Shown: in pieces, positions 1 through 64,000 of the stretch
Layout of the letters: every line of letters starts with the position of its first letter
Position numbering within the stretch: position 1 is the stretch's first letter
DNA from: Planctomycetota bacterium
GTDB lineage: Bacteria; Planctomycetota; UBA11346
NCBI GenBank assembly: GCA_038213805.1
Contig: JBBQSO010000012.1
Span: 21,746-85,745 of the forward strand
Direction: 5' to 3'
Length of the DNA: 64,000 nt
Notes under the pieces: model-generated
Told to the model about the DNA's origin: nothing
Seen by the model: only the letters and a program-made list of their open reading frames with translations
The model's database searches: none
Program-made: the position numbers and the translations under genes

Positions 1-1043
1 AGCGCGCAGACCGTCAGGGATACGGTGCTGCCGGCGTGGGCGGAGAGCCGCACCGGCACGCTGGTCATCGCACCGGGCGCCAGGGTGATGCGCGGATTGG
101 CCGCCGCCCCGTGCTGCAGGTCGGGGAGCCGGAAATCGCAGGCGATGTCCAGGGTCGAGGCGTTGCGCAGCTGCACTGCTTCGCCGTCCGGGGCGATGCG
201 CCACAGCAGCGCGCGCGGCGCGAACGCGGCCGAACCTTCCGCCTCGCCCGCCGCCTGCACGGCGCTCCAGCCCGGCTCCTCGGCGAAGCACGCCGCCGGT
301 GCGCCCAGCGGCAGCAGCAGCGCGCCCTGGTCTGCGCCGACGCGCACATCCCAGATGTCGACCAGCGCGACCGCGACGCGCGGGTCGGGGTGGGCCAGCG
401 GCACCAGCACCTCGGCGGTGCTGCCGGGCAGGACGTGCATGCGCGGATTCGCCGCTGATGTGGCGGGCTGGTGCCCGGCGAGGCGGAAGGCGAAATGCAG
501 CGCGTCGTGGCTGAGGTTCTTGAAGTGGATCTCGGCCGCGGACCCGTCTTCGAGCAGGCGCACCGTGCAGGCCAGGGCCTCGGCGCGGAAGCGTGCGTCG
601 TCGCCGAAGCACTGCACGTAGGTGGCCACCGTCGCTGCGGGCGGCAGCGTCGTGACGGACGGCGGCGGCACGCCGTCCACGGTGGTGGCCTGCAGGCGGG
701 CGCGGTAGAGGCCCTGCTCGAGGCGCGGTCGCGGCACCGGCGTGCGCGTCCGCGCGCCGGGCGCGAGCGTGAGCGCTTCCAGGGCGCCGTCGCCTGCGGC
801 GAAACCCTGGTCCAGCCGCACGCGGCAGGCCAGCTGCCGGCTCCCGCGGTTCCATAGTTCGAGTTCCGCGCCATCACAGCCGCTGCGCAGCACACGGTAG
901 GTCAGGCCGGGAAAAGCGGCATCGGCGCTGGCGAGCCACACCGGCGCGGCCGGCTGGATGTCGTCGAAGGCCGCATAGCCCCAGGCCACCGCCGGCAGCA
1001 GCGCCGCGCACGCGATCAGCAGGCAGCGCGCCAGGGCGGTCAT
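1..1043 (-). CDS. Secreted hypothetical protein with three internal Ig-like repeats (3' end runs off the window)
   Basis: Not in the ORF track. Hand-translated from ATG at 1043 (ATGA overlap with the upstream stop at 1040-1042): MTALARCLLIACAALLPAVAWGYAAFDD..., open to base 1. Signal-peptide-like start; three repeats of the form [LF]xN...(ANPR)xxLxPG...VPV. Confidence 0.7.
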   Translation of the reverse strand, partial: MTALARCLLIACAALLPAVAWGYAAFDDIQPAAPVWLASADAAFPGLTYRVLRSGCDGAELELWNRGSRQLACRVRLDQGFAAGDGALEALTLAPGARTRTPVPRPRLEQGLYRARLQATTVDGVPPPSVTTLPPAATVATYVQCFGDDARFRAEALACTVRLLEDGSAAEIHFKNLSHDALHFAFRLAGHQPATSAANPRMHVLPGSTAEVLVPLAHPDPRVAVALVDIWDVRVGADQGALLLPLGAPAACFAEEPGWSAVQAAGEAEGSAAFAPRALLWRIAPDGEAVQLRNASTLDIACDFRLPDLQHGAAANPRITLAPGAMTSVPVRLSAHAGSTVSLTVCA

Positions 1044-1525
1044 GGCGCATCCGCCAGCAGCTCGACGCGCGCGCCTTCCAGCGTCGTCGCGGTCCAGCCG
1101 CCGCCCTCGCGCTGCAGGCGCAGGGTGCCGGTGACGCGCGCGCGGCGGTTCTTGGCCGGTGCCGGCTGCGGCGTCGGCAGGTCGACGAACACCAGGAACT
1201 GCGGACGCGCGTCGCAGCTCAGCCCGCAGCAGCCGAAGCGGCTGGGCGGACCGAGCACGGCACCGTCCATCAGTCCGCCGTGGACCAGCTGCGGCAGCGT
1301 GAACAGCACGCCGCTGAGCACGGTCTCGTGGCCCTCATGCGCCGCCAGATCGGGGGGAAACTCCCAGCCCTCGCCAGCCTTGCGGATGGCGGCGAAGGGC
1401 AGCCAGGCCGCACCGTCCGCGGCCGCCAGCGGCGGACGCTGCAGATCGTGCCAGGTGGCCCAGTTGACGGCGCCGATGGCGCACAGCCCGACCACCAGCA
1501 GCAGGACGGTGCGTGTCGCCATCAT
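1040..1525 (-). CDS. DUF3299/YcgQ-like membrane-anchored OB-fold protein with Cys motif
   Basis: Start MMATRT overlaps the permease stop (ATGA). N-terminal TM helix, then PPDLAAHEGHETVLSG, GCCGLSC and ARVTGTL, a pattern typical of DUF3299/TIGR03943-like proteins. Confidence 0.6.
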   Translation of the reverse strand: MMATRTVLLLVVGLCAIGAVNWATWHDLQRPPLAAADGAAWLPFAAIRKAGEGWEFPPDLAAHEGHETVLSGVLFTLPQLVHGGLMDGAVLGPPSRFGCCGLSCDARPQFLVFVDLPTPQPAPAKNRRARVTGTLRLQREGGGWTATTLEGARVELLADAP

Positions 1526-2664
1526 CCGACCGCCGCCACCGGCGCCGCGTCCGCCGCCTTGCGTCCGCCAAGCGCGCGGCCAGCGCGGCGCACCAGACCC
1601 AGGCCCACGGTCGCCGCCAGCACCAGCACGAACGGCCAATGCCACCACGGGATGTTGCCCAGGGCCTCGGCCGTGCCGGTCGGCTTCGCCGAGACGCCCA
1701 TGAACGAGGCCACGCAGCAGCCGCCCGCCGCCTGGCCGCCGAGCGGCGACGGCTGGTAGTGGTAGTCAGCGAAGACCCAATGATCCGCGATCAGCCCGCC
1801 GGTCAGCGACATCACCACCAGCGAAACGGTGAACAGCGCCGTGGTGCGTCCGCCGAGCTGCCGGCGCAGCGCGAGCAGTTCGCCGAGATTGGTCGCAGGC
1901 CCCGCGATCAGGAAGGCGATGCCCGCGCCCGGCGAGATGCCGGCCAGCAGCAGGCTCTGGACCACCGGCATCGACGGCACCGAGCAGGTGTACGTGACCA
2001 GCCCCAGGACGATGACGTAGACCAGGGTCATGACATGCTGCGTGCCCAGCCAGGTGGCGATCCAGCCCAGCGGCAGCAGCGCCAGCACCGCCGCGGCGAT
2101 GAGCAGGCCGATCACCAGGTCGACGCTGATCTCGGCACCGAGGTCGTAGAACGCCCAATGCCCGGCGGCGCGGGCGCGGGCGCCCCACGTACGCCGGTCG
2201 GCGGCGGGGTCCACCGGGCACGCATCGCCCGGCGGCGGCGGCTCGTTGCGCAGCAGCGCATTGCCGACGAAACCCGCGAGCAGTGCACCGGTGACGCAGG
2301 TCGCGACATAGAGCACGGTGAAGGTCCCACCCATCAGGCTCAGGCACAGCAGCATCGCGACCGGCGACAGCGCCGGGGCGGTGATCAGGAAGGACAGGAT
2401 GGTGCCGCGCGCCGCGCCGCCCTTGACCATGCCGATGCCCAGCGGTAGCACCGTGCACGAGCACATCGGCAGCAGGCAGCCGATCCCGGTCGCGGTCAGC
2501 ACCGGCCTCACCCCGCGCGCAGAGAACCAGCGCGCCATGGTGGCGACCGGCACGTACTCGCGGATCACCGCCGCGATGAGGTAGCCGACGACCAGATACG
2601 GTGCGCTCTGTGCCAGGGCCTGGATGAACGCGGCGAGGAAGCGGTCGAGGTGATCCATGGGCAT
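1522..2664 (-). CDS. DUF318/ArsP-family permease
   Basis: [32 protein letters not shown] and [10 protein letters not shown] motifs; many TM helices; start trimmed to MPMDHL. Confidence 0.85.
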
Positions 2665-2725
2665 GCTGGTCCGGCCAGCATGCTCGTCGCGGATGTGAAG
2701 ATCGCGTGGACGAGCCGCGAAGGGC

Positions 2726-2753
2726 CCATCAGCCATCAGCCATCAGCCATCAG
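2726..2753. repeat. Heptamer tandem repeat (CCATCAG)x4
   Basis: Read directly; overlaps the stop codon of the MFS gene. Confidence 0.9.
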
Positions 2754-4224
2754 CCGTTCCCTGTTCCCGCGCTTCACCTTGATCACGCTGCCGGAACGCC
2801 ACCCAAAACACCCCCAGCACCACCACGGCGAATGCCGCCAGCGGCAGCCACAGGCGCGGCCAGTACGGCAGCGAAGCGCTGGTGCTGCTGCTGACGGCGT
2901 GGCCACCGGGATCGGTGAAGGCGTGGCCGGCGAGCGCGCCGGCGACGATGGCGCCGACGTAGAGGCCCAGGCCGTAGGTGAAGAACAGGTTCATCGCCTG
3001 CGCCTGACCGCGGATCTGCGGCGGGGTGGTGCGGTCGACGTAGACTTGGCCGGTGATGAAGAAGAAGTCGTAGCTGATGCCGTGCAGCAGCACGCCGAGC
3101 AGGAAGACCAGGAAGCCGAGGTGCATGAACGGCACCGGGAAGCCGGCGAGGACCACGCCGGGATAGGCGGGATCGACGGCACCGTCGGCCAGGAACGGCG
3201 CCGGCACGGCGCCCTGCGTAGCCGCCCAGCTGAATAGCAGGTAGCGCACCGCCCAGGCGAGGATGCCGCACAGGATCATGCGCTTGATGCCCAGGCGGCG
3301 GATCAGCAGCGGCATCAGGAAGAGCATGCCCGCCTCCAACCAGGTGCCGAGATTGCCCCACACCGAGACGTGGCTGAGCGCCATCGCGCCCATCTGGTTG
3401 CCGAGGTAGGCGTAGTAGGCGGAGAGCGGGATGCAGACCAGGAAGGCGCACACCAGGTAGGTGGCGAAGGCCGGGTTGCGCCATTCGCGCCAGGCGTCGG
3501 CGAAGACCAGCTCGCGCCACGCGAAGGGCTGGCCGCGCTTGGGCGCAGGCGTCGCGGGCAGGGTCAGGCAGAACAGCCCGGCGGCGGCCGCGGCGAGCGC
3601 GGCGAGGCGGAACTGCACCGCGCCCTCGCCCGCCTCGACGACGTGCCCGTCCGCGCCGACGCTGCTGAAGCCGAAAGCCAGCGCCAGGCCGCCGGCGATC
3701 CAGCCGAAGGTGCCCCACAACCGCACCAGCGGGTACTGCGCGTTGCCGCCGGGCAGGTGGCGGAAGGCGAGCGCCGCGCTCAGCGCCAGGGTCGGCATGT
3801 AGCACAGCATGTGCGCGGTGATGCCGAGGTTGAACCAGGTGCTCTTGGCCATGGTCAATCCGGCCCAGGTCAGCGTGGTGTAATCCGCGCCGGCCACCGC
3901 AGTGCCCGGCAGGTCGCCGATCCACGGCAGGCACCACATGATCGCGCCGCCGGCCAGGAAACAGACGGCCAGCACTTTGCCGGCGTCGAAGAAGCGGTCG
4001 ACGCACAGGCCGAGCGCGAAGGGCGCGATGATCGCGCCGAGCGGGCTGGCGGTGTAGAGCCAGAAGGCGTCCTGCGCCATGCCGTGCGCGATCATGTAGC
4101 GGAAGCCGGTCAAGTACCACGCCCCCCACACGAAGAACTGCAGGAAGAACAGTACCGCCAGCCGTGCGAGGATGTGCGGCGGCGTGGTGGCGTCCGCGGG
4201 CGCCGGGACGGAGTCTGCGCTCAC
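2743..4224 (-). CDS. MFS nucleoside:H+ symporter family transporter (NupG/YegT-like)
   Basis: [27 protein letters not shown] and [18 protein letters not shown] motifs. Confidence 0.9.
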
Positions 4225-5294
4225 AGCAGCACCGTGCGTCCGCTGCGCGCTGATTCATCGGCGGCGAGCACGATCGCCAGGCTGTCGCAGGCCGCGGCCC
4301 AGTGCGTGCTCAAGTCGGTGCCCTCGCGGATCGCGGCCAGGAACCACGCCTGCTCGCGGGCGCACAGCGCGTCGTGGTCGGGCTCGTCGGCGAGGCGGAT
4401 GACCTCATCCGTGCTGGTGAAGCGGTTGGCGGCGTCGAGCGCCGCGCGGTGCACGCGGATGGCGCTGGTCGCGGTGTGCGCGCCAACGTCGTCGCTGCCG
4501 TTCTCGGCGAGCGCCGCGCCGGCCTCAAGCGTCACCGACCCACGCGGGCCGACCACGTCCTTCACGAAGCACGCGGCCGTGCTCATCATCGGGCCCCAGC
4601 CGGCCTCGTACCAGCCGACCGAGCCGTCGGCGAAGGTCACTTGGAGTTGCCCGTAGTTGCAGCGCCCCGGCGGCAGGCTGTCGTCCAGGCGCGCGGCGAT
4701 GGCGCTCACCCGCAGCGGCCGGCTGCCGGTCATGCGCAGCATCAGGTCGACGTAGTGCACCCCGCAGTCGACCATCGGCGACGACGCGGCCATCAGGTTG
4801 CGGTGCACGTCCCACATGTGGCCTTGGCTCTGCTGGTTGAGGTTCATGCGCATCACCAGCGGTGTGCCCAGCGCGCGCGCCTCGCTGATGAAGCGCTGCC
4901 AGGACGGGTGGTGCAGCAGGATGTAGCCGACCACCAGCGCGCGCCGCGCGGTGCGCGCCGCGGCGATGACCTCGGCGCACGCCGCCACCGTCGGCGCCAC
5001 CGGCTTCTCGATGAACACGTGGCAGCCCTGGGCGATTGCGGCGAGGGCGATCTCGGCGTGGGTGTCGGGCCAGGTGCTGATGCACACCGCCTGCGGACGC
5101 TGCTCGGCCAGCGCTCGGCGCCAGTCGTCGTAGAGCGCGTGGCCACCGCCGAGTTCGCGGTCGAGCTCCACCTTGCTGGCGCCGCGTGCGACCAGGCCGC
5201 ACACCTGGAAGTCAGGATGGTGGTGATAGGCCTTGGCGTGGGAGCGGCCCATGTTGCCGCAGCCGATGACCAGGACGCGTACTGCTGCCGGCAT
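4221..5294 (-). CDS. Gfo/Idh/MocA family oxidoreductase (cytoplasmic)
   Basis: GCGNMG Rossmann motif, HVFIEKP, DCGVHYVD; stop overlaps the transporter start. Confidence 0.9.
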   Translation of the reverse strand: MPAAVRVLVIGCGNMGRSHAKAYHHHPDFQVCGLVARGASKVELDRELGGGHALYDDWRRALAEQRPQAVCISTWPDTHAEIALAAIAQGCHVFIEKPVAPTVAACAEVIAAARTARRALVVGYILLHHPSWQRFISEARALGTPLVMRMNLNQQSQGHMWDVHRNLMAASSPMVDCGVHYVDLMLRMTGSRPLRVSAIAARLDDSLPPGRCNYGQLQVTFADGSVGWYEAGWGPMMSTAACFVKDVVGPRGSVTLEAGAALAENGSDDVGAHTATSAIRVHRAALDAANRFTSTDEVIRLADEPDHDALCAREQAWFLAAIREGTDLSTHWAAACDSLAIVLAADESARSGRTVLL

Positions 5295-5477
5295 GCCGTG
5301 GCTCCCTCGGCGGTCCCCCGCTGTGCAGACCTTGCCAGGATGGCGCGGCATGGCAGCGGCGCCTACGCCGCCGAGGGGCCTGGAATCGCGTGCGTGTGAG
5401 ATGGAACGCTGGGCGGCCGCCGGATGGGTCGTCAGCGTTCCCGGGCTCGCGGGTAAACCTCACCAGGGGATCCGTCC

Positions 5478-6821
5478 ATGCCGCGTGCCATCACCACCGC
5501 CGCCATCGTCCTGCTCGCCCTGGCCGGGGCCGCGCTCCCCCGCGTCCTGGTCGCCGCGGTCGAGGTGCCGCCCGGCTTCACTCCGCTGTTCAACGGCACC
5601 GACCTCAATGGTTGGTGGGGCCTCGCGACCGAGGACCCGGCGACGTGGCAGGGCCTGCCGTCAGACCAACTCGCAGCAAAGCAGGCCGCCAGCCGCGCCG
5701 ACATCCGCAGCCACTGGCGGGTCGAGGGCGATGAGCTGGTCAACGACGGCGCGGGCCTCTACCTGACCAGCGACGCCGACTTCGGCGATGTCGAACTGCG
5801 CCTCGAGTACAAGACCGTCGCCCAGGCCGACAGCGGCGTTTACCTGCGCGGCTGCCCGCAGGTGCAGATCTGGGACACCACCGAGGCCGGCGGAAAATGG
5901 AACCTGGGCGCCGACAAGGGTTCGGGCGGGCTGTGGAACAACACAGCCGGCGCGCCGGGCAAGGACCCGCTGGTGAAGGCCGACAAACCCTTCGGCGAGT
6001 GGAACCGCTTACGCGTGATCATGGTCGGCGAGCGCGTGACGGTGTGGCTCAACGGTCAACTGACCGTCGACCATGCGCGCCTGGAAAACTACTTCGCGCG
6101 TCAGCTGCCGCTGCCGCGTCGCGGCCCGATCCAGCTGCAGACCCACGGCGGCGAGATCCGCAGGCGCACTGTCGGGGTGCGGCCGATTGGCGGCGATGAG
6201 GCGCTGACCATCCTGCGCGCGCACGGGCCCGAACGCGCGCTGCACGATGCGCTGCCGGCGGTGTTCAACGGCACCGACTTCACCGGCTGGGCCGGCCCGG
6301 TCGAGAACTACGCGGTCGTCGACGGCGCCATCCAGTGCAAGCCCGGCAAGGGCGGCACCATCTACACCACCGCGGTCTACGCGGACTTCCGCGCCCACGT
6401 CGAGTTCCGTCTGCCGCCCGCCGGCAACAACGGCCTCGCCATCCGCTATCCCGGCGACGGCGACACGGCCTACGTCGGCATGTGCGAGCTGCAGGTGCTC
6501 GACAGCGAGGATCCCGGCTACGCCAAGCTCGACGCGCGCCAGTTCCATGGTTCGGCCTACGGGCTGGCCGCGGCTAGCCGCGGCTACCTCAATCCGCTCG
6601 GGCAGTGGAACTATGAAGAGGTCGCGGTCATCGGCTCGACCATCCGCGTCGAACTGAACGGCACGCGCATCCTCGACACCGACCTGGCGAAGATCCAGCC
6701 ACCCTATCTCGACAACAAGCAGCACCCCGGCAAGGATCGCACCGAGGGCCACTTCGGCTTCGCCGGCCACAACGATCCGGTGGCCTTCCGCAATGTCGCG
6801 GTCCTGACGGTCGCGCACTGA
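5478..6821 (+). CDS. Secreted tandem DUF1080 (3-keto-disaccharide hydrolase) protein
   Basis: Signal peptide; two copies of LFNGTDxxGW...DSG/NNG...QIWD/QVLD...GEWN/GQWN...QLQTHG/FAGH. Confidence 0.9.
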   Translation: MPRAITTAAIVLLALAGAALPRVLVAAVEVPPGFTPLFNGTDLNGWWGLATEDPATWQGLPSDQLAAKQAASRADIRSHWRVEGDELVNDGAGLYLTSDADFGDVELRLEYKTVAQADSGVYLRGCPQVQIWDTTEAGGKWNLGADKGSGGLWNNTAGAPGKDPLVKADKPFGEWNRLRVIMVGERVTVWLNGQLTVDHARLENYFARQLPLPRRGPIQLQTHGGEIRRRTVGVRPIGGDEALTILRAHGPERALHDALPAVFNGTDFTGWAGPVENYAVVDGAIQCKPGKGGTIYTTAVYADFRAHVEFRLPPAGNNGLAIRYPGDGDTAYVGMCELQVLDSEDPGYAKLDARQFHGSAYGLAAASRGYLNPLGQWNYEEVAVIGSTIRVELNGTRILDTDLAKIQPPYLDNKQHPGKDRTEGHFGFAGHNDPVAFRNVAVLTVAH

Positions 6822-6896
6822 GCACGTGCCCGAGGCGAACGCTGCCGTCGGGAAATCCCTCCACACCAGCCGGCCTCGCCGGTATCCTTTGACCGC

Positions 6897-8195
6897 ATGA
6901 CCGACCCCACGCTTCCCGCATCCAACCGTCTCGACCGCCGGCAGCTGCTCGGCGCCGGCTCGCTCGCCGCGTTCGGCATGCTCTTCGGCGGCGGCCTGGT
7001 GGCTGAGGAGTTCGCCCCCGCCCCGGCGCCCGGCGACGGCGGTGCCGCGCAGCCGGTCGGCTGCGCGGTGATCGGCCTGGGCGAACAGGGCCGCGCCCTG
7101 CTCGGCGCGCTGGCGCTGGCCGCGGGCGCCGATGTGCGCCGGATCTGCGATAGCTACGCCGGCATCCGCGCGCGCGCGCAGGAATTGGCGCCCAAGGCCG
7201 TCGCCGGCGGCGACGCCAAGGAGGTCTTCGACGACCAATCGGTGCAGGCGGTGTGGATCGCCACGCCCACCCACCTGCACAAGGACCTGGTCCTGGCCGC
7301 GCTCGCCGCCGGCAAGCACGTCTACTGCGAGGCGCCGCTCGCCCACACCGTCGACGACGCGCGCGCCATCGCGGTGGCGGCGACAACGGCGGCGGCGAAG
7401 GGCATCCTCTTTCACAGCGGCCTGCAGCAGCGCACCAACCCGCAGCACCTACACGTGCTGCACTTCGTGCGCGCCGGCGCGCTCGGGCGCGTGGCGATGG
7501 GCCGCGCGCACTGGCGGCGGCGCACCTCGTGGCGGCGCGCCGCGGCCAGCGACGAGCGCGCACGCGCGCTCAACTGGCGCCTCGACCCGGCTCTGAGCAC
7601 CGGACTGATGGGCGAGATCGGCATCCACCAGCTCGACGTCGCCTCATGGTTCCTCAAGGGCCTGCCGCTGGCGGTCAGCGGCCTGGGCAGCATCCGCGCG
7701 TGGGACGACGGTCGCCAGGTCGCCGACACCGTGCAGGCGCTCATCGAGTACCCCGACGGCGTCGATGTGGCCTACGACGCGACCCTGGCCAACTCCTTCG
7801 ACGATCACGCCGACCTGTTCCTGGGCAGCGACGCGGCGGTGATGCTGCGCGACCACCGTGCCTGGATGTTCAAGGAGGCCGACGCCGCCGCCCTCGGCTG
7901 GGAGGTCTACGCCTACCGCGAGAAGCTTGGCGACGAGACCGGCATCGCCCTGGTCGCCGACGCCACCAAGATCCTCGCCGCGGGCAAGAAGCCGGGCGAG
8001 AACCGCGAGGTCGATCCGCACCGCACCGCGCCGGTCACCGCCTGCGAGGCCTTCCTCGAGGCTATCCGCCACAAACAGCCCAGCGCTTGTGACGCGCTCA
8101 CCGGCTTCCAGGCCACCGTCACCGCCATCACCGCCAACCAGGCGATCGCCACGCGCAGCCGCATCGAGCTCAAGCCCGAGCTGTTCCGCCTCTAG
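6897..8195 (+). CDS. Tat-exported Gfo/Idh/MocA oxidoreductase-like protein (EAP instead of EKP)
   Basis: DRRQLL twin-Arg signal, IGLGEQG, ATPTHLH, HVYCEAP, LNWRL, EIGIHQLD. Confidence 0.88.
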   Translation: MTDPTLPASNRLDRRQLLGAGSLAAFGMLFGGGLVAEEFAPAPAPGDGGAAQPVGCAVIGLGEQGRALLGALALAAGADVRRICDSYAGIRARAQELAPKAVAGGDAKEVFDDQSVQAVWIATPTHLHKDLVLAALAAGKHVYCEAPLAHTVDDARAIAVAATTAAAKGILFHSGLQQRTNPQHLHVLHFVRAGALGRVAMGRAHWRRRTSWRRAAASDERARALNWRLDPALSTGLMGEIGIHQLDVASWFLKGLPLAVSGLGSIRAWDDGRQVADTVQALIEYPDGVDVAYDATLANSFDDHADLFLGSDAAVMLRDHRAWMFKEADAAALGWEVYAYREKLGDETGIALVADATKILAAGKKPGENREVDPHRTAPVTACEAFLEAIRHKQPSACDALTGFQATVTAITANQAIATRSRIELKPELFRL

Positions 8196-8238
8196 GCCCG
8201 CGTCCACCGCCCATCCCCGACCCGCCAGGAGTCCCATC

Positions 8239-9636
8239 ATGGCCGACCAGCCCAAGCTTCCGTCCGTCTCCCGCCGCGGCCTGTTCAAGACCGCCGCCGC
8301 GGCGCTCACCGTCGCCGGCGTGGCCGCGTGCAGCGACCAGCGCGCAGCGGGCGCCGAGGCCACGGCCGCGCCGGCGCCCGCCGGCGGCGCCGGCGCCATG
8401 GACATGGCGCCGTTCACCGCCGGGCCGCGCGCGCCCAGCCCGGTGCAGGGCACCGGCCGCGTGCTCGGCGCCAACGACCGCGTGCGCATCGCGGTGATCG
8501 GCGTCGGTGGCCAGGGCTTCGGCGCCCACCTCAAGGGCCTGCGCGCGCTGGAAAAAGACGCCAACATCGAGGTCATCGGCGCCAGCGACGTCTACGCGCC
8601 GCGTCTGGAGCGCGCCCGCGCCGAGCTGCTGAAGGGCCGCGACGGCGCCACGGTGTTCTGCGAGAAGGACTACCGCCGCCTGCTCGACAACAAGGACATC
8701 GACGCGGTGGTGGTGGCCACGCCCGAGCACTGGCACGCGCCGGTCTCGATCCACGCGCTCGACGCCGGCAAGCACGTCTACTGCGAAAAGCCGATGACCC
8801 GCCACCTCGACGAGGCGTGGGCGCTGGTCGACGCGGTCAAGCGCACCGGCAAGGTCTTCCAGCTCGGCATCCAGTTCACCTCCGACCCCAAGATGCACGC
8901 GGTCGGCGACTTCATCCGCGCCGGCAAGATCGGGCCGCTGGTCGCCGGGCAGAGCAGCTACTGCCGCAACGCCGGCCCCAAGGGCGAGTGGAACTACGAC
9001 ATCGACGCCGGCGCCGGCCCGGACAACCTCGACTGGGACATGTGGCTGGGCAGCGCGCCGAAGCGCCCGTGGAACGACGACAGCCGCTCGCGCTTCTTCC
9101 GCTACCGCAAGTACCACGACTACAGCGGCGGCATCCTCGGCGACCTCATGCCGCACCGCGTCGGGCCGTTCCTGGTCGCGAGCGGCAACCCCGAGTACCC
9201 CACGCGCGTCGTCAGCGTCGGCACGCGCCGCATCTCGACCGACCGCGAGGTCGACGACAACGTCCAGGTGATGGCCGAGTTCCCAAGCGGCTGGACCATG
9301 CTCTTCACCGGTTCGACGGTGAACGAGCAGGGCCTGCCCGACCTGTTCCGCGGCTTCAAGGCCTCGGTGCACTTCGGCGGTGATAGCGCCATCGCCAAGC
9401 CCGAGCGCCCCTTTGCCGAGGAGATGGAGGAGACCACCATTGCCAAGGGTCCCGGCAGCGACATCCCGATGCACCACCGCAACTGGCTCGACGCCATCCG
9501 CATCGGCGCCACGCCCAACTGCCCGGTCGAGTTCGGCGCCAAGATCCAGGCCATCCTGTCGATGGCCGAGATGTCCTCGCGCGCCAACCGCGTGATGCTG
9601 CTCGACGCAGCGACGCGCACGGTCAAGCCCGGCTGA
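8239..9636 (+). CDS. Tat-exported (probable lipoprotein) Gfo/Idh/MocA oxidoreductase
   Basis: AGGAG RBS at 8227-8231; SRRGLFK twin-Arg and VAAC lipobox; GANDRVRIAVIGVGG, ATPEHWH, YCEKP, DWDMWLGSAP. Confidence 0.9.
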   Translation: MADQPKLPSVSRRGLFKTAAAALTVAGVAACSDQRAAGAEATAAPAPAGGAGAMDMAPFTAGPRAPSPVQGTGRVLGANDRVRIAVIGVGGQGFGAHLKGLRALEKDANIEVIGASDVYAPRLERARAELLKGRDGATVFCEKDYRRLLDNKDIDAVVVATPEHWHAPVSIHALDAGKHVYCEKPMTRHLDEAWALVDAVKRTGKVFQLGIQFTSDPKMHAVGDFIRAGKIGPLVAGQSSYCRNAGPKGEWNYDIDAGAGPDNLDWDMWLGSAPKRPWNDDSRSRFFRYRKYHDYSGGILGDLMPHRVGPFLVASGNPEYPTRVVSVGTRRISTDREVDDNVQVMAEFPSGWTMLFTGSTVNEQGLPDLFRGFKASVHFGGDSAIAKPERPFAEEMEETTIAKGPGSDIPMHHRNWLDAIRIGATPNCPVEFGAKIQAILSMAEMSSRANRVMLLDAATRTVKPG

Positions 9637-9644
9637 GAGCGGCC

Positions 9645-10610
9645 ATGGACGGCATGGTCCTGCCGTCCGGCGCGCCAGGGGGCGTGCGGCTGGGGCTGGC
9701 GGCGATGCGCACGCGCTTCGAGCTGGTGCTGGCCGACGCCGGCGACGCGGCGCGGCAGCGCGCCGCGGGTGAAGAGGCGCTTGCCGAGATCGCCGACGTC
9801 GAAGCGTGGCTGAGCCCGCACCGCGCCGCCAGCGCCCTGGCGCGCGTGAACGCGGGCGCCGCGCGCGCGCCGGTGACGGTCGATGGGCGGATGCTCGGCT
9901 TTCTGCGCGCAGCGCGCGCGCTGGCCGCGGCCACCGGCGGCGCCTGCGACCCGACCGCGGGGGCGCTGGTGGCGTGCTGGCGCGAGGCGCTCGCCGGTGA
10001 ACGGGTACCTGACGCGGCGGCGATCGCGGCGGCGCGCGCCGCCTGCGGCATGGATCTGGTCATCTGCGACGAAGCCGCGGGCAGCGTGCGCTTCGCGCAA
10101 CCGGGGATGCGCCTGGACCCCGGCGCACTCGGCAAGGGCGTCGCGCTCGATCGCGCGACGGCGCTCCTGCGCGATCACGGTGTTAGGCGAGCGCTGCTGC
10201 ACGGCGGCACATCGAGCGTGGTGGGGATCGGTGATCCGGGCTGGACGATCGCAGTCAGGCATCCGCTGCAGGCGCAAGAGATCATCGCCACCACGACGCT
10301 GCGCGATTCCACCCTGTCGGTGTCCGCCGGCCATGGCCGCGCGACCACCGTCGAAGGGCGCAGCTACGGCCACGTCATCGATCCGCGCAGCGGCTGGCCG
10401 GTGGCGGGACATCTGCTCGCCGCCGTGACGCATCCGCAGGCGACGGTCAGCGAGGGGTTGTCGACGGCGTTGCTGGTGTTGGGACAGGGTGGCATGGCGG
10501 ATTTGGCGCGACAGTTTCCCGACGCTGCGTTCCTGCTGGTATGCAAAGCGGTGGAAGCAGTGGAGGTGATCACCATGGGTGACGGCTTCGCGATGAGCAA
10601 CGTGGTCTGA
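9645..10610 (+). CDS. apbE: FAD:protein FMN transferase (ApbE family)
   Basis: AMRTRF, CDPTAGAL, LDPGALGKGVALD, YGHVIDPRSGWP, EGLSTAL. Confidence 0.88.
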   Translation: MDGMVLPSGAPGGVRLGLAAMRTRFELVLADAGDAARQRAAGEEALAEIADVEAWLSPHRAASALARVNAGAARAPVTVDGRMLGFLRAARALAAATGGACDPTAGALVACWREALAGERVPDAAAIAAARAACGMDLVICDEAAGSVRFAQPGMRLDPGALGKGVALDRATALLRDHGVRRALLHGGTSSVVGIGDPGWTIAVRHPLQAQEIIATTTLRDSTLSVSAGHGRATTVEGRSYGHVIDPRSGWPVAGHLLAAVTHPQATVSEGLSTALLVLGQGGMADLARQFPDAAFLLVCKAVEAVEVITMGDGFAMSNVV

Positions 10611-10755
10611 ACGGCTCATAACCCCACGTGGTCTGGTGTTGCGTGAGGGTCCTACCTGGGACCGCGCGCCGCTGGCGCGCTCTTCGTCGCATGCACGCCA
10701 GCGGCGTGCGGTCCCAGGAACGGCCCAAACGGTGATGAGCGGGTTCCCGCGTCCT

Positions 10756-11667
10756 TCAGGGACCGCTCGTCCGCGTGCCGGCGCGATACCCCCCCGGCGT
10801 CCCACCAAAATGTTTCCTGAACACCCGGCATAACTGCGACGCTGAACCGAAGCCCACGGCACGCGCCACCGCATCCAATGGCTCCCCCGTCTCGCGCAAC
10901 CGCCGCCGCGCCTCCTCCAGGCGCAGGCTGGTGATGAACGCCCCCGGCGGAAATCCCGTCGCCGCGCGGAAGCGCTCCGCGAAATAGACCCGGTGCAGGC
11001 CAAGCAGCCCCGCGACGTCAGCCGGCCCGAGCGGCGTGGCGAGGTCTGCGGTGACCAGCTCGCGCACCTGCTCGAGCAGGGCGCGCTTCGGCGCGGGCGG
11101 GTGCGCGCTGCGCTCGTGCTGACGGTCGAGCCCGGTGACGAAGGTCCACAGCGCAGCCTCGAGCGCGGACTCGTCGCCGTGGCTGCGGCGCAGCAGCCCC
11201 TCGACGATGCCGACCAAACCCTGGGCGACCGCGCCATCGGGCGCGGCGGCAAAAGTCGCACCGGCGCGCGCCACGTGCAGACGCAGGCGCTCGACCAGCT
11301 GCGGGTGGGCGACTGCGAACCAGCAGAAGGTCCACGGCGCGCCCGCCTCCGGCAGCCAGTAGCGGTGCGCCGACGGCACCAGGGCGATGAAGGCCTGGCC
11401 GGCGGTGACGCGGCGTTCACCGGCGGCATCCGCGAAAGTGCCGTGGCCGGCGAGGGTGTACTGGACGATGGCGTGCGGCACGCCCTGCGGGCAGTTCAGG
11501 TCGTGGCCGCGGCGCAGCCCGTCCCAGCGGTAACGGCGCGGGTCGGTCTGGCGCTCGCAACCGCCTGAGACCAGCAGCGGCAGCGGCAGCGCGCTTGGCC
11601 GGGGGCTGAAGGCGACGTCACCGCGCAGTGCGGCGAAACGGCGGGCGAGGTCCGCGCAGTCGGTCAT
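10756..11667 (-). CDS. AraC-family transcriptional regulator
   Basis: Cupin (QYTLAGHG) plus C-terminal HTH (FRAATGFPP...VARAVGFGSASQLCRVFRKHFGGTPGGYR); divergent from araBDA. Confidence 0.9.
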   Translation of the reverse strand: MTDCADLARRFAALRGDVAFSPRPSALPLPLLVSGGCERQTDPRRYRWDGLRRGHDLNCPQGVPHAIVQYTLAGHGTFADAAGERRVTAGQAFIALVPSAHRYWLPEAGAPWTFCWFAVAHPQLVERLRLHVARAGATFAAAPDGAVAQGLVGIVEGLLRRSHGDESALEAALWTFVTGLDRQHERSAHPPAPKRALLEQVRELVTADLATPLGPADVAGLLGLHRVYFAERFRAATGFPPGAFITSLRLEEARRRLRETGEPLDAVARAVGFGSASQLCRVFRKHFGGTPGGYRAGTRTSGP

Positions 11668-11688
11668 GACTGCGACGCTGACCACCCC

Positions 11689-11729
11689 TGACAAATTGTC
11701 AATCGACCTTGCAACCATGCGATAGCATG
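11689..11729. promoter_or_regulatory. Candidate operator palindromes between the AraC gene and araB
   Basis: TGACA-AAT-TGTCA (11689-11701) and CATGC-GATA-GCATG (11716-11729) in an AT-enriched divergent intergenic region. Confidence 0.45.
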
Positions 11730-11794
11730 CGAATTCCCGCGCAGGTATGCTGCCTGACATATCGCTTATCGGCTCGCGCCGGATTGGACCTGCC

Positions 11795-13549
11795 ATGCCG
11801 CGCAGACTCGCCCTGGGACTCGACTTCGGCACCGATTCGGTGCGCGCCCTGGTGGTCGACGTGCGCAGCGGCGCCGAGCTTGCCGCGGGTGTCGCGCCGT
11901 TCGCGCAGTGGGCGGCCGGCCGCCACTGCGATCCGGCCGCCCAGCGCTTCCGTCAACATCCCCAGGACCACCTCGACGCGCTGCGCGTGGCGGTGCGCGC
12001 TGCGCTGCGCCAGGCGCCGCGGGGTGCGGCCGGCCAGATCATTGGCATCGGCGTCGACACCACCGGTTCCAGTCCGCTGCCAATCGCCGCCGATGGCACC
12101 GCGCTCGGCCTGCTGCCGGAGTTCAGCGCCGACCCCGACGCGCTGTGCGTGCTGTGGAAGGACCACACTGCGGTCGCCGAGGCCGAACAGCTGAACGCGC
12201 TCGCCCACGGTGGGCGCTTTCCCGACTACACGCGCTGGACCGGCGGCATCTACAGCTCGGAATGGTGGTGGGCAAAGATCGCCCACGTGCTGCGCGGCAA
12301 CCGCCGCGTCGCGGCCGCCGCGCACACCTGGATGGAGCACTGCGACTGGATCCCGTTCGTGCTCACCGGCGCCGGCGATCCCGCGCGCGCGGTGCGCAGC
12401 CGCTGCGCCGCCGGGCATAAGGCGCTGTGGCACGACAGCTGGGGTGGCCTGCCGGCGGAGGATTTCCTGGTCGCGCTTGAGCCGCGTCTGCGCGGATTGC
12501 GTGCGCGGCTCTACGGCGCGACGGTGACCGTCAACCAGCCCGCCGGCCGCCTGAGCCCGGCGTGGGCGCGGTCGTTCGGCCTGCCCGCCGGCATCCCGGT
12601 GGCCTCCGGCGCCTTTGACGCGCACCTCGGCGCGGTCGGCGCCGGCGCGCGCCCGCAGGTGCTGGTCAAGGTCATGGGCACCTCGACCTGCGACATGCTG
12701 CTGGCGCGGCCCCATCAGCTCACGGCGCGCACCGTGCGCGGCATTTGTGGCCAGGTCGAGGGCTCGATCCTGCCCGGCCTGGTCGGGCTGGAGGCGGGGC
12801 AGAGCGCCTTCGGCGATCTCTACGCGTGGTTCCGCAGCCTGCTCGCCTGGCCGCTGGCCGGCCTGCCCGCGGGCCAGCGTCAGCGCGCCTTCGCCGCTAT
12901 GCTGCCGGCGCTTGAGGCGGCCGCGCGCACCCGGCCGCCGCTCGGCACCGGCGAGATCGCGCTCGACTGGTTCAACGGCCGGCGCACCCCGGACGCCGAC
13001 CAGACCCTGCGCGGCGGCTTCGCCGGGCTGCATCTCGGCAGCGACGCGCCAGCGCTGTACCGCGCCCTGATCGAGGCCAGCGCCTTTGGCGCGCGCGCCA
13101 TCGTCGAACGCTTCGAAGCCGAGGGCGTGCCGGTGCGCGGTGTGCTGGCGATCGGCGGCATCGCGCGCAAATCGCCGCTGGTGATGCAGATCTGCGCGGA
13201 CGTGCTCGGCCGGCCGCTGCAGGTCGCCGCCTCGGACCAGTGCTGCGCGCTGGGCGCGGCGATGGCGGGCGCGGTGGTCGGCGGCGCACACGCCACCCTC
13301 GCTGCGGCGCAGGGCGCGATGGCGAGCGGCATCGAACGCACCTACCGGCCGGTGGCGCGCGCGGTGGCGGTCTATGAGGGGGGATACCGCCGCTACCGCG
13401 AACTCGGGGAGCGCCTCGCCGCGCTGCCGGCTGCAGCGCCGCCGGTGCGCAAGGCCAGGGGTGCTCAAGCGGTCGCGGCGAGCAGTGGCGCGGCCGCGGC
13501 GGGACCGCGACGCGTCCGACTCGCGGCCGGTGCCAGGAAAAAGTCGTGA
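11795..13549 (+). CDS. araB: L-ribulokinase
   Basis: LGLDFGTDSVRA, GVDTTGSSPLP, LWKDHTA, GGIYSSEWWWAK, GLEAGQSAFGD, LDWFNGRRTPDA. Confidence 0.95.
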   Translation: MPRRLALGLDFGTDSVRALVVDVRSGAELAAGVAPFAQWAAGRHCDPAAQRFRQHPQDHLDALRVAVRAALRQAPRGAAGQIIGIGVDTTGSSPLPIAADGTALGLLPEFSADPDALCVLWKDHTAVAEAEQLNALAHGGRFPDYTRWTGGIYSSEWWWAKIAHVLRGNRRVAAAAHTWMEHCDWIPFVLTGAGDPARAVRSRCAAGHKALWHDSWGGLPAEDFLVALEPRLRGLRARLYGATVTVNQPAGRLSPAWARSFGLPAGIPVASGAFDAHLGAVGAGARPQVLVKVMGTSTCDMLLARPHQLTARTVRGICGQVEGSILPGLVGLEAGQSAFGDLYAWFRSLLAWPLAGLPAGQRQRAFAAMLPALEAAARTRPPLGTGEIALDWFNGRRTPDADQTLRGGFAGLHLGSDAPALYRALIEASAFGARAIVERFEAEGVPVRGVLAIGGIARKSPLVMQICADVLGRPLQVAASDQCCALGAAMAGAVVGGAHATLAAAQGAMASGIERTYRPVARAVAVYEGGYRRYRELGERLAALPAAAPPVRKARGAQAVAASSGAAAAGPRRVRLAAGARKKS

Positions 13550-14274
13550 CCATGTTGCTGCCTGACCTGCGTCACCAGGTGCTCGCGGCCAACCTCGAAC
13601 TGCACCGCCGCGGGCTGGCACTCTACACCTGGGGCAACGTCTCCGGGATCGACCGCGCCAGTGGCATGGTGGTGATCAAGCCCTCGGGCGTGCCCTATGA
13701 GGAGCTCACCGCCGCGCAGCTGGTGGTGGTCGACCTCACCGACCGTATCGTCGAGGGCACGTTGCGGCCGTCCTCGGACACGCGTACGCACACCGCGCTC
13801 TACCGCGCGTGGCCGGATATCGGCGGCGTGGCGCACGCACACGCGCCGCACGCCACGGCGTGGTGCCAGGCGCGCCGCGCGCTGCCCTGCCTGGGCACCA
13901 CCCACGCCGACCACTGCCGCGGGCCGGTGCCGTGCACCGGTCTGCTCGACGCGGCGGCGGTGGCCGGCGACTACGAGGCGGCCACCGGCGCGCAGATCAT
14001 CGCGACCTTCGCTGCGGCCGGTGCAACGGCCGCCGACGCACCCGACCACCGCACCACGCCGATGGTCCTGCTCGCCGGACATGCACCCTTTGCGTGGGGA
14101 GGCTCGGCCATGGAGGCGGCCTACCACGCGGTCGTGCTCGAAGAGATGGCGCGCATCTCCGCGCTCACCCTCGCCCTCGACCCGCAGGCGGCGCCGCTGC
14201 CCGCGGCCATCGCCGACAAGCATTACTTCCGCAAGCACGGCGCCCTGGCCACCTACGGCCAGCCGCGCACCTGA
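13546..14274 (+). CDS. araD: L-ribulose-5-phosphate 4-epimerase
   Basis: [42 protein letters not shown]. Confidence 0.95.
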
Positions 14275-14276
14275 CC

Positions 14277-15803
14277 ATGCCTGGAGCGCCCATGCCGTCC
14301 GACCGCCCCTGTTTATGGTTCGTCACCGGCAGCCAACACCTGTACGGGCCGGAGGCGCTCGCGCAGGTCGCGGCCAACGCGCAGACGGTGGCGGGCGGGC
14401 TGGATGCCTGCGGCCGCATCCCGCTGCCCGTCATCGCCAAGCCGGTGCTGACCACCGCCGAAGAAATCCGCGCGCTGTGCCTGGCGGCCTCAGCAGATCC
14501 GCAGTGTGCCGGCCTGGTGCTGTGGATGCACACCTTCTCGCCGGCGAAGATGTGGATCGGCGGACTGTCCTGCCTGCGCAAGCCGTTCGCGCACCTGCAC
14601 ACCCAGTTGCACCGCGATCTGCCGTGGGGCAGCATCGACATGGACTTCATGAACCTGCACCAGGCGGCGCACGGCGACCGCGAGGGCGCGCATCTGCACA
14701 CCCGCATGCGCCTCGAGCGCAAGGTCGTGGTCGGGCACTGGCAGGACGGCGAGGTCCAGGACCGCCTTGGCGCGTGGGCGCGTGCCGCGCTTGGCTGGCA
14801 CGACCTGCAGGGCGCGCGCTTCGTGCGCTTCGGCGACAACATGCGCAATGTCGCGGTGACGGATGGCGACAAGGTCGCCGCCGAGATGCGCTTCGGCTGC
14901 GCGGTGCTGGCGCACGGCGCCAGCGAGCTCGCCGACCGCGCCGCGCAGGTGACGGAGGCGGACGTGGACGCGCTGGTCGCGGAGTACCTCGGCAGCTACA
15001 CGTGCGCGCCCGACGTGCTGCCCGGCCAAGCGGGCCACCGCTCGCTGCGCACCGAAGCGCGCACCGAACTGGCCCTGCGCGGCTTCCTGACCGACGGCCG
15101 CTTCAAGGGCTTCACCACCAACTTCGAGGACCTCGCGCACCTGCCGCAGCTGCCCGGCCTGGCCGTGCAGCGCCTGATGGCGGACGGCTACGGCTTCGGC
15201 GCGGAGGGCGACTGGAAGTCGTGCTTCATGCTGCGCGCGATGAAGACCATGGCCACCGGCCTGCCCGGCGGCACCTCATGGATGGAGGACTACACCTACC
15301 ACCTCGAGCCCGGGCGTGAACTCGTGCTCGGCGCGCACATGCTCGAGGTCTGCCCGTCGCTCGCCGCCACGCGGCCGTCGCTGCAGGTGAACCCGCGCGG
15401 CATCGGCGGGAAGGCCGATCCCGCGCGCCTGGTCTTCGATGCGCGCCCCGGAGCGGCGATCAACGTGTCCCTGGTCGACCTCGGCAACCGCTTCCGCCTG
15501 GTGGTGGCCGACGTCGAGGACGTCACGCCGCCCGCGCCGCTGCCCAGGCTGCCGGTGGCGCGGGCGGTGTGGCGCTGCCTGCCCGACTTCAAGACCGCCT
15601 GCGCCGCGTGGCTCTACGCCGGCGGCGCGCACCACGCGCTGCATTCGCAGGCCCTGAGCGGCGAGCACCTCGCCGACTTCACCGCCATCGCCGGCATCGA
15701 CCTGGTGCGCATCGACGCGCGCACGCGCATCGACGAGTTACGGGAACGGCTGCGCACCGCGGATGTGGTGTGGAGTTTCAGCCAGGGGTTGGGGCGGGTC
15801 TGA
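14277..15803 (+). CDS. araA: L-arabinose isomerase
   Basis: [67 protein letters not shown]. Confidence 0.95.
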
Positions 15804-15807
15804 CACT

Positions 15808-15935
15808 GCGGGGCGCGGGGCGCGAGCTACAAGCTACGAGAAACATATTCCGCTGGCTCAGCGCACGAGCGAGTCCGCATCCGACCCAACGGGTCCCACG
15901 TTGGCAGGCCAGGTCTTCACTCGTAGCTCATGGCT
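15808..15935. repeat. Inverted pair of CTCGTAG-family heptamer repeats
   Basis: ...GCGAGCTACAAGCTACGAG (ends 15840) versus CTCGTAGCTCATGGCT (15920-15935), between convergent genes. Confidence 0.7.
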
Positions 15936-16167
15936 AGGGCCTCCGGACCTTGCGCGCCCCCGGCCGCGTCCCGCGCTTGGAAAAATTCCGCTTCGCGTTG
16001 CGGCGCGTTGGGGTCGGCTTGCGTTTGCCGTTCATCTGCACGATGCCCCAGATGACCAGGATCACGCCGACGCCCGCGAGGGCGCCGGTGCTGCCGGTGC
16101 CTTTCAGCGCCAGCGTGCCGCTGATGCCGCCGATGATGAAGACCGCGCCGATGATGATGTTCCACAT
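15934..16167 (-). CDS. Small two-TM membrane protein with basic C-terminal tail
   Basis: MWNIIIGAVFIIGGISG...GVGVILVIWGIVQM followed by a Lys/Arg-rich tail; GC3-rich codons. Confidence 0.7.
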   Translation of the reverse strand: MWNIIIGAVFIIGGISGTLALKGTGSTGALAGVGVILVIWGIVQMNGKRKPTPTRRNAKRNFSKRGTRPGARKVRRP

Positions 16168-16273
16168 GGAGTGCTGTTTCGTCGTGAGAGGATGCCCGGG
16201 CACGCATCCACACGTGCGGCAGCTGCTGTCGGCAGGCTTGGCAACCAGATGGATGAGGGAGAATCCGGCTGCG

Positions 16274-17017
16274 TCAGGCCAGCGCCGGGCTGCCCAGCGG
16301 CGTCGCCGTGGTGCGCACCGGCGCCGGGCCGACCACCACAGTGAAGCCTTCGACGGCCAGTACGGCGAGCCGCTCGCCGGGCCGCGGGATGGTCGCGGAC
16401 TGCACGACCACCTCGATCTCGCCCTGGGCGAAGGCGACGCGCGCGGTCAGCCGGGGTTGCCCGACCACCACGCCAGTGGTGCCGGTGGTGACCTGCAGCA
16501 GCACCGCCGCCGGATTCACCGGCGGCCGGCTGTCCTGCATCAACAGCGGGTTGCCGATCGAACCGGTGAAACCGGCATCGGGGTGCGTGGGCGGAACGAT
16601 CTTGTTGCTTTCGTGCACTGCGTCGGCGATCAGCTGCAGCGGATCCTTGCCAACCTGGTCGACCGCAGCGGCACGCTCGAAGTTGAGCGGAAAGCCGAAG
16701 CGCTTGGCCGCGATCAGCGCGGCGACCACCACGCGCAGGTTGCCGTGGCCGAGGTGGGTCGCCGCCACCTGCTCAAGGGTCAGGTCGATGCCGGCGTGCT
16801 TGGCGACCAGCAGCTGGTTGATCAGCAGGGTGGTGTCAGCGCGGCGCAGACGCAGCAGCAGCAGATCGCCGATGCCGACCCCATGCAGGCCCTTGGTCCA
16901 GGCGCTCAGGTTCAGGTGCCAGGCCTTCACCACCTCCCACAGCAGCAGCGTGGCGACCGGCGTGACGAGGATGAGGAAGGTCAACCACAGCCAGTTCTGA
17001 GCAAGGAAATCAGCCAT
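16274..17017 (-). CDS. FloA (UPF0365/YqfA) N-terminal domain fused to an NfeD-like C-terminal OB domain
   Basis: LRLRR...AKHAGI...THLGHGNLRVVVAALIAAKR...FERAAAVDQVGKD parallels FloA (MRLRR..AHKAGL..HYLAGGNV..VV.ALIAA.RA...FER.AAIDLAGRD). C-terminal GTTGVVV...GERLAVLAVEGFTVVV resembles the NfeD OB-fold. Confidence 0.75.
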   Translation of the reverse strand: MADFLAQNWLWLTFLILVTPVATLLLWEVVKAWHLNLSAWTKGLHGVGIGDLLLLRLRRADTTLLINQLLVAKHAGIDLTLEQVAATHLGHGNLRVVVAALIAAKRFGFPLNFERAAAVDQVGKDPLQLIADAVHESNKIVPPTHPDAGFTGSIGNPLLMQDSRPPVNPAAVLLQVTTGTTGVVVGQPRLTARVAFAQGEIEVVVQSATIPRPGERLAVLAVEGFTVVVGPAPVRTTATPLGSPALA

Positions 17018-17413
17018 GACTCATCCTTCAAACGCGGTCCGGAACGGTGGTGAGCGCGGTGGGATCGCGATCGGGCGGGCGAGTCATACACCGCCAGGAA
17101 TGCGATGCCAGCGCTTGCTGGATGGACAATTCCATCTGGCGACGGAACAATGGGATAGGTCGAAGGACTGGGGCGCGCGACAGGCGTTTTCCAGCGTTCT
17201 CGGCTCACCTGGCGTGGCAGATGATTCCGCGGTCTGCCGAACTGCCCGCGCATCGCTCCACGCGCTCCCTGATGGCTTCTCCGCGGTGGGTTTGGGGCCT
17301 TCGCCACACGGTCACGGGGCCGGACACGAAGCGCTGGACATGAGGCGCATGCGTGTGCCATCATTCCCGCCGCGCCGCCATCCGCAGCGCTGATCCATCT
17401 TCAGGAGTCCATC

Positions 17414-18409
17414 ATGCCCCGTCCCCGCATCAGCACCGTATCCGCTCGCAGTGTAAGAGCGCTCCTCGGCGTCCTCGCACTCGCCGCGCCGCTCGCGGCA
17501 GCTCAGGCCAAACCGCCTAAGATCAGCACCGTCGGGGATGGCGACTTCGTCATCGGGCCCGACTACGTGAAGGCGCCGGAGATGAACGGCGCGGACGGCG
17601 CGCCCAAGGGCACGGTGCGCGACTTCGTGATGCAATCTTCCGAGAGCAAAATCTACCCGGGACTGACCGGCGCCTACTCGCGCAAGGTCTGGGTCTACGT
17701 GCCGAAGCAGTACGTGCCAGGCACGCCGGCGCCGTTCATGGTGGTGCAGGACGGCGGCGGTTATGTCGGCCGGCTGACCACCGCGCTTGACAACCTGATC
17801 TTCGCGCAGCGCGTGCCGGTGATGGCTGCGGTGTTCCTCGATTCCGGCGGCGGCGATTCCAAGGGCAGCGAGCGCGGTCTGGAATACGACACGGTCTCGG
17901 CCAAGTACGCGCAGTTCATCGAGACCGAGGTGCTGCCGCGCGTCACCAGCGAGTACAAGGTCACCTTCACCAAGGACCCGGAGGGCCGCGCGACCATGGG
18001 CGGCAGCTCGGGCGCCGCCTGTGCGTTCACCATGGCGTGGTTCCGGCCCGACCTCTACCGCCGCGTGCTCAGCTATTCGGGCACCTTCGTCGCCCAGGAA
18101 TCGCCGGACAATCCCGCTTCGCCGCACGGCGCCTGGGAATACCACGAGCACTTCATCCCGCAGAGCCCGGTGAAGCCGCTGCGCATCTACCTGCAGGTCG
18201 GCGAGCATGACAACGGCGAAGGCCGGCCCGAGAACACCTACCACAACTGGCCCATGGCCAACGAGCGCATGGCTGCGGTACTCAAAGCCAAGGGCTACCA
18301 CTACCGCTACGAGTTCTGCAAGGGCGCCGGCCACGTCGACGGTCGCGTCATCGACCAGACCCTGCCCAGCGCGCTGGAATGGCTGTGGCGAGGGTATGCG
18401 GGCAAGTAG
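17414..18409 (+). CDS. Secreted alpha/beta-hydrolase, enterochelin esterase-like
   Basis: AGGAG RBS; signal peptide; RKVWVYVP, VVQDG, ERGLEYD, GGSSG nucleophile elbow, GAGH. Confidence 0.88.
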   Translation: MPRPRISTVSARSVRALLGVLALAAPLAAAQAKPPKISTVGDGDFVIGPDYVKAPEMNGADGAPKGTVRDFVMQSSESKIYPGLTGAYSRKVWVYVPKQYVPGTPAPFMVVQDGGGYVGRLTTALDNLIFAQRVPVMAAVFLDSGGGDSKGSERGLEYDTVSAKYAQFIETEVLPRVTSEYKVTFTKDPEGRATMGGSSGAACAFTMAWFRPDLYRRVLSYSGTFVAQESPDNPASPHGAWEYHEHFIPQSPVKPLRIYLQVGEHDNGEGRPENTYHNWPMANERMAAVLKAKGYHYRYEFCKGAGHVDGRVIDQTLPSALEWLWRGYAGK

Positions 18410-18417
18410 AGGGTCAA

Positions 18418-18581
18418 GAAGTCCGGAAGTCCGGAGGTCCGGAGGTCCGGAAGTCTCGTGACGCGGCGCTAGCTGACTGGATCTGTGTGGTCCGTTTCCT
18501 GGCATCCGTGCGGGCGGTCGATTGCATCCTCGGAAGCAGGGCTGTCCGACTTCCGGACTTCCGGACCCCGGACTTCCGGAC
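18418..18581. repeat. Inverted octamer tandem repeats (GAAGTCCG)n ... (GACTTCCG)n
   Basis: GAAGTCCGGAAGTCCGGAGGTCCGGAGGTCCGGAAGTC after the esterase stop, with its reverse complement about 90 nt later; lies between convergent genes. Confidence 0.85.
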
Positions 18582-18591
18582 CGCGAAGCGC

Positions 18592-20388
18592 TCAGCGCTT
18601 CGCCGACGCTGGTCGCTCGTACGCGCCGATGTCGGCGACCTTGCCCTGCGGGCGCGGCGTGCCGTCGGCGTCGTGCGACGGGAACTTCGCCGCGGGCAGG
18701 TCAGCGGCGTCGCGCGCGGGTGAGTCGTCCTGCAGGCGCCAGTCGCCCGCCGCCGGCGCGACGAAGCGCGGGTCGTCGGCGATGACTGCGCCGGCGTCGA
18801 GACCGAGCGCCTTCCAGGCGGCCAGGTCCTTGCGTCCGCCTGCGGTGAAGGTCACGCCGGTGCGATAAAAATTGCGGTCGCAGGTGCTGGGCGCGTCGGC
18901 GAGATCGAACACAGCACCGGTGGCGATGAGGATGTTCGCATAGCACGCCGGGGCGTTGCCGGCCGCGGTCGTGGCGATGCAGGACTGCGCCGCGCCGGCG
19001 TCGGCGGCGGTGACGATGGTGCTGAAGCGCACTGTGCTGCCGGGGCTGCGGCACAGGATCGCGGTGTCCTTGTCCCAGCCGTGCGTGCGGGTGCCGGTGA
19101 TGACCAGGTTCTGCAGCAGGTGCCCGGTTCCTGATACATCGATGGTCGCGTGCGGGCCGGTCATGCGCAGGCCGTCGATCTCGATGCCGCGCCCCTGCAT
19201 CACCAGGCGCGCGTCCTCGATCAGGCCGCCACGCACCAGGATGCGCGCATCGGGGTGTTCGGAATTGTTGAGCGACCAGCCGCCGCCGCGTGACACCAGA
19301 TGATCCATCAGCACCGGCCCGAGCTTCGGTCCGTGCATCTCCATGATGAAGGCGTGGGCGGTGCCGTACGGATTGTAGAGCGTGCTCCAGGTGTCCTCGG
19401 TGTGCTCGTAGGTGCAGTTCCAGTATTCCGAGGCGCCGGCGGGATAAGGCGAGTCGGGCCCGTTGAATGAGACCCACGCCGAGTTGCCGCCGTTGTCCTG
19501 CCCGGGGTGGGGCCAGGCCGCGTAGCAGTCGCGGTGCACGACGCGGTGCGAGTTGATGCAGCCGAAGTGGTGCTTGCCGGCGCGGTAGACGGCGACGCGC
19601 TCGATGAGGACATCCTCGCTGCCCATGATGCGCACGCCGTAGCCGCCGTTGTCGTCCAGGCGTGCGCTGTCCTCGGCGACCAGGTCGCGGAACACCAGGT
19701 GGTGGTGCGGCGTGCCGTCCGCCGCCATCGAGCAGATGATGTCGTCCTCAACCACCGCGCGCCAGGCGCCCTGGGACCGCGGCTGCTGGTAGGCGAAGGC
19801 CGGCAGACCTGAGAACGCCGTCGCGTCGGCGACGGGGTCGTAGAGCTTGATGCTGAGCACCCCGGCGTGCCACGTGAACGACCACGGTTTGGCCTCGGCC
19901 GCGAAGCGCTCCCAGGCGCCGGGCTCGTGGCGGAAGAGGAACACGCCGTCGACCAGCAGCGCGTAGACCGGTGCCGCGTGCGCGATGGTGTAGACGCGGC
20001 TGTTCCCCTGCTGGGCGAACTGCTGCGCGTCCAGCGCCTCACTGCCGGTGAAGCGCGGCTTGGGCGCGGACGGTTCGCCATACGCGGCGTAGGTGATGGG
20101 CTTGCCCTCTGCGCCGTCCCAGCGCGGGCGCAGGCGGGCGCGCCAGCAGCCGCCGCGCTTGAACAGCACGCGGTCGCCGGGGGCGAGGCGGGTGGACTCC
20201 ACCTTGCCGAGGCTGGACCAGGCGGAACCCGGGGTGGTGCCGTCGGCGGCGTCGTGGCCTTGAGCCTGGTCGACGTGGAAGTCCTGAGCCGCTGCGGGCG
20301 TGCCGGCCATGGCGAGCGCCAGGGTGGCGAGGCAGCGCAGGAGGGATGTTCCGGATGAGGCGGCAGACGCGGGGAGAAGCAGCATCAT
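18592..20388 (-). CDS. Secreted right-handed beta-helix (pectin lyase-like fold) protein
   Basis: FHVDQAQGHDAADGTTPGSAWSSL, PGDRVLFKRG, PITYAAYG, C-terminal DPRFV...DWRLQDDSPARDA...DIGAYE. Start uncertain. Confidence 0.8.
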   Translation of the reverse strand: MMLLLPASAASSGTSLLRCLATLALAMAGTPAAAQDFHVDQAQGHDAADGTTPGSAWSSLGKVESTRLAPGDRVLFKRGGCWRARLRPRWDGAEGKPITYAAYGEPSAPKPRFTGSEALDAQQFAQQGNSRVYTIAHAAPVYALLVDGVFLFRHEPGAWERFAAEAKPWSFTWHAGVLSIKLYDPVADATAFSGLPAFAYQQPRSQGAWRAVVEDDIICSMAADGTPHHHLVFRDLVAEDSARLDDNGGYGVRIMGSEDVLIERVAVYRAGKHHFGCINSHRVVHRDCYAAWPHPGQDNGGNSAWVSFNGPDSPYPAGASEYWNCTYEHTEDTWSTLYNPYGTAHAFIMEMHGPKLGPVLMDHLVSRGGGWSLNNSEHPDARILVRGGLIEDARLVMQGRGIEIDGLRMTGPHATIDVSGTGHLLQNLVITGTRTHGWDKDTAILCRSPGSTVRFSTIVTAADAGAAQSCIATTAAGNAPACYANILIATGAVFDLADAPSTCDRNFYRTGVTFTAGGRKDLAAWKALGLDAGAVIADDPRFVAPAAGDWRLQDDSPARDAADLPAAKFPSHDADGTPRPQGKVADIGAYERPASAKR

Positions 20389-20593
20389 GGCTCCGCACGG
20401 GAGCCACGATAATGGGCGGATGCGCAGCGACGACCATGCGATTTCCCACATGCATACCGCGGCGTGTGCGCCGATGTGAGACGGAACGCCTCATTAAAAG
20501 ACAGCGCGAACGCTGGCCGTTCAGCTCTGCCGGCGTTCCCAGTGCAGCCGTTGGGGCACGCTTGCCGCGGCCGACCTTGCCGGCACCCTGCCC

Positions 20594-21535
20594 ATGGTGA
20601 CCCGCGAACCGATCTTCGAAGCGCGCGCCACCAGTCTGCCGGTGCTGCGTTACCTGGTCGCCGTCGCCGAGCACCGCCATTTTGGGCGCGCCGCCGAAGC
20701 GGCGCGCATCTCGCAGCCGACCCTGTCCGCGCTGATCGGGCAGTGGGAAAAGCGCATGAAATGCCAGGTCTTCGAGCGCGAGGCGCATGGCGTGCGCATC
20801 ACCCCGGCAGGTGAACGCGTGGTGCTGGCGGCGCGCCAGGCGCTTGACGCCATCCGCGCGATGGAGGCGGCCGCGAGCGAGGCCAAGCCGCCGTTCTTCG
20901 GCGCGGTGCGCTTCGGCGTCATCCCCACCGTCGGTCCCTACGCGCTGCCGTTCGTCACGAGCGCGCTTGAGAAGGCGTTCCCCGGCCTTGAGCTGCCGAT
21001 CCGCGAGGGCACCACCGCGGACCTCATCGCTGCCCTCGATGCCGGGCGCATCGATGTTGCGATGCTCGCGCTCACCTCCGGCATGACGGAGCGCTTCGCG
21101 GTCGATGCGCTCTACGACGAGCCCTTCCTGGTCGCCCTGCCGCGCGGCCACCGCCTGGCGGAGGGCAAAGCGGTGGCGACCGCTGATCTGGCGAATGAGC
21201 GGCTGCTGCTGCTCGACGAGGGCCACTGCCTGCGCGACCAGGCGCTGGCGCTGTGCGGTCACCGCGCCGGTCAGTCCGCTGGCGCCGACTACCGTGCGAC
21301 CAGCCTTGAGACGCTGCGCCAGATCGTCGCGAGCGGCGCTGGGGTCACCATCCTGCCGGCCCTGGCCGTCGGCGACGACGACCGCCGCCTGGTGCTGCGC
21401 CCGTTCGCTGGCGAACCCGCCTTCCGCACCATCGTGCTGCTGTGGCGGCGGCATGATTCGCGGGTGGCGGCTTATCCGCTGCTGGCGGGACCGATCCGGA
21501 AGCATCTGCCGCGGGGGCAGGTCACGGCGCGGTAG
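20594..21535 (+). CDS. oxyR: LysR-family hydrogen peroxide sensor OxyR
   Basis: RYLVAVAEHRHFGRAA, GVIPTVGPY, DEGHCLRDQALALC (both redox Cys), RATSLETLR. Confidence 0.88.
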   Translation: MVTREPIFEARATSLPVLRYLVAVAEHRHFGRAAEAARISQPTLSALIGQWEKRMKCQVFEREAHGVRITPAGERVVLAARQALDAIRAMEAAASEAKPPFFGAVRFGVIPTVGPYALPFVTSALEKAFPGLELPIREGTTADLIAALDAGRIDVAMLALTSGMTERFAVDALYDEPFLVALPRGHRLAEGKAVATADLANERLLLLDEGHCLRDQALALCGHRAGQSAGADYRATSLETLRQIVASGAGVTILPALAVGDDDRRLVLRPFAGEPAFRTIVLLWRRHDSRVAAYPLLAGPIRKHLPRGQVTAR

Positions 21536-21599
21536 GCGCGGGGCGCGAGACTCCATCCACCCATTGCCCTCCCCCGGCCCGTCCCCACCATCAGGACCA

Positions 21600-23051
21600 A
21601 TGGACCTCCTCGATCGCCGCATACGTGCATTGGGCCGGCGGCGCCGCGCGATCCGTGCGGTGCGGGCGTGGTTTCCCGCGCTGGCGCTCGGGTTGGGAGT
21701 GGCGGCGACCGCGGTGATGGTGGTACGGGTGGCGGTGCCGGCGGGCGGCGGCTGGGTACTGCCGCTGGCGGTCGGTGGGCTGGTGGCGCCGCTGGTGGTG
21801 GTGCCGCGCGCGCTGCGCCGGCGCGATGCCCGCGCCCAGCTCGCAGGGGAACTGGATCTGCGCGCCGGCACGCATGGGCTGCTCATGGCCCTGGCCGAGC
21901 AGCCCAGCGGCGCCCGCGCGCCCGACTGGTCGCAGCGTTTGGAGGGATCGTTGCGCACCAGCGTGCTGCCCGCCCTGCCGTGGCGCCTCGGCCAGGCGCC
22001 GCTGATCGCGGCGGCGCTGCTCGCCGCCGCCTGCTGCCTGCCGCAGACGGTCGTGCCGGTGGGCTTGCCGCCGGCGGTGCAGACCTGGTTCCACGCCGCG
22101 GCCGAGCGCCTCGGCGATCTCGATCAGGCCGGCCTGATCCCGCCCGCCGCCGTGCCGGAACTCCAGCAGCGTCTCGCCGAACTCGCCGCCCACGCCCACG
22201 AGCACGGCATGGACCAGCCGACCTGGGAGGGCCTCGACCGCGTACGTGCCGACCTTGATCAGGCGACCGCGGTGTCGGCGCAGCGACTTGCCCAGGCGAT
22301 GGCGGTGGCGGAACTGCAGGCGCGCCCGTCCGCCGCTGGCGCGCCCGGCGGCGCCGATGCCACCCACCTCGCGCAGGCGCTCGCCCAACTTGCCGCCCAG
22401 GCTCCGGGGCTGGTGCCGAAACTTGCGCCCGGCGCCGGCGCCGAGGAACTCCAGGCCGCGCTCGCCGACGCGCTCAAGGCTGGCGCGCTCAGTCCCGAGC
22501 AGGCTGCGGCGCTGCGCCAGCTCGGGCTGGCCGGCGCTCCGGGGAAAACCGTGGCCCTGGATGGCGCCGCTGCGCAGCGACTGGCCGCGCGCATCGCCAA
22601 GGAACTGGCCAAGGGGCGCAGCAAGCTCGGCGGGGCCGGCGAGGACCTCGACCAGGAGCTCGACCGCCTGCAGTCTGAAGGCCGCAGCGAGAACGGTGGC
22701 GTGGACAAGGGACCCGGCCACCCGCCGCTGACCTGGGACGATCCCCGCCGCACCGCCGGCGGCGGCGTGCAGAGCCTGCCCGCCGGCATGCAGGTCAATC
22801 CCGACGGCTCGGTGACGGTCGCCGAGCAGGTGCGCGACGCCGAGGTCGATGCCCAGGCCCTGCAGGCGGCGGCACGCGCCGCCGCGCACGCCTTCGATCC
22901 GACCGCCGCCGAAGCACGGCGCGCCGGCGTCTCGGCGCGCCACCGCGCTGCCGTCGCCGACTATTTCAAGGCATCCGCGCTGCCTGCGCCTGCTGCGCCG
23001 ACCGCGCGCCCGTCTCCCCCATCCACCCCACCGGCCCCAGCCATCCCATGA
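21600..23051 (+). CDS. Hypothetical membrane protein with long helical region
   Basis: Three N-terminal hydrophobic segments, Ala/Leu/Gln helical body, C-terminal RHRAAVADYF; stop overlaps the next start. Confidence 0.7.
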   Translation: MDLLDRRIRALGRRRRAIRAVRAWFPALALGLGVAATAVMVVRVAVPAGGGWVLPLAVGGLVAPLVVVPRALRRRDARAQLAGELDLRAGTHGLLMALAEQPSGARAPDWSQRLEGSLRTSVLPALPWRLGQAPLIAAALLAAACCLPQTVVPVGLPPAVQTWFHAAAERLGDLDQAGLIPPAAVPELQQRLAELAAHAHEHGMDQPTWEGLDRVRADLDQATAVSAQRLAQAMAVAELQARPSAAGAPGGADATHLAQALAQLAAQAPGLVPKLAPGAGAEELQAALADALKAGALSPEQAAALRQLGLAGAPGKTVALDGAAAQRLAARIAKELAKGRSKLGGAGEDLDQELDRLQSEGRSENGGVDKGPGHPPLTWDDPRRTAGGGVQSLPAGMQVNPDGSVTVAEQVRDAEVDAQALQAAARAAAHAFDPTAAEARRAGVSARHRAAVADYFKASALPAPAAPTARPSPPSTPPAPAIP

Positions 23052-24166
23052 CCAAGATCGCCATCCTCTCCGTATCCGCCGGCGCCGGCCACCTGCGCGC
23101 CGCCGAAGCGCTCAAGACCGCGATCGAGGCGCGCCTGCCCGGCGCCACCGCCACCCACCTCGATGTCATGGAGTTGGTGCCCAAGCTGTTCCGCAAGATC
23201 TACGCGGACAGTTACCTCAAGGTCGTGGACCGCCACCCGGCGCTGTGGGGTTACCTCTACCACACCGCCGACCGCGCCAAGCCCGACGGCACGCTGACGC
23301 GCCTGCGCCAGGCGGTGGAGCGGCTCAATACCCGCGCCTTCGCCAGCCGGCTCGCGGAACTCGCGCCCGACTACGTGATCTGCACGCACTTCCTGCCCGC
23401 GCAGCTGCTCTCACGCATGATCGGCAAGGGCACCTTCACCAAGCCGGTGTGGGTGGTGGTCACCGATTTCGACATCCACACCCTGTGGGTGCACCCGCAC
23501 CTCACCGGGTATTGCGCCGCCGCCGAGGAGATCTCGTGGCGCATGCGCGACCGCGGTCTGCGCGATTCGCGCATCGCCGTCACCGGCATCCCGATCATGC
23601 CGGCGTTCAGCACCTCGCCCGACCGCGCCACCTGCGCCGCCGAGCTCGGCATCGATCCGCGCCGCACCACCCTGCTGATGATGTCGGGTGGTTTCGGCGT
23701 CGGCGCCATCGACCAGCTCGCGGAGCGCCTGCTCGGCATTCCCGGAGATTTCCAAATCGTCGCGCTGGCCGGGCGCAACGCCGAGCTGCTTGAAAAACTG
23801 CGCGCGGTCGGCGCGCGCTTCCCGGGCCGCCTGCACGCGCAAGGCTTCACCCGCACCATCGAGCGCGTCATGGCCTGCGCCGACCTGGCGATCACCAAGC
23901 CCGGTGGCCTGACCAGTTCCGAATGCCTGGCGGTCGGACTGCCCATGGTGGTGGTCTCGCCCATTCCCGGGCAGGAGGAGCGCAACAGCGATTACCTGCT
24001 CGAGAACGGCGCCGCGCTCAAGGCGCACGACGCCGCCGGCCTGGAATACCGCGTGCGCATGCTGCTCGCGGATCCCAAGCGTCTGGCCGCGATGCGCGCC
24101 AACGCCAAACGCATTGGCACCCCCCAGGCCGCCAACAGCGTGCTCGACGCCGTGCTGGGCGCATGA
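23048..24166 (+). CDS. MGDG synthase/UgtP-like diacylglycerol glycosyltransferase (GT28)
   Basis: SAGAGHLRAA, ICTHFLP, VVTDFDIH, TGIPI, ITKPGGLTSSE, PIPGQEERN. Confidence 0.9.
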   Translation: MTKIAILSVSAGAGHLRAAEALKTAIEARLPGATATHLDVMELVPKLFRKIYADSYLKVVDRHPALWGYLYHTADRAKPDGTLTRLRQAVERLNTRAFASRLAELAPDYVICTHFLPAQLLSRMIGKGTFTKPVWVVVTDFDIHTLWVHPHLTGYCAAAEEISWRMRDRGLRDSRIAVTGIPIMPAFSTSPDRATCAAELGIDPRRTTLLMMSGGFGVGAIDQLAERLLGIPGDFQIVALAGRNAELLEKLRAVGARFPGRLHAQGFTRTIERVMACADLAITKPGGLTSSECLAVGLPMVVVSPIPGQEERNSDYLLENGAALKAHDAAGLEYRVRMLLADPKRLAAMRANAKRIGTPQAANSVLDAVLGA

Positions 24167-24705
24167 CGGCTCACACCGCCGCGGCCCCGCTGAAAGCGCC
24201 CGTGCACGCCGCCCTGCTGATCGCCGCGGTCACCGTCGTCGCCTACCTGTTCGCCAACGTCGAGATCCAGATCGAGGGCGCCGCGGGCTGGGCCGCGGGG
24301 CTGCCGGTGTCCTTCCGCATCGACCACCATTGGGCGCTCGACTGGTTCTGGGGCGGCCGCCCGATGACCGGCTACCACGCCTGGGTGTTCAGCTTCATGG
24401 CGCTGGTCTTCCACCTGCCGTTCGCGCTGTTCGGCCGCTGGTCGCTGCGCCTTGAGGCGCGCGTGCTCGGCAGCGTCATGCTGTTCTGGATCATCGAAGA
24501 CGCGCTGTGGTTCGTGTGCAATCCCGCCTTCGGCTGGTCAGCGCTGCGCCCTGGGGCGCCCGGCGAGCCGGGCTGCGCGTGGTGGCACATCCACTGGTTC
24601 CTGGGCGTGCCCACGGATTATTGGACGTTCACCGTGGTGGGTGGGCTGGTGTTGTGGTGGTCGTTCCGGGCGCCGAAGGTGGATGACGCGACGCTGGGCG
24701 CGTAA
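24163..24705 (+). CDS. Hypothetical multi-TM membrane protein
   Basis: ATGA-coupled to the glycosyltransferase; EIQIEGAAGWAAGLP, MTGYH, IIEDALWFVCNP look like conserved family motifs. Confidence 0.75.
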   Translation: MTAHTAAAPLKAPVHAALLIAAVTVVAYLFANVEIQIEGAAGWAAGLPVSFRIDHHWALDWFWGGRPMTGYHAWVFSFMALVFHLPFALFGRWSLRLEARVLGSVMLFWIIEDALWFVCNPAFGWSALRPGAPGEPGCAWWHIHWFLGVPTDYWTFTVVGGLVLWWSFRAPKVDDATLGA

Positions 24706-24787
24706 GACGAGACCATCGCACGCCGACCGCGCGCTGGAATTGAAGAGACGAGGTTCGCGTGGTGAGCTGCGAGGAAGGCATGTCGTT

Positions 24788-24838
24788 CTCGTAGCTCGTA
24801 GCTCGTAGCTCGTAGCTCGTAGCTCGTAGCTCGTAGCT
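24788..24838. repeat. Perfect heptamer tandem repeat (CTCGTAG)x7
   Basis: Counted directly; a complementary GAGCTGCGAG lies about 15 nt upstream. Confidence 0.95.
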
Positions 24839-24990
24839 GGCGCGTAGCGAGAGACAGAACGCGTGATGCTGCCTGCATCCAGGACTTCCGGTTCGGGGTT
24901 TCCGCGCGCGGCCGTCTCATCATGCTCAGCGGCATGCCCCTCCCGATCTCGCCTGACAGCAGACCCGCCCTCCGCATCGCGCCGCATCGG

Positions 24991-27900
24991 ATGCTGCGCG
25001 TCCTGGCCTTTCTGGCCTTGGCCGCCTATGCGCGCACCGCCGAGCCGGCCTGGGCGCCGGAGGAGTTCGAGGCCATCTCCGGTCCGGCCTCACCGCGCGT
25101 GGCGGTGGCGGTGCGATCCGAGGGTGGTCAGTTGCGCGTGGCGGTGGAGGTGGCGAGCTTCGCTGCCGACGGATCCGGAGTCCGCATCCAGCTCGGCCTC
25201 GCCGCGGACGCCACCGTCATCCTCGACGAGCGTGCGGCCCAGGTGGTGCGTGGCGCGAGTCTGACGACCTGCACCTTCGCCACGCCGCTCGCGCCGCTCG
25301 GCGATCTGCGTCGGCTGCGCCTCGGCCTGGCGATAGCGTGGGAGGGCGGACCCGCTGGCGCTGACCGCCAGCGCGAGCGCCTGCGCCACCGCTCCGGCGC
25401 TGCCCATGCCGGCCTCGCCGCCGATCCGCGCGAGTGGCTGCCCTTCGATCTCACGGAGTACGCGCTCGCCGTCGCCGACCGCCGCAACCGCCTCGAGATC
25501 ACCTTCACCCAGCCAGAGGGCGGCAAGGCGACGGTAGTGATCGAGGATGCCGTCAGCGGCCGGCGACTGCGCAATCTGGTCGGCGGGCAGCCATTCGCGG
25601 CCGGCGCGCAGCGCCTGGCCTGGGACGGGCTCGACGACCATGGCGCGGTGGTGCCGCCCGGCACCTACCGCTGGCGCTCTCTGCACCACCCGGGGATCGT
25701 GCCGGAGTACGCGATGAGCTTCGCCAACGGCGACGACACGCTCGCGCAGCTCTCCGGCTGGGGACCCAACCACACCGTCCTCAACGCGGCGACCGCGAGC
25801 GGCGCGTGGACAGTGGTGTCCGCGCCGATGACCGAGGGCGGTGACGCCATCCTCGTGCTCGACGCGCAGGGCCACAAGGTGCGCGGCATGAACGTGCCGC
25901 TCGGCATGGGCATCGCCCGCACCGCTTCGGCGATCTCCGGCGACACGCTGTACGTCGCCAATGACGGTCCGGCCTTCCTCGACCACATCGACGAGCGCGA
26001 TGCGCACGCGGTGGCGCACCTCAAGATCACCCTGGCGCGCTTCGACCTGGCGCAGGGCCGGCTGCTGGAATGGAAGCCGGGTGGCAGCTTCATCGCAGTC
26101 GCCGAGGCGGAGACCCACCCGGCGGAAGACTCCGCGTGGCGCTCAGCGGGTCTGGTTGGTCTGGCCGCGCTCGGCGACCGCCTCTACCTCGCTGACCGGC
26201 GCGGCGGCCGTTTGCTGGTCCTGGATGCGGCGACCGGGGCGCAGAGCGGCGTATTCGCGCTGCCCGCGCTGGCCGGGCTCACGTCCGCCCAGGGCCGGCT
26301 GTACGCGCTGGCCGCGGGCGCGGTGGTTACCATCGATGTGCAGAGCGGCGTCACCACCACCGTGGTGCCGGCGGCGCCGTCGCGCGATCCGGTGGCGCTC
26401 GCCGTCGATGCCGGCGGGCGCATCTACGTCAGCGACGCCGCCAGCCACACCGTGCTGATGTTCGACGCCCGCGGGCAGCCGCTGGGCGCGCTCGGCCGCC
26501 CAGGCGGGCCCTACACCGGCGCCTTCGACCGCGAGCGCATGGTCAACCCGCGCGGGCTCGCGGTGGCCGCCACCGGTTGGCTGTGGGTGACGGAGGAGCG
26601 CGCCGCGCCCAAGCGCATCGTCGCCTGGGACACCGCCACGCGCCGGGTGGTGTGCGAGAAGTTCGGCTCGCCGCCCTACGGCGGCACCGGCGCGGGCGTC
26701 GACCCCGTCGATCCCACGCGCTGGATCGGCCTTGGCGCGCAGTGGCGGATCGACCTCGCCACCCGTACCGCGCAGCCCATCGCCATCGTCGGGCCGGACC
26801 ACCACGAATTCCATTACTCCTACGTACGCGATCACGGCGTCACCTATCTGATCGGCTACGGCCAGGCGACCACCATCGCGCGCGTGAACGGCGACGGCTC
26901 GGCGACGCCGGTGGCGCTGATCGCCTCGGCGCACCGCTTCAGCTTCGCCTGCGACTGGCAACCGCCGGCGGCCTTCGTCACCGCCTTCGCCGCCGCCTAT
27001 CCGGGACGCGCCGGCAAGCACGCCGACAAGGGCCCGGGTTTCGTGTGGAGCGACGCCAACGGCGACGGCGTGATGCAGCCCGGCGAGTTCGACTTCGCGA
27101 CCAGCGCCGAGAGCTTCGCCGGCGCCTACTTCGGCCACGACCAGCATGACCTCACCCTGCGCGTGCCGGTCACCGTCGGCGGGCGCCGCGTGGTGGTCGC
27201 GCTCGCCCCCAGCGGCTTCACCGCCGGCGACGCGCCGCGCTACCCGTCCCTGGCCGCGGCCTGCAGTGCGGGCGTGCCGATCGACCTCCCGGGCAACGAG
27301 GTTGAGACCACCGTCGACCGCTTCGGCGATCTGATCTGCAACGCCGAACCGGAGCTCAAGGCTTTCGCGCCCGATGGCCGGCTGCTGTGGACCCATCCCA
27401 ACCGCTGGGTTGGCGTGCACGGCTCGCACGACGCGCCGTTGCCCGAGACCGGCGTGATGCAGGGGGCGCTTGGCTTCATGGGCACCGCGCCGCTGGATGC
27501 GACCAGCGACGTGTTCGTGATGAACGGCAACCACGGGCGCTACTTCATGCTCACCAGCGACGGGCTCTATGTCGACGAGTTCTTCAAGGACGTGCGCATG
27601 GGCGCGCACCTCGACACCACGCTGGTCGGGGGCGAGGCCTTTGGCGGCTGCTTTGCGCGGGGTGAGCGCGATGGGGTCTATTACCTGCAGGTGGGCGGCT
27701 ACCGCGTCTACCGCATGCGCGGTCTCGACCGCCTGCAGCGCGGCCAGGGTGCCATCACCGTCAGCCCGGCGCAGGCGATCGCCGCCGAACGCGCCATGGC
27801 CGCGCACGGCGCGATCGCCGCCAAGCCGCACGCGGCCATCATTCCGCTTGTCGCCCAGGCCCCAGCCCTGCCGGGCGAGGACCACGAGTGGCCCGCGCCG

Positions 27901-28521
27901 GCCGCGGCCTGGGACCGTTCCGGGCGTTTCCCGGTGCGCGTGCGCGCCGCGCACGACGGGCGCATGCTGTATCTGCGCTGGGAGGTCGCCGACGATAGCC
28001 CCTGGGTCAATCGTGGCGGCGATTGGACGCTGCTGTTCAAGAGCGGCGATTCCGTCGACCTGCAGCTCGGCACCGATGCCGCCGCCAATCCCGCGCGCAG
28101 CGGGCCGGTGCCGGGCGACCTGCGCCTGCTCATTGCGCCCTTCCAGGGCAAGGACATCGCCGTGCTCTACCGCCACCGCCTGCCCGGCGCGACTGAACCG
28201 GTGACCTTCACCAGTCCGTGGCGTGCCGAGCGCGTGGACGAGGTGCGCCGGCTCGACAGCGCGCGCATCGCCGTCACCGTCCAGGGCGGTGGCTACCGGG
28301 TGTCCGTTGCGATCCCGCTCGCCGATCTCGGCCTCGATGCGGTTGCCGGGCGCACCGTCAAAGCCGACTTCGGGGTGATCTACGGCGATCCGGAAGGGCG
28401 CATCGACATGCTGCGCTCGTACTGGGCGAATCCATCCACCGGCCTCGTCAACGATGTGCCGGGCGAAATCATGCTGACGCCTGCCGCATGGGGTACGGCG
28501 ACTTTCGCGAGTGCACCATGA
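24991..28521 (+). CDS. Large secreted protein: FlgD-like Ig domain, beta-propeller/NHL repeats, C-terminal CBM9/DOMON-like domain
   Basis: Signal peptide; RLRNLV...WDGLDDHGAVVPPGTYRW (FlgD Ig); PVALAVDAGGRIYVSD and NPRGLAV (NHL); AHDGRMLYLRWEVADDSP...GDSVDLQL...VAIPLADLG (CBM9-like). Confidence 0.8.
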   Translation: MLRVLAFLALAAYARTAEPAWAPEEFEAISGPASPRVAVAVRSEGGQLRVAVEVASFAADGSGVRIQLGLAADATVILDERAAQVVRGASLTTCTFATPLAPLGDLRRLRLGLAIAWEGGPAGADRQRERLRHRSGAAHAGLAADPREWLPFDLTEYALAVADRRNRLEITFTQPEGGKATVVIEDAVSGRRLRNLVGGQPFAAGAQRLAWDGLDDHGAVVPPGTYRWRSLHHPGIVPEYAMSFANGDDTLAQLSGWGPNHTVLNAATASGAWTVVSAPMTEGGDAILVLDAQGHKVRGMNVPLGMGIARTASAISGDTLYVANDGPAFLDHIDERDAHAVAHLKITLARFDLAQGRLLEWKPGGSFIAVAEAETHPAEDSAWRSAGLVGLAALGDRLYLADRRGGRLLVLDAATGAQSGVFALPALAGLTSAQGRLYALAAGAVVTIDVQSGVTTTVVPAAPSRDPVALAVDAGGRIYVSDAASHTVLMFDARGQPLGALGRPGGPYTGAFDRERMVNPRGLAVAATGWLWVTEERAAPKRIVAWDTATRRVVCEKFGSPPYGGTGAGVDPVDPTRWIGLGAQWRIDLATRTAQPIAIVGPDHHEFHYSYVRDHGVTYLIGYGQATTIARVNGDGSATPVALIASAHRFSFACDWQPPAAFVTAFAAAYPGRAGKHADKGPGFVWSDANGDGVMQPGEFDFATSAESFAGAYFGHDQHDLTLRVPVTVGGRRVVVALAPSGFTAGDAPRYPSLAAACSAGVPIDLPGNEVETTVDRFGDLICNAEPELKAFAPDGRLLWTHPNRWVGVHGSHDAPLPETGVMQGALGFMGTAPLDATSDVFVMNGNHGRYFMLTSDGLYVDEFFKDVRMGAHLDTTLVGGEAFGGCFARGERDGVYYLQVGGYRVYRMRGLDRLQRGQGAITVSPAQAIAAERAMAAHGAIAAKPHAAIIPLVAQAPALPGEDHEWPAPAAAWDRSGRFPVRVRAAHDGRMLYLRWEVADDSPWVNRGGDWTLLFKSGDSVDLQLGTDAAANPARSGPVPGDLRLLIAPFQGKDIAVLYRHRLPGATEPVTFTSPWRAERVDEVRRLDSARIAVTVQGGGYRVSVAIPLADLGLDAVAGRTVKADFGVIYGDPEGRIDMLRSYWANPSTGLVNDVPGEIMLTPAAWGTATFASAP

Positions 28522-30230
28522 GCGCCGCACGACTGCTGCTACGCCTGGCGCTGCTCGCCCTGCCGCTGGCGGCGGCCAGGGCAGAAACACTGGTCTGCGC
28601 CGGCGTGCTCGGTAATTCCGGCGAGCAAGGTCGCGACCTGGCGCGCTGCGCAGCGGCGCCGGCGCGCGGCCTGGGAGTGGTCTGCGACCGCTTCGGCACA
28701 TTGTGGGACCGCGCCGGTTCCGGCGTGCTCGCCCGCTACGCCGTCGATGGACGCATGCTCGCCCAGTATCGCATCCCCGCCGAGAACGATCGCCGCGACC
28801 AGCTCGCCCTGGTTGGCGACACCCTGGTGCTGCTCATCAATGGTCGCCTGCACACCCTGGCGATCACCGCGCTGCCGGACAGCGCGGCCACGCCGATGAC
28901 GATCGAGGCGACCTGCCTGTCGCCTTCCGCGTGGCACGGCACGGTCGCCATCGCCACCAAGCAGGGCCTCGCCACCTGGGCGGTCGCTGAAGAGGCGGCA
29001 CCGCGCCCGGTCGCCGCGCTGGCCGGAATCGAGGCGGTCGAGATCGGCGCGGACGGCGCGCTCTACGCCATGGTCGAGTGGCAGGTGCACAAGTTCGTGG
29101 CCGGCGCCGAGATCAGCGATGGCTGGCCGCGCGCCGCGCCCGGCGAGCGGCCGCAGCTCCTCGACGGCTGGTGGTATGGCCACGCCTGGAACAGCACCAT
29201 CAAGCGCTGCGACGCCGACCTCGCACCGCAGCCGGGCGTGGTGCTGGGCGGCGCCTCGGGTTCGTTCATCGGCCACCTCGACCAGAGCGCCGACCTGGTC
29301 AACGGTCGCGGTCTAGCGCGGCTGGATCGCGACCTGTTCGCGGTCTCGGGCTTCACCGGCACGCTGCAGCTGCTGGCCTGGAACGAAAATGCGCGGCAGT
29401 TCGCCGTGGTGCGGCGCATCGCCGCGCTGCCGCGCTGTCCGGCGCTGGGACTCGACCGCGCCGGGGACGTCTGGCAGTGGAACGGCGCCTGGCGCTGGGA
29501 CGACCGGCCCGACGCGCCGCTGCGCGACGGCGTCACGCCACCGGAGGAGCTCGGCCAAGCGGTGATGCTGGATGACGACGTGATGGTCGCGCCCGGCGTG
29601 ATGTGGGGCAAGCCGACGCTGATGCACGGCCGCCTCGATGGCGAGGTCGCGGTCGAGCGCATCGAGGAACATTGCACGCTGCGCCGCAATCTGGTCGGCA
29701 GCGCCACTTACCGCGATGGCGATCACCTGGTGCTGCTGACCATCGACGCTGCTGGCGCCGGCCACGCCTTCGCCATCGATCCGGTGGGCCATTTCCGCGG
29801 CGATCTCGGGGCGGTCGAACTCGCCACCGCGACGCCGGTGGTGGCGTGGACCGCGTTGGCCATGGCTGGCGCCGATGCGCTGCTCGCCACGGGCGACGGC
29901 TGTGTGCTGGAGTTCGCGCGCGCTGGCGGAGGCTGGCACGAAACGCGACGCTGGCGTTCCTGGGGCGCCGGTGAGACGGAGCACTTCGGCGCGGTGATCC
30001 ACATCAGTAGCGATGCGCACACCCTGGCCGTCTCCGACCGCGACCGCCACCGCGTGCTCTGCTTCGCTACCGGCGGTGGCAGCCCGCGTGCGACCTTCGG
30101 CCGCTGCGACGAGGCTGGCGCCGACCTCGCCACGCTGAGCGCGCCGACCACCGTCGCGGTGCGTGGCGAGCGCGTCGTGGTCTTCGATGCCGGCAACCAG
30201 CGCTTGGTGAAGCTGCTCAGCGCGCCGTGA
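28518..30230 (+). CDS. Secreted beta-propeller-like hypothetical protein
   Basis: ATGA-coupled to the previous gene; signal peptide; C-terminal NHL-like LAVSDRDRHRVL and VVVFDAGNQRLVKL. Confidence 0.75.
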   Translation: MSAARLLLRLALLALPLAAARAETLVCAGVLGNSGEQGRDLARCAAAPARGLGVVCDRFGTLWDRAGSGVLARYAVDGRMLAQYRIPAENDRRDQLALVGDTLVLLINGRLHTLAITALPDSAATPMTIEATCLSPSAWHGTVAIATKQGLATWAVAEEAAPRPVAALAGIEAVEIGADGALYAMVEWQVHKFVAGAEISDGWPRAAPGERPQLLDGWWYGHAWNSTIKRCDADLAPQPGVVLGGASGSFIGHLDQSADLVNGRGLARLDRDLFAVSGFTGTLQLLAWNENARQFAVVRRIAALPRCPALGLDRAGDVWQWNGAWRWDDRPDAPLRDGVTPPEELGQAVMLDDDVMVAPGVMWGKPTLMHGRLDGEVAVERIEEHCTLRRNLVGSATYRDGDHLVLLTIDAAGAGHAFAIDPVGHFRGDLGAVELATATPVVAWTALAMAGADALLATGDGCVLEFARAGGGWHETRRWRSWGAGETEHFGAVIHISSDAHTLAVSDRDRHRVLCFATGGGSPRATFGRCDEAGADLATLSAPTTVAVRGERVVVFDAGNQRLVKLLSAP

Positions 30231-30248
30231 GCCACGAGTTTCGCATCA

Positions 30249-30294
30249 CGAGCTGCGAGTGACGGCATTCGCGTCTCGCGTCTCGTAGCTCGCG
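30249..30294. repeat. CTCGTAG-family inverted repeat upstream of polB
   Basis: CGAGCTGCGAG ... CTCGCGTCTCGTAGCTCGCG. Confidence 0.7.
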
Positions 30295-30364
30295 ACCCGT
30301 CGCACCCGGACGGGGAAGGCCATGGCTTCCCGTCGCTCCCCGCTATGGTCGCGCCCCACGCGCG

Positions 30365-32368
30365 ATGGCAGATGATCCGACCATCTTCGATCTGCTCGGA
30401 CCCGGGCAGCCGGAGCGGCCTGTGCCGGTCCCGGACGTAGCCGATGGCGGCGAGCTGACTGATGCGCTGATCGCTGCGGCGGTGGCCGCGCTGCGCGCGC
30501 GGGGGCCGCTGCTGCCCCCGGCGGATATCCCGCCCGCGCCTCACGGCCAGCGCGTCTGGGTCTATGACACCGAGGTCTTCCCCAACCTGGTGCTGCACGT
30601 CTTCACCGACGGGCGCAGCACCGAGGTCTTCCATCAGGGGACCTGGGACGCGCTTCGGACCTTCGTCAGCGATCCGGGCAAAGTCCTGGCCGGCTTCAAC
30701 AGCTCGGGCTACGACGACCCGGTGCTGCGCCGCATCCTCGCCCGACCGCACCCCACGTTGGCGGATATCTTTGCGCTCTCGGGCGAGATCATCGGCGGCG
30801 AGCTGCCGCGTGAGCTGCGCTGGGGGCCGGTGCCGTGGGCGCACGGCATCGATGTGCTGCAGCTGCTCAATGGCCGCGGTTCGCTCAAGGAGTGGGAGTG
30901 CCGCCTGGGGCTCGACCTGGTCGCGGAGTCGCCGTGCGATTTCGCCGCGCCGCTGCCGGCTGGCGCCATCGGCGAGGTGCTGCGCTACTGCCTCAACGAC
31001 GTCGCGGCGACCGTGCGGCTGCTGCTCGCCAACTGGGACCTGGTGGCGATGCGCGCGGTGCTGCAGGGCATCTATGGCCAATCCGACACCATCTATGCCA
31101 CCACCGAGGCCGGCATCGCCGAGGCGACCCTGGCCGACCTGGCGCGCCGCGCCAGCGGGGTGACGCGCAGCCAGCTCAAGGCCGCGGCCGCCGCCAATCC
31201 CGACAACCGCCCGCGCACGTGGCCGCTGGATGGATTGATCGCGCCGCGCGTCACTTTCGTCACCCCGCCCTTCTGCACCCTGCTTGCGGCGGTACGGGCC
31301 GGGTCGCTGGTGATCGGCGCGCGCGGTGGCGCGCTCGACCTGCCGCAGCTCCCCGGTCAGGTGTTCACGCACGACGGCACGCTCTATCAGCTCGGCACCG
31401 GCGGCCTGCACTCGCTCGACCAGCCCGGCTCGTGGCGCGCCGACACGGACACCGCCCTCATCGATCTCGACGTGACCAGCTACTATCCGTCGCTGATCAT
31501 CAACGAGGGCTGGCACCCGCGCCACTATGGTCCGGCCTTCGTTGAGCACCTGCGCGGCATGCGCGACCGCCGCGTCGCCGCCAAGAACGCCGGCGACAAG
31601 CGCACCGCCACCGCGCTCAAGATCGTCATCAACTCAATCTACGGCAAGCTCAACGACGCCTACAGCAGCATCCGCTCGGTGCCCGACGCCTTCCGCGTCA
31701 CGCTCAATGGCCAGCTGCTGCTGCTCATGCTCATCGAGGGGCTGTCCAGCGCCGGCGCCGAGGTGCTGAGCGCCAACACCGACGGCGTGACGGTACGCGT
31801 ACCGCGCGTGCAGCTCGCGGCGGTCGAGGCCGCAGCCGCCGCCTGGGAACGCGCCAGCGCGCTCACCCTGGAGCGCACGTCCTATCGCGCCCTGCACCGC
31901 CGCGACGTGAACAACTACCTGGCCATCACCGCCGCCGGCGAGCTCAAGACCCGCGGCGCCTTCGGCGATGGCGCTAAGGGCGATGGCGCGGTGGTGCGCG
32001 AGGCCGCGGTGGCCTGGCTGGTCGAGGGCATCGAACCGTCCGAGACCGTGGCCCGCTGCAGCGACGTGCGCGCCTTCCTGTTCTACCAGCGTACGCGCAG
32101 CGACGCGCTGCTGGTGCACGGCGAGCGCGCACTCGGCCGCATCGCGCGCTGGTATGTCGGCTTCGGCGGCCCCACCCTGCGCCGGCGCAGCCTCGCCGAA
32201 GGCACCCTCACCACCGTCGCCCATGGCCACCACGCGCGCCTCGCCATGGATATCGCCGGCTGGACGATGGCCGACCTCACCACCCTTGACCGCAGCGCCT
32301 ATGTCGCCGAGGCGTGGCGCCTGATCAACGCGGTGGCGCCGCGCGAGGGGCTGGTGGGAGACGGATGA
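30365..32368 (+). CDS. Phage-type family B DNA polymerase with 3'-5' exonuclease domain
   Basis: ExoI YDTE, ExoII GFNSSGYDD, ExoIII YCLND; GTGGLHS; motif A DLDVTSYYPSLI; motif B KIVINSIYGK; motif C ANTDG; RRDVNNY; KTRG. Confidence 0.9.
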   Translation: MADDPTIFDLLGPGQPERPVPVPDVADGGELTDALIAAAVAALRARGPLLPPADIPPAPHGQRVWVYDTEVFPNLVLHVFTDGRSTEVFHQGTWDALRTFVSDPGKVLAGFNSSGYDDPVLRRILARPHPTLADIFALSGEIIGGELPRELRWGPVPWAHGIDVLQLLNGRGSLKEWECRLGLDLVAESPCDFAAPLPAGAIGEVLRYCLNDVAATVRLLLANWDLVAMRAVLQGIYGQSDTIYATTEAGIAEATLADLARRASGVTRSQLKAAAAANPDNRPRTWPLDGLIAPRVTFVTPPFCTLLAAVRAGSLVIGARGGALDLPQLPGQVFTHDGTLYQLGTGGLHSLDQPGSWRADTDTALIDLDVTSYYPSLIINEGWHPRHYGPAFVEHLRGMRDRRVAAKNAGDKRTATALKIVINSIYGKLNDAYSSIRSVPDAFRVTLNGQLLLLMLIEGLSSAGAEVLSANTDGVTVRVPRVQLAAVEAAAAAWERASALTLERTSYRALHRRDVNNYLAITAAGELKTRGAFGDGAKGDGAVVREAAVAWLVEGIEPSETVARCSDVRAFLFYQRTRSDALLVHGERALGRIARWYVGFGGPTLRRRSLAEGTLTTVAHGHHARLAMDIAGWTMADLTTLDRSAYVAEAWRLINAVAPREGLVGDG

Positions 32369-32404
32369 GCTGCGAGTCGCGAGGCTCGTAGCTCGAAGCT
32401 CGCG
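32367..32404. repeat. CTCGTAG-family inverted repeat downstream of polB
   Basis: GAGCTGCGAGTCGCGAG-G-CTCGTAGCTCGAAGCTCGCG, starting within the polB stop codon. Confidence 0.7.
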
Positions 32405-32463
32405 CGCTCCGGACCCACGAGAATCCCTTCCCACCCCATCCACCTTCCTGATCATCCCGCTGC

Positions 32464-32868
32464 ATGCGCGCCACCCTGCCCGCCTTCCGCGTCTGTCGCA
32501 GCCCCATCCACGGTCGCGGTGTCTTCGCCGCCACGCGCATCCCGCGCCGCATGAAGCTCGGCGAGGTCTCCGGCGAGCTGTGCCGTCTGCCACAGGCGCG
32601 CCAGGCCATGCAGGCCCGCAGCGTCATCCATCTTGTCGAGCTCAGCCGGCGCTGGGCACTGGACTGCTCGCGTGGCAATCATTTCCGCCACCTCAACCAT
32701 TCCTGCCAGGCGAACTGCTACCTGCGCATCTGGCGCCGCCGTGTCGAAGTCTACAGCCGCGGCGTCATTGCCCGTGACCACGAGTTGACCGTCGATTACC
32801 GCAGCACCCAGCATCCCGGCGGCATGGTGTGCGGCTGCGGCCGCCCTGGGTGCCGTTCGCTGCTGTGA
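32464..32868 (+). CDS. SET-domain protein-lysine methyltransferase with post-SET motif
   Basis: SPIHGRGVFA, FRHLNHSCQANC, ELTVDY, CGCGRPGCR. Confidence 0.9.
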   Translation: MRATLPAFRVCRSPIHGRGVFAATRIPRRMKLGEVSGELCRLPQARQAMQARSVIHLVELSRRWALDCSRGNHFRHLNHSCQANCYLRIWRRRVEVYSRGVIARDHELTVDYRSTQHPGGMVCGCGRPGCRSLL

Positions 32869-32872
32869 CGCC

Positions 32873-32897
32873 GCGCCCCTGAATCATCCAGGGGCGC
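32873..32897. terminator. GC-rich hairpin between convergent genes
   Basis: GCGCCCCTG-AATCATC-CAGGGGCGC, perfect 9-bp stem; no U-tract. Confidence 0.55.
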
Positions 32898-32917
32898 CCG
32901 TCCGCGTGCTCGCCGCT

Positions 32918-35653
32918 TCAGCGACGATCCGTCAGCATGGCTAGCAGCGGCGCCACTTCCTCCGCTGCGAAGGCCCGGGCCGACGGCTTCCGCATGCCGA
33001 CTGCCGCCGGAGCGACCAGTTCGATCTTCCAGCGCTGCGCGGCGGTACCGTTGTCGGTGTGCTGCTTGACGTTGATCCCGTCGGCGGTCCCAGAGCCATC
33101 CACGTCCAGGCAGTCGCCGCTGCACTGCGCCGTCAGCCGGTACCAGCCGCCGCCCATGTCAGCGATCTTCCAGCGCTGCGCGGTGCCGCCATTGTCCGTC
33201 CACTGCTGGACATTCGTATCGTTGGCACTGCTCGCGCCGTTCACGTCCAGGCATTTGCCACTGCACTGCGCGGTGAGCTTCCACCAGCCGCCGCCCTGGT
33301 CGTCGAGCCGCCAGCGCTGCGCCGCCGAGCCATTGCTGGTCCACTGCTGGACGTTGGTGCCGTCCGACGTCCCGGCGGCGTTCACATCCAGGCACTTGCC
33401 GCTGCACTGCGCGGTCAGCGTATAGGTCGCGCCAGAGGCCAGACCCGTCGTCTGGATGCGGTCGATCCGCCAACGCTGGGCATCTGTGCCGTTGTCCGGC
33501 GCCTGATTGATCGGTGTGCCGTTGGTGGTGGCGGAATGCAGCACGTCCAGGCACATGCCACTGACCTTGGCGATCACCTTCATGGTGCCGTCACCGCGGT
33601 CGACGATCATCCAGCGCTGCGCGGCGCTGCCGTTGTCGGCCGCCTGGTCGACGCGCGTGCCGTCGCTCAGCCCGCCGCCCTGCACGTCGACGCGCAGGCC
33701 ATTCGCCTGGGAGGTGATGCGGTAGCCATCGCCCAGGTCCTCGATCTTCCAGCGCTGCGCATTGGTGCCGTTGTCGGTATACTGCTGCAGCACGGTCCCG
33801 GCCGCGCCGGTCGAGCCCGGCACGTCCAGACACTTGCCACTGGCCTGTGAGGTGAAGCGGTAGACGCCGCCCGAGGTGATCGCCGCGATGCGCGGGTACA
33901 CATCGACGAAGGTCGTGCCGGTCAGTCCGGCGCTGTCCGTGACGGTAAGGTGCACGCGGTACCACTGCACGGGATCGGTCTCGCCGACCGCGGGTACGGT
34001 GAAGCTGCCGGTCGCGCCGGACAGCGGGCCCAGGAAGGGATGGGTATGGACCTCGTGGTGGAAGACGATGGTCCAGCTGAGCGCGCTGGCCGGCAGCGCG
34101 CCGTCCACCGCGTCCTGGCCCGTCCCGGCGTAGGCGATGGTCGCGCCGTCGCTGAACAGGGAGAAATTCCGGGGCGCGGTGATGGTCGCCACCGGTGCGG
34201 TGCGGTCGCGCACTGTCAGCACCGCCTCGGCGCTGGTCGCGCTGCCCGCAGCGTTGCGCACCACCGCGCGGAAGCGCGCGCCATCGTCGGCGAGGGCGGC
34301 GGTAATCGCATAGGTCGCCCCGGTCGCCCCGGCGATATCGACCCCGCCACGCTGCCATTGGAAGCTGAGCGGCGCCGCGCCCGAGGCCCCGACGGTGAAC
34401 GACGCGCGGCCGCCGACGCCGGTGGTGGCCGGCTGCGGCTGCGCCGAGATGCTCGGCGCCTGGCTGCCCGTGTAGGTGATGCGGACCAGGCGGCCGCTCG
34501 CCGACGAGGTGTTGTCCGCGCTCGAGCCGCGTGCCAGGTACCACAGCGCGCCATCTGGCGCCGCGCGCAGGTCGATCGGATTGGCGACGCCGCGCGCGAA
34601 GACCGTGGCCGCGCCCTGGTCGGTTGCGTCGCCGCGCAGCGCCTGCGGATCGATGAAGCGGATCCAGCCGTTGGAGTAGTCGCTGAAGAAGTACTTGCCG
34701 ACGTAGCCCGCGGGGAACATCGCGGTCGCGGGATCGTAGAACGTCCCGCCGGTGATGGCCGAGCCACGGGTGTCGCCGCTGCCGTGCGGGTAGGTGAAGA
34801 CCGGGTCGCGATAGCGGCTGTCGTGCAGCACGCCGTCGGTGGCGCCGCCGGTGAACCCGTAGTTCGCGCCGGCCACACCCAGGTCGATCTCCTCCCAGCT
34901 GTTCTCACCGACGTCGTTGATGAAGTATCGGCCCGTTCCGGGTTGGAATGCGGCGGTGAAGGGGTTGCGCAGGCCCAGCGCCCAGATCGCCTGGTTGCGA
35001 CCGCTGGTCTGGCCGACGAAGGGGTTGTCGGACGGGATCGAGCCGTCGGCGTTGAGGCGCAGCACCTTGCCCAGCACGTTGGCCAGGCTCTGGTCGTTGG
35101 CCGAGCTAGCGTTGTTGCCGGTCGCGACGTAGAGCTTGCCGTCGGGCCCGAAGTGGATCGCGCCACCGTTGTGGTTGCCCGCGCTCGACAGGTTGTCGCA
35201 CTCGAAGATCACCGTCTCGGCGCCCGCCACGTCGCCGTTCAGGGTGAAGCGGCTGACGCGGTTGTGCGTCGCCGGCGTGCGCGCGGTGTAGTAGACGTAG
35301 ATGCGGTGATTGTTGGCGAAGTCGGGATCGCAGGTGACGCCATCCAGACCGCGCTCGTTGAAGTTGTCCACCTGACCGCTGATGTCGAAGGCGGGAGTGG
35401 TCAGCAGCGCATTGCTCTTCACCACGCGCAACCGTCCGACCTTCTCGCAGACCAGCACGCGCCCGTCGGGCAGCACCTCCATGGCAGTCGGGTCCAGGCC
35501 ACTGGCGACCTGGACCTCGGCGAAGCCGCTCGGCAGGGTCGCCGCCGGGGCCATGGGGGTGGCGATCAGGGCAAGCAGGGTGAGCGCGCCGGCCGACAGC
35601 GCGGCCAGCCAGCCGCGGCACGGCCGCGGCGTGGGGTTGATGATGCGACGCAT
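32918..35653 (-). CDS. Secreted glucose/sorbosone dehydrogenase-type (PQQ-dependent-like) protein with Ig/PKD-like and two ricin-B lectin domains
   Basis: NERGLDG, NHNGGAIHFGPDGKLY, WALGLRNPF, NDVGENSWEE; Ig segment APLSFQWQ; six KCLDV...QxW-type subrepeats. Confidence 0.88.
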   Translation of the reverse strand: MRRIINPTPRPCRGWLAALSAGALTLLALIATPMAPAATLPSGFAEVQVASGLDPTAMEVLPDGRVLVCEKVGRLRVVKSNALLTTPAFDISGQVDNFNERGLDGVTCDPDFANNHRIYVYYTARTPATHNRVSRFTLNGDVAGAETVIFECDNLSSAGNHNGGAIHFGPDGKLYVATGNNASSANDQSLANVLGKVLRLNADGSIPSDNPFVGQTSGRNQAIWALGLRNPFTAAFQPGTGRYFINDVGENSWEEIDLGVAGANYGFTGGATDGVLHDSRYRDPVFTYPHGSGDTRGSAITGGTFYDPATAMFPAGYVGKYFFSDYSNGWIRFIDPQALRGDATDQGAATVFARGVANPIDLRAAPDGALWYLARGSSADNTSSASGRLVRITYTGSQAPSISAQPQPATTGVGGRASFTVGASGAAPLSFQWQRGGVDIAGATGATYAITAALADDGARFRAVVRNAAGSATSAEAVLTVRDRTAPVATITAPRNFSLFSDGATIAYAGTGQDAVDGALPASALSWTIVFHHEVHTHPFLGPLSGATGSFTVPAVGETDPVQWYRVHLTVTDSAGLTGTTFVDVYPRIAAITSGGVYRFTSQASGKCLDVPGSTGAAGTVLQQYTDNGTNAQRWKIEDLGDGYRITSQANGLRVDVQGGGLSDGTRVDQAADNGSAAQRWMIVDRGDGTMKVIAKVSGMCLDVLHSATTNGTPINQAPDNGTDAQRWRIDRIQTTGLASGATYTLTAQCSGKCLDVNAAGTSDGTNVQQWTSNGSAAQRWRLDDQGGGWWKLTAQCSGKCLDVNGASSANDTNVQQWTDNGGTAQRWKIADMGGGWYRLTAQCSGDCLDVDGSGTADGINVKQHTDNGTAAQRWKIELVAPAAVGMRKPSARAFAAEEVAPLLAMLTDRR

Positions 35654-35953
35654 GGGGTGTTCCTGCTGGGTGAAGCGGAAGAAGCGGCAGTGGGTGCCGC
35701 ATTCGTATGGACCACGGACGTGGCGCATGTCGGTCTTTTATGTCGATACCGATCTGGCGACTATGCAGGGTCTTTGGCAGGGTTGGTCAGGAGCTGAAGC
35801 CCGCGTACGAGATGCCCCGGGTGGTCACGCATAAATTCAGCATCCGCCTGCCGCGCTCCTGGACGACGGTCGACGTCCGGCGGTTCGCGAAAGCCGCGCA
35901 GTTCATCTGGCATGCGCCGCAGTGTCGAGCGACATGCCCGAACAACCCGTATT

Positions 35954-35969
35954 GAAAAAACGTTTTTTC
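35954..35969. promoter_or_regulatory. Perfect 16-bp palindrome, LacI-family operator-like
   Basis: GAAAAAACGTTTTTTC in a divergent promoter region; extremely AT-rich for this genome. Confidence 0.65.
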
Positions 35970-36007
35970 TAGACAACGCAAGCGGGCGACCACGGTACGA
36001 ACTCGTG

Positions 36008-36021
36008 TGGAAGCGCTTTCA
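36008..36021. promoter_or_regulatory. LacI/cre-like operator
   Basis: TGGAAGCGCTTTCA near-palindrome about 40 nt upstream of the ATG at 36060. Confidence 0.6.
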
Positions 36022-36059
36022 GACCACCTCCTGATCGACCACCTCACCCTGGGATCACC

Positions 36060-39000
36060 ATGCCGCTCGCCCGCCCCATCAGCATCCGCCTCCTATCCCT
36101 GCTTGCCCCCGCCCTGCTCTCGGGCGCTTTGCTCGGTGCCCAGGACCAGCCTGTGCCAGGCTCCCTGCCGGTGCTGCTGATCGGCGGGCAGAACAACCAC
36201 GACTGGAAGCTGACCAACGCCTTCCTGATGGACCTCTTCCACGCCGCCCCGGGCCTCGCCGCGGTCGAGGACGACACGCCGCCCGCCGACGCGCCACCCG
36301 CAGCCTGGGACGCCTGGCACCCGCAGTTCACCAAGTACCGCTGCGTGGTCCTCGACTACAACGGCCAGATGTGGCCCGACGCGGTGAAGCAGGACTTCGA
36401 GGCCTACATCGCCGGCGGCGGCGGCGCGCTGGTGCTGCACGCCTCCAACAACAGCTTCACCGGCTGGACCGAGTACGAGAAGATGGTCGGCATGCTGTGG
36501 CGCGACCAGAAGTACGGCGCCAGCCTTTACGTCGACGCGCAGGGCACGGTCGTGCGCGAAGAAGCCGGCCAGGGCCGCGGCATGGGCCACGGCGCGCAGT
36601 ACGACTGGCAGCTCACCATCCGCGACGCCGTCCATCCCATCACCGCGGGCATGCCCGACCACTGGCTGCACATCAAGGATGAGCTCTACCACGGCCAGCG
36701 CGGGCCCGCACAGGACGTGCACATCCTGATGACGGCCCACTCCGATCCCGGCAAGGGCGGCACCGGCAAGGACGAGCCGATCGTGTGGTGGGTGCCCTAT
36801 GGCAAGGGCAAGGTGGTGACCGATGTGATGGGCCACGTCGGTGAGACCGCGACCCTGTCCTGCGTCGGTTACCAGACCACCGTGCTGCGCGCGATCGAAT
36901 GGCTGGCCACCGGCGCCTGCGCCACGCCCATCCCCAAGGACTTTCCCACGCCCGAGCGCACCACGCAGCGCTATCCCGGTGGTCCGGCCAAGTCGCTCGA
37001 TCCCGAGATGACGCCCGCGGAGTCGCTCGCGCGCTTCAAGTTGCCGCCCGGCTACCACATCGAGCTGGTCGCCAGCGATCCCACCATCATCAACCCGGTG
37101 GCGTGCAGCTGGGACGGCGACGGCCGGCTGTACGTCGCGGAGATGCGCACGTACATGCTCGACGCCGACGCCAAGGGCGAGAACGAGCCGCGCTCGCGCG
37201 TCACCCGCCTGGTCGACTCCAAGGGCACCGGCGTCTACGACCAGGCCACCGTCTTCGCCGACGGCCTGGTGCTGCCGCGCATGGTCCTCGCCCTCGGCAA
37301 GCGCGTGATCATCGCCGAGACCTCCACCGGCAAGTTCGTCTCGTACGGTGACAAGGACGGCGACGGCGTCGCCGATGACAAGGTCGAGGTCTTCGACGGC
37401 GGCCGCAGCAACGGCAACCTCGAGCACCAGGACAGCGCCCTGCAGTGGAGCCTGGACAACCGCCTCTACACCGCGCAGGTCGGCAGCCGGCGCTTCCGCA
37501 TCGCCGCCGACGGCCACTGGGATTCAGAGCCGCTCTACGGTCGCGGCTCGCAGTGGGGCCTGGCGATCGACGATCTCGGCCGCACCTACAGTTCGGCTGC
37601 GGGCGGCGAAAACGGCGCCTTCGGTTTCCAGCAGCTGCCCGCGTATGGCGCGCTCGAACTCGAGGGCGAGCAAGGCGAGGGCTTCACCGAGGTCTACCCG
37701 CGCCTGCAGACGGTCGACGTGCAGGGCGGTCTCGGCCGCGTCCATCCACTGCGCGGCACGCTCAACCATCTCACCGGCTGCGCCGGCCAGTCGATCTTCC
37801 GTGGCGACCGCCTGCCCGCCGACCTCGCGGGCGACTACATCCTGCCCGAGCCGGTCGGCCGCCTGGTGCGCCGCGCCAAGATCCAGGTCCAGGACGGCAA
37901 ACGCGTGCTGGTCAACGCCTACGACCACGACGAGTTCATCACCTCGACCGATCCCTCGTTCCGCCCGGTGTGGAGCGCGACCGGTCCCGACGGCTGCCTC
38001 TACATCTGCGACCTGCACCACGGCATCATCCAGGAGGGCGCCTGGACCAACCCGGGTTCCTACCTGCGCGGCATCATCGATCGCGACGGGCATGCGAAGT
38101 ATGTGGGCCATGGCCGCATCTACCGCGTCGTCGCAGACGGCTTCAAACCCGGCCCGCAGCCGCAGCTGCTGGAGCGCAAGGCGTCGGAGCTGGTGCAATA
38201 CCTGGCCCACCCCAACGGCTGGTGGCGCGACACCGCGCAGCAGCTGATCGTGCTGTCCGGCGACAAGAGCGTGGTGCCGGCGCTGCAGCAGCTCGCGCGC
38301 TCGGGCTCCACGCCGCTCGGCCGCATGCACGCGCTGTGGGCGCTCGATGGCTTGGGCGCCAGCGACCACGACCTGCTTGTCGCCGCCTGCAAGGATGCGG
38401 ACTGGCGCGTGCGCTGCGCCGCGGTGCGCATTGGCGAGGCACTGCTTATCAAGGGCGACGCGGCCTTCCTCGCCGCGCTCACTCCGCTCGGCGCCGACCC
38501 GGTCATCGACGTGGTGGTGCAGGTCGTCGACTCGCTGCGCTTCGTCACCGACCCGCAGGGCAAACTGCTGCTCGCGGCGATCGCGGCCCGCCACATCGGC
38601 AACGAGATCGTCACCGCCTCGGCGCAGCAGAGCCTGCGCTACGACCCCGCGCACCCCACGCCGATCAACGTCAAGCTCGACGCCAAGAGCCTGGCCCTAG
38701 CGAAGAAGGGCTACGAGCACTACACGCAACTGTGCTTCGCCTGCCACGGTCTCGACGGCAAGGGCGTGACCAGCAACGACGGCCAGCGCATGGCCCCGCC
38801 GTTGTCCGGCTCGGCCCGCGTGCAGGGCAGCGCCGACGCGCTGACGCGCATCGTCCTCGACGGCCTGACCGGCGAGATCGACGGCAAGACCTACGTCGGC
38901 CTGATGGTGCCGATGAAGGCCAACGACGACCAGTGGCTGGCCGAGGTGCTGACCTACGTGCGCAGCAGCTTCGGCAACAGCGCCCCGGCGATCACCGCCG

Positions 39001-39494
39001 CGGACGTCACGCGCATCCGCGCCGCCACCGCCAGCCGCGCCCAGCCCTGGACCATGGTCGAGCTCAAGGACTTCCTGCCGCTGTCGGCCGAGGTGCTGAA
39101 GGGCTGGACGTATTCCGCGTCGCTCAACTCCGGCGCGGCTGGACACGCAGCCGACGGCAACCGTGACTCGCGCTGGGACACGGGCGCCGGCCAGACCGCC
39201 GGGCAGTGGTTCCAGATCGACATGGCCAAGCCTTACGCGCTCAACCGCCTGGTTCTCGACGCCGAGCCCTCGACCAACGACTACCCACGCGGCTGGGAGG
39301 TGCGCCTGAGCGACGACGGCACGACCTGGTCCGAGCCCGTCGCCACGGGCGAGGGCAAGGCCGCGGTCACCGAGATCGCCTTGCCAGGCAAGTCCGCGCG
39401 CTACGTGCGCATCGTCCAGACCGCTTCAGGGAAGACCGGATTGTTCTGGTCGATCCATGAGTTGAAGGCGTACGCGAAGGAGCAGGGAAAGTAG
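36060..39494 (+). CDS. ThuA-like + PVC-type membrane-bound dehydrogenase propeller + HEAT repeats + cytochrome c + F5/8 (discoidin) multidomain protein
   Basis: GGQNNHDW, DELYH, YGKGKV (ThuA); FKLPPGYHIELVASDP, LYVAEMRTYM, FRPV..TGPDGCLY; NGWWRDTAQ, HALWALDG (HEAT); CFACHG heme motif; SRWDTG..QWFQIDM..WSIHE. Confidence 0.88.
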   Translation: MPLARPISIRLLSLLAPALLSGALLGAQDQPVPGSLPVLLIGGQNNHDWKLTNAFLMDLFHAAPGLAAVEDDTPPADAPPAAWDAWHPQFTKYRCVVLDYNGQMWPDAVKQDFEAYIAGGGGALVLHASNNSFTGWTEYEKMVGMLWRDQKYGASLYVDAQGTVVREEAGQGRGMGHGAQYDWQLTIRDAVHPITAGMPDHWLHIKDELYHGQRGPAQDVHILMTAHSDPGKGGTGKDEPIVWWVPYGKGKVVTDVMGHVGETATLSCVGYQTTVLRAIEWLATGACATPIPKDFPTPERTTQRYPGGPAKSLDPEMTPAESLARFKLPPGYHIELVASDPTIINPVACSWDGDGRLYVAEMRTYMLDADAKGENEPRSRVTRLVDSKGTGVYDQATVFADGLVLPRMVLALGKRVIIAETSTGKFVSYGDKDGDGVADDKVEVFDGGRSNGNLEHQDSALQWSLDNRLYTAQVGSRRFRIAADGHWDSEPLYGRGSQWGLAIDDLGRTYSSAAGGENGAFGFQQLPAYGALELEGEQGEGFTEVYPRLQTVDVQGGLGRVHPLRGTLNHLTGCAGQSIFRGDRLPADLAGDYILPEPVGRLVRRAKIQVQDGKRVLVNAYDHDEFITSTDPSFRPVWSATGPDGCLYICDLHHGIIQEGAWTNPGSYLRGIIDRDGHAKYVGHGRIYRVVADGFKPGPQPQLLERKASELVQYLAHPNGWWRDTAQQLIVLSGDKSVVPALQQLARSGSTPLGRMHALWALDGLGASDHDLLVAACKDADWRVRCAAVRIGEALLIKGDAAFLAALTPLGADPVIDVVVQVVDSLRFVTDPQGKLLLAAIAARHIGNEIVTASAQQSLRYDPAHPTPINVKLDAKSLALAKKGYEHYTQLCFACHGLDGKGVTSNDGQRMAPPLSGSARVQGSADALTRIVLDGLTGEIDGKTYVGLMVPMKANDDQWLAEVLTYVRSSFGNSAPAITAADVTRIRAATASRAQPWTMVELKDFLPLSAEVLKGWTYSASLNSGAAGHAADGNRDSRWDTGAGQTAGQWFQIDMAKPYALNRLVLDAEPSTNDYPRGWEVRLSDDGTTWSEPVATGEGKAAVTEIALPGKSARYVRIVQTASGKTGLFWSIHELKAYAKEQGK

Positions 39495-39637
39495 CGCCGC
39501 GGGGAGACGGCTCGTCGTCGGGCTATTGCGAGCTGCGAGCTGTGAGGCGCAAAGCGTTGCCGGTGCGCGCCTCGATGACCTGGTGGCACGCCGGCAGTCG
39601 TCTTGCCTGGACGGTGCAGGATGGCTAGGGTGCGGGG

Positions 39638-40426
39638 ATGGTCCTGACCCTCGCGATCACACTCGGGCTCGCACTGTGCGCGGCCGTGGTCGGATGGCGT
39701 GCGCCCCGGTCGCGGGCGCTGGGTGTGGGGGCGGTCGTGCTGGCACTCGTGGCGACCGCCAACGTCGCCTACTACGCGCACCGCTGCGATGATCTGCCGG
39801 GATACTTCCGCTATCGCACGTGGTGGTGGGCCGACCACGTGCCGGCGCTGTCCGGGTTCCTGGTCGGGTACTGCCTGAAGACCCTGGACCGCACTGCGCG
39901 ACTGGCGTCGACCGCGGCGTCCGCGCTGCTCGCGCTCGCCGCCATCGTCGGCCCGTGGGCCAAACCGCTGCTCCTGCCGCTCGATCAGCTCGACCCCGTC
40001 GGCCACTGGCAGGATGGCATCTGCATCCAGACCACCTCCAGCACCTGCGGACCGTGCGCGTTGACCAACCTGCTTCACCGGCATGGCATCGTCACCAGCG
40101 AGCGCGAATTGGCGTTCGAGGCCATGACCAGCGGCACCAGCACCGAACTCTGGTACCTGGCGCGCTGTGCCGAACGCCGCGGGTTCACCACGTCATTCGT
40201 GGCCGGCGATCAGGCGCTGCGACCCGATGCCATCATTGGCAAGGGGCTCGGCGGGACCGGTCATTTCATCGCAATCACCGCCGGCGCCGACGGCACGCTG
40301 GCCATCGCTGATTCCGTCGCCGGCGCCAGCCACGTCCCGCTCGCCAAGGCGCAGAAGCTGCTTGGGACGCCCGGCATGTCGTTGCTGGTGCATGGACTCC
40401 CGCCGCTGGTCCCGACTCCGCCGTGA
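39638..40426 (+). CDS. Membrane-anchored peptidase C39-like protein
   Basis: Four N-terminal TM segments; QTTSSTCGPCAL (Gln/Cys), GHF, IAD. Confidence 0.75.
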   Translation: MVLTLAITLGLALCAAVVGWRAPRSRALGVGAVVLALVATANVAYYAHRCDDLPGYFRYRTWWWADHVPALSGFLVGYCLKTLDRTARLASTAASALLALAAIVGPWAKPLLLPLDQLDPVGHWQDGICIQTTSSTCGPCALTNLLHRHGIVTSERELAFEAMTSGTSTELWYLARCAERRGFTTSFVAGDQALRPDAIIGKGLGGTGHFIAITAGADGTLAIADSVAGASHVPLAKAQKLLGTPGMSLLVHGLPPLVPTPP

Positions 40427-40556
40427 CGTGGATGCGCGCCATCCGCCATGCGGCCAAACGCCGCGGAAGATCGGCGTCGATGCGGGAAATACCATGACAG
40501 TCGGGAGTCTTGCCGTGGGTGCTTGACAGACTCGTTACTCACCCCCAGCTCCACGC

Positions 40557-41501
40557 TCAGAAATTCCCGCCCCCGCCCCCCGCATTGACCATCTCCGGAG
40601 TCGGCGAAGGCAGCTCTCCCGGCGCGTCGCGTCGCGGCAGCTTGCCGCTGTCGTCGTTCTGCGGGCCGAGGTAGGTCAGCGTGCGGGCATGCCCGGCGGC
40701 GTCGGCGAAGGTCCACTCGCCGATGCGCGCGCCGCGCGCATAGCCGCCGTTCGCGATCTGGTGGCCCTGGTCGTCCCAGAAGGTCCATACTCCGCAGCGC
40801 AGGTTGTCGCCGGCGCTGCGTTCCAGGTACCAGCCCTCGGCGAGGGTCCGCCCGTTGGCGTGGTATTCATGCCACGGGCCTAGCCGGCAGCCCTCGTTGT
40901 AGTGGCCCTCGTCGCGCAGACTGCCGTCCTCGCGCCAGCGCTTCCACAGGCCGAATTGCAGGCCGCCGCGGTGCAGGCCCTCGGCCATCGGCTTGCCGTT
41001 CTGGAAGAAGTAGCGCCAGCGCCCGGCATAATTTCCGTCGCTGGCGAGTGGCCCCTGCGCCTTGGTCGAGCCATCCGGCCAAGTCAGGGTGCAGGGCGCC
41101 GCCGGCAGGTCCTTCTCGACCTCCAAGAAGGGCTTGCCGGCGGTGAACAGCGCGAGTCGCGCCTGGAACTCGTCGCGGCTGTTGCCGGCGCCGGCGCCAC
41201 GCTCGAAGCGCTCGATGGCTTGGGCCTGCAGCTTCACCGCCTCGGCGTAGTCACCGGCCTGCGCGTAAGCGGTCGCGACGGTATCGACCATGTGCGGCGG
41301 CAGCGTGCCGGTGCCGCGCAGCTCCTTGGCGAAGGCCAACGCGGTCACCGCGTCGAGGCAGGAGGGCGCGGTCGCCACCACCCACGCATAGTTGTTGACG
41401 CGGGTCAGGAATTCGCCGCGGTCGGAGCTGGCGAGGCCTTCGACGGCGCGCGCCCCGGTCAGCGTCACGGCCAGCATAAGTAGGCATGCCGCGCGCATCA
41501 T
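40557..41501 (-). CDS. Secreted TPR + MORN-variant (YwqK-like) repeat protein
   Basis: Signal peptide; NNYAWVVAT...DTVATAYAQAGDYAEAV (TPR-like); repeats G.W.YF..NG....EG.Y. Confidence 0.75.
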   Translation of the reverse strand: MMRAACLLMLAVTLTGARAVEGLASSDRGEFLTRVNNYAWVVATAPSCLDAVTALAFAKELRGTGTLPPHMVDTVATAYAQAGDYAEAVKLQAQAIERFERGAGAGNSRDEFQARLALFTAGKPFLEVEKDLPAAPCTLTWPDGSTKAQGPLASDGNYAGRWRYFFQNGKPMAEGLHRGGLQFGLWKRWREDGSLRDEGHYNEGCRLGPWHEYHANGRTLAEGWYLERSAGDNLRCGVWTFWDDQGHQIANGGYARGARIGEWTFADAAGHARTLTYLGPQNDDSGKLPRRDAPGELPSPTPEMVNAGGGGGNF

Positions 41502-41998
41502 CGCGCCTCCCGTTCCGCTCCGGCGCGCCGCTGCCCGGCCGGCGCGCTGCTTGGCGCTGGCGCCGCGCCGAGCAGCGGCGCCAGTGCCGCCACTGCCTGC
41601 TCCAGGTCGGCGACCAGGTGTGCGCTGCTGCGCGTCAGCATGCAGTTGCCGCTGACGTCTTCAGCCGGCCGCCAGTCGGTGCGCAGCGCCACCACCGGCA
41701 GTCCGCGCGCATAGGCGTAGCCCATCTCGAAGGCGGTGCCGGAATCCGCGTCGGCGCCGTCGATCACCGCCAGCACCGCGTGCGCACGCTCGAGTTGACC
41801 CACGCACGCGGCGAAGATGCCGGCGAAATCCGGGCGCTTGCCCGCTGGCGCATCGTAGATCGCGCAGAATTCCTGGGGCAAAAGCAGTTCGACGCCGGGC
41901 AGGCGGGTGCGCAGCAACCCGGCGTTGGCGGCGTTCCACGCGCGCTCGGCGGCGGTGAAGAGGGGGCCGGCATAGTACAGCACGGGGCGGTCGCTCAT
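41498..41998 (-). CDS. Nucleoside 2-deoxyribosyltransferase family protein
   Basis: YYAGPLF, LPQE, DSGTAFEMGYA, RTDWR, NCML. Confidence 0.88.
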   Translation of the reverse strand: MSDRPVLYYAGPLFTAAERAWNAANAGLLRTRLPGVELLLPQEFCAIYDAPAGKRPDFAGIFAACVGQLERAHAVLAVIDGADADSGTAFEMGYAYARGLPVVALRTDWRPAEDVSGNCMLTRSSAHLVADLEQAVAALAPLLGAAPAPSSAPAGQRRAGAEREAR

Positions 41999-42003
41999 GG
42001 CGG

Positions 42004-42642
42004 TCAGCGTTGCGGATCGTTGCGGTCGGCGGCCGTCGGTCGCACCGGGACTCCGTGCGCCAGGACCTGGTCGAGGCCCTCCGAGAACGGGATGATCATG
42101 CCTTCGCCCGCGGCGCTGAGCACGATGTAGCAGCTGTCGACGTAGCCGAACAGCGTCCAGCGGCGCAGCGGCACGGGCGTGTACGCGACCACCGACCCGG
42201 GGCCCGGCGCCGGATGGGCGACCGCGCTGAAGCGCTCGCGGCCGCGGCCGGTATCGTACTCGTCGTCGACGGCGCGCCCGTCACGGTGCGCGTCCGACCA
42301 GTAGGAGAGCCTGCCGAGCACCGCGTGCCCGCGCAGCAGCACCTCGATGCGCGGCATCAGTGCGAGGTGGCCTAGGCACAGCAGAGTGACGCCGAGCACC
42401 GCCAGGCTGGTAACGGCCGCGCGCCGCAGCCAGCCGCGCCCGCAGGCCAGCGACCAGCCGATGCCCAGCCCGCCGCCGATCGTGGCCGACACCGCCATGG
42501 CCGGTATGATCCAGTCCGGTCCGACCATCACCGCCGCGGCCGGCAGCATCAGGCAGATCGCGCCGACCAGGAACTGTGGCAGACCCGGGCGTTCAGGCAG
42601 CAGCCAGCGCATCCAGGCAGGATCGGGAACCGTCTCGGCCAT
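42004..42642 (-). CDS. Hypothetical membrane protein
   Basis: Three hydrophobic segments then a soluble beta-rich tail; 5-nt gap to the downstream gene; start uncertain. Confidence 0.55.
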   Translation of the reverse strand: MAETVPDPAWMRWLLPERPGLPQFLVGAICLMLPAAAVMVGPDWIIPAMAVSATIGGGLGIGWSLACGRGWLRRAAVTSLAVLGVTLLCLGHLALMPRIEVLLRGHAVLGRLSYWSDAHRDGRAVDDEYDTGRGRERFSAVAHPAPGPGSVVAYTPVPLRRWTLFGYVDSCYIVLSAAGEGMIIPFSEGLDQVLAHGVPVRPTAADRNDPQR

Positions 42643-42719
42643 CCCTACCAGCATGGCCGGCGGGGGCGGCGCGCCAACCGGCAGTGGGGGGGAGGGCGGG
42701 GGGTGTGGCAGGGGGGACG

Positions 42720-42822
42720 GGAGACGCGAGACCCTAGACCCTCGATGCGAGAACGTGGACTGTGGCGACGCGCCATGAGTCGCGAGACGCGAGCTCGAAG
42801 CTCGAGACTCACAACTCGCAGC
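42720..42822. repeat. Degenerate heptamer repeat cluster (GAGACGC/GAGCTCG family)
   Basis: GAGTCGCGAGACGCGAGCTCGAAGCTCGAGACTCACAACTCGCAGC in a divergent intergenic region. Confidence 0.6.
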
Positions 42823-42894
42823 CAGGAATTCGTCAGGCGCAGCGCGCGGCGGCGGTCCCCATTGCAACCCGCTGCGACCAGCCACCGTACCGCC

Positions 42895-43473
42895 ATGGTC
42901 AGGCTCGATCGCATCACCACACGCAGCGGCGACGGCGGCGAGACCGGGCTGGGCGATGGTACGCGCCTGCCCAAGGACCACGCCCTGATCGCGGCGCTGG
43001 GCACCGTCGATGAGGCCAACAGCCTGCTCGGCGTGGTGCGCCTCGAGGCGCTCGGCGACGCGGTCGCGGCCGAGCTGCCGCGGGTGCAGAATGACCTCTT
43101 CGACCTCGGCGCCGACCTCGCCATGCCGCCCGGCACGCAGTGGGAGGACAAGGTCCCGCGCATCACCGCCGCCCAGGTCGCGCGCCTCGACGCAGCGCTG
43201 GAGGAGGCCAATGCCGGCCTCCTGCCGCTGACCAGCTTCGTGCTGCCGGCCGGCAGCCGCGCCGCGGCCCATCTTCACCTGGTGCGCTGCGTGGTGCGCC
43301 GCGCCGAGCGCGATTTGGTCGCGGCCCGCCACGCGCTGCCGGAGCGCGTCTTCAACCCCGAGTGCCTGCGCTACCTCAACCGGCTCTCCGACCTGTGCTT
43401 CGTGTGGGCGCGCCAGGCCAACGACGGTGGCCGTGGCGACGTGCTGTGGCGCCCGGGCGGCGCTCCGCCGTGA
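42895..43473 (+). CDS. PduO-type ATP:cob(I)alamin adenosyltransferase
   Basis: ITTRSGDGGETGL, GTVDEANS, QNDLFDLGADL, FVLPAG, RRAER, YLNRLSDL. Confidence 0.93.
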   Translation: MVRLDRITTRSGDGGETGLGDGTRLPKDHALIAALGTVDEANSLLGVVRLEALGDAVAAELPRVQNDLFDLGADLAMPPGTQWEDKVPRITAAQVARLDAALEEANAGLLPLTSFVLPAGSRAAAHLHLVRCVVRRAERDLVAARHALPERVFNPECLRYLNRLSDLCFVWARQANDGGRGDVLWRPGGAPP

Positions 43474-44507
43474 TCGTCATCCCGGCGGGCGACGCCCGCC
43501 TGTCGTACTTCGGCCCGCAGCCGGTCGAGCGCGAGGGCGGCGGCGCCGTCCGCGTCGAACGCTTCCCGCGCGCCGTGCACGAAGCGCTCGCCGGACAGCT
43601 GGGACCGCTCGCCAACCTGCGCTCGTCGAGCGGCTGCGCTTTGCTGCTGCGCACCGACAGCCCGCGCGTGGCGCTGCGCCTGGAACGCCTGCGCCACCAC
43701 CAGCTGGTGCCCTGCGGCATCGCCATGGAGGTCGAGCGCGACGACGGCTGGCACGCCGTCGACAGTCCCGACCTGCGTGAGCAGGGTGGCGACCTGGTGG
43801 TCGGCCTGCCCACCGGACTGGAGCGTGGCGGCGCGCTGCGCACCGTCGCGCTGTGGCTGCCGCTGATCTCGACGGCGGCAGTGGCGGGCGTGCAGGTCAC
43901 TGATGGCGCGCGCGTCGAACAGGCCGCGCCGCCCGCGCCGCGCTGGCTGGCGATCGGCGACAGCCTGACCCAGGGCTTCAGCGTGCAGTCGCCGCTCCAG
44001 GGCTGGGTGCACCGCCTCAGCCGGCGCTGGAACCTGCCGGCCTGGAATCTCGGCGTCGGCGGCATCCGCATCGAGCCCGCCGCCTTCGCCTGGGCATTGG
44101 CCGCGCGCCGCTGGGACCTGGTGACCATCTCGCTTGGCAGCAACCACGCCTGGAAGGAGTCCGACGTCGAGCCGGTCGCCGCGCGCGCTGGCGAACTCGC
44201 GGAGCTCGCCCTTGCCGGCGGTCACGGCCGCGTGGCCTGGTGCCTGCCGCCGTGGAAACCCTGCGAAGAGGGCAAGGGCCCGCCCGACTTCGCCGGCGTG
44301 CCCCTCGACCGCGCCACCGGCGCGCGCGTCCAGCGCGTGCGCGACGCGCTGCGCGCCCGGCTCGCCAGCTACGCCCCGCGCCTGCTCGTGGTCGACGACC
44401 TCATGCCGCACGATGCGCGCTACTATCCCGATGGCCTGCACCCGTTCGCGATCGGCTGCGCGAAGTATGCGGATGCGCTGGACCAGGCGCTGAACGGAAC
44501 CCGATAA
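43470..44507 (+). CDS. SGNH/GDSL hydrolase
   Basis: GTGA-coupled to the adenosyltransferase; GDSLTQG, NLGVGG, GSN, DGLHP. Confidence 0.85.
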   Translation: MIVIPAGDARLSYFGPQPVEREGGGAVRVERFPRAVHEALAGQLGPLANLRSSSGCALLLRTDSPRVALRLERLRHHQLVPCGIAMEVERDDGWHAVDSPDLREQGGDLVVGLPTGLERGGALRTVALWLPLISTAAVAGVQVTDGARVEQAAPPAPRWLAIGDSLTQGFSVQSPLQGWVHRLSRRWNLPAWNLGVGGIRIEPAAFAWALAARRWDLVTISLGSNHAWKESDVEPVAARAGELAELALAGGHGRVAWCLPPWKPCEEGKGPPDFAGVPLDRATGARVQRVRDALRARLASYAPRLLVVDDLMPHDARYYPDGLHPFAIGCAKYADALDQALNGTR

Positions 44508-44651
44508 AACAGGAGACGCGGAGACGCGGAGATCGGAGGAGGACGACCTGGGGAGGAAGCGTCCCGCCTCCCAGGAGGCGCGGATTCTCGGAAGCAGGTG
44601 CGATCCGCCCGCGCTTCCTCCTCCGGTCTCCGCGTCTCCGCGCCTCCTGTT
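44501..44651. repeat. REPIN-like inverted-repeat element, copy A
   Basis: Left arm CCGATAAAACAGGAGACGCGGAGACGCGGAGATCGGAGGAGG; right arm CCTCCTCCGGTCTCCGCGTCTCCGCGCCTCCTGTT. Confidence 0.85.
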
Positions 44652-44690
44652 CGATCCAGCTGTTTGTTGTCCCCACTTCGCGGAAGACGC

Positions 44691-45710
<1,020 letters not shown>

Positions 45711-46028
45711 GGCGGCAGGATACGGGGGGGTGGGGGGTGCGAAAGGGCGTCGTGAGTCGCGACGGCGGTGGGGATGCCCGCGGCGCGCGGGTGGGGATGC
45801 GGGACGCGACGGTGAGGTCCGAGACTCGCGACCGGGGTGACCAGGGGCGAGTGGGTCCGTGAACCCCCGGGGCGCCGATTCCACACGGGGCAAAGTGGCC
45901 ACGTGGCGCCTGGCGCCTCCTCCCCTGCGCCCGCCCCGGCCGGGGGTCAAACCGCCTTGCCCCCCGGACCACGCCTCTACCATGCGACCTCCCTTGGAGC
46001 CCCCTTGCCCCCGGCGACCCCTGTCCGC

Positions 46029-48632
46029 GTGCCCTTCGTAGTGGCCAGCCTGCTCTGGGCGGCGGTCGCGCAGGGCGAGGACCAGCCCACGCCGCCGGCT
46101 GCAACCACGACGCCAGCGGGCACCTCCGTCGCACCGGCCCCGCCCGCGCCCTCGCAGGTCGCGCCGCCGCACGCGGCTGACGAGGCCGCCCCGCCCGCAC
46201 CGGTCCCCGCTCCGGCACCGGTCCCCGCGCCCGCGCCCATCCCGATCCCTACGCCCGCGCCGGCGGTCCCGCCGCCCTCGCTGGCCCCGGTGCGTCCCGG
46301 CCAGCGCATCATCACCGAAGTGGTCATCGAGGGCGCGCATAACATCCACCCCGACCGCATCCGCTATTTGATCAGCACGCGCGTAGGCAAGGTCTACGAC
46401 GAACTCTCGCTGCTCGACGACGTCAAGCTCATCGAGCGCATGGGGCCATTCACCAAGACCGAACGCAAGGTCGTGCTGAACGACGACGGCACGGTGAAGG
46501 TCATCTTCCAGGTCGTCGAGCTGCCCTACGTCAGCGCGGTGACCTTCGGCGACCTCAGCTATTTCGACCGCACCGGCGCCGAAAAGGTCGTGCAGACCAA
46601 GGTCGGCGGCTACGTCAACCCGCTGATCCTCGAGAACGACCGCCGCGCCCTGGAGCGCTACTACCAGGACAAGGGCTACCGCTTCGCGCAGGTCAAGGTC
46701 GAGCAGAGCGCCGATCGCGGCAACGTCGCGATCAACTTCGCCCTCGACCTGGGTAGTGAGATCAAGGTCGGCCGCATCGTCTACCTGGGCCTGCCGCACG
46801 GTCCCGCCGGCGGAGTGTTCCCACGCCAGCTCAACCAGGGGCTGATCAACGGTCCTGGCGGCCCCTACCACGCCGAGTTGATGTCGCTCGATCAGGGCAT
46901 GGTCGCGCAGGCCATCCAGGATCTCGGCTGGCTCGATGCGACCCTTGGCGAGACCCGCGTCGAGCAGAACGACTACGTGCGTCCCTTCGAGGCGCGCGAG
47001 CGCCACGGCCCGCAGTTCGCGCCCGATGGGCGCTACGACGACACCGTCGTGCTGGTTTATCAGGTCGATCCGGGCGAGCGCTACGCGCTGGGCAGCGTCA
47101 GCTTCGTCGGCAACACCGTGGCCAGCGGCGAACAGCTGCGCGAAGCCTTCGGCATGGCCGACGGCGCGCCCTTCAAGCGCCGGGACGTCGAGGCCGCCAC
47201 CGAGCGCGCGCGGCGCGTCATCGGCAACCAGGGCTACGCCCAGTGCCGGATGTTCCCCGACCGGCGCCTCGACCTCAAGACCCACCAGGTCCACCTGGTG
47301 ATGCACGTCGAAGAGGGCGATAAGTACCACATCGGCCGCGTCGACATCCACGGCAACTACCAGACCAAGGACGCGGTGCTGCGCCGCGCCATGCAGCTGA
47401 AGCCCGGCGACCTGTGGAACGACGACGACAAGGACGAGTCGACCCGCCAGCTCGAGCGCACCGGCCTGTTCCGCAAGGGCGGTTACGACCACCCGCTGCG
47501 CGTCTCGCCGCGCTTCCCACCCGACCGCCCGGGCGAGTCCGACCTGATCGTCGACGTCGACGAGGACAACACCGGCTCGCTCAACTTCCAGGTCGGCTTC
47601 AGCTCTGGCTCGGGCATCTTCCTGCAGGCTGGCTACGGCGAGCGCAATTTCGACCTGTGGGGCCTGCTCTCGGGCGGCTTCGACCACTGGCGCGGCGGCG
47701 GGCAGAGCCTCGACACCAGCGTGTCGTGGAGCAAGGAGCGCACCAGCATCGGCGCGTCGTGGACCAACCCCCACGTCTACGACGGTCCCTACGCGCTGAC
47801 CGTGGCGGCCAGCCGCATCGACTCGACCCAGCTCGAGTGGCGCGAGATCCGCACCATCAGCTCGGTGACCGCCGGGCGCAGCTTCCTGCGCAACGACCTC
47901 AACCTCAGCCTGGGCTACAGCTATACCGACCTCAAGATCAGCGACGTGGCCGCCGACGCGCCCAACGACGCGCTGGCCCGCGCCGGCAAGTACTTCCTCA
48001 ACACCCTGACCCTCAACCAGAGCTACGACCGCCTCGACAACCCGCGCATCCCGACCAAGGGCTACCTGCTCGCGGCCAGCCAGGCGCTGACCGGGAAGCT
48101 GCTCAGCGCCACCGAACCGTTCTGGGAATACTCGCTCAAGGCCGACCATTTCCTGCCGCTGTTCGAAGGTGATGAGGGCGGCGTGACCTACTTCCACACC
48201 ACGGCGCGCTGGCGGCAGATCCGCGCCCTGGACGACAGCGGCGTGGTGCCGTTCTACCAGCGCTACTTCGGCGGCGGCCCCTCGCCCCGCCACCGCGGCT
48301 TCGAGCAGTTCAAGCTCACCCCGAAGGAGCTCAACCGCAACGGCCTGACCTCCGACCTCGGTGGCACCACCGACGCGATCATCTCCGGCGAGTTCTCGGT
48401 GCCCGTGCAGGGCGTCAACGAGGGGCTGCGTCTGGCCGCCTTCTTCGACTACGGCAACGTCTGGGGCGCGGGCGAGCAGATCGACCTGTCCTCGATGCGC
48501 ACCGCGGTCGGTTTCGGCGTGCGCTTCCCGATCGCCCTGCCGGTGTCGCTCGATTTCGCCTTCCTGCTCGATGCCAAGCCCGGGGAGTCGCCCGCGCAGG
48601 TCCAGTTCACCCTCGGCCAGGTGCGTTTCTGA
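46029..48632 (+). CDS. bamA: Outer membrane protein assembly factor BamA
   Basis: Pro/Ala linker, five POTRA-like units (e.g. [12 protein letters not shown]), barrel from [20 protein letters not shown]-terminal Phe; upstream of skp-lpxD. Start uncertain. Confidence 0.92.
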
Positions 48633-48714
48633 GCGCCGCCGGATCCCCGGCAAGAACCGCGTGACCGTGCCGGCGGCGGATCTACCATCACCACCCACCA
48701 TCGAGGCCATCCCC

Positions 48715-49377
48715 ATGCGCGTCGCGCTCACCCTCCTGCTCCTGGTCGCCGCCACCGCCGGCCCCACCCTGTCCGCCGCCGACGCCCACCCGCTGCACAT
48801 CGTGGTGCTGCGCCTCGAGGACGTGCTGCGCAACGCCAAGCTCTACAGCGTGCGCATGGAGGGGCTGAAGAAGGAGAAGGCCGATGCCGACGCCAAGCTC
48901 AAGCAGTTCTCGGAACAGCAGCAGCAGCTCGACAACCAGATCCAGGCGCTGAACCCCGGCAACGAGCGCTACTTCCAGGCCGCCGAAGAGGCCGAGGTCA
49001 TCAAGGTGCGCGCCAAGTTCTACATGGACCGCGCGCGCGCGGTGCTGGAGCGCAAGAACGCCACCGCGCTCAAGGAGTGCTACGCCACCGTGCGCGCCAC
49101 GCTCAAGGACTACTGCCGCGAGAAGGGCATCGACCTGGTCGAGCTCGCGCCCAACCCCGAGGTCCAGGCCAACCCAGAGAACATCCAGCTGCAGCTCGGC
49201 CTGCAGACCGTGCTCTACTACGACCCGTCCCTCGACGTCACCGACGCCTTCATCGCCTACCTGAACGCGCGCTACGCCGCCGAGGCCTCTGCGCCCACGC
49301 CGCTGCCCGGTCCGGTCCAGGCCCCGCTGCCCGGTCCGGTGGCGGCGCCGGCTCCGGCCCAGCCAACGGGGAAGTGA
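48715..49377 (+). CDS. skp: OmpH/Skp periplasmic chaperone
   Basis: Signal peptide, coiled coil, [18 protein letters not shown]; between bamA and lpxD. Confidence 0.82.
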
Positions 49378-49378
49378 C

Positions 49379-50454
<1,076 letters not shown>

Positions 50455-50458
<4 letters not shown>

Positions 50459-51750
50459 CCGCGCAGCGCACCATCGCCGCCGAGGTCAGCGTCTCCGGCA
50501 TCGGCCTGCACTCCGGCGAGGCCTGCACGGTGGTCTTCCGCCCGGCGCCGCCCGGCACCGGCATGGTCTTCATCCGCGTCGACCTGCCCGGTCGCCCATC
50601 CATCAAGTCGCACCCCAGCCGGCTGTGCCAGCGCATGCGCCGCACCGCGCTGGCCGCGACCGTCGCCGGCGTCGAGGTCGAGGTGCACACCACCGAGCAC
50701 TTCCTCGCCGCCGCCACCGGCCTCGGTCTGGACAACCTCTTCATCGAGCTCGACGCGGTCGAGTTCCCCGGCCTCGACGGCTCGGCGCTCGACTTCGCGA
50801 ACTGCCTGCGCGGCGCCGGGATCGTCGAGCAGGCCGCGGCGCGGCCCTACTTCGACGTCACCGAGGCGGTCGCGGTGTCCGACGGCAAGAGTTCGATCGT
50901 CGCCCTGCCCTACCGCCACGGCCTGAAGATCACCTACAGCCTTGACGACCACGGCGGCGCGCTCGGCGGCCCGCAGATGGTCGAGGTCGAGCTGACCGAG
51001 GAGTCGTTCGTCCGCGAGATCGCCCCGGCGCGCACCTTCTGCATGGCCAAGGAGGTCGAGATGCTGCGCGCGCTCGGCCTGGGCAAGGGCGCGACCACCC
51101 AGAACACCTGCGTCTACGACGGCACGCGCATCATCGACAACGAGCTGCGCTTCAAGGACGAGGCCGCCCGCCACAAGATCCTCGACCTGATCGGCGACCT
51201 CGCGCACGCCACCAAGCGCCTCAACTGCCACCTCATCGCGGTGCGTACCGGCCACCAGCAGAACATGCTGCTCGTCCAGGAACTCAACCGCCGCATCGAA
51301 GCCGCCGAGAAGCCCGCCTTCGTCTTCGACGCCGCGCGCATCCTCGAGCTGTTGCCGCACCGCTACCCGTTCCTGCTCGTCGACCGCATCCTCGACTTCG
51401 AGGACGGCAAGCGCATCACCGGCCTCAAGAACGTCACCATCAACGAACCGTTCTTCCAGGGCCACTTCCCCGGCCACCCGGTGATGCCGGCGGTGCTGCA
51501 GCTCGAGGCCATGGCCCAGGTCGGCGCGGTGATGCTGATGAACAGCCCCGACAACAAGGACAAGATCCCGTACTTCATGAGCCTGGACAAGGTCAAGTTC
51601 CGCCGCCCGATCCACCCCGGCGACCAGCTGCGCATTGAGGTCGAGGTGCTGCGCCTGCGCACGCGCATGTCCGCCTGCCAGGGCCGCATCCTGGTCGATG
51701 GCCAGTTGTGCTGCGAGGCCGAGATCCGCGCGATGATGATGGAGCGGTAG
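50455..51750 (+). CDS. lpxC-fabZ: Bifunctional LpxC deacetylase / FabZ dehydratase fusion
   Basis: QRTI, GIGLHSG, TEHFLAA, IAPARTF, RHKILDLIGDL (LpxC); LPHRYPFLLVDR, FFQGHFPG, EAMAQ (FabZ). Confidence 0.95.
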
Positions 51751-51776
51751 TCCGGGCTTAGGACAGCCGGACAGCG

Positions 51777-51938
51777 AACCGGAGGCGCGGAGACCGGAGG
51801 AGGACAGCGGAAATCGGCCTTCGCTCTGCCGGCGATCGCCTGGCCGCTTGGGGATCGCTGGAGCGCACAGCGGTCATCACGGATCTTCCACCCTCCTCCG
51901 ATCTCCGCGGCTCCGCGCCTCCTGTTTTATCGGCTGTC
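51777..51938. repeat. REPIN-like inverted-repeat element, copy B (opposite orientation)
   Basis: Left arm AACCGGAGGCGCGGAGACCGGAGGAGG; right arm CCTCCTCCGATCTCCGCGGCTCCGCGCCTCCTGTTTTATCGGCTGTC. Confidence 0.85.
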
Positions 51939-52023
51939 TGACCCTCTGCTCCCAGTGCGCTGCGAGATGGTCAGGGCGGGCCGGGCACTTGGCGCGCTGC
52001 CCCGGCTGGCGTAGACTGGTGCC

Positions 52024-52554
52024 ATGGACCCTGCTGCTGGCATGCTCCTGGTCGCAAGCCCACGGCTCGAAGACGCCAACTTCCGCCACAGCGTGGTCTA
52101 TCTGGTCGAGCACAACGAAACCGGCACCCTTGGCTTCATCATCAACCGCCCGCTCGAACTGCCGCTCAGCGAACTGTGGAGCGAGGTCCCGCCCGGCCTT
52201 GCCGTGGCGCGCCTGGCCGGCGAGGGGGGTCCGGTCGACCGCCACAAGGGCCTGCTGCTGCACGCCTGCATGGACCTCGCCGGCGCCCACCCGGTCTCGC
52301 CCACGGTCGCCGTCGGTGGCGACGCCGCCGCGCTCGCCGCGCGCTGGCCCGACGGCGGTGACGTCAGCGGCCCGCGCCTGTTCCTCGGCCACAGTGGCTG
52401 GGGCCTCGGCCAGCTCGACCGCGAACTTGAGGAGGGTGCATGGATCCTGCGCCCGGGCCGGCCGGAACTGCTGTTCGATCCGCATCCGCCGACCGGCCTG
52501 TGGCAGCAGCTGATCGAGGGCCGCTACGGGATGCCGGATCCCAGCCGGAACTAG
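52024..52554 (+). CDS. YqgE/AlgH family protein
   Basis: LLVASP..D.NF..SVVY, GFIINRP, GGPV, GHSGWGLGQL, W-ending helix, PSRN C-terminus. Confidence 0.9.
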   Translation: MDPAAGMLLVASPRLEDANFRHSVVYLVEHNETGTLGFIINRPLELPLSELWSEVPPGLAVARLAGEGGPVDRHKGLLLHACMDLAGAHPVSPTVAVGGDAAALAARWPDGGDVSGPRLFLGHSGWGLGQLDRELEEGAWILRPGRPELLFDPHPPTGLWQQLIEGRYGMPDPSRN

Positions 52555-53480
52555 CCGACCTCGTCATTCACCACCCCGAACGGCACGTGCACCGACGGCA
52601 CCGTCGCCGCCGCGAGCGCGGCGTTGCCGCGCTTGTCGTCGAAGAAGATGTGCGGGCGGAAGATGCGCAGGATGCGCTCCTTGGGCAGGTCGCCGACGAA
52701 GAACGATTCGTCGACGCGGATGCCCCAGTCGCGCAGGGTGGTGACCACACGGCGGTCGGCGGGGGCGCTGCGCGCGGTCAGGATGGCGGTGCGGATCAAC
52801 GGCTGGTAGCCGGCCTCGTGGCCGTGGTCCGCCACCTCGCGCGCCTGCAGCCGCGCGATCCCGGCGAGCAGGCGCTGCAGCGGCCCCGGCGACAGCGCGC
52901 GGTGGGCGTTGGCGTGTTCGGCGGCGTGGAAGCGCGCGATGCCGTGCTCCTGGAAGATGCGCTCGCTCTCGTCGCCGGCGAGCACGCCGTCGAAGTCGAA
53001 GGCGATGCGCAGTTCGCGCGCGTCGTCGTCGCGCACGTTTGGGCCCGGCAGCACCATGCCGGCGGCGTAGCCGGCGCGCATCGCGGCGGTGACGTCGGCC
53101 TCGTTTGCGGACAGGAACAGGCAGGCGTCGAAGGCGTCGATGTAGGGGTAGGGCGGCTTGCCGCCGGTGAACACCGCGCGCACGATGCCCAGGCCGTGGT
53201 GGTCGAGCGAATTGCGCACGCGCATCCCGGTGTCGGGGTCGTTGCGCGAGATCAGCACCACCTCCACCGGCGGGTGCGCGGGATCGATGGCGTTGACCGC
53301 AAGCAGCCGGCGGATGAAGGGGAAGGCCACGCCCGGCGGCAGCGGGTCGCGCTCGTGCTGGCGCTGGTGCTCGCGGTAGCGTTCGGTGCCCTCGCCACGG
53401 AACACGGCATCGCTCTCGCTCAGATCGAACAGCGCGCTGGACGCGATGGCGACGGTCAGGGACGGGGATCCATCGGTCAT
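52551..53480 (-). CDS. 5'-nucleotidase (cN-I-like HAD family)
   Basis: VAIASSALFDL, SRNDPDTG, LRIAFDFDGVL, TARSAPA, PHIFFDD, HVPFG. Confidence 0.92.
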   Translation of the reverse strand: MTDGSPSLTVAIASSALFDLSESDAVFRGEGTERYREHQRQHERDPLPPGVAFPFIRRLLAVNAIDPAHPPVEVVLISRNDPDTGMRVRNSLDHHGLGIVRAVFTGGKPPYPYIDAFDACLFLSANEADVTAAMRAGYAAGMVLPGPNVRDDDARELRIAFDFDGVLAGDESERIFQEHGIARFHAAEHANAHRALSPGPLQRLLAGIARLQAREVADHGHEAGYQPLIRTAILTARSAPADRRVVTTLRDWGIRVDESFFVGDLPKERILRIFRPHIFFDDKRGNAALAAATVPSVHVPFGVVNDEVG

Positions 53481-53662
53481 AACACCATTCTCGTCAAGGA
53501 GGTGGGGGCGCAATCCCTGGCCACGCCGGTCCCACCCCGGGGCCGCCCACCACGTCGCCGCCCAGCCCGTCGGACAGAGGCTTCGAGCGCGACCTCTCGC
53601 GACGCGAAACTGCCCACCCTCTCCGAGGTTCCCCTACCGCTGCCGCCGACGGCCCTAGAGTC

Positions 53663-54493
53663 ATGCCCATGACGCCCACCGAGTTCCTGCGCGCCCTCCA
53701 CGACGAGGTCGCCACCCATGCCGGGGTCGGCCATTCGCTGCTCGGCCGCATGGAGACCGATCCCAAGAAGCGCGACGATTTCCGCATCTTCAGCGGGCAG
53801 CACTACCCGCTGGTCGGGACCTTCACGCGCTACCTCGAACTGCTGCTGCTCAGTGCGCCGTCCTCGGACGCCAAGGTGTGGCTGGCCAAGGTGCTGGTCG
53901 ACGAATACGGCGAGCGCTCCGCGGGCCAGGACCACGCCGCGCACTACCGCATCTTCATGCGCGCCTGCGGCTGGCGCGACGACCAGCTCGATGGCATCAG
54001 CCTGCATCCGGCGGTCACCGGCTTCATCGCCGACCACCTGCGCATCTGCATCGAGGAGCCCTTCCTGGTCGGCCTCGGCGCCGTCGGCCCCGGTCACGAG
54101 TGGGCGATCCCGACGATGTTCCAAGACCTGCTGCGCGGGCTGCGCGCGGCCGGCTTCGCCGAATCCGAGATCGAGTACTTCACCCTCCACACCGAGCAGG
54201 ACATCGACCACGCCGCCTGGCTGGAGGAGGCGCTGGCGCGCTTCGCCACCACGCCCGAGGCCCAGGAACAGGTGCGCCGCGGCTGCCTGCTCTCGCTCGC
54301 CGCGCGCGAACGCCTGTGGTGGGGCATCGCCGACAAGATCAACGCCGGCCGCATGCGCGCGCGCCTGCCCTGGGCAGTCAGCTCGACCGCCGGCAGCGAG
54401 CAGACCGAGCTGACCCTGCGCGAGTTCCGCACCGGCATCCGCTTCCGCTGCGATATTCCGGCCACGGTGCGCACCGCCGCGGTCGGAACCTGA
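53663..54493 (+). CDS. Heme-oxygenase-like diiron redox enzyme (TenA/PqqC/CADD superfamily)
   Basis: DEYG...H, HEWAIP and YFTLHTEQDIDH supply the E/H/E/H/D/H diiron ligand set. Confidence 0.85.
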   Translation: MPMTPTEFLRALHDEVATHAGVGHSLLGRMETDPKKRDDFRIFSGQHYPLVGTFTRYLELLLLSAPSSDAKVWLAKVLVDEYGERSAGQDHAAHYRIFMRACGWRDDQLDGISLHPAVTGFIADHLRICIEEPFLVGLGAVGPGHEWAIPTMFQDLLRGLRAAGFAESEIEYFTLHTEQDIDHAAWLEEALARFATTPEAQEQVRRGCLLSLAARERLWWGIADKINAGRMRARLPWAVSSTAGSEQTELTLREFRTGIRFRCDIPATVRTAAVGT

Positions 54494-54526
54494 CCTCCCG
54501 CAAACGGGAGCGGGCAGGAGACTGCC

Positions 54527-54738
54527 GACAGCCGATAAAACAGGAGCCGCGGAGACGCAGAGGTGGGAGGAGGACGGCTTAGGGCCAATTTCCTGCTTTT
54601 GCGAATCTGATCTGACCCGGGAGCGCTCGAGGAAGCTCATGCACGTGGCACGTTGCCGAGCGCGCACGGCTTGAAGAAACAGATCACATCCAATTCCGTC
54701 TCGCCTCATCCGATCTCCGCGTCTCCGCGCCTCCTGTT
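54527..54738. repeat. REPIN-like inverted-repeat element, copy C
   Basis: Left arm GACAGCCGATAAAACAGGAGCCGCGGAGACGCAGAGGTGGGAGGAGG; right arm CCTCATCCGATCTCCGCGTCTCCGCGCCTCCTGTT. Confidence 0.85.
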
Positions 54739-54766
54739 CAGTCGTCGGTTGGCCGTTGCCCCGCCC

Positions 54767-59677
<4,911 letters not shown>

Positions 59678-59749
59678 GCCGATGACCTCCGTGCCAGAAC
59701 GGGGCCGCACGCGCGACCGCAGGGCAGTCTACGGCAGGAAACGGGCCTT

Positions 59750-59763
59750 GGAAAGCGCTTCAA
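59750..59763. promoter_or_regulatory. LacI/cre-like operator upstream of the hybrid kinase
   Basis: GGAAAGCGCTTCAA (minus strand TTGAAGCGCTTTCC) shares the 11-bp core GAAGCGCTTTC with the site at 36008. Confidence 0.45.
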
Positions 59764-59800
59764 CCCGAGTGGGTCCAGGCTTCTGGAACATGGACCCGGC

Positions 59801-60760
59801 TCAGACTTCGCCGCTCTCCGCCAAGGCCTTCACCTGGCCCAGGTAACTGCCGTAGAGCTCGATCACGGTGTAGGCCGCCGCCCCCATGGCGAGGGCGTAG
59901 ATGGTGCCCGAGAGCACCCGTGCGGTCCATTCCACGCGCGTGCGGAAGGATTCCTGCTGGAAGGTCGCGCAGCGCCCCAGCGCCTCCTCCAGCTTGCCGG
60001 CGATCTCGGCGGTGCCGACCATCTGCACCACCAGGGTGGGCAGACCGGCTGCCTCCAACGCCGCGGTCAGATTGGCCAGGCGCCCGTCGTTGACGGCGCC
60101 CGCGGCCGCCTGTAACCGGTCGGTGTAGATGCGGTTGCCGCAGGCAGGTGCGGCGAGTTCGAGACTCGCTGGGATGAGCATGCCCGCAGCCAGGCCGGCG
60201 CGTACCACCAAGCAGGTGTTGGCCGCCACCAGGGGGCCTACCAGCCCGATCAGGCCCGGGGACAGCATCACCCGTGCGCGCACCTGCGGACCCACGAGAT
60301 GGAAGACACACCAGGCCAGCGCCAGCACCGCCCACAGCACCGCCGGTCCGGCGAGCAGGGAGCTGGGCGAGGCGCCTGAGAAGGCGATGCCGGGAATGGC
60401 CGCTGCGACCAGGGCGACATGGACCAGGAAGGCCGGATAGACCAGACGGCCGATCACCAGCCGGCGCATGGCCAGGGCGTGCTCGTAATAACCGGCCAGC
60501 TCGCGGCAGAGTTCGGGCAACCGTCCGCTCGCCTCGCCCGCGCGCACCAGCGCGACCGCCAGCGCCGGCTCGCCGTCTGCCGCAAGCAGCTCTGCCAGCG
60601 GCCGCCCGGACGAGCACCCCGCTGCCCACGCGGGTGCGAGCGCGCGGTGCCGGCCATGGCTGGTGTTGCCCGCCAGACCCAGGGCCTGCGGCAAAGCCAT
60701 GCCCATCGCCACCAGCGAGCGCAGCTGGTCGTAGAAGATCGCGGCAGAGGACCAGGTCAT
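59801..60760 (-). CDS. Type II secretion system F / PilC family protein
   Basis: Two T2SSF repeats: AGEASGRL...LVYP and TAEIAGKLEEAL. Confidence 0.88.
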   Translation of the reverse strand: MTWSSAAIFYDQLRSLVAMGMALPQALGLAGNTSHGRHRALAPAWAAGCSSGRPLAELLAADGEPALAVALVRAGEASGRLPELCRELAGYYEHALAMRRLVIGRLVYPAFLVHVALVAAAIPGIAFSGASPSSLLAGPAVLWAVLALAWCVFHLVGPQVRARVMLSPGLIGLVGPLVAANTCLVVRAGLAAGMLIPASLELAAPACGNRIYTDRLQAAAGAVNDGRLANLTAALEAAGLPTLVVQMVGTAEIAGKLEEALGRCATFQQESFRTRVEWTARVLSGTIYALAMGAAAYTVIELYGSYLGQVKALAESGEV

Positions 60761-60799
60761 GGCACCTCACCAGCATGGGAGGAAGAGGGGGGAGGGGAA

Positions 60800-60917
60800 G
60801 GTGCGGGGTGCGGGGTGCGGGGTGCGGAGTGACCGCGCGCATGGGGGCTGTGGTCCGGCGGAGTGCGCAGGTGCCTCGCGCACATTGCGCCGCGGTCACT
60901 CCGCACTCCGCACCGTT
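60800..60917. repeat. Inverted heptamer repeats (GGTGCGG)x4 ... (CACTCCG)x2
   Basis: GGTGCGGGGTGCGGGGTGCGGGGTGCGGAGTG and CACTCCGCACTCCGCACC, read directly. Confidence 0.75.
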
Positions 60918-60965
60918 CACCCATCAGTATCGGTCATCGCGGCGAGCCCGCGTGCCCGCAGTGGC

Positions 60966-61823
60966 TCACGCCTTCTTGCCGCGTCCGAACATCTTCGCGA
61001 CCACGCCGCCGATGACGATGGCCACGAAGATCAATGGTTTGATGAGCTTGATCGCGCCGAGCCATAGCAGCTTCAGGAAGCCGGCCTTGGCGAGCACGCC
61101 GCCGGCGATCAGACCGGCGAGGCCGTAGGCGGCGATCTTGTCACCGCTGCCTTCGCTGAAGTCTGCGTAGCGGTTGCCGGTGGTGAACTCGGTCCTGCCC
61201 ATGATTTCTTTGCCGCACGCAGCGATCTCGGCGAGCTGCGGCAGGGCGCCGATCGCGCCGATCTCAAGCACGCCGCGCCGGCCGAGCACGCGGATGTCGT
61301 AGTTGAGAACCGGCACTGCGCTGCCTTCGACCTGCAGCGACTTGGCCCAGAAGAACTTCTTGGTCGCGCTGTCGTAGGTGGGCGGCTCGGCCCAGCCGTT
61401 CAGCTCCATGGTGGGGTAGCCCTGCTTCTTGCGCGCGGGATTGGACTCGTGGGTGCCCTCCTGCATCTGCTTGAGCAGGCCGGCGTAGTCCTGGGATTTG
61501 GCGTCATCATCTTTGACGTAGCCGGTCTCCTCAAAGGAGATGACGGCGGCGAAATCGCCATCGATGTCGCGCCCCGGCGGCAGGACTAAGCCGAGCGTGG
61601 ATTCGTCGGGCGGATTGTTCCACTCCTTCTCAACCACGTGGCGCGCTTCCGCGGTCTGCAGGTAGCGGTAGCCCTCGGGCAGGTCGATGGTCGCCAGGTT
61701 GCTGCCCACCGTGACCTTGCCGGTCTGGTAGTGGTACGGGTAAGCAGGTTTGGCGGGAGTTTCCGCAGCGGACATCACGCCCGGTACGAGCAGGAGGGCC
61801 AGGAACCAGGAGCGGAGGGGCAT
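60966..61823 (-). CDS. DUF2167 family membrane-anchored protein
   Basis: WNNPP, GYVKDDDA, GWAEPPTYD, NYDIRVLGRRGVL, GNRYADF, DKIAAYGL. Confidence 0.9.
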   Translation of the reverse strand: MPLRSWFLALLLVPGVMSAAETPAKPAYPYHYQTGKVTVGSNLATIDLPEGYRYLQTAEARHVVEKEWNNPPDESTLGLVLPPGRDIDGDFAAVISFEETGYVKDDDAKSQDYAGLLKQMQEGTHESNPARKKQGYPTMELNGWAEPPTYDSATKKFFWAKSLQVEGSAVPVLNYDIRVLGRRGVLEIGAIGALPQLAEIAACGKEIMGRTEFTTGNRYADFSEGSGDKIAAYGLAGLIAGGVLAKAGFLKLLWLGAIKLIKPLIFVAIVIGGVVAKMFGRGKKA

Positions 61824-62057
61824 GCAGTTGCCTTGCGTTGGTGGGCGGCGGGAAGATGAGGTGGGTGATGGTAGCCGCGCCGTCGGGGATTCAATGCCTC
61901 CTCGTGCATCGTGCCGACGGCAGACACCTGACCCAATGCCTGATGGAGCATGCCGGCCCCAACGTGTCAACGTTGGGGCTCAAAGGCTGTGGGGCCGAGA
62001 AGCGAGCTCTGAAATTCGCAACCCGTGGGGGCGGAGCCCGTCCCTCGCCGCTGGCGC

Positions 62058-62867
62058 TCAGGCTCCCGGGTCCGGGGCCGCGCTTCCCGATGCTCCGGCG
62101 TCGTCCGTCGCGCGTGCGGCATCCTGGGCAGGGCTGTCCACGCCGCGGTCGCCAAACGTGAAGTAGTGGAATTGCGCGAGCATGCCCCACAGCATCTGCA
62201 CATCGTGGTCTGAAAGGTCCAGGCGATTGACCAGGCGGCGCAGCTGCGGTGCGAAGCGGCCGCGCTCGGTGCGGCGGAAATATTGAAAGCGCTCAAGCGC
62301 GTCGAGCCAGTAGCGGTAGAGGTGTTCGACCTGGCCGCGCTCCGCCACCTGTGCCGGGTCCGGGCTCGCAGCGGGCTCGGCGGTGGCAAGGTGGTAAAGG
62401 GTGATGGCGACCGCATGGCTGAGATTGTAGCTGGTGTTCGGCCCGCAGGTGTCGAGGTGGATCCACGCTTGGCAGTGGATCAGCTCGGCGTCGCTCAGGC
62501 CGTCGGCCTCGTTGCCGAAGACCAGCGCCAGGCGGCGTGGGGCGCGCCGTGCGACCGCGGCCGGCACCTGGTGCAGGGCCAGGGCCTCACCGTAGTCCAG
62601 GGCGCGGCCGCGCGCGCTGGTGCCGATCGCCATGCCGCAGTCGGCGACCGCCGCGCCGAGATCGCCGAAAACCGGTGCGGCCAGAACCAGCGCGCGCGAA
62701 TGCGTTGCGAACTTGCGGGTGTCCTCGCAGTTGATCTCGCACTGCGGCGCGACCAGGCGCAGGTCGGAGATGCCGAGGTTGCCGCATAGGCGCGCGACCA
62801 TGCCGAGGTTCACGGGACCCTGGGTGCGCACCAGGATGACGCAGGCATTGGCGAGGATTCCGGACAT
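62058..62867 (-). CDS. SPOUT RNA methyltransferase, TrmJ/LasT-like
   Basis: NLGMVAR, LRLVAP, GTSAR, LVFGNEADGL, SYNLSHAV. Confidence 0.9.
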   Translation of the reverse strand: MSGILANACVILVRTQGPVNLGMVARLCGNLGISDLRLVAPQCEINCEDTRKFATHSRALVLAAPVFGDLGAAVADCGMAIGTSARGRALDYGEALALHQVPAAVARRAPRRLALVFGNEADGLSDAELIHCQAWIHLDTCGPNTSYNLSHAVAITLYHLATAEPAASPDPAQVAERGQVEHLYRYWLDALERFQYFRRTERGRFAPQLRRLVNRLDLSDHDVQMLWGMLAQFHYFTFGDRGVDSPAQDAARATDDAGASGSAAPDPGA

Positions 62868-62989
62868 GGGGCGGCAGCGTTCGCGCCCGGGCGCGCGTGC
62901 AATCCCTAACCGCCCGAGCGCGCCTCGCGCACCCGCAGCCATGGGTTGCAGGCGGCCATCGCAGCGCCACTGTGCCCCCTGGTGGCGCC

Positions 62990-63298
62990 ATGAACGACGA
63001 CAAGATCATCCGCTTTCCCGGTTCCGGTCCGAGCCCGGCCAAGCCCGGCAAGCCGGCCAAGGGCGACCCTGCGGGCAAGGGCAAGCGCGGCGCTGACGGC
63101 ATGACTGAGGACCAGCGCAAGGCCGTGCAGATCGTGCTCAGCGGCATGCCCTTCGTGCTGATCGGCATCCAGCCGACCGCTAGTGGCGCCGACTTCTTCA
63201 CCGCCCTGGGCGGCGAGGCGGGCGACCTGCGCAACGCCCAGGACCACCTCGCCGGCGTCATCGAACGCGCCTTCGCCAAGCGCGGTCTCACCTCCTGA
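62990..63298 (+). CDS. Small hypothetical protein
   Basis: MNDDKIIRFPG start, GC3-rich codons, compact alpha/beta C-terminal half; directly upstream of ppk2. Confidence 0.7.
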   Translation: MNDDKIIRFPGSGPSPAKPGKPAKGDPAGKGKRGADGMTEDQRKAVQIVLSGMPFVLIGIQPTASGADFFTALGGEAGDLRNAQDHLAGVIERAFAKRGLTS

Positions 63299-63334
63299 CC
63301 GGACCCGCCGCCCGCACCGCCCCCCGGACCCGCC

Positions 63335-64000
63335 ATGCCCCGCGATCCGCTCTCCGCGAAGCTCATCCGCAAACGCTGCCTGGTGCCGCCGGGTGGCAAA
63401 GGCTTCCGCCTCGCCGGCATCGACGCGGATGAGCGCGGGCCGTTCACCGCGAAGCTCGACGCCCAGGCCGGCTTCGAGGCCGACGTCGCGCGCATCGACC
63501 AGCTCCAGGAGGTGCTCTACGCGGAAGGCAAGCGCGCGCTGCTCGTGGTCCTGCAGGCGATGGACACCGGCGGCAAGGATGGGGTGGTGCGCAGCGTCTT
63601 CGGGCCGCTCAGCCCGCTCGGCGTGCAGGTCGTCAACTTCAAGAAGCCGACCCCGGCGGAGATGGCCCACGACTACCTGTGGCGTGTCCACCAGCAGGTG
63701 CCGCCGAAGGGCTACCTGGGTGTCTTCAACCGCTCGCACTACGAGGAGGTGCTGGTGGTGCGCGTGCACGAATGGGTGACGCGCCAGGAGATCGAATCGC
63801 GCTACGACCAGATCAACGCCTTCGAGCGCTACCTTGATGAGAACGGCGTGGCGATCGTGAAGATCTTCCTGCACATCTCCAAGGCCGAGCAGCGCGCGCG
63901 CCTCGAAGCGCGCCTGCAGGACCCCACCAAGCAGTGGAAGTTCGAAGCCGGCGACCTCAGCGAGCGCAACCGCTGGGACGACTACATGGAGGCCTACGAG
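63335..64000 (+). CDS. ppk2: Polyphosphate kinase 2 family protein (partial, runs off window)
   Basis: Not in the ORF track; hand translation gives LQEVLYA, LQAMDTGGKDG, HDYLWR, FNRSHYEEVL, KIFLHISK, KQWKF. Confidence 0.93.
   Translation, partial: MPRDPLSAKLIRKRCLVPPGGKGFRLAGIDADERGPFTAKLDAQAGFEADVARIDQLQEVLYAEGKRALLVVLQAMDTGGKDGVVRSVFGPLSPLGVQVVNFKKPTPAEMAHDYLWRVHQQVPPKGYLGVFNRSHYEEVLVVRVHEWVTRQEIESRYDQINAFERYLDENGVAIVKIFLHISKAEQRARLEARLQDPTKQWKFEAGDLSERNRWDDYMEAYE

Follow-up and report, generated by a model that had tools for sequence, protein, structure and literature searches.

A phage-type family B DNA polymerase in a planctomycete chromosome: a possible clamp-tethered accessory enzyme

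What is a DNA polymerase of phage type doing, alone, in the chromosome of a planctomycete? Bacteria seldom carry family B polymerases, which serve them as accessory enzymes, and the gene in question, called polB here, lies at 30365..32368 on the + strand of a 64-kb stretch of Planctomycetota DNA (the window). An earlier note on this DNA had taken the gene product to be viral in origin and since domesticated to serve the host. That reading is supported by the chromosomal loci in which the gene sits, by its dN/dS and by the clade to which it belongs; the role itself we infer. The explanation favored here, with modest confidence, is that an exapted phage polymerase now acts as a clamp-tethered accessory enzyme of its planctomycete hosts, an analogue of Pol II.

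A polymerase of the phage NTDG type

The polB ORF has an ATG start and no internal stops. Its product of 667 aa is a family B DNA polymerase that belongs to the phage "NTDG" type (phrog_1252), as judged from the ORF, a profile match, an AF2 model and Foldseek. The phrog_1252 profile matches with an E value of 7.8e-117, pairing residues 57-658 with profile positions 47-652 of 663. The AF2 model (pLDDT 92.7, pTM 0.90) finds archaeal PolB, Pol alpha and E. coli Pol II in Foldseek at E values of about 1e-14 to 2e-12, and all 48 of the PDB matches listed (48 rows among ranks 1-50) are RNA/DNA-primed PolBs. A sequence search of solved structures gives weak matches over motif B-C, at E 0.07 or worse.

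The earlier note's description of an intact 667-aa ORF with every exonuclease and PolB motif is confirmed, the motifs being invariant or nearly so in alignments of 23 and 85 sequences. The 3'-5' exonuclease domain (about residues 60-240; 30542..31084, +) has invariant ExoI, ExoII and ExoIII columns, represented in the window protein by D68/E70, N112..D117/D118 and Y208/D212, respectively. The polymerase domain (about residues 340-667; 31382..32365, +), with invariant D369, K419, N423 and N471-G474, contains motif A (31463-31492, +; D367/D369 plus SYYPS at 372-376), motif B (31619-31648, +; K419..N423..G427 K428) and motif C (SANTDG, 31769-31786, +), in which N471, T472, D473 and G474 do not vary across 85 sequences. 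GTGGLH occupies residues 344-349 and RRDVNNY residues 512-518. ExoI lies just 8 residues into the folded core of the model, and a separate N-terminal domain ahead of the exonuclease is absent.

Has a polymerase of the cellular Pol II family (G1), or of another described bacterial PolB group, simply been misread as viral? Surveys divide the bacterial PolBs into Pol II, PolB2-derived, epsilon-like and poorly described minor groups (PMC7544198, PMC12926913). PF00136 of Pfam and the NCBIfam Pol II model do give weak, correctly placed matches within residues 387-486, the latter over motifs A-C at E 2.4e-6, and E. coli Pol II is among the Foldseek matches. Additionally, five minor bacterial groups lack the N-terminal domain (PMC12926913), and one of them may equal the wider family described here. 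However, the NCBIfam match is partial (residues 387-481) and reaches 26.1 bits against an equivalog cutoff of 570, and the Pol II-type N-terminal domain is missing. ExoII reads GFN in the alignment, whereas GWN is given as the hallmark of the PolII-like clade (PMC7544198), motif C is NTDG, and the best full-length profile is that of a phage family. A cellular polymerase misread as viral is therefore considered unlikely.

The phage affiliation, in contrast, has a precedent in print: the note had recognized NTDG as a phage PolB type, and this motif marks the phage PolB subgroup "PolIIphages" (PMC3201878). A tblastn search with PolB matched 828 phage records, the best at 42% identity; those listed include Rhizobium phages, Seurat/CAjan-like coliphages and others, and the nearest match resides in a complete 40-kb phage. 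Among 32 distant loci fetched, the three examined are all prophage replication modules, with an integrase, a CI-like repressor, a helicase, a primase and a RecE-like exonuclease. In a tree of 112 rows, 18 full-length, motif-bearing relatives and the fragment P0015 form a monophyletic clade (SH-aLRT 100, stem 0.53) nested among phage or mobile-element polymerases. This clade is narrow, in that among the best 150 of 4160 representatives (E<=1e-3) one has at least 50% identity. The nearest relatives outside it are primase-helicase/PolB fusions, and alignment to the phage-like relatives begins at about residue 55-60. When 10 relatives were looked up by cluster, none of the names was informative. 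The window PolB derives from the phage NTDG-type family by sequence, but it is not a phage gene by context, because no phage genes occur in the window or in the three orthologous loci described below (L001, L002 and L003).

An ordinary chromosomal locus

The absence of any prophage or mobile-element context in the 64 kb, as the earlier note had it, is borne out by three kinds of scan. Pfam, applied to 43 candidate ORFs across the entire window, finds no integrase, transposase, helicase, primase, terminase or capsid domains. PHROGs, applied to 18 ORFs, finds as its sole matches one of the LysR family and Ig/ricin-domain ones in a GSDH/ricin protein. The window is also free of tRNA genes, and a tRNA/att-type integration site was rejected on that ground. 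By Pfam, the neighbors of polB are housekeeping, metabolic or envelope-related genes. The note's impression that the gene shares its neighbors' codon style also holds, its GC3 of 0.89 being host-like beside 0.82-0.97 in those neighbors.

Do other genomes tell the same story? Intact orthologues are present in three Planctomycetota MAG loci. L001 and L003 keep the gene order of the window, while the L002 orthologue has a different chromosomal setting; two large genes of the window are missing from L003, and the region shows indels between relatives. The chromosome around polB is ordinary in all four inspected loci (window, L001, L002 and L003) of this clade of 19 members, and in these non-prophage surroundings the gene is intact and not decaying. 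The dN/dS of polB is 0.19-0.29 (window versus L001, 0.19; versus L003, 0.25; versus L002, 0.24), which falls inside the 0.11-0.30 of neighboring genes in 10 comparisons. Its dS is 0.185 against L001 (neighbors, 0.198-0.306), 0.373 against L003 (neighbors, 0.250-0.419) and 0.79-0.88 against L002. Taken together, the sequence comparisons support vertical inheritance of polB under purifying selection.

These values bear on the least probable of the explanations considered, that polB is an inert prophage remnant, the last undegraded gene of a decayed prophage, with no host function. The wider family is indeed one of phages and prophages, and the indels just described, together with a variable spacer downstream (below), might be the debris of such decay. 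Yet the gene is intact in 18/18 full-length clade members spanning 51-93% identity, its dN/dS stays at 0.19-0.29 even at the dS of the L002 comparison, its catalytic residues are invariant, its GC3 is fully host-like, and a conserved N-terminal motif was newly gained on the clade stem. A remnant of this sort is very hard to credit.

What about a gene that is still selfish, belonging to an unrecognized minimal mobile or extrachromosomal element, or serving as replicase for an element encoded elsewhere in the genome? The primase-helicase/PolB fusions nearest to the clade are typical of self-replicating elements, the contexts in L002 and in the window differ, and inverted repeats bracket polB. 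The upstream GC-rich inverted repeat (GAGCTGCGAG ... CTCGTAGCTC, 30250..30291) lies 3' of the preceding gene's stop, and the downstream copy (32367..32401), which overlaps the polB stop codon, is kept in L001 and L003. The pair resembled the termini of a mobile element, but the flanking hairpins are not a pair of element ends, because the motif recurs at three other intergenic sites of the window (about 15920, 24764-24838 and 39527-39546), one of which is a 7.3-copy heptamer array. The repeat is likely a terminator-like, genome-wide one. Moreover, recombinase, Cas1, terminal protein and primase genes are absent within 30 kb on each side of polB in the window and from the L001-L003 loci, there is no second polB copy in the window, and in three genomes polB holds a fixed position, flanked by conserved host genes, with a host-like dS. 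A selfish element accordingly has little to recommend it.

How the gene is expressed can be sketched in part. A block of about 60 bp immediately upstream (30305..30364, +) is shared by the window, L001 and L003 (alignment A3) and is presumed to be the promoter/5' leader of a monocistronic unit; the promoter role is a presumption because a sigma-70 consensus match is absent. A scan of 30100-32600 for sigma-70 promoters and intrinsic terminators found nothing, and an Rfam scan of 22000-42000 gave no matches. Nor did the region upstream of polB show an assignable regulatory site of the DNA-damage type. Downstream lies a SET-domain gene (32464..32868, +; Pfam SET, E 3.5e-13), which adjoins polB in three of the four loci (window, L001 and L003) and is absent from L002, with a spacer of 96 bp, about 370 bp or about 1 kb across the three. 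An operon or functional link between the two genes is unsupported, given the SET-less L002, the variable spacer and the hairpin between them.

Phage genes, once domesticated, frequently serve defense, and the note had listed antiphage defense among the possible roles. The polymerase, alone or with the SET protein, might compete for or corrupt phage replication. In favor of this are that general tendency, a PDC-S60-like candidate defense protein two genes upstream of polB in L002, and the retention of the SET neighbor in three of four loci. On the other hand, PADLOC-DB v2 has no match for polB, SET or 6 other neighbors in the window, and the neighborhood combines housekeeping and metabolism, with no defense island. 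SET is missing from L002, a terminator-like hairpin and the variable spacer divide it from polB elsewhere, and vertical inheritance with a host-like dS is unlike the typical turnover of defense genes. The suggestion of a defense role is left unsupported, and such a role seems improbable.

An N-terminal tail that may dock on the sliding clamp

If the core of the enzyme is that of a phage polymerase, what is peculiar to the clade? The answer lies ahead of the exonuclease, in residues 1-11 (MADDPTIFDLL; 30365..30397, +), a putative beta-clamp-binding motif proposed from conservation, disorder and a complex model. T6, I7, F8 and D9 are invariant in 20 clade sequences, and the TIFD motif is found in 18/18 full-length clade members and is absent from the N termini of other matches. 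Its codons differ synonymously between the window and L003. Basal members of the clade read QRTIF or QPTIF, that is, they are QxxLF-like, while in crown members, the window included, Asp or Glu replaces Gln (DPTIF), a departure from QxxLF. The tail is followed by a clade-specific linker and helix (residues 12-59; 30398..30541, +) that varies in length and sequence (alignment A1). In the AF2 model, the tail is disordered: residues 1-24 score below 50 in pLDDT, and values above 90 are reached from about residue 31; the variable linker is disordered to about residue 30, and a helix at 33-45 packs on the core.

Does such a tail fit a clamp? The E. coli beta-clamp was used as a stand-in for planctomycete DnaN, and the model of the tail with this clamp scores 0.63 (runs 0.63, 0.66 and 0.62), compared with 0.06 for the best of 3 controls. 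The mark for such scores is attained by 116/157 solved complexes and 2/215 mismatched pairs, though, the PDB being rich in clamp-peptide complexes, the high score may stem from resemblance to structures already solved and not from binding by this particular tail. The runs share at least 62% of contacts, with a partner pLDDT of at least 48. Tail residues 3-8 and 10-12 touch the canonical pocket of the E. coli clamp, in a modeled interface of clamp residues 172, 174-177, 242-243, 246-247, 344, 346, 360 and 362-365. The hydrophobic pocket has been described as Val247, Leu177, Val360, Pro242 and Met362 (PMC3716654); the modeled interface includes all five of these residues, as well as Gly174 and Pro363. 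The tail may thus form a flexible tether that carries a QxxLF-type motif for binding the beta-clamp.

Among polymerases, an N-terminal position is unusual for a clamp motif. A C-terminal clamp-type motif occurs in none of the 19 clade members, whereas QxxLF-like motifs are present at the C termini of 9/101 non-clade matches, including 6/7 members of the sister group, where they read QQSLF, QLSFL and QQSIFDII. The sister group (P0024-P0029, 46-49% identity) has the same family and length and likewise carries a clamp-type motif, but at the C terminus and without the N-terminal tail. In bacterial Pol II and the G3 PolB groups, intact exo and pol sites go together with a beta-clamp motif (PMC12926913), which in E. 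coli Pol II is QLGLF (PMC3716654; PMC12926913) and, unlike the putative motif of the window PolB, is C-terminal.

A proposed path from phage replicase to host enzyme

How might these features have come together? An ancestor of one narrow lineage of planctomycetes would have acquired a replicative phage PolB of the "NTDG/PolIIphages" type, which would then have shed its phage partners, namely, the primase-helicase, helicase and recombination genes. Afterwards, it would have persisted as a stand-alone chromosomal gene by vertical descent under purifying selection, with the N-terminal tail motif taking the place of the C-terminal QQSLF-type motif present in the sister group. If the tail is a clamp-binding motif, the host sliding clamp would recruit the polymerase, bringing it to primer ends produced by host enzymes. 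Since its polymerase and 3'-5' exonuclease sites are both intact, an accurate accessory polymerase is predicted, and its roles could include gap filling, replication restart and extension past lesions. The new evidence favors a clamp-dependent repair or gap-filling role. The mutagenesis role that the note had also proposed is disfavored because an enzyme of the proofreading type with intact exonuclease motifs is a poor candidate for a mutator. Most likely, then, this is a clamp-tethered proofreading accessory polymerase, Pol II-like and independently derived, whose cellular role we infer. A bolder reading, held tentatively, is that the lineage independently arrived at a "Pol II" of its own, starting from a phage replicase that was rewired to the host replisome once captured, with the docking motif moving from the C terminus, its place in the sister group, to a new flexible N-terminal tether.

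Why would this matter? If true, a viral replicase has come to maintain the genome of its host, the sequence itself displays the adaptive step, and the relocated motif changes the geometry of a B-family polymerase riding the beta-clamp. It would be a clean viral-to-cellular exaptation of a replication enzyme, host-gene-like over substantial divergence, and the relocated motif would give a simple molecular signature of the phage-to-host change. A compact 667-aa proofreading PolB that lacks the N-terminal domain and yet might work with a bacterial clamp could also be of interest to enzymology. The note had gone further and seen here a candidate for an undescribed system. In the literature searched, including parts of PMC7544198 and PMC12926913, a chromosomal PolB clade of this kind is nowhere described, which agrees with the note. 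"System" is an overstatement, because polB is a single monocistronic gene whose sole recurrent neighbor, SET, is absent from L002. There is no new kind of system here and nothing pointing to a defense mechanism.

Among known polymerases, the closest in sequence are the "PolIIphages" (RHEph04-06 Rhizobium phages, Seurat/CAjan-like coliphages and Caudoviricetes sp. MW202897), at 30-42% identity. They share the full-length profile, the exo/pol motifs including NTDG, and the lack of a pre-exonuclease N-terminal domain, but they adjoin primase-helicase, helicase and structural genes or sit in prophages, whereas the window PolB is a lone chromosomal gene set apart by its clade-specific tail and vertical inheritance. 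Like E. coli Pol II (G1), it is a stand-alone chromosomal PolB with intact exonuclease motifs and, by analogy, a probable accessory role; unlike Pol II, its origin is viral. The piPolB of pipolins and casposon PolB also occur in bacterial chromosomes, as a protein-primed/primer-independent cluster within mobile elements (PMC7544198). The window PolB differs from them in having no match to Pfam DNA_pol_B_2, in lacking element genes and in a fold that matches RNA/DNA-primed PolBs. Finally, the PolA3 polymerases are phage related, proofreading competent and found in bacterial genomes (PMC12926913), but they belong to family A and are scattered over lineages in prophage regions, while the window gene is of family B, non-prophage and vertically inherited.

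An intact phage-type polymerase in an ordinary chromosome

The family B DNA polymerase gene (polB) at 30365..32368 (+) is, as the earlier note held, an intact gene of phage type: its frame opens with ATG and runs for 667 aa with no internal stop. All of the claimed exonuclease and polymerase motifs are found, and their catalytic positions are invariant in alignments of 23 and of 85 relatives, namely D68/E70 (ExoI), D117 (ExoII), Y208/D212 (ExoIII), D369 with S372/Y374/P375 (motif A), K419/N423/G427/K428 (motif B), and N471-T472-D473-G474 (motif C). To which family does the protein belong? Curated cellular models scarcely detect it: Pfam PF00136 gives an E value of 0.035, the NCBIfam Pol II equivalog scores 26 bits (cutoff, 570 bits), and the best E value in a PDB sequence search is 0.07. 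The phage family phrog_1252 ("DNA polymerase") covers it end to end (E 7.8e-117, residues 57-658), and a phage subgroup with NTDG, the "PolIIphages," is already described in the available text of PMC3201878. Built on the alignment of 85 sequences, the AlphaFold2 model has high confidence (pLDDT 92.7, pTM 0.90), and Foldseek matches it to RNA/DNA-primed polymerases (archaeal PolB, Pol alpha, and E. coli Pol II; E ~1e-14 to 2e-12, query TM 0.4-0.5). ExoI lies only a few residues inside the folded core, and the N-terminal domain of canonical family B polymerases is therefore absent.

The window itself is ordinary chromosome. Its genes were called by GC3, and the 43 candidate ORFs compared with Pfam include sugar oxidoreductases, a 3-keto-disaccharide hydrolase, an FGGY kinase, AraA, LysR and AraC regulators, a GSDH/ricin protein, a DUF7133/ThuA/cytochrome c protein, BamA-OmpH-LpxD-LpxC/FabZ, a hybrid histidine kinase, and PPK2. 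Across these 43 ORFs, Pfam finds no integrase, transposase, primase, helicase, terminase, or capsid domain, and PHROGs, searched with 18 ORFs including all the Pfam-negative ones, returns just LysR-type and Ig/ricin-domain matches, in agreement with the claim that prophage and mobile-element context is lacking. There are no tRNA genes in the window and no Rfam families in its 22-42 kb interval. G+C is ~71% throughout with no break at polB, whose GC3 (0.89) lies inside the range of its neighbors (0.82-0.97), bearing out what the earlier note said of its codon style.

GC-rich inverted repeats (GAGCTGCGAG ... CTCGTAGCTC) stand immediately 5' (30250-30291) and 3' (32367-32401) of polB. Could these be the ends of a mobile element? 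That was ruled out, since the motif recurs at three further intergenic sites in the window (~15920, 24764-24838, and 39527-39546), one of them a heptamer array (24788-24838) in which GAGCTGCGAG faces CTCGTAG units in 7.3 tandem copies. A 10-mer of the repeat has four exact matches, all intergenic. This distribution points to a genome-wide terminator-like repeat instead of a pair of element ends, and the repeat resembles a terminator or REP-like element specific to the lineage. Its presence on both sides suggests that polB is transcribed alone. A search for regulatory sites at polB found none.

A chromosomal clade under purifying selection

Where do the relatives reside? A scan of species-representative genomes gave 35 loci, 3 close and 32 distant. 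The close ones, all from Planctomycetota MAGs, are L001 (93% identity), L003 (84%), and L002 (69%). L001 has the order unk670-polB-SET-GSDH/ricin-DUF7133-MORN in common with the window, SET being a small SET-domain gene. L003 has FloA-esterase-unk619-LysR-unk450-MGDG synthase-polB-SET-GSDH/ricin-DUF7133-C39-MORN in common with it, without the two large secreted-protein genes that sit 5' of polB in the window. In L002, polB is flanked by genes for a Zn-dependent dehydrogenase and a protein of unknown kind; nearby genes encode a prepilin-type protein, LpxR, and a response regulator, and neither SET nor phage genes are present. The distant loci are 24-33% identical, and in all three that were inspected (of 32), L004, L005, and L010, the polymerase sits inside a prophage-type module with an integrase, a CI-like repressor or methyltransferases, a helicase, a primase, and a RecE-like exonuclease. 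The comparison of neighborhoods that the earlier note recommended thus finds the closest homologues in chromosomal settings. That polB is part of a still-mobile element is contradicted by the fixed synteny, by the lack of recombinase or partner genes, and by the non-specificity of the flanking repeats.

In two Firmicute prophages, L005 (9992-12499) and L010 (9998-12526), the polymerase is C-terminally fused to an Erf-like single-strand annealing domain (phrog_155), and the RecE-like exonuclease gene comes next after the fusion.

Divergence was measured by Nei-Gojobori on codon alignments. Between the window and L001, L003, and L002, dN/dS of polB is 0.19, 0.25, and 0.24, respectively, and the remaining three pairs give 0.25-0.29; neighboring host genes give 0.11-0.30 in ten comparisons. 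The dS of polB is 0.185 with L001 (neighbors, 0.198-0.306), 0.373 with L003 (neighbors, 0.250-0.419), and 0.884 with L002, where no neighbors are shared. Divergence of polB has thus kept pace with that of its neighbors, under comparable constraint, as expected for vertical inheritance of a functional gene. An inert remnant is contradicted by this constraint, by the residue invariance, and by the gain of the N-terminal motif described below.

Phage and protein collections set the clade apart. With tblastn, polB matches 828 of 50,697 phage records, all at <60% identity; in the best, a 40-kb circular Caudoviricetes genome (42%), the polymerase adjoins VirE-type primase-helicase, helicase, terminase, portal, and capsid genes. 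The top matches (P numbers) in a collection of 5.8 billion proteins divide sharply into a close group and a remainder. P0002-P0014 and P0016-P0019 match polB at 51-93% identity across 98-100% of its length, the two named proteins among them both being from Planctomycetes/Planctomycetota MAGs, and P0015 is a 598-aa fragment (89% of polB covered). All other top matches are at most 50% identical and lack the first ~55 residues, and several are fused to PriCT/VapE/DUF5906 primase-helicase modules. When 1.84 billion 50%-identity representatives are searched exhaustively, 4160 relatives pass E<=1e-3, and 1501 pass E<=1e-30; within the top-scoring 150 of the 4160, P0016 alone (59%) reaches at least 50% identity, which makes the chromosomal clade just a tiny branch of a large family.

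Of the top 120 matches, 8 rows of <560 aa were left out, and a maximum-likelihood tree of the remaining 112 unites the 18 motif-bearing sequences and fragment P0015 in one clade (SH-aLRT 100, stem 0.53). This clade is nested in a group that also includes P0048, the primase-helicase fusions P0030-P0035, and a sister group, P0023-P0029. Because this tree comes from a quick search, is rooted at midpoint, and has many rows of deviant composition, nothing beyond the strongly supported clade is relied on. Overall, polB is chromosomal, partly syntenic, under purifying selection, and of one clade (context from four clade members), which supports the proposal of a domesticated viral polymerase.

The N-terminal tail and predicted clamp docking

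The ~55 N-terminal residues that the clade has in addition to its phage-like relatives carry a clade-specific conserved motif on a disordered tail. The motif, T-I-F-D at residues 6-9 within MADDPTIFDL, is invariant in the clade; a linker of variable length and sequence follows, and then a helix (residues 33-45) packed on the core. The AlphaFold2 model shows disorder across residues 1-24. The TIFD codons differ synonymously between the window and L003, from which it follows that the tail is both translated and under constraint.

What might such a motif bind? Basal clade members read QRTIF or QPTIF, fitting the beta-clamp consensus QxxLF quoted in PMC12926913, and crown members read DPTIF or EPTIF. 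A loose-pattern scan of the 120 matches finds the N-terminal motif in 18/18 full-length clade members and a C-terminal one in 0/19. QxxLF-like C termini (QQSLF, QLSFL, QQSIFDII, QRTLF, and QTSLF) occur in 9/101 non-clade matches, including six of the seven sister-group members, and the sister-group terminus QSIFDII is strikingly similar to PTIFDLI of the clade. The basal members P0016-P0019 end in ...SLPLQ, ...DLPL, ...DLLCW, and ...QPLIEIPD; these ends may represent a second, degenerate clamp-type motif at the C terminus or what is left of the ancestral one.

Residues 1-40, with the clade alignment, were modeled with E. coli DnaN as a stand-in for the planctomycete clamp. The complex scores 0.63 (runs 0.63, 0.66, and 0.62; best of three controls, 0.06), with contact agreement between runs of at least 62% and partner pLDDT of at least 48, and its mark is attained by 116/157 solved complexes and 2/215 mismatched pairs. 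By the tool's verdict the model supports tail-clamp binding without demonstrating it; because many clamp-peptide complexes have been solved, a pass indicates similarity to clamp-binding peptides already known and does not show that the polymerase binds its own clamp. Tail residues 3-8 and 10-12 are predicted to contact clamp residues 172, 174-177, 242-243, 246-247, 344, 346, 360, and 362-365. In the available text of PMC3716654, the hydrophobic pocket is Val247, Leu177, Val360, Pro242, and Met362, Gly174 contributes a backbone hydrogen bond, and the conserved Gln is held by the carbonyls of Met362/Pro363; the predicted interface includes all seven.

Predicted role and minor features of the region

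On this modeling, the tail would tether the polymerase to the host sliding clamp. Since no primase or helicase partner is present, the polymerase would depend on the host for its primer ends, and its intact proofreader suggests an accessory polymerase of high accuracy that would serve in gap filling, restart, or extension. It is most likely functionally like Pol II, all function here being predicted, without being a member of that family. The accessory role predicted for it is the one that E. coli Pol II has, but the polymerase falls far under the equivalog cutoff, lacks the N-terminal domain, and has NTDG as motif C and GFN, not GWN, as ExoII. The Pol II and G3 groups combine intact exonuclease and polymerase sites with a clamp motif, according to the available text of a 2026 survey (PMC12926913). 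That survey, which sampled complete genomes only, also has five minor bacterial PolB groups without the N-terminal domain, and the wider family may be one of these. It further offers a precedent in PolA3 (family A), a phage-related polymerase of bacterial genomes found in prophage regions. The literature searched, with most subscription journals outside it, describes neither a vertically inherited, non-prophage planctomycete clade of NTDG polymerases nor an N-terminal clamp motif on a PolB. The polymerase would be a bacterial clamp-using accessory PolB reached via viral exaptation, its clamp use being predicted.

A part in anti-phage defence, also raised in the earlier note, finds no support: PADLOC is negative for polB, SET, and six other window neighbors, and the window neighborhood is housekeeping, set against one candidate defence gene near polB in L002. 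This gene (914-1963, -), two genes upstream of polB, matches PADLOC candidate PDC-S60 (E 8e-31) and, weakly, DUF4062.

The SET gene (lysine methyltransferase-like; window 32464-32868 (+), L001 3247-3648, L003 13042-13443; dN/dS 0.12-0.30) lies directly 3' of polB in 3/4 loci, L002 being the exception. The polB-SET spacer is 96 bp in the window, while L001 has ~270 bp of extra, lower-GC sequence (~2990-3230) and L003 has ~1 kb extra (~12020-13000), neither with a Pfam-recognizable ORF. On the 5' side, the two large, apparently secreted-protein genes (24922-30230 (+); 1199 aa with FlgD-Ig/NHL matches and 670 aa of no family) separate the MGDG synthase gene from polB in the window. Both are missing from this position in L003, and at least the second is present in L001, which marks an indel hotspot beside polB. 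In L003 (13528-20270), the GSDH/ricin and DUF7133 orthologues are split into several frames with sequence otherwise 80-94% identical, probably assembly frameshifts and not real pseudogenes; polB there is intact. Between the convergent esterase and unk619 genes of the window, octamer arrays oppose each other at 18418-18455 and 18548-18581 (GAAGTCCG, ~4.8 copies, and its inverse GACTTCCG, ~4.4 copies). In L003 (2634-3262), the ends of these two genes are present three times, which suggests a tandem duplication there. Downstream of BamA-OmpH-LpxD in the window, LpxC and FabZ domains share one frame (49699-51747 (+)), an LpxC-FabZ fusion.
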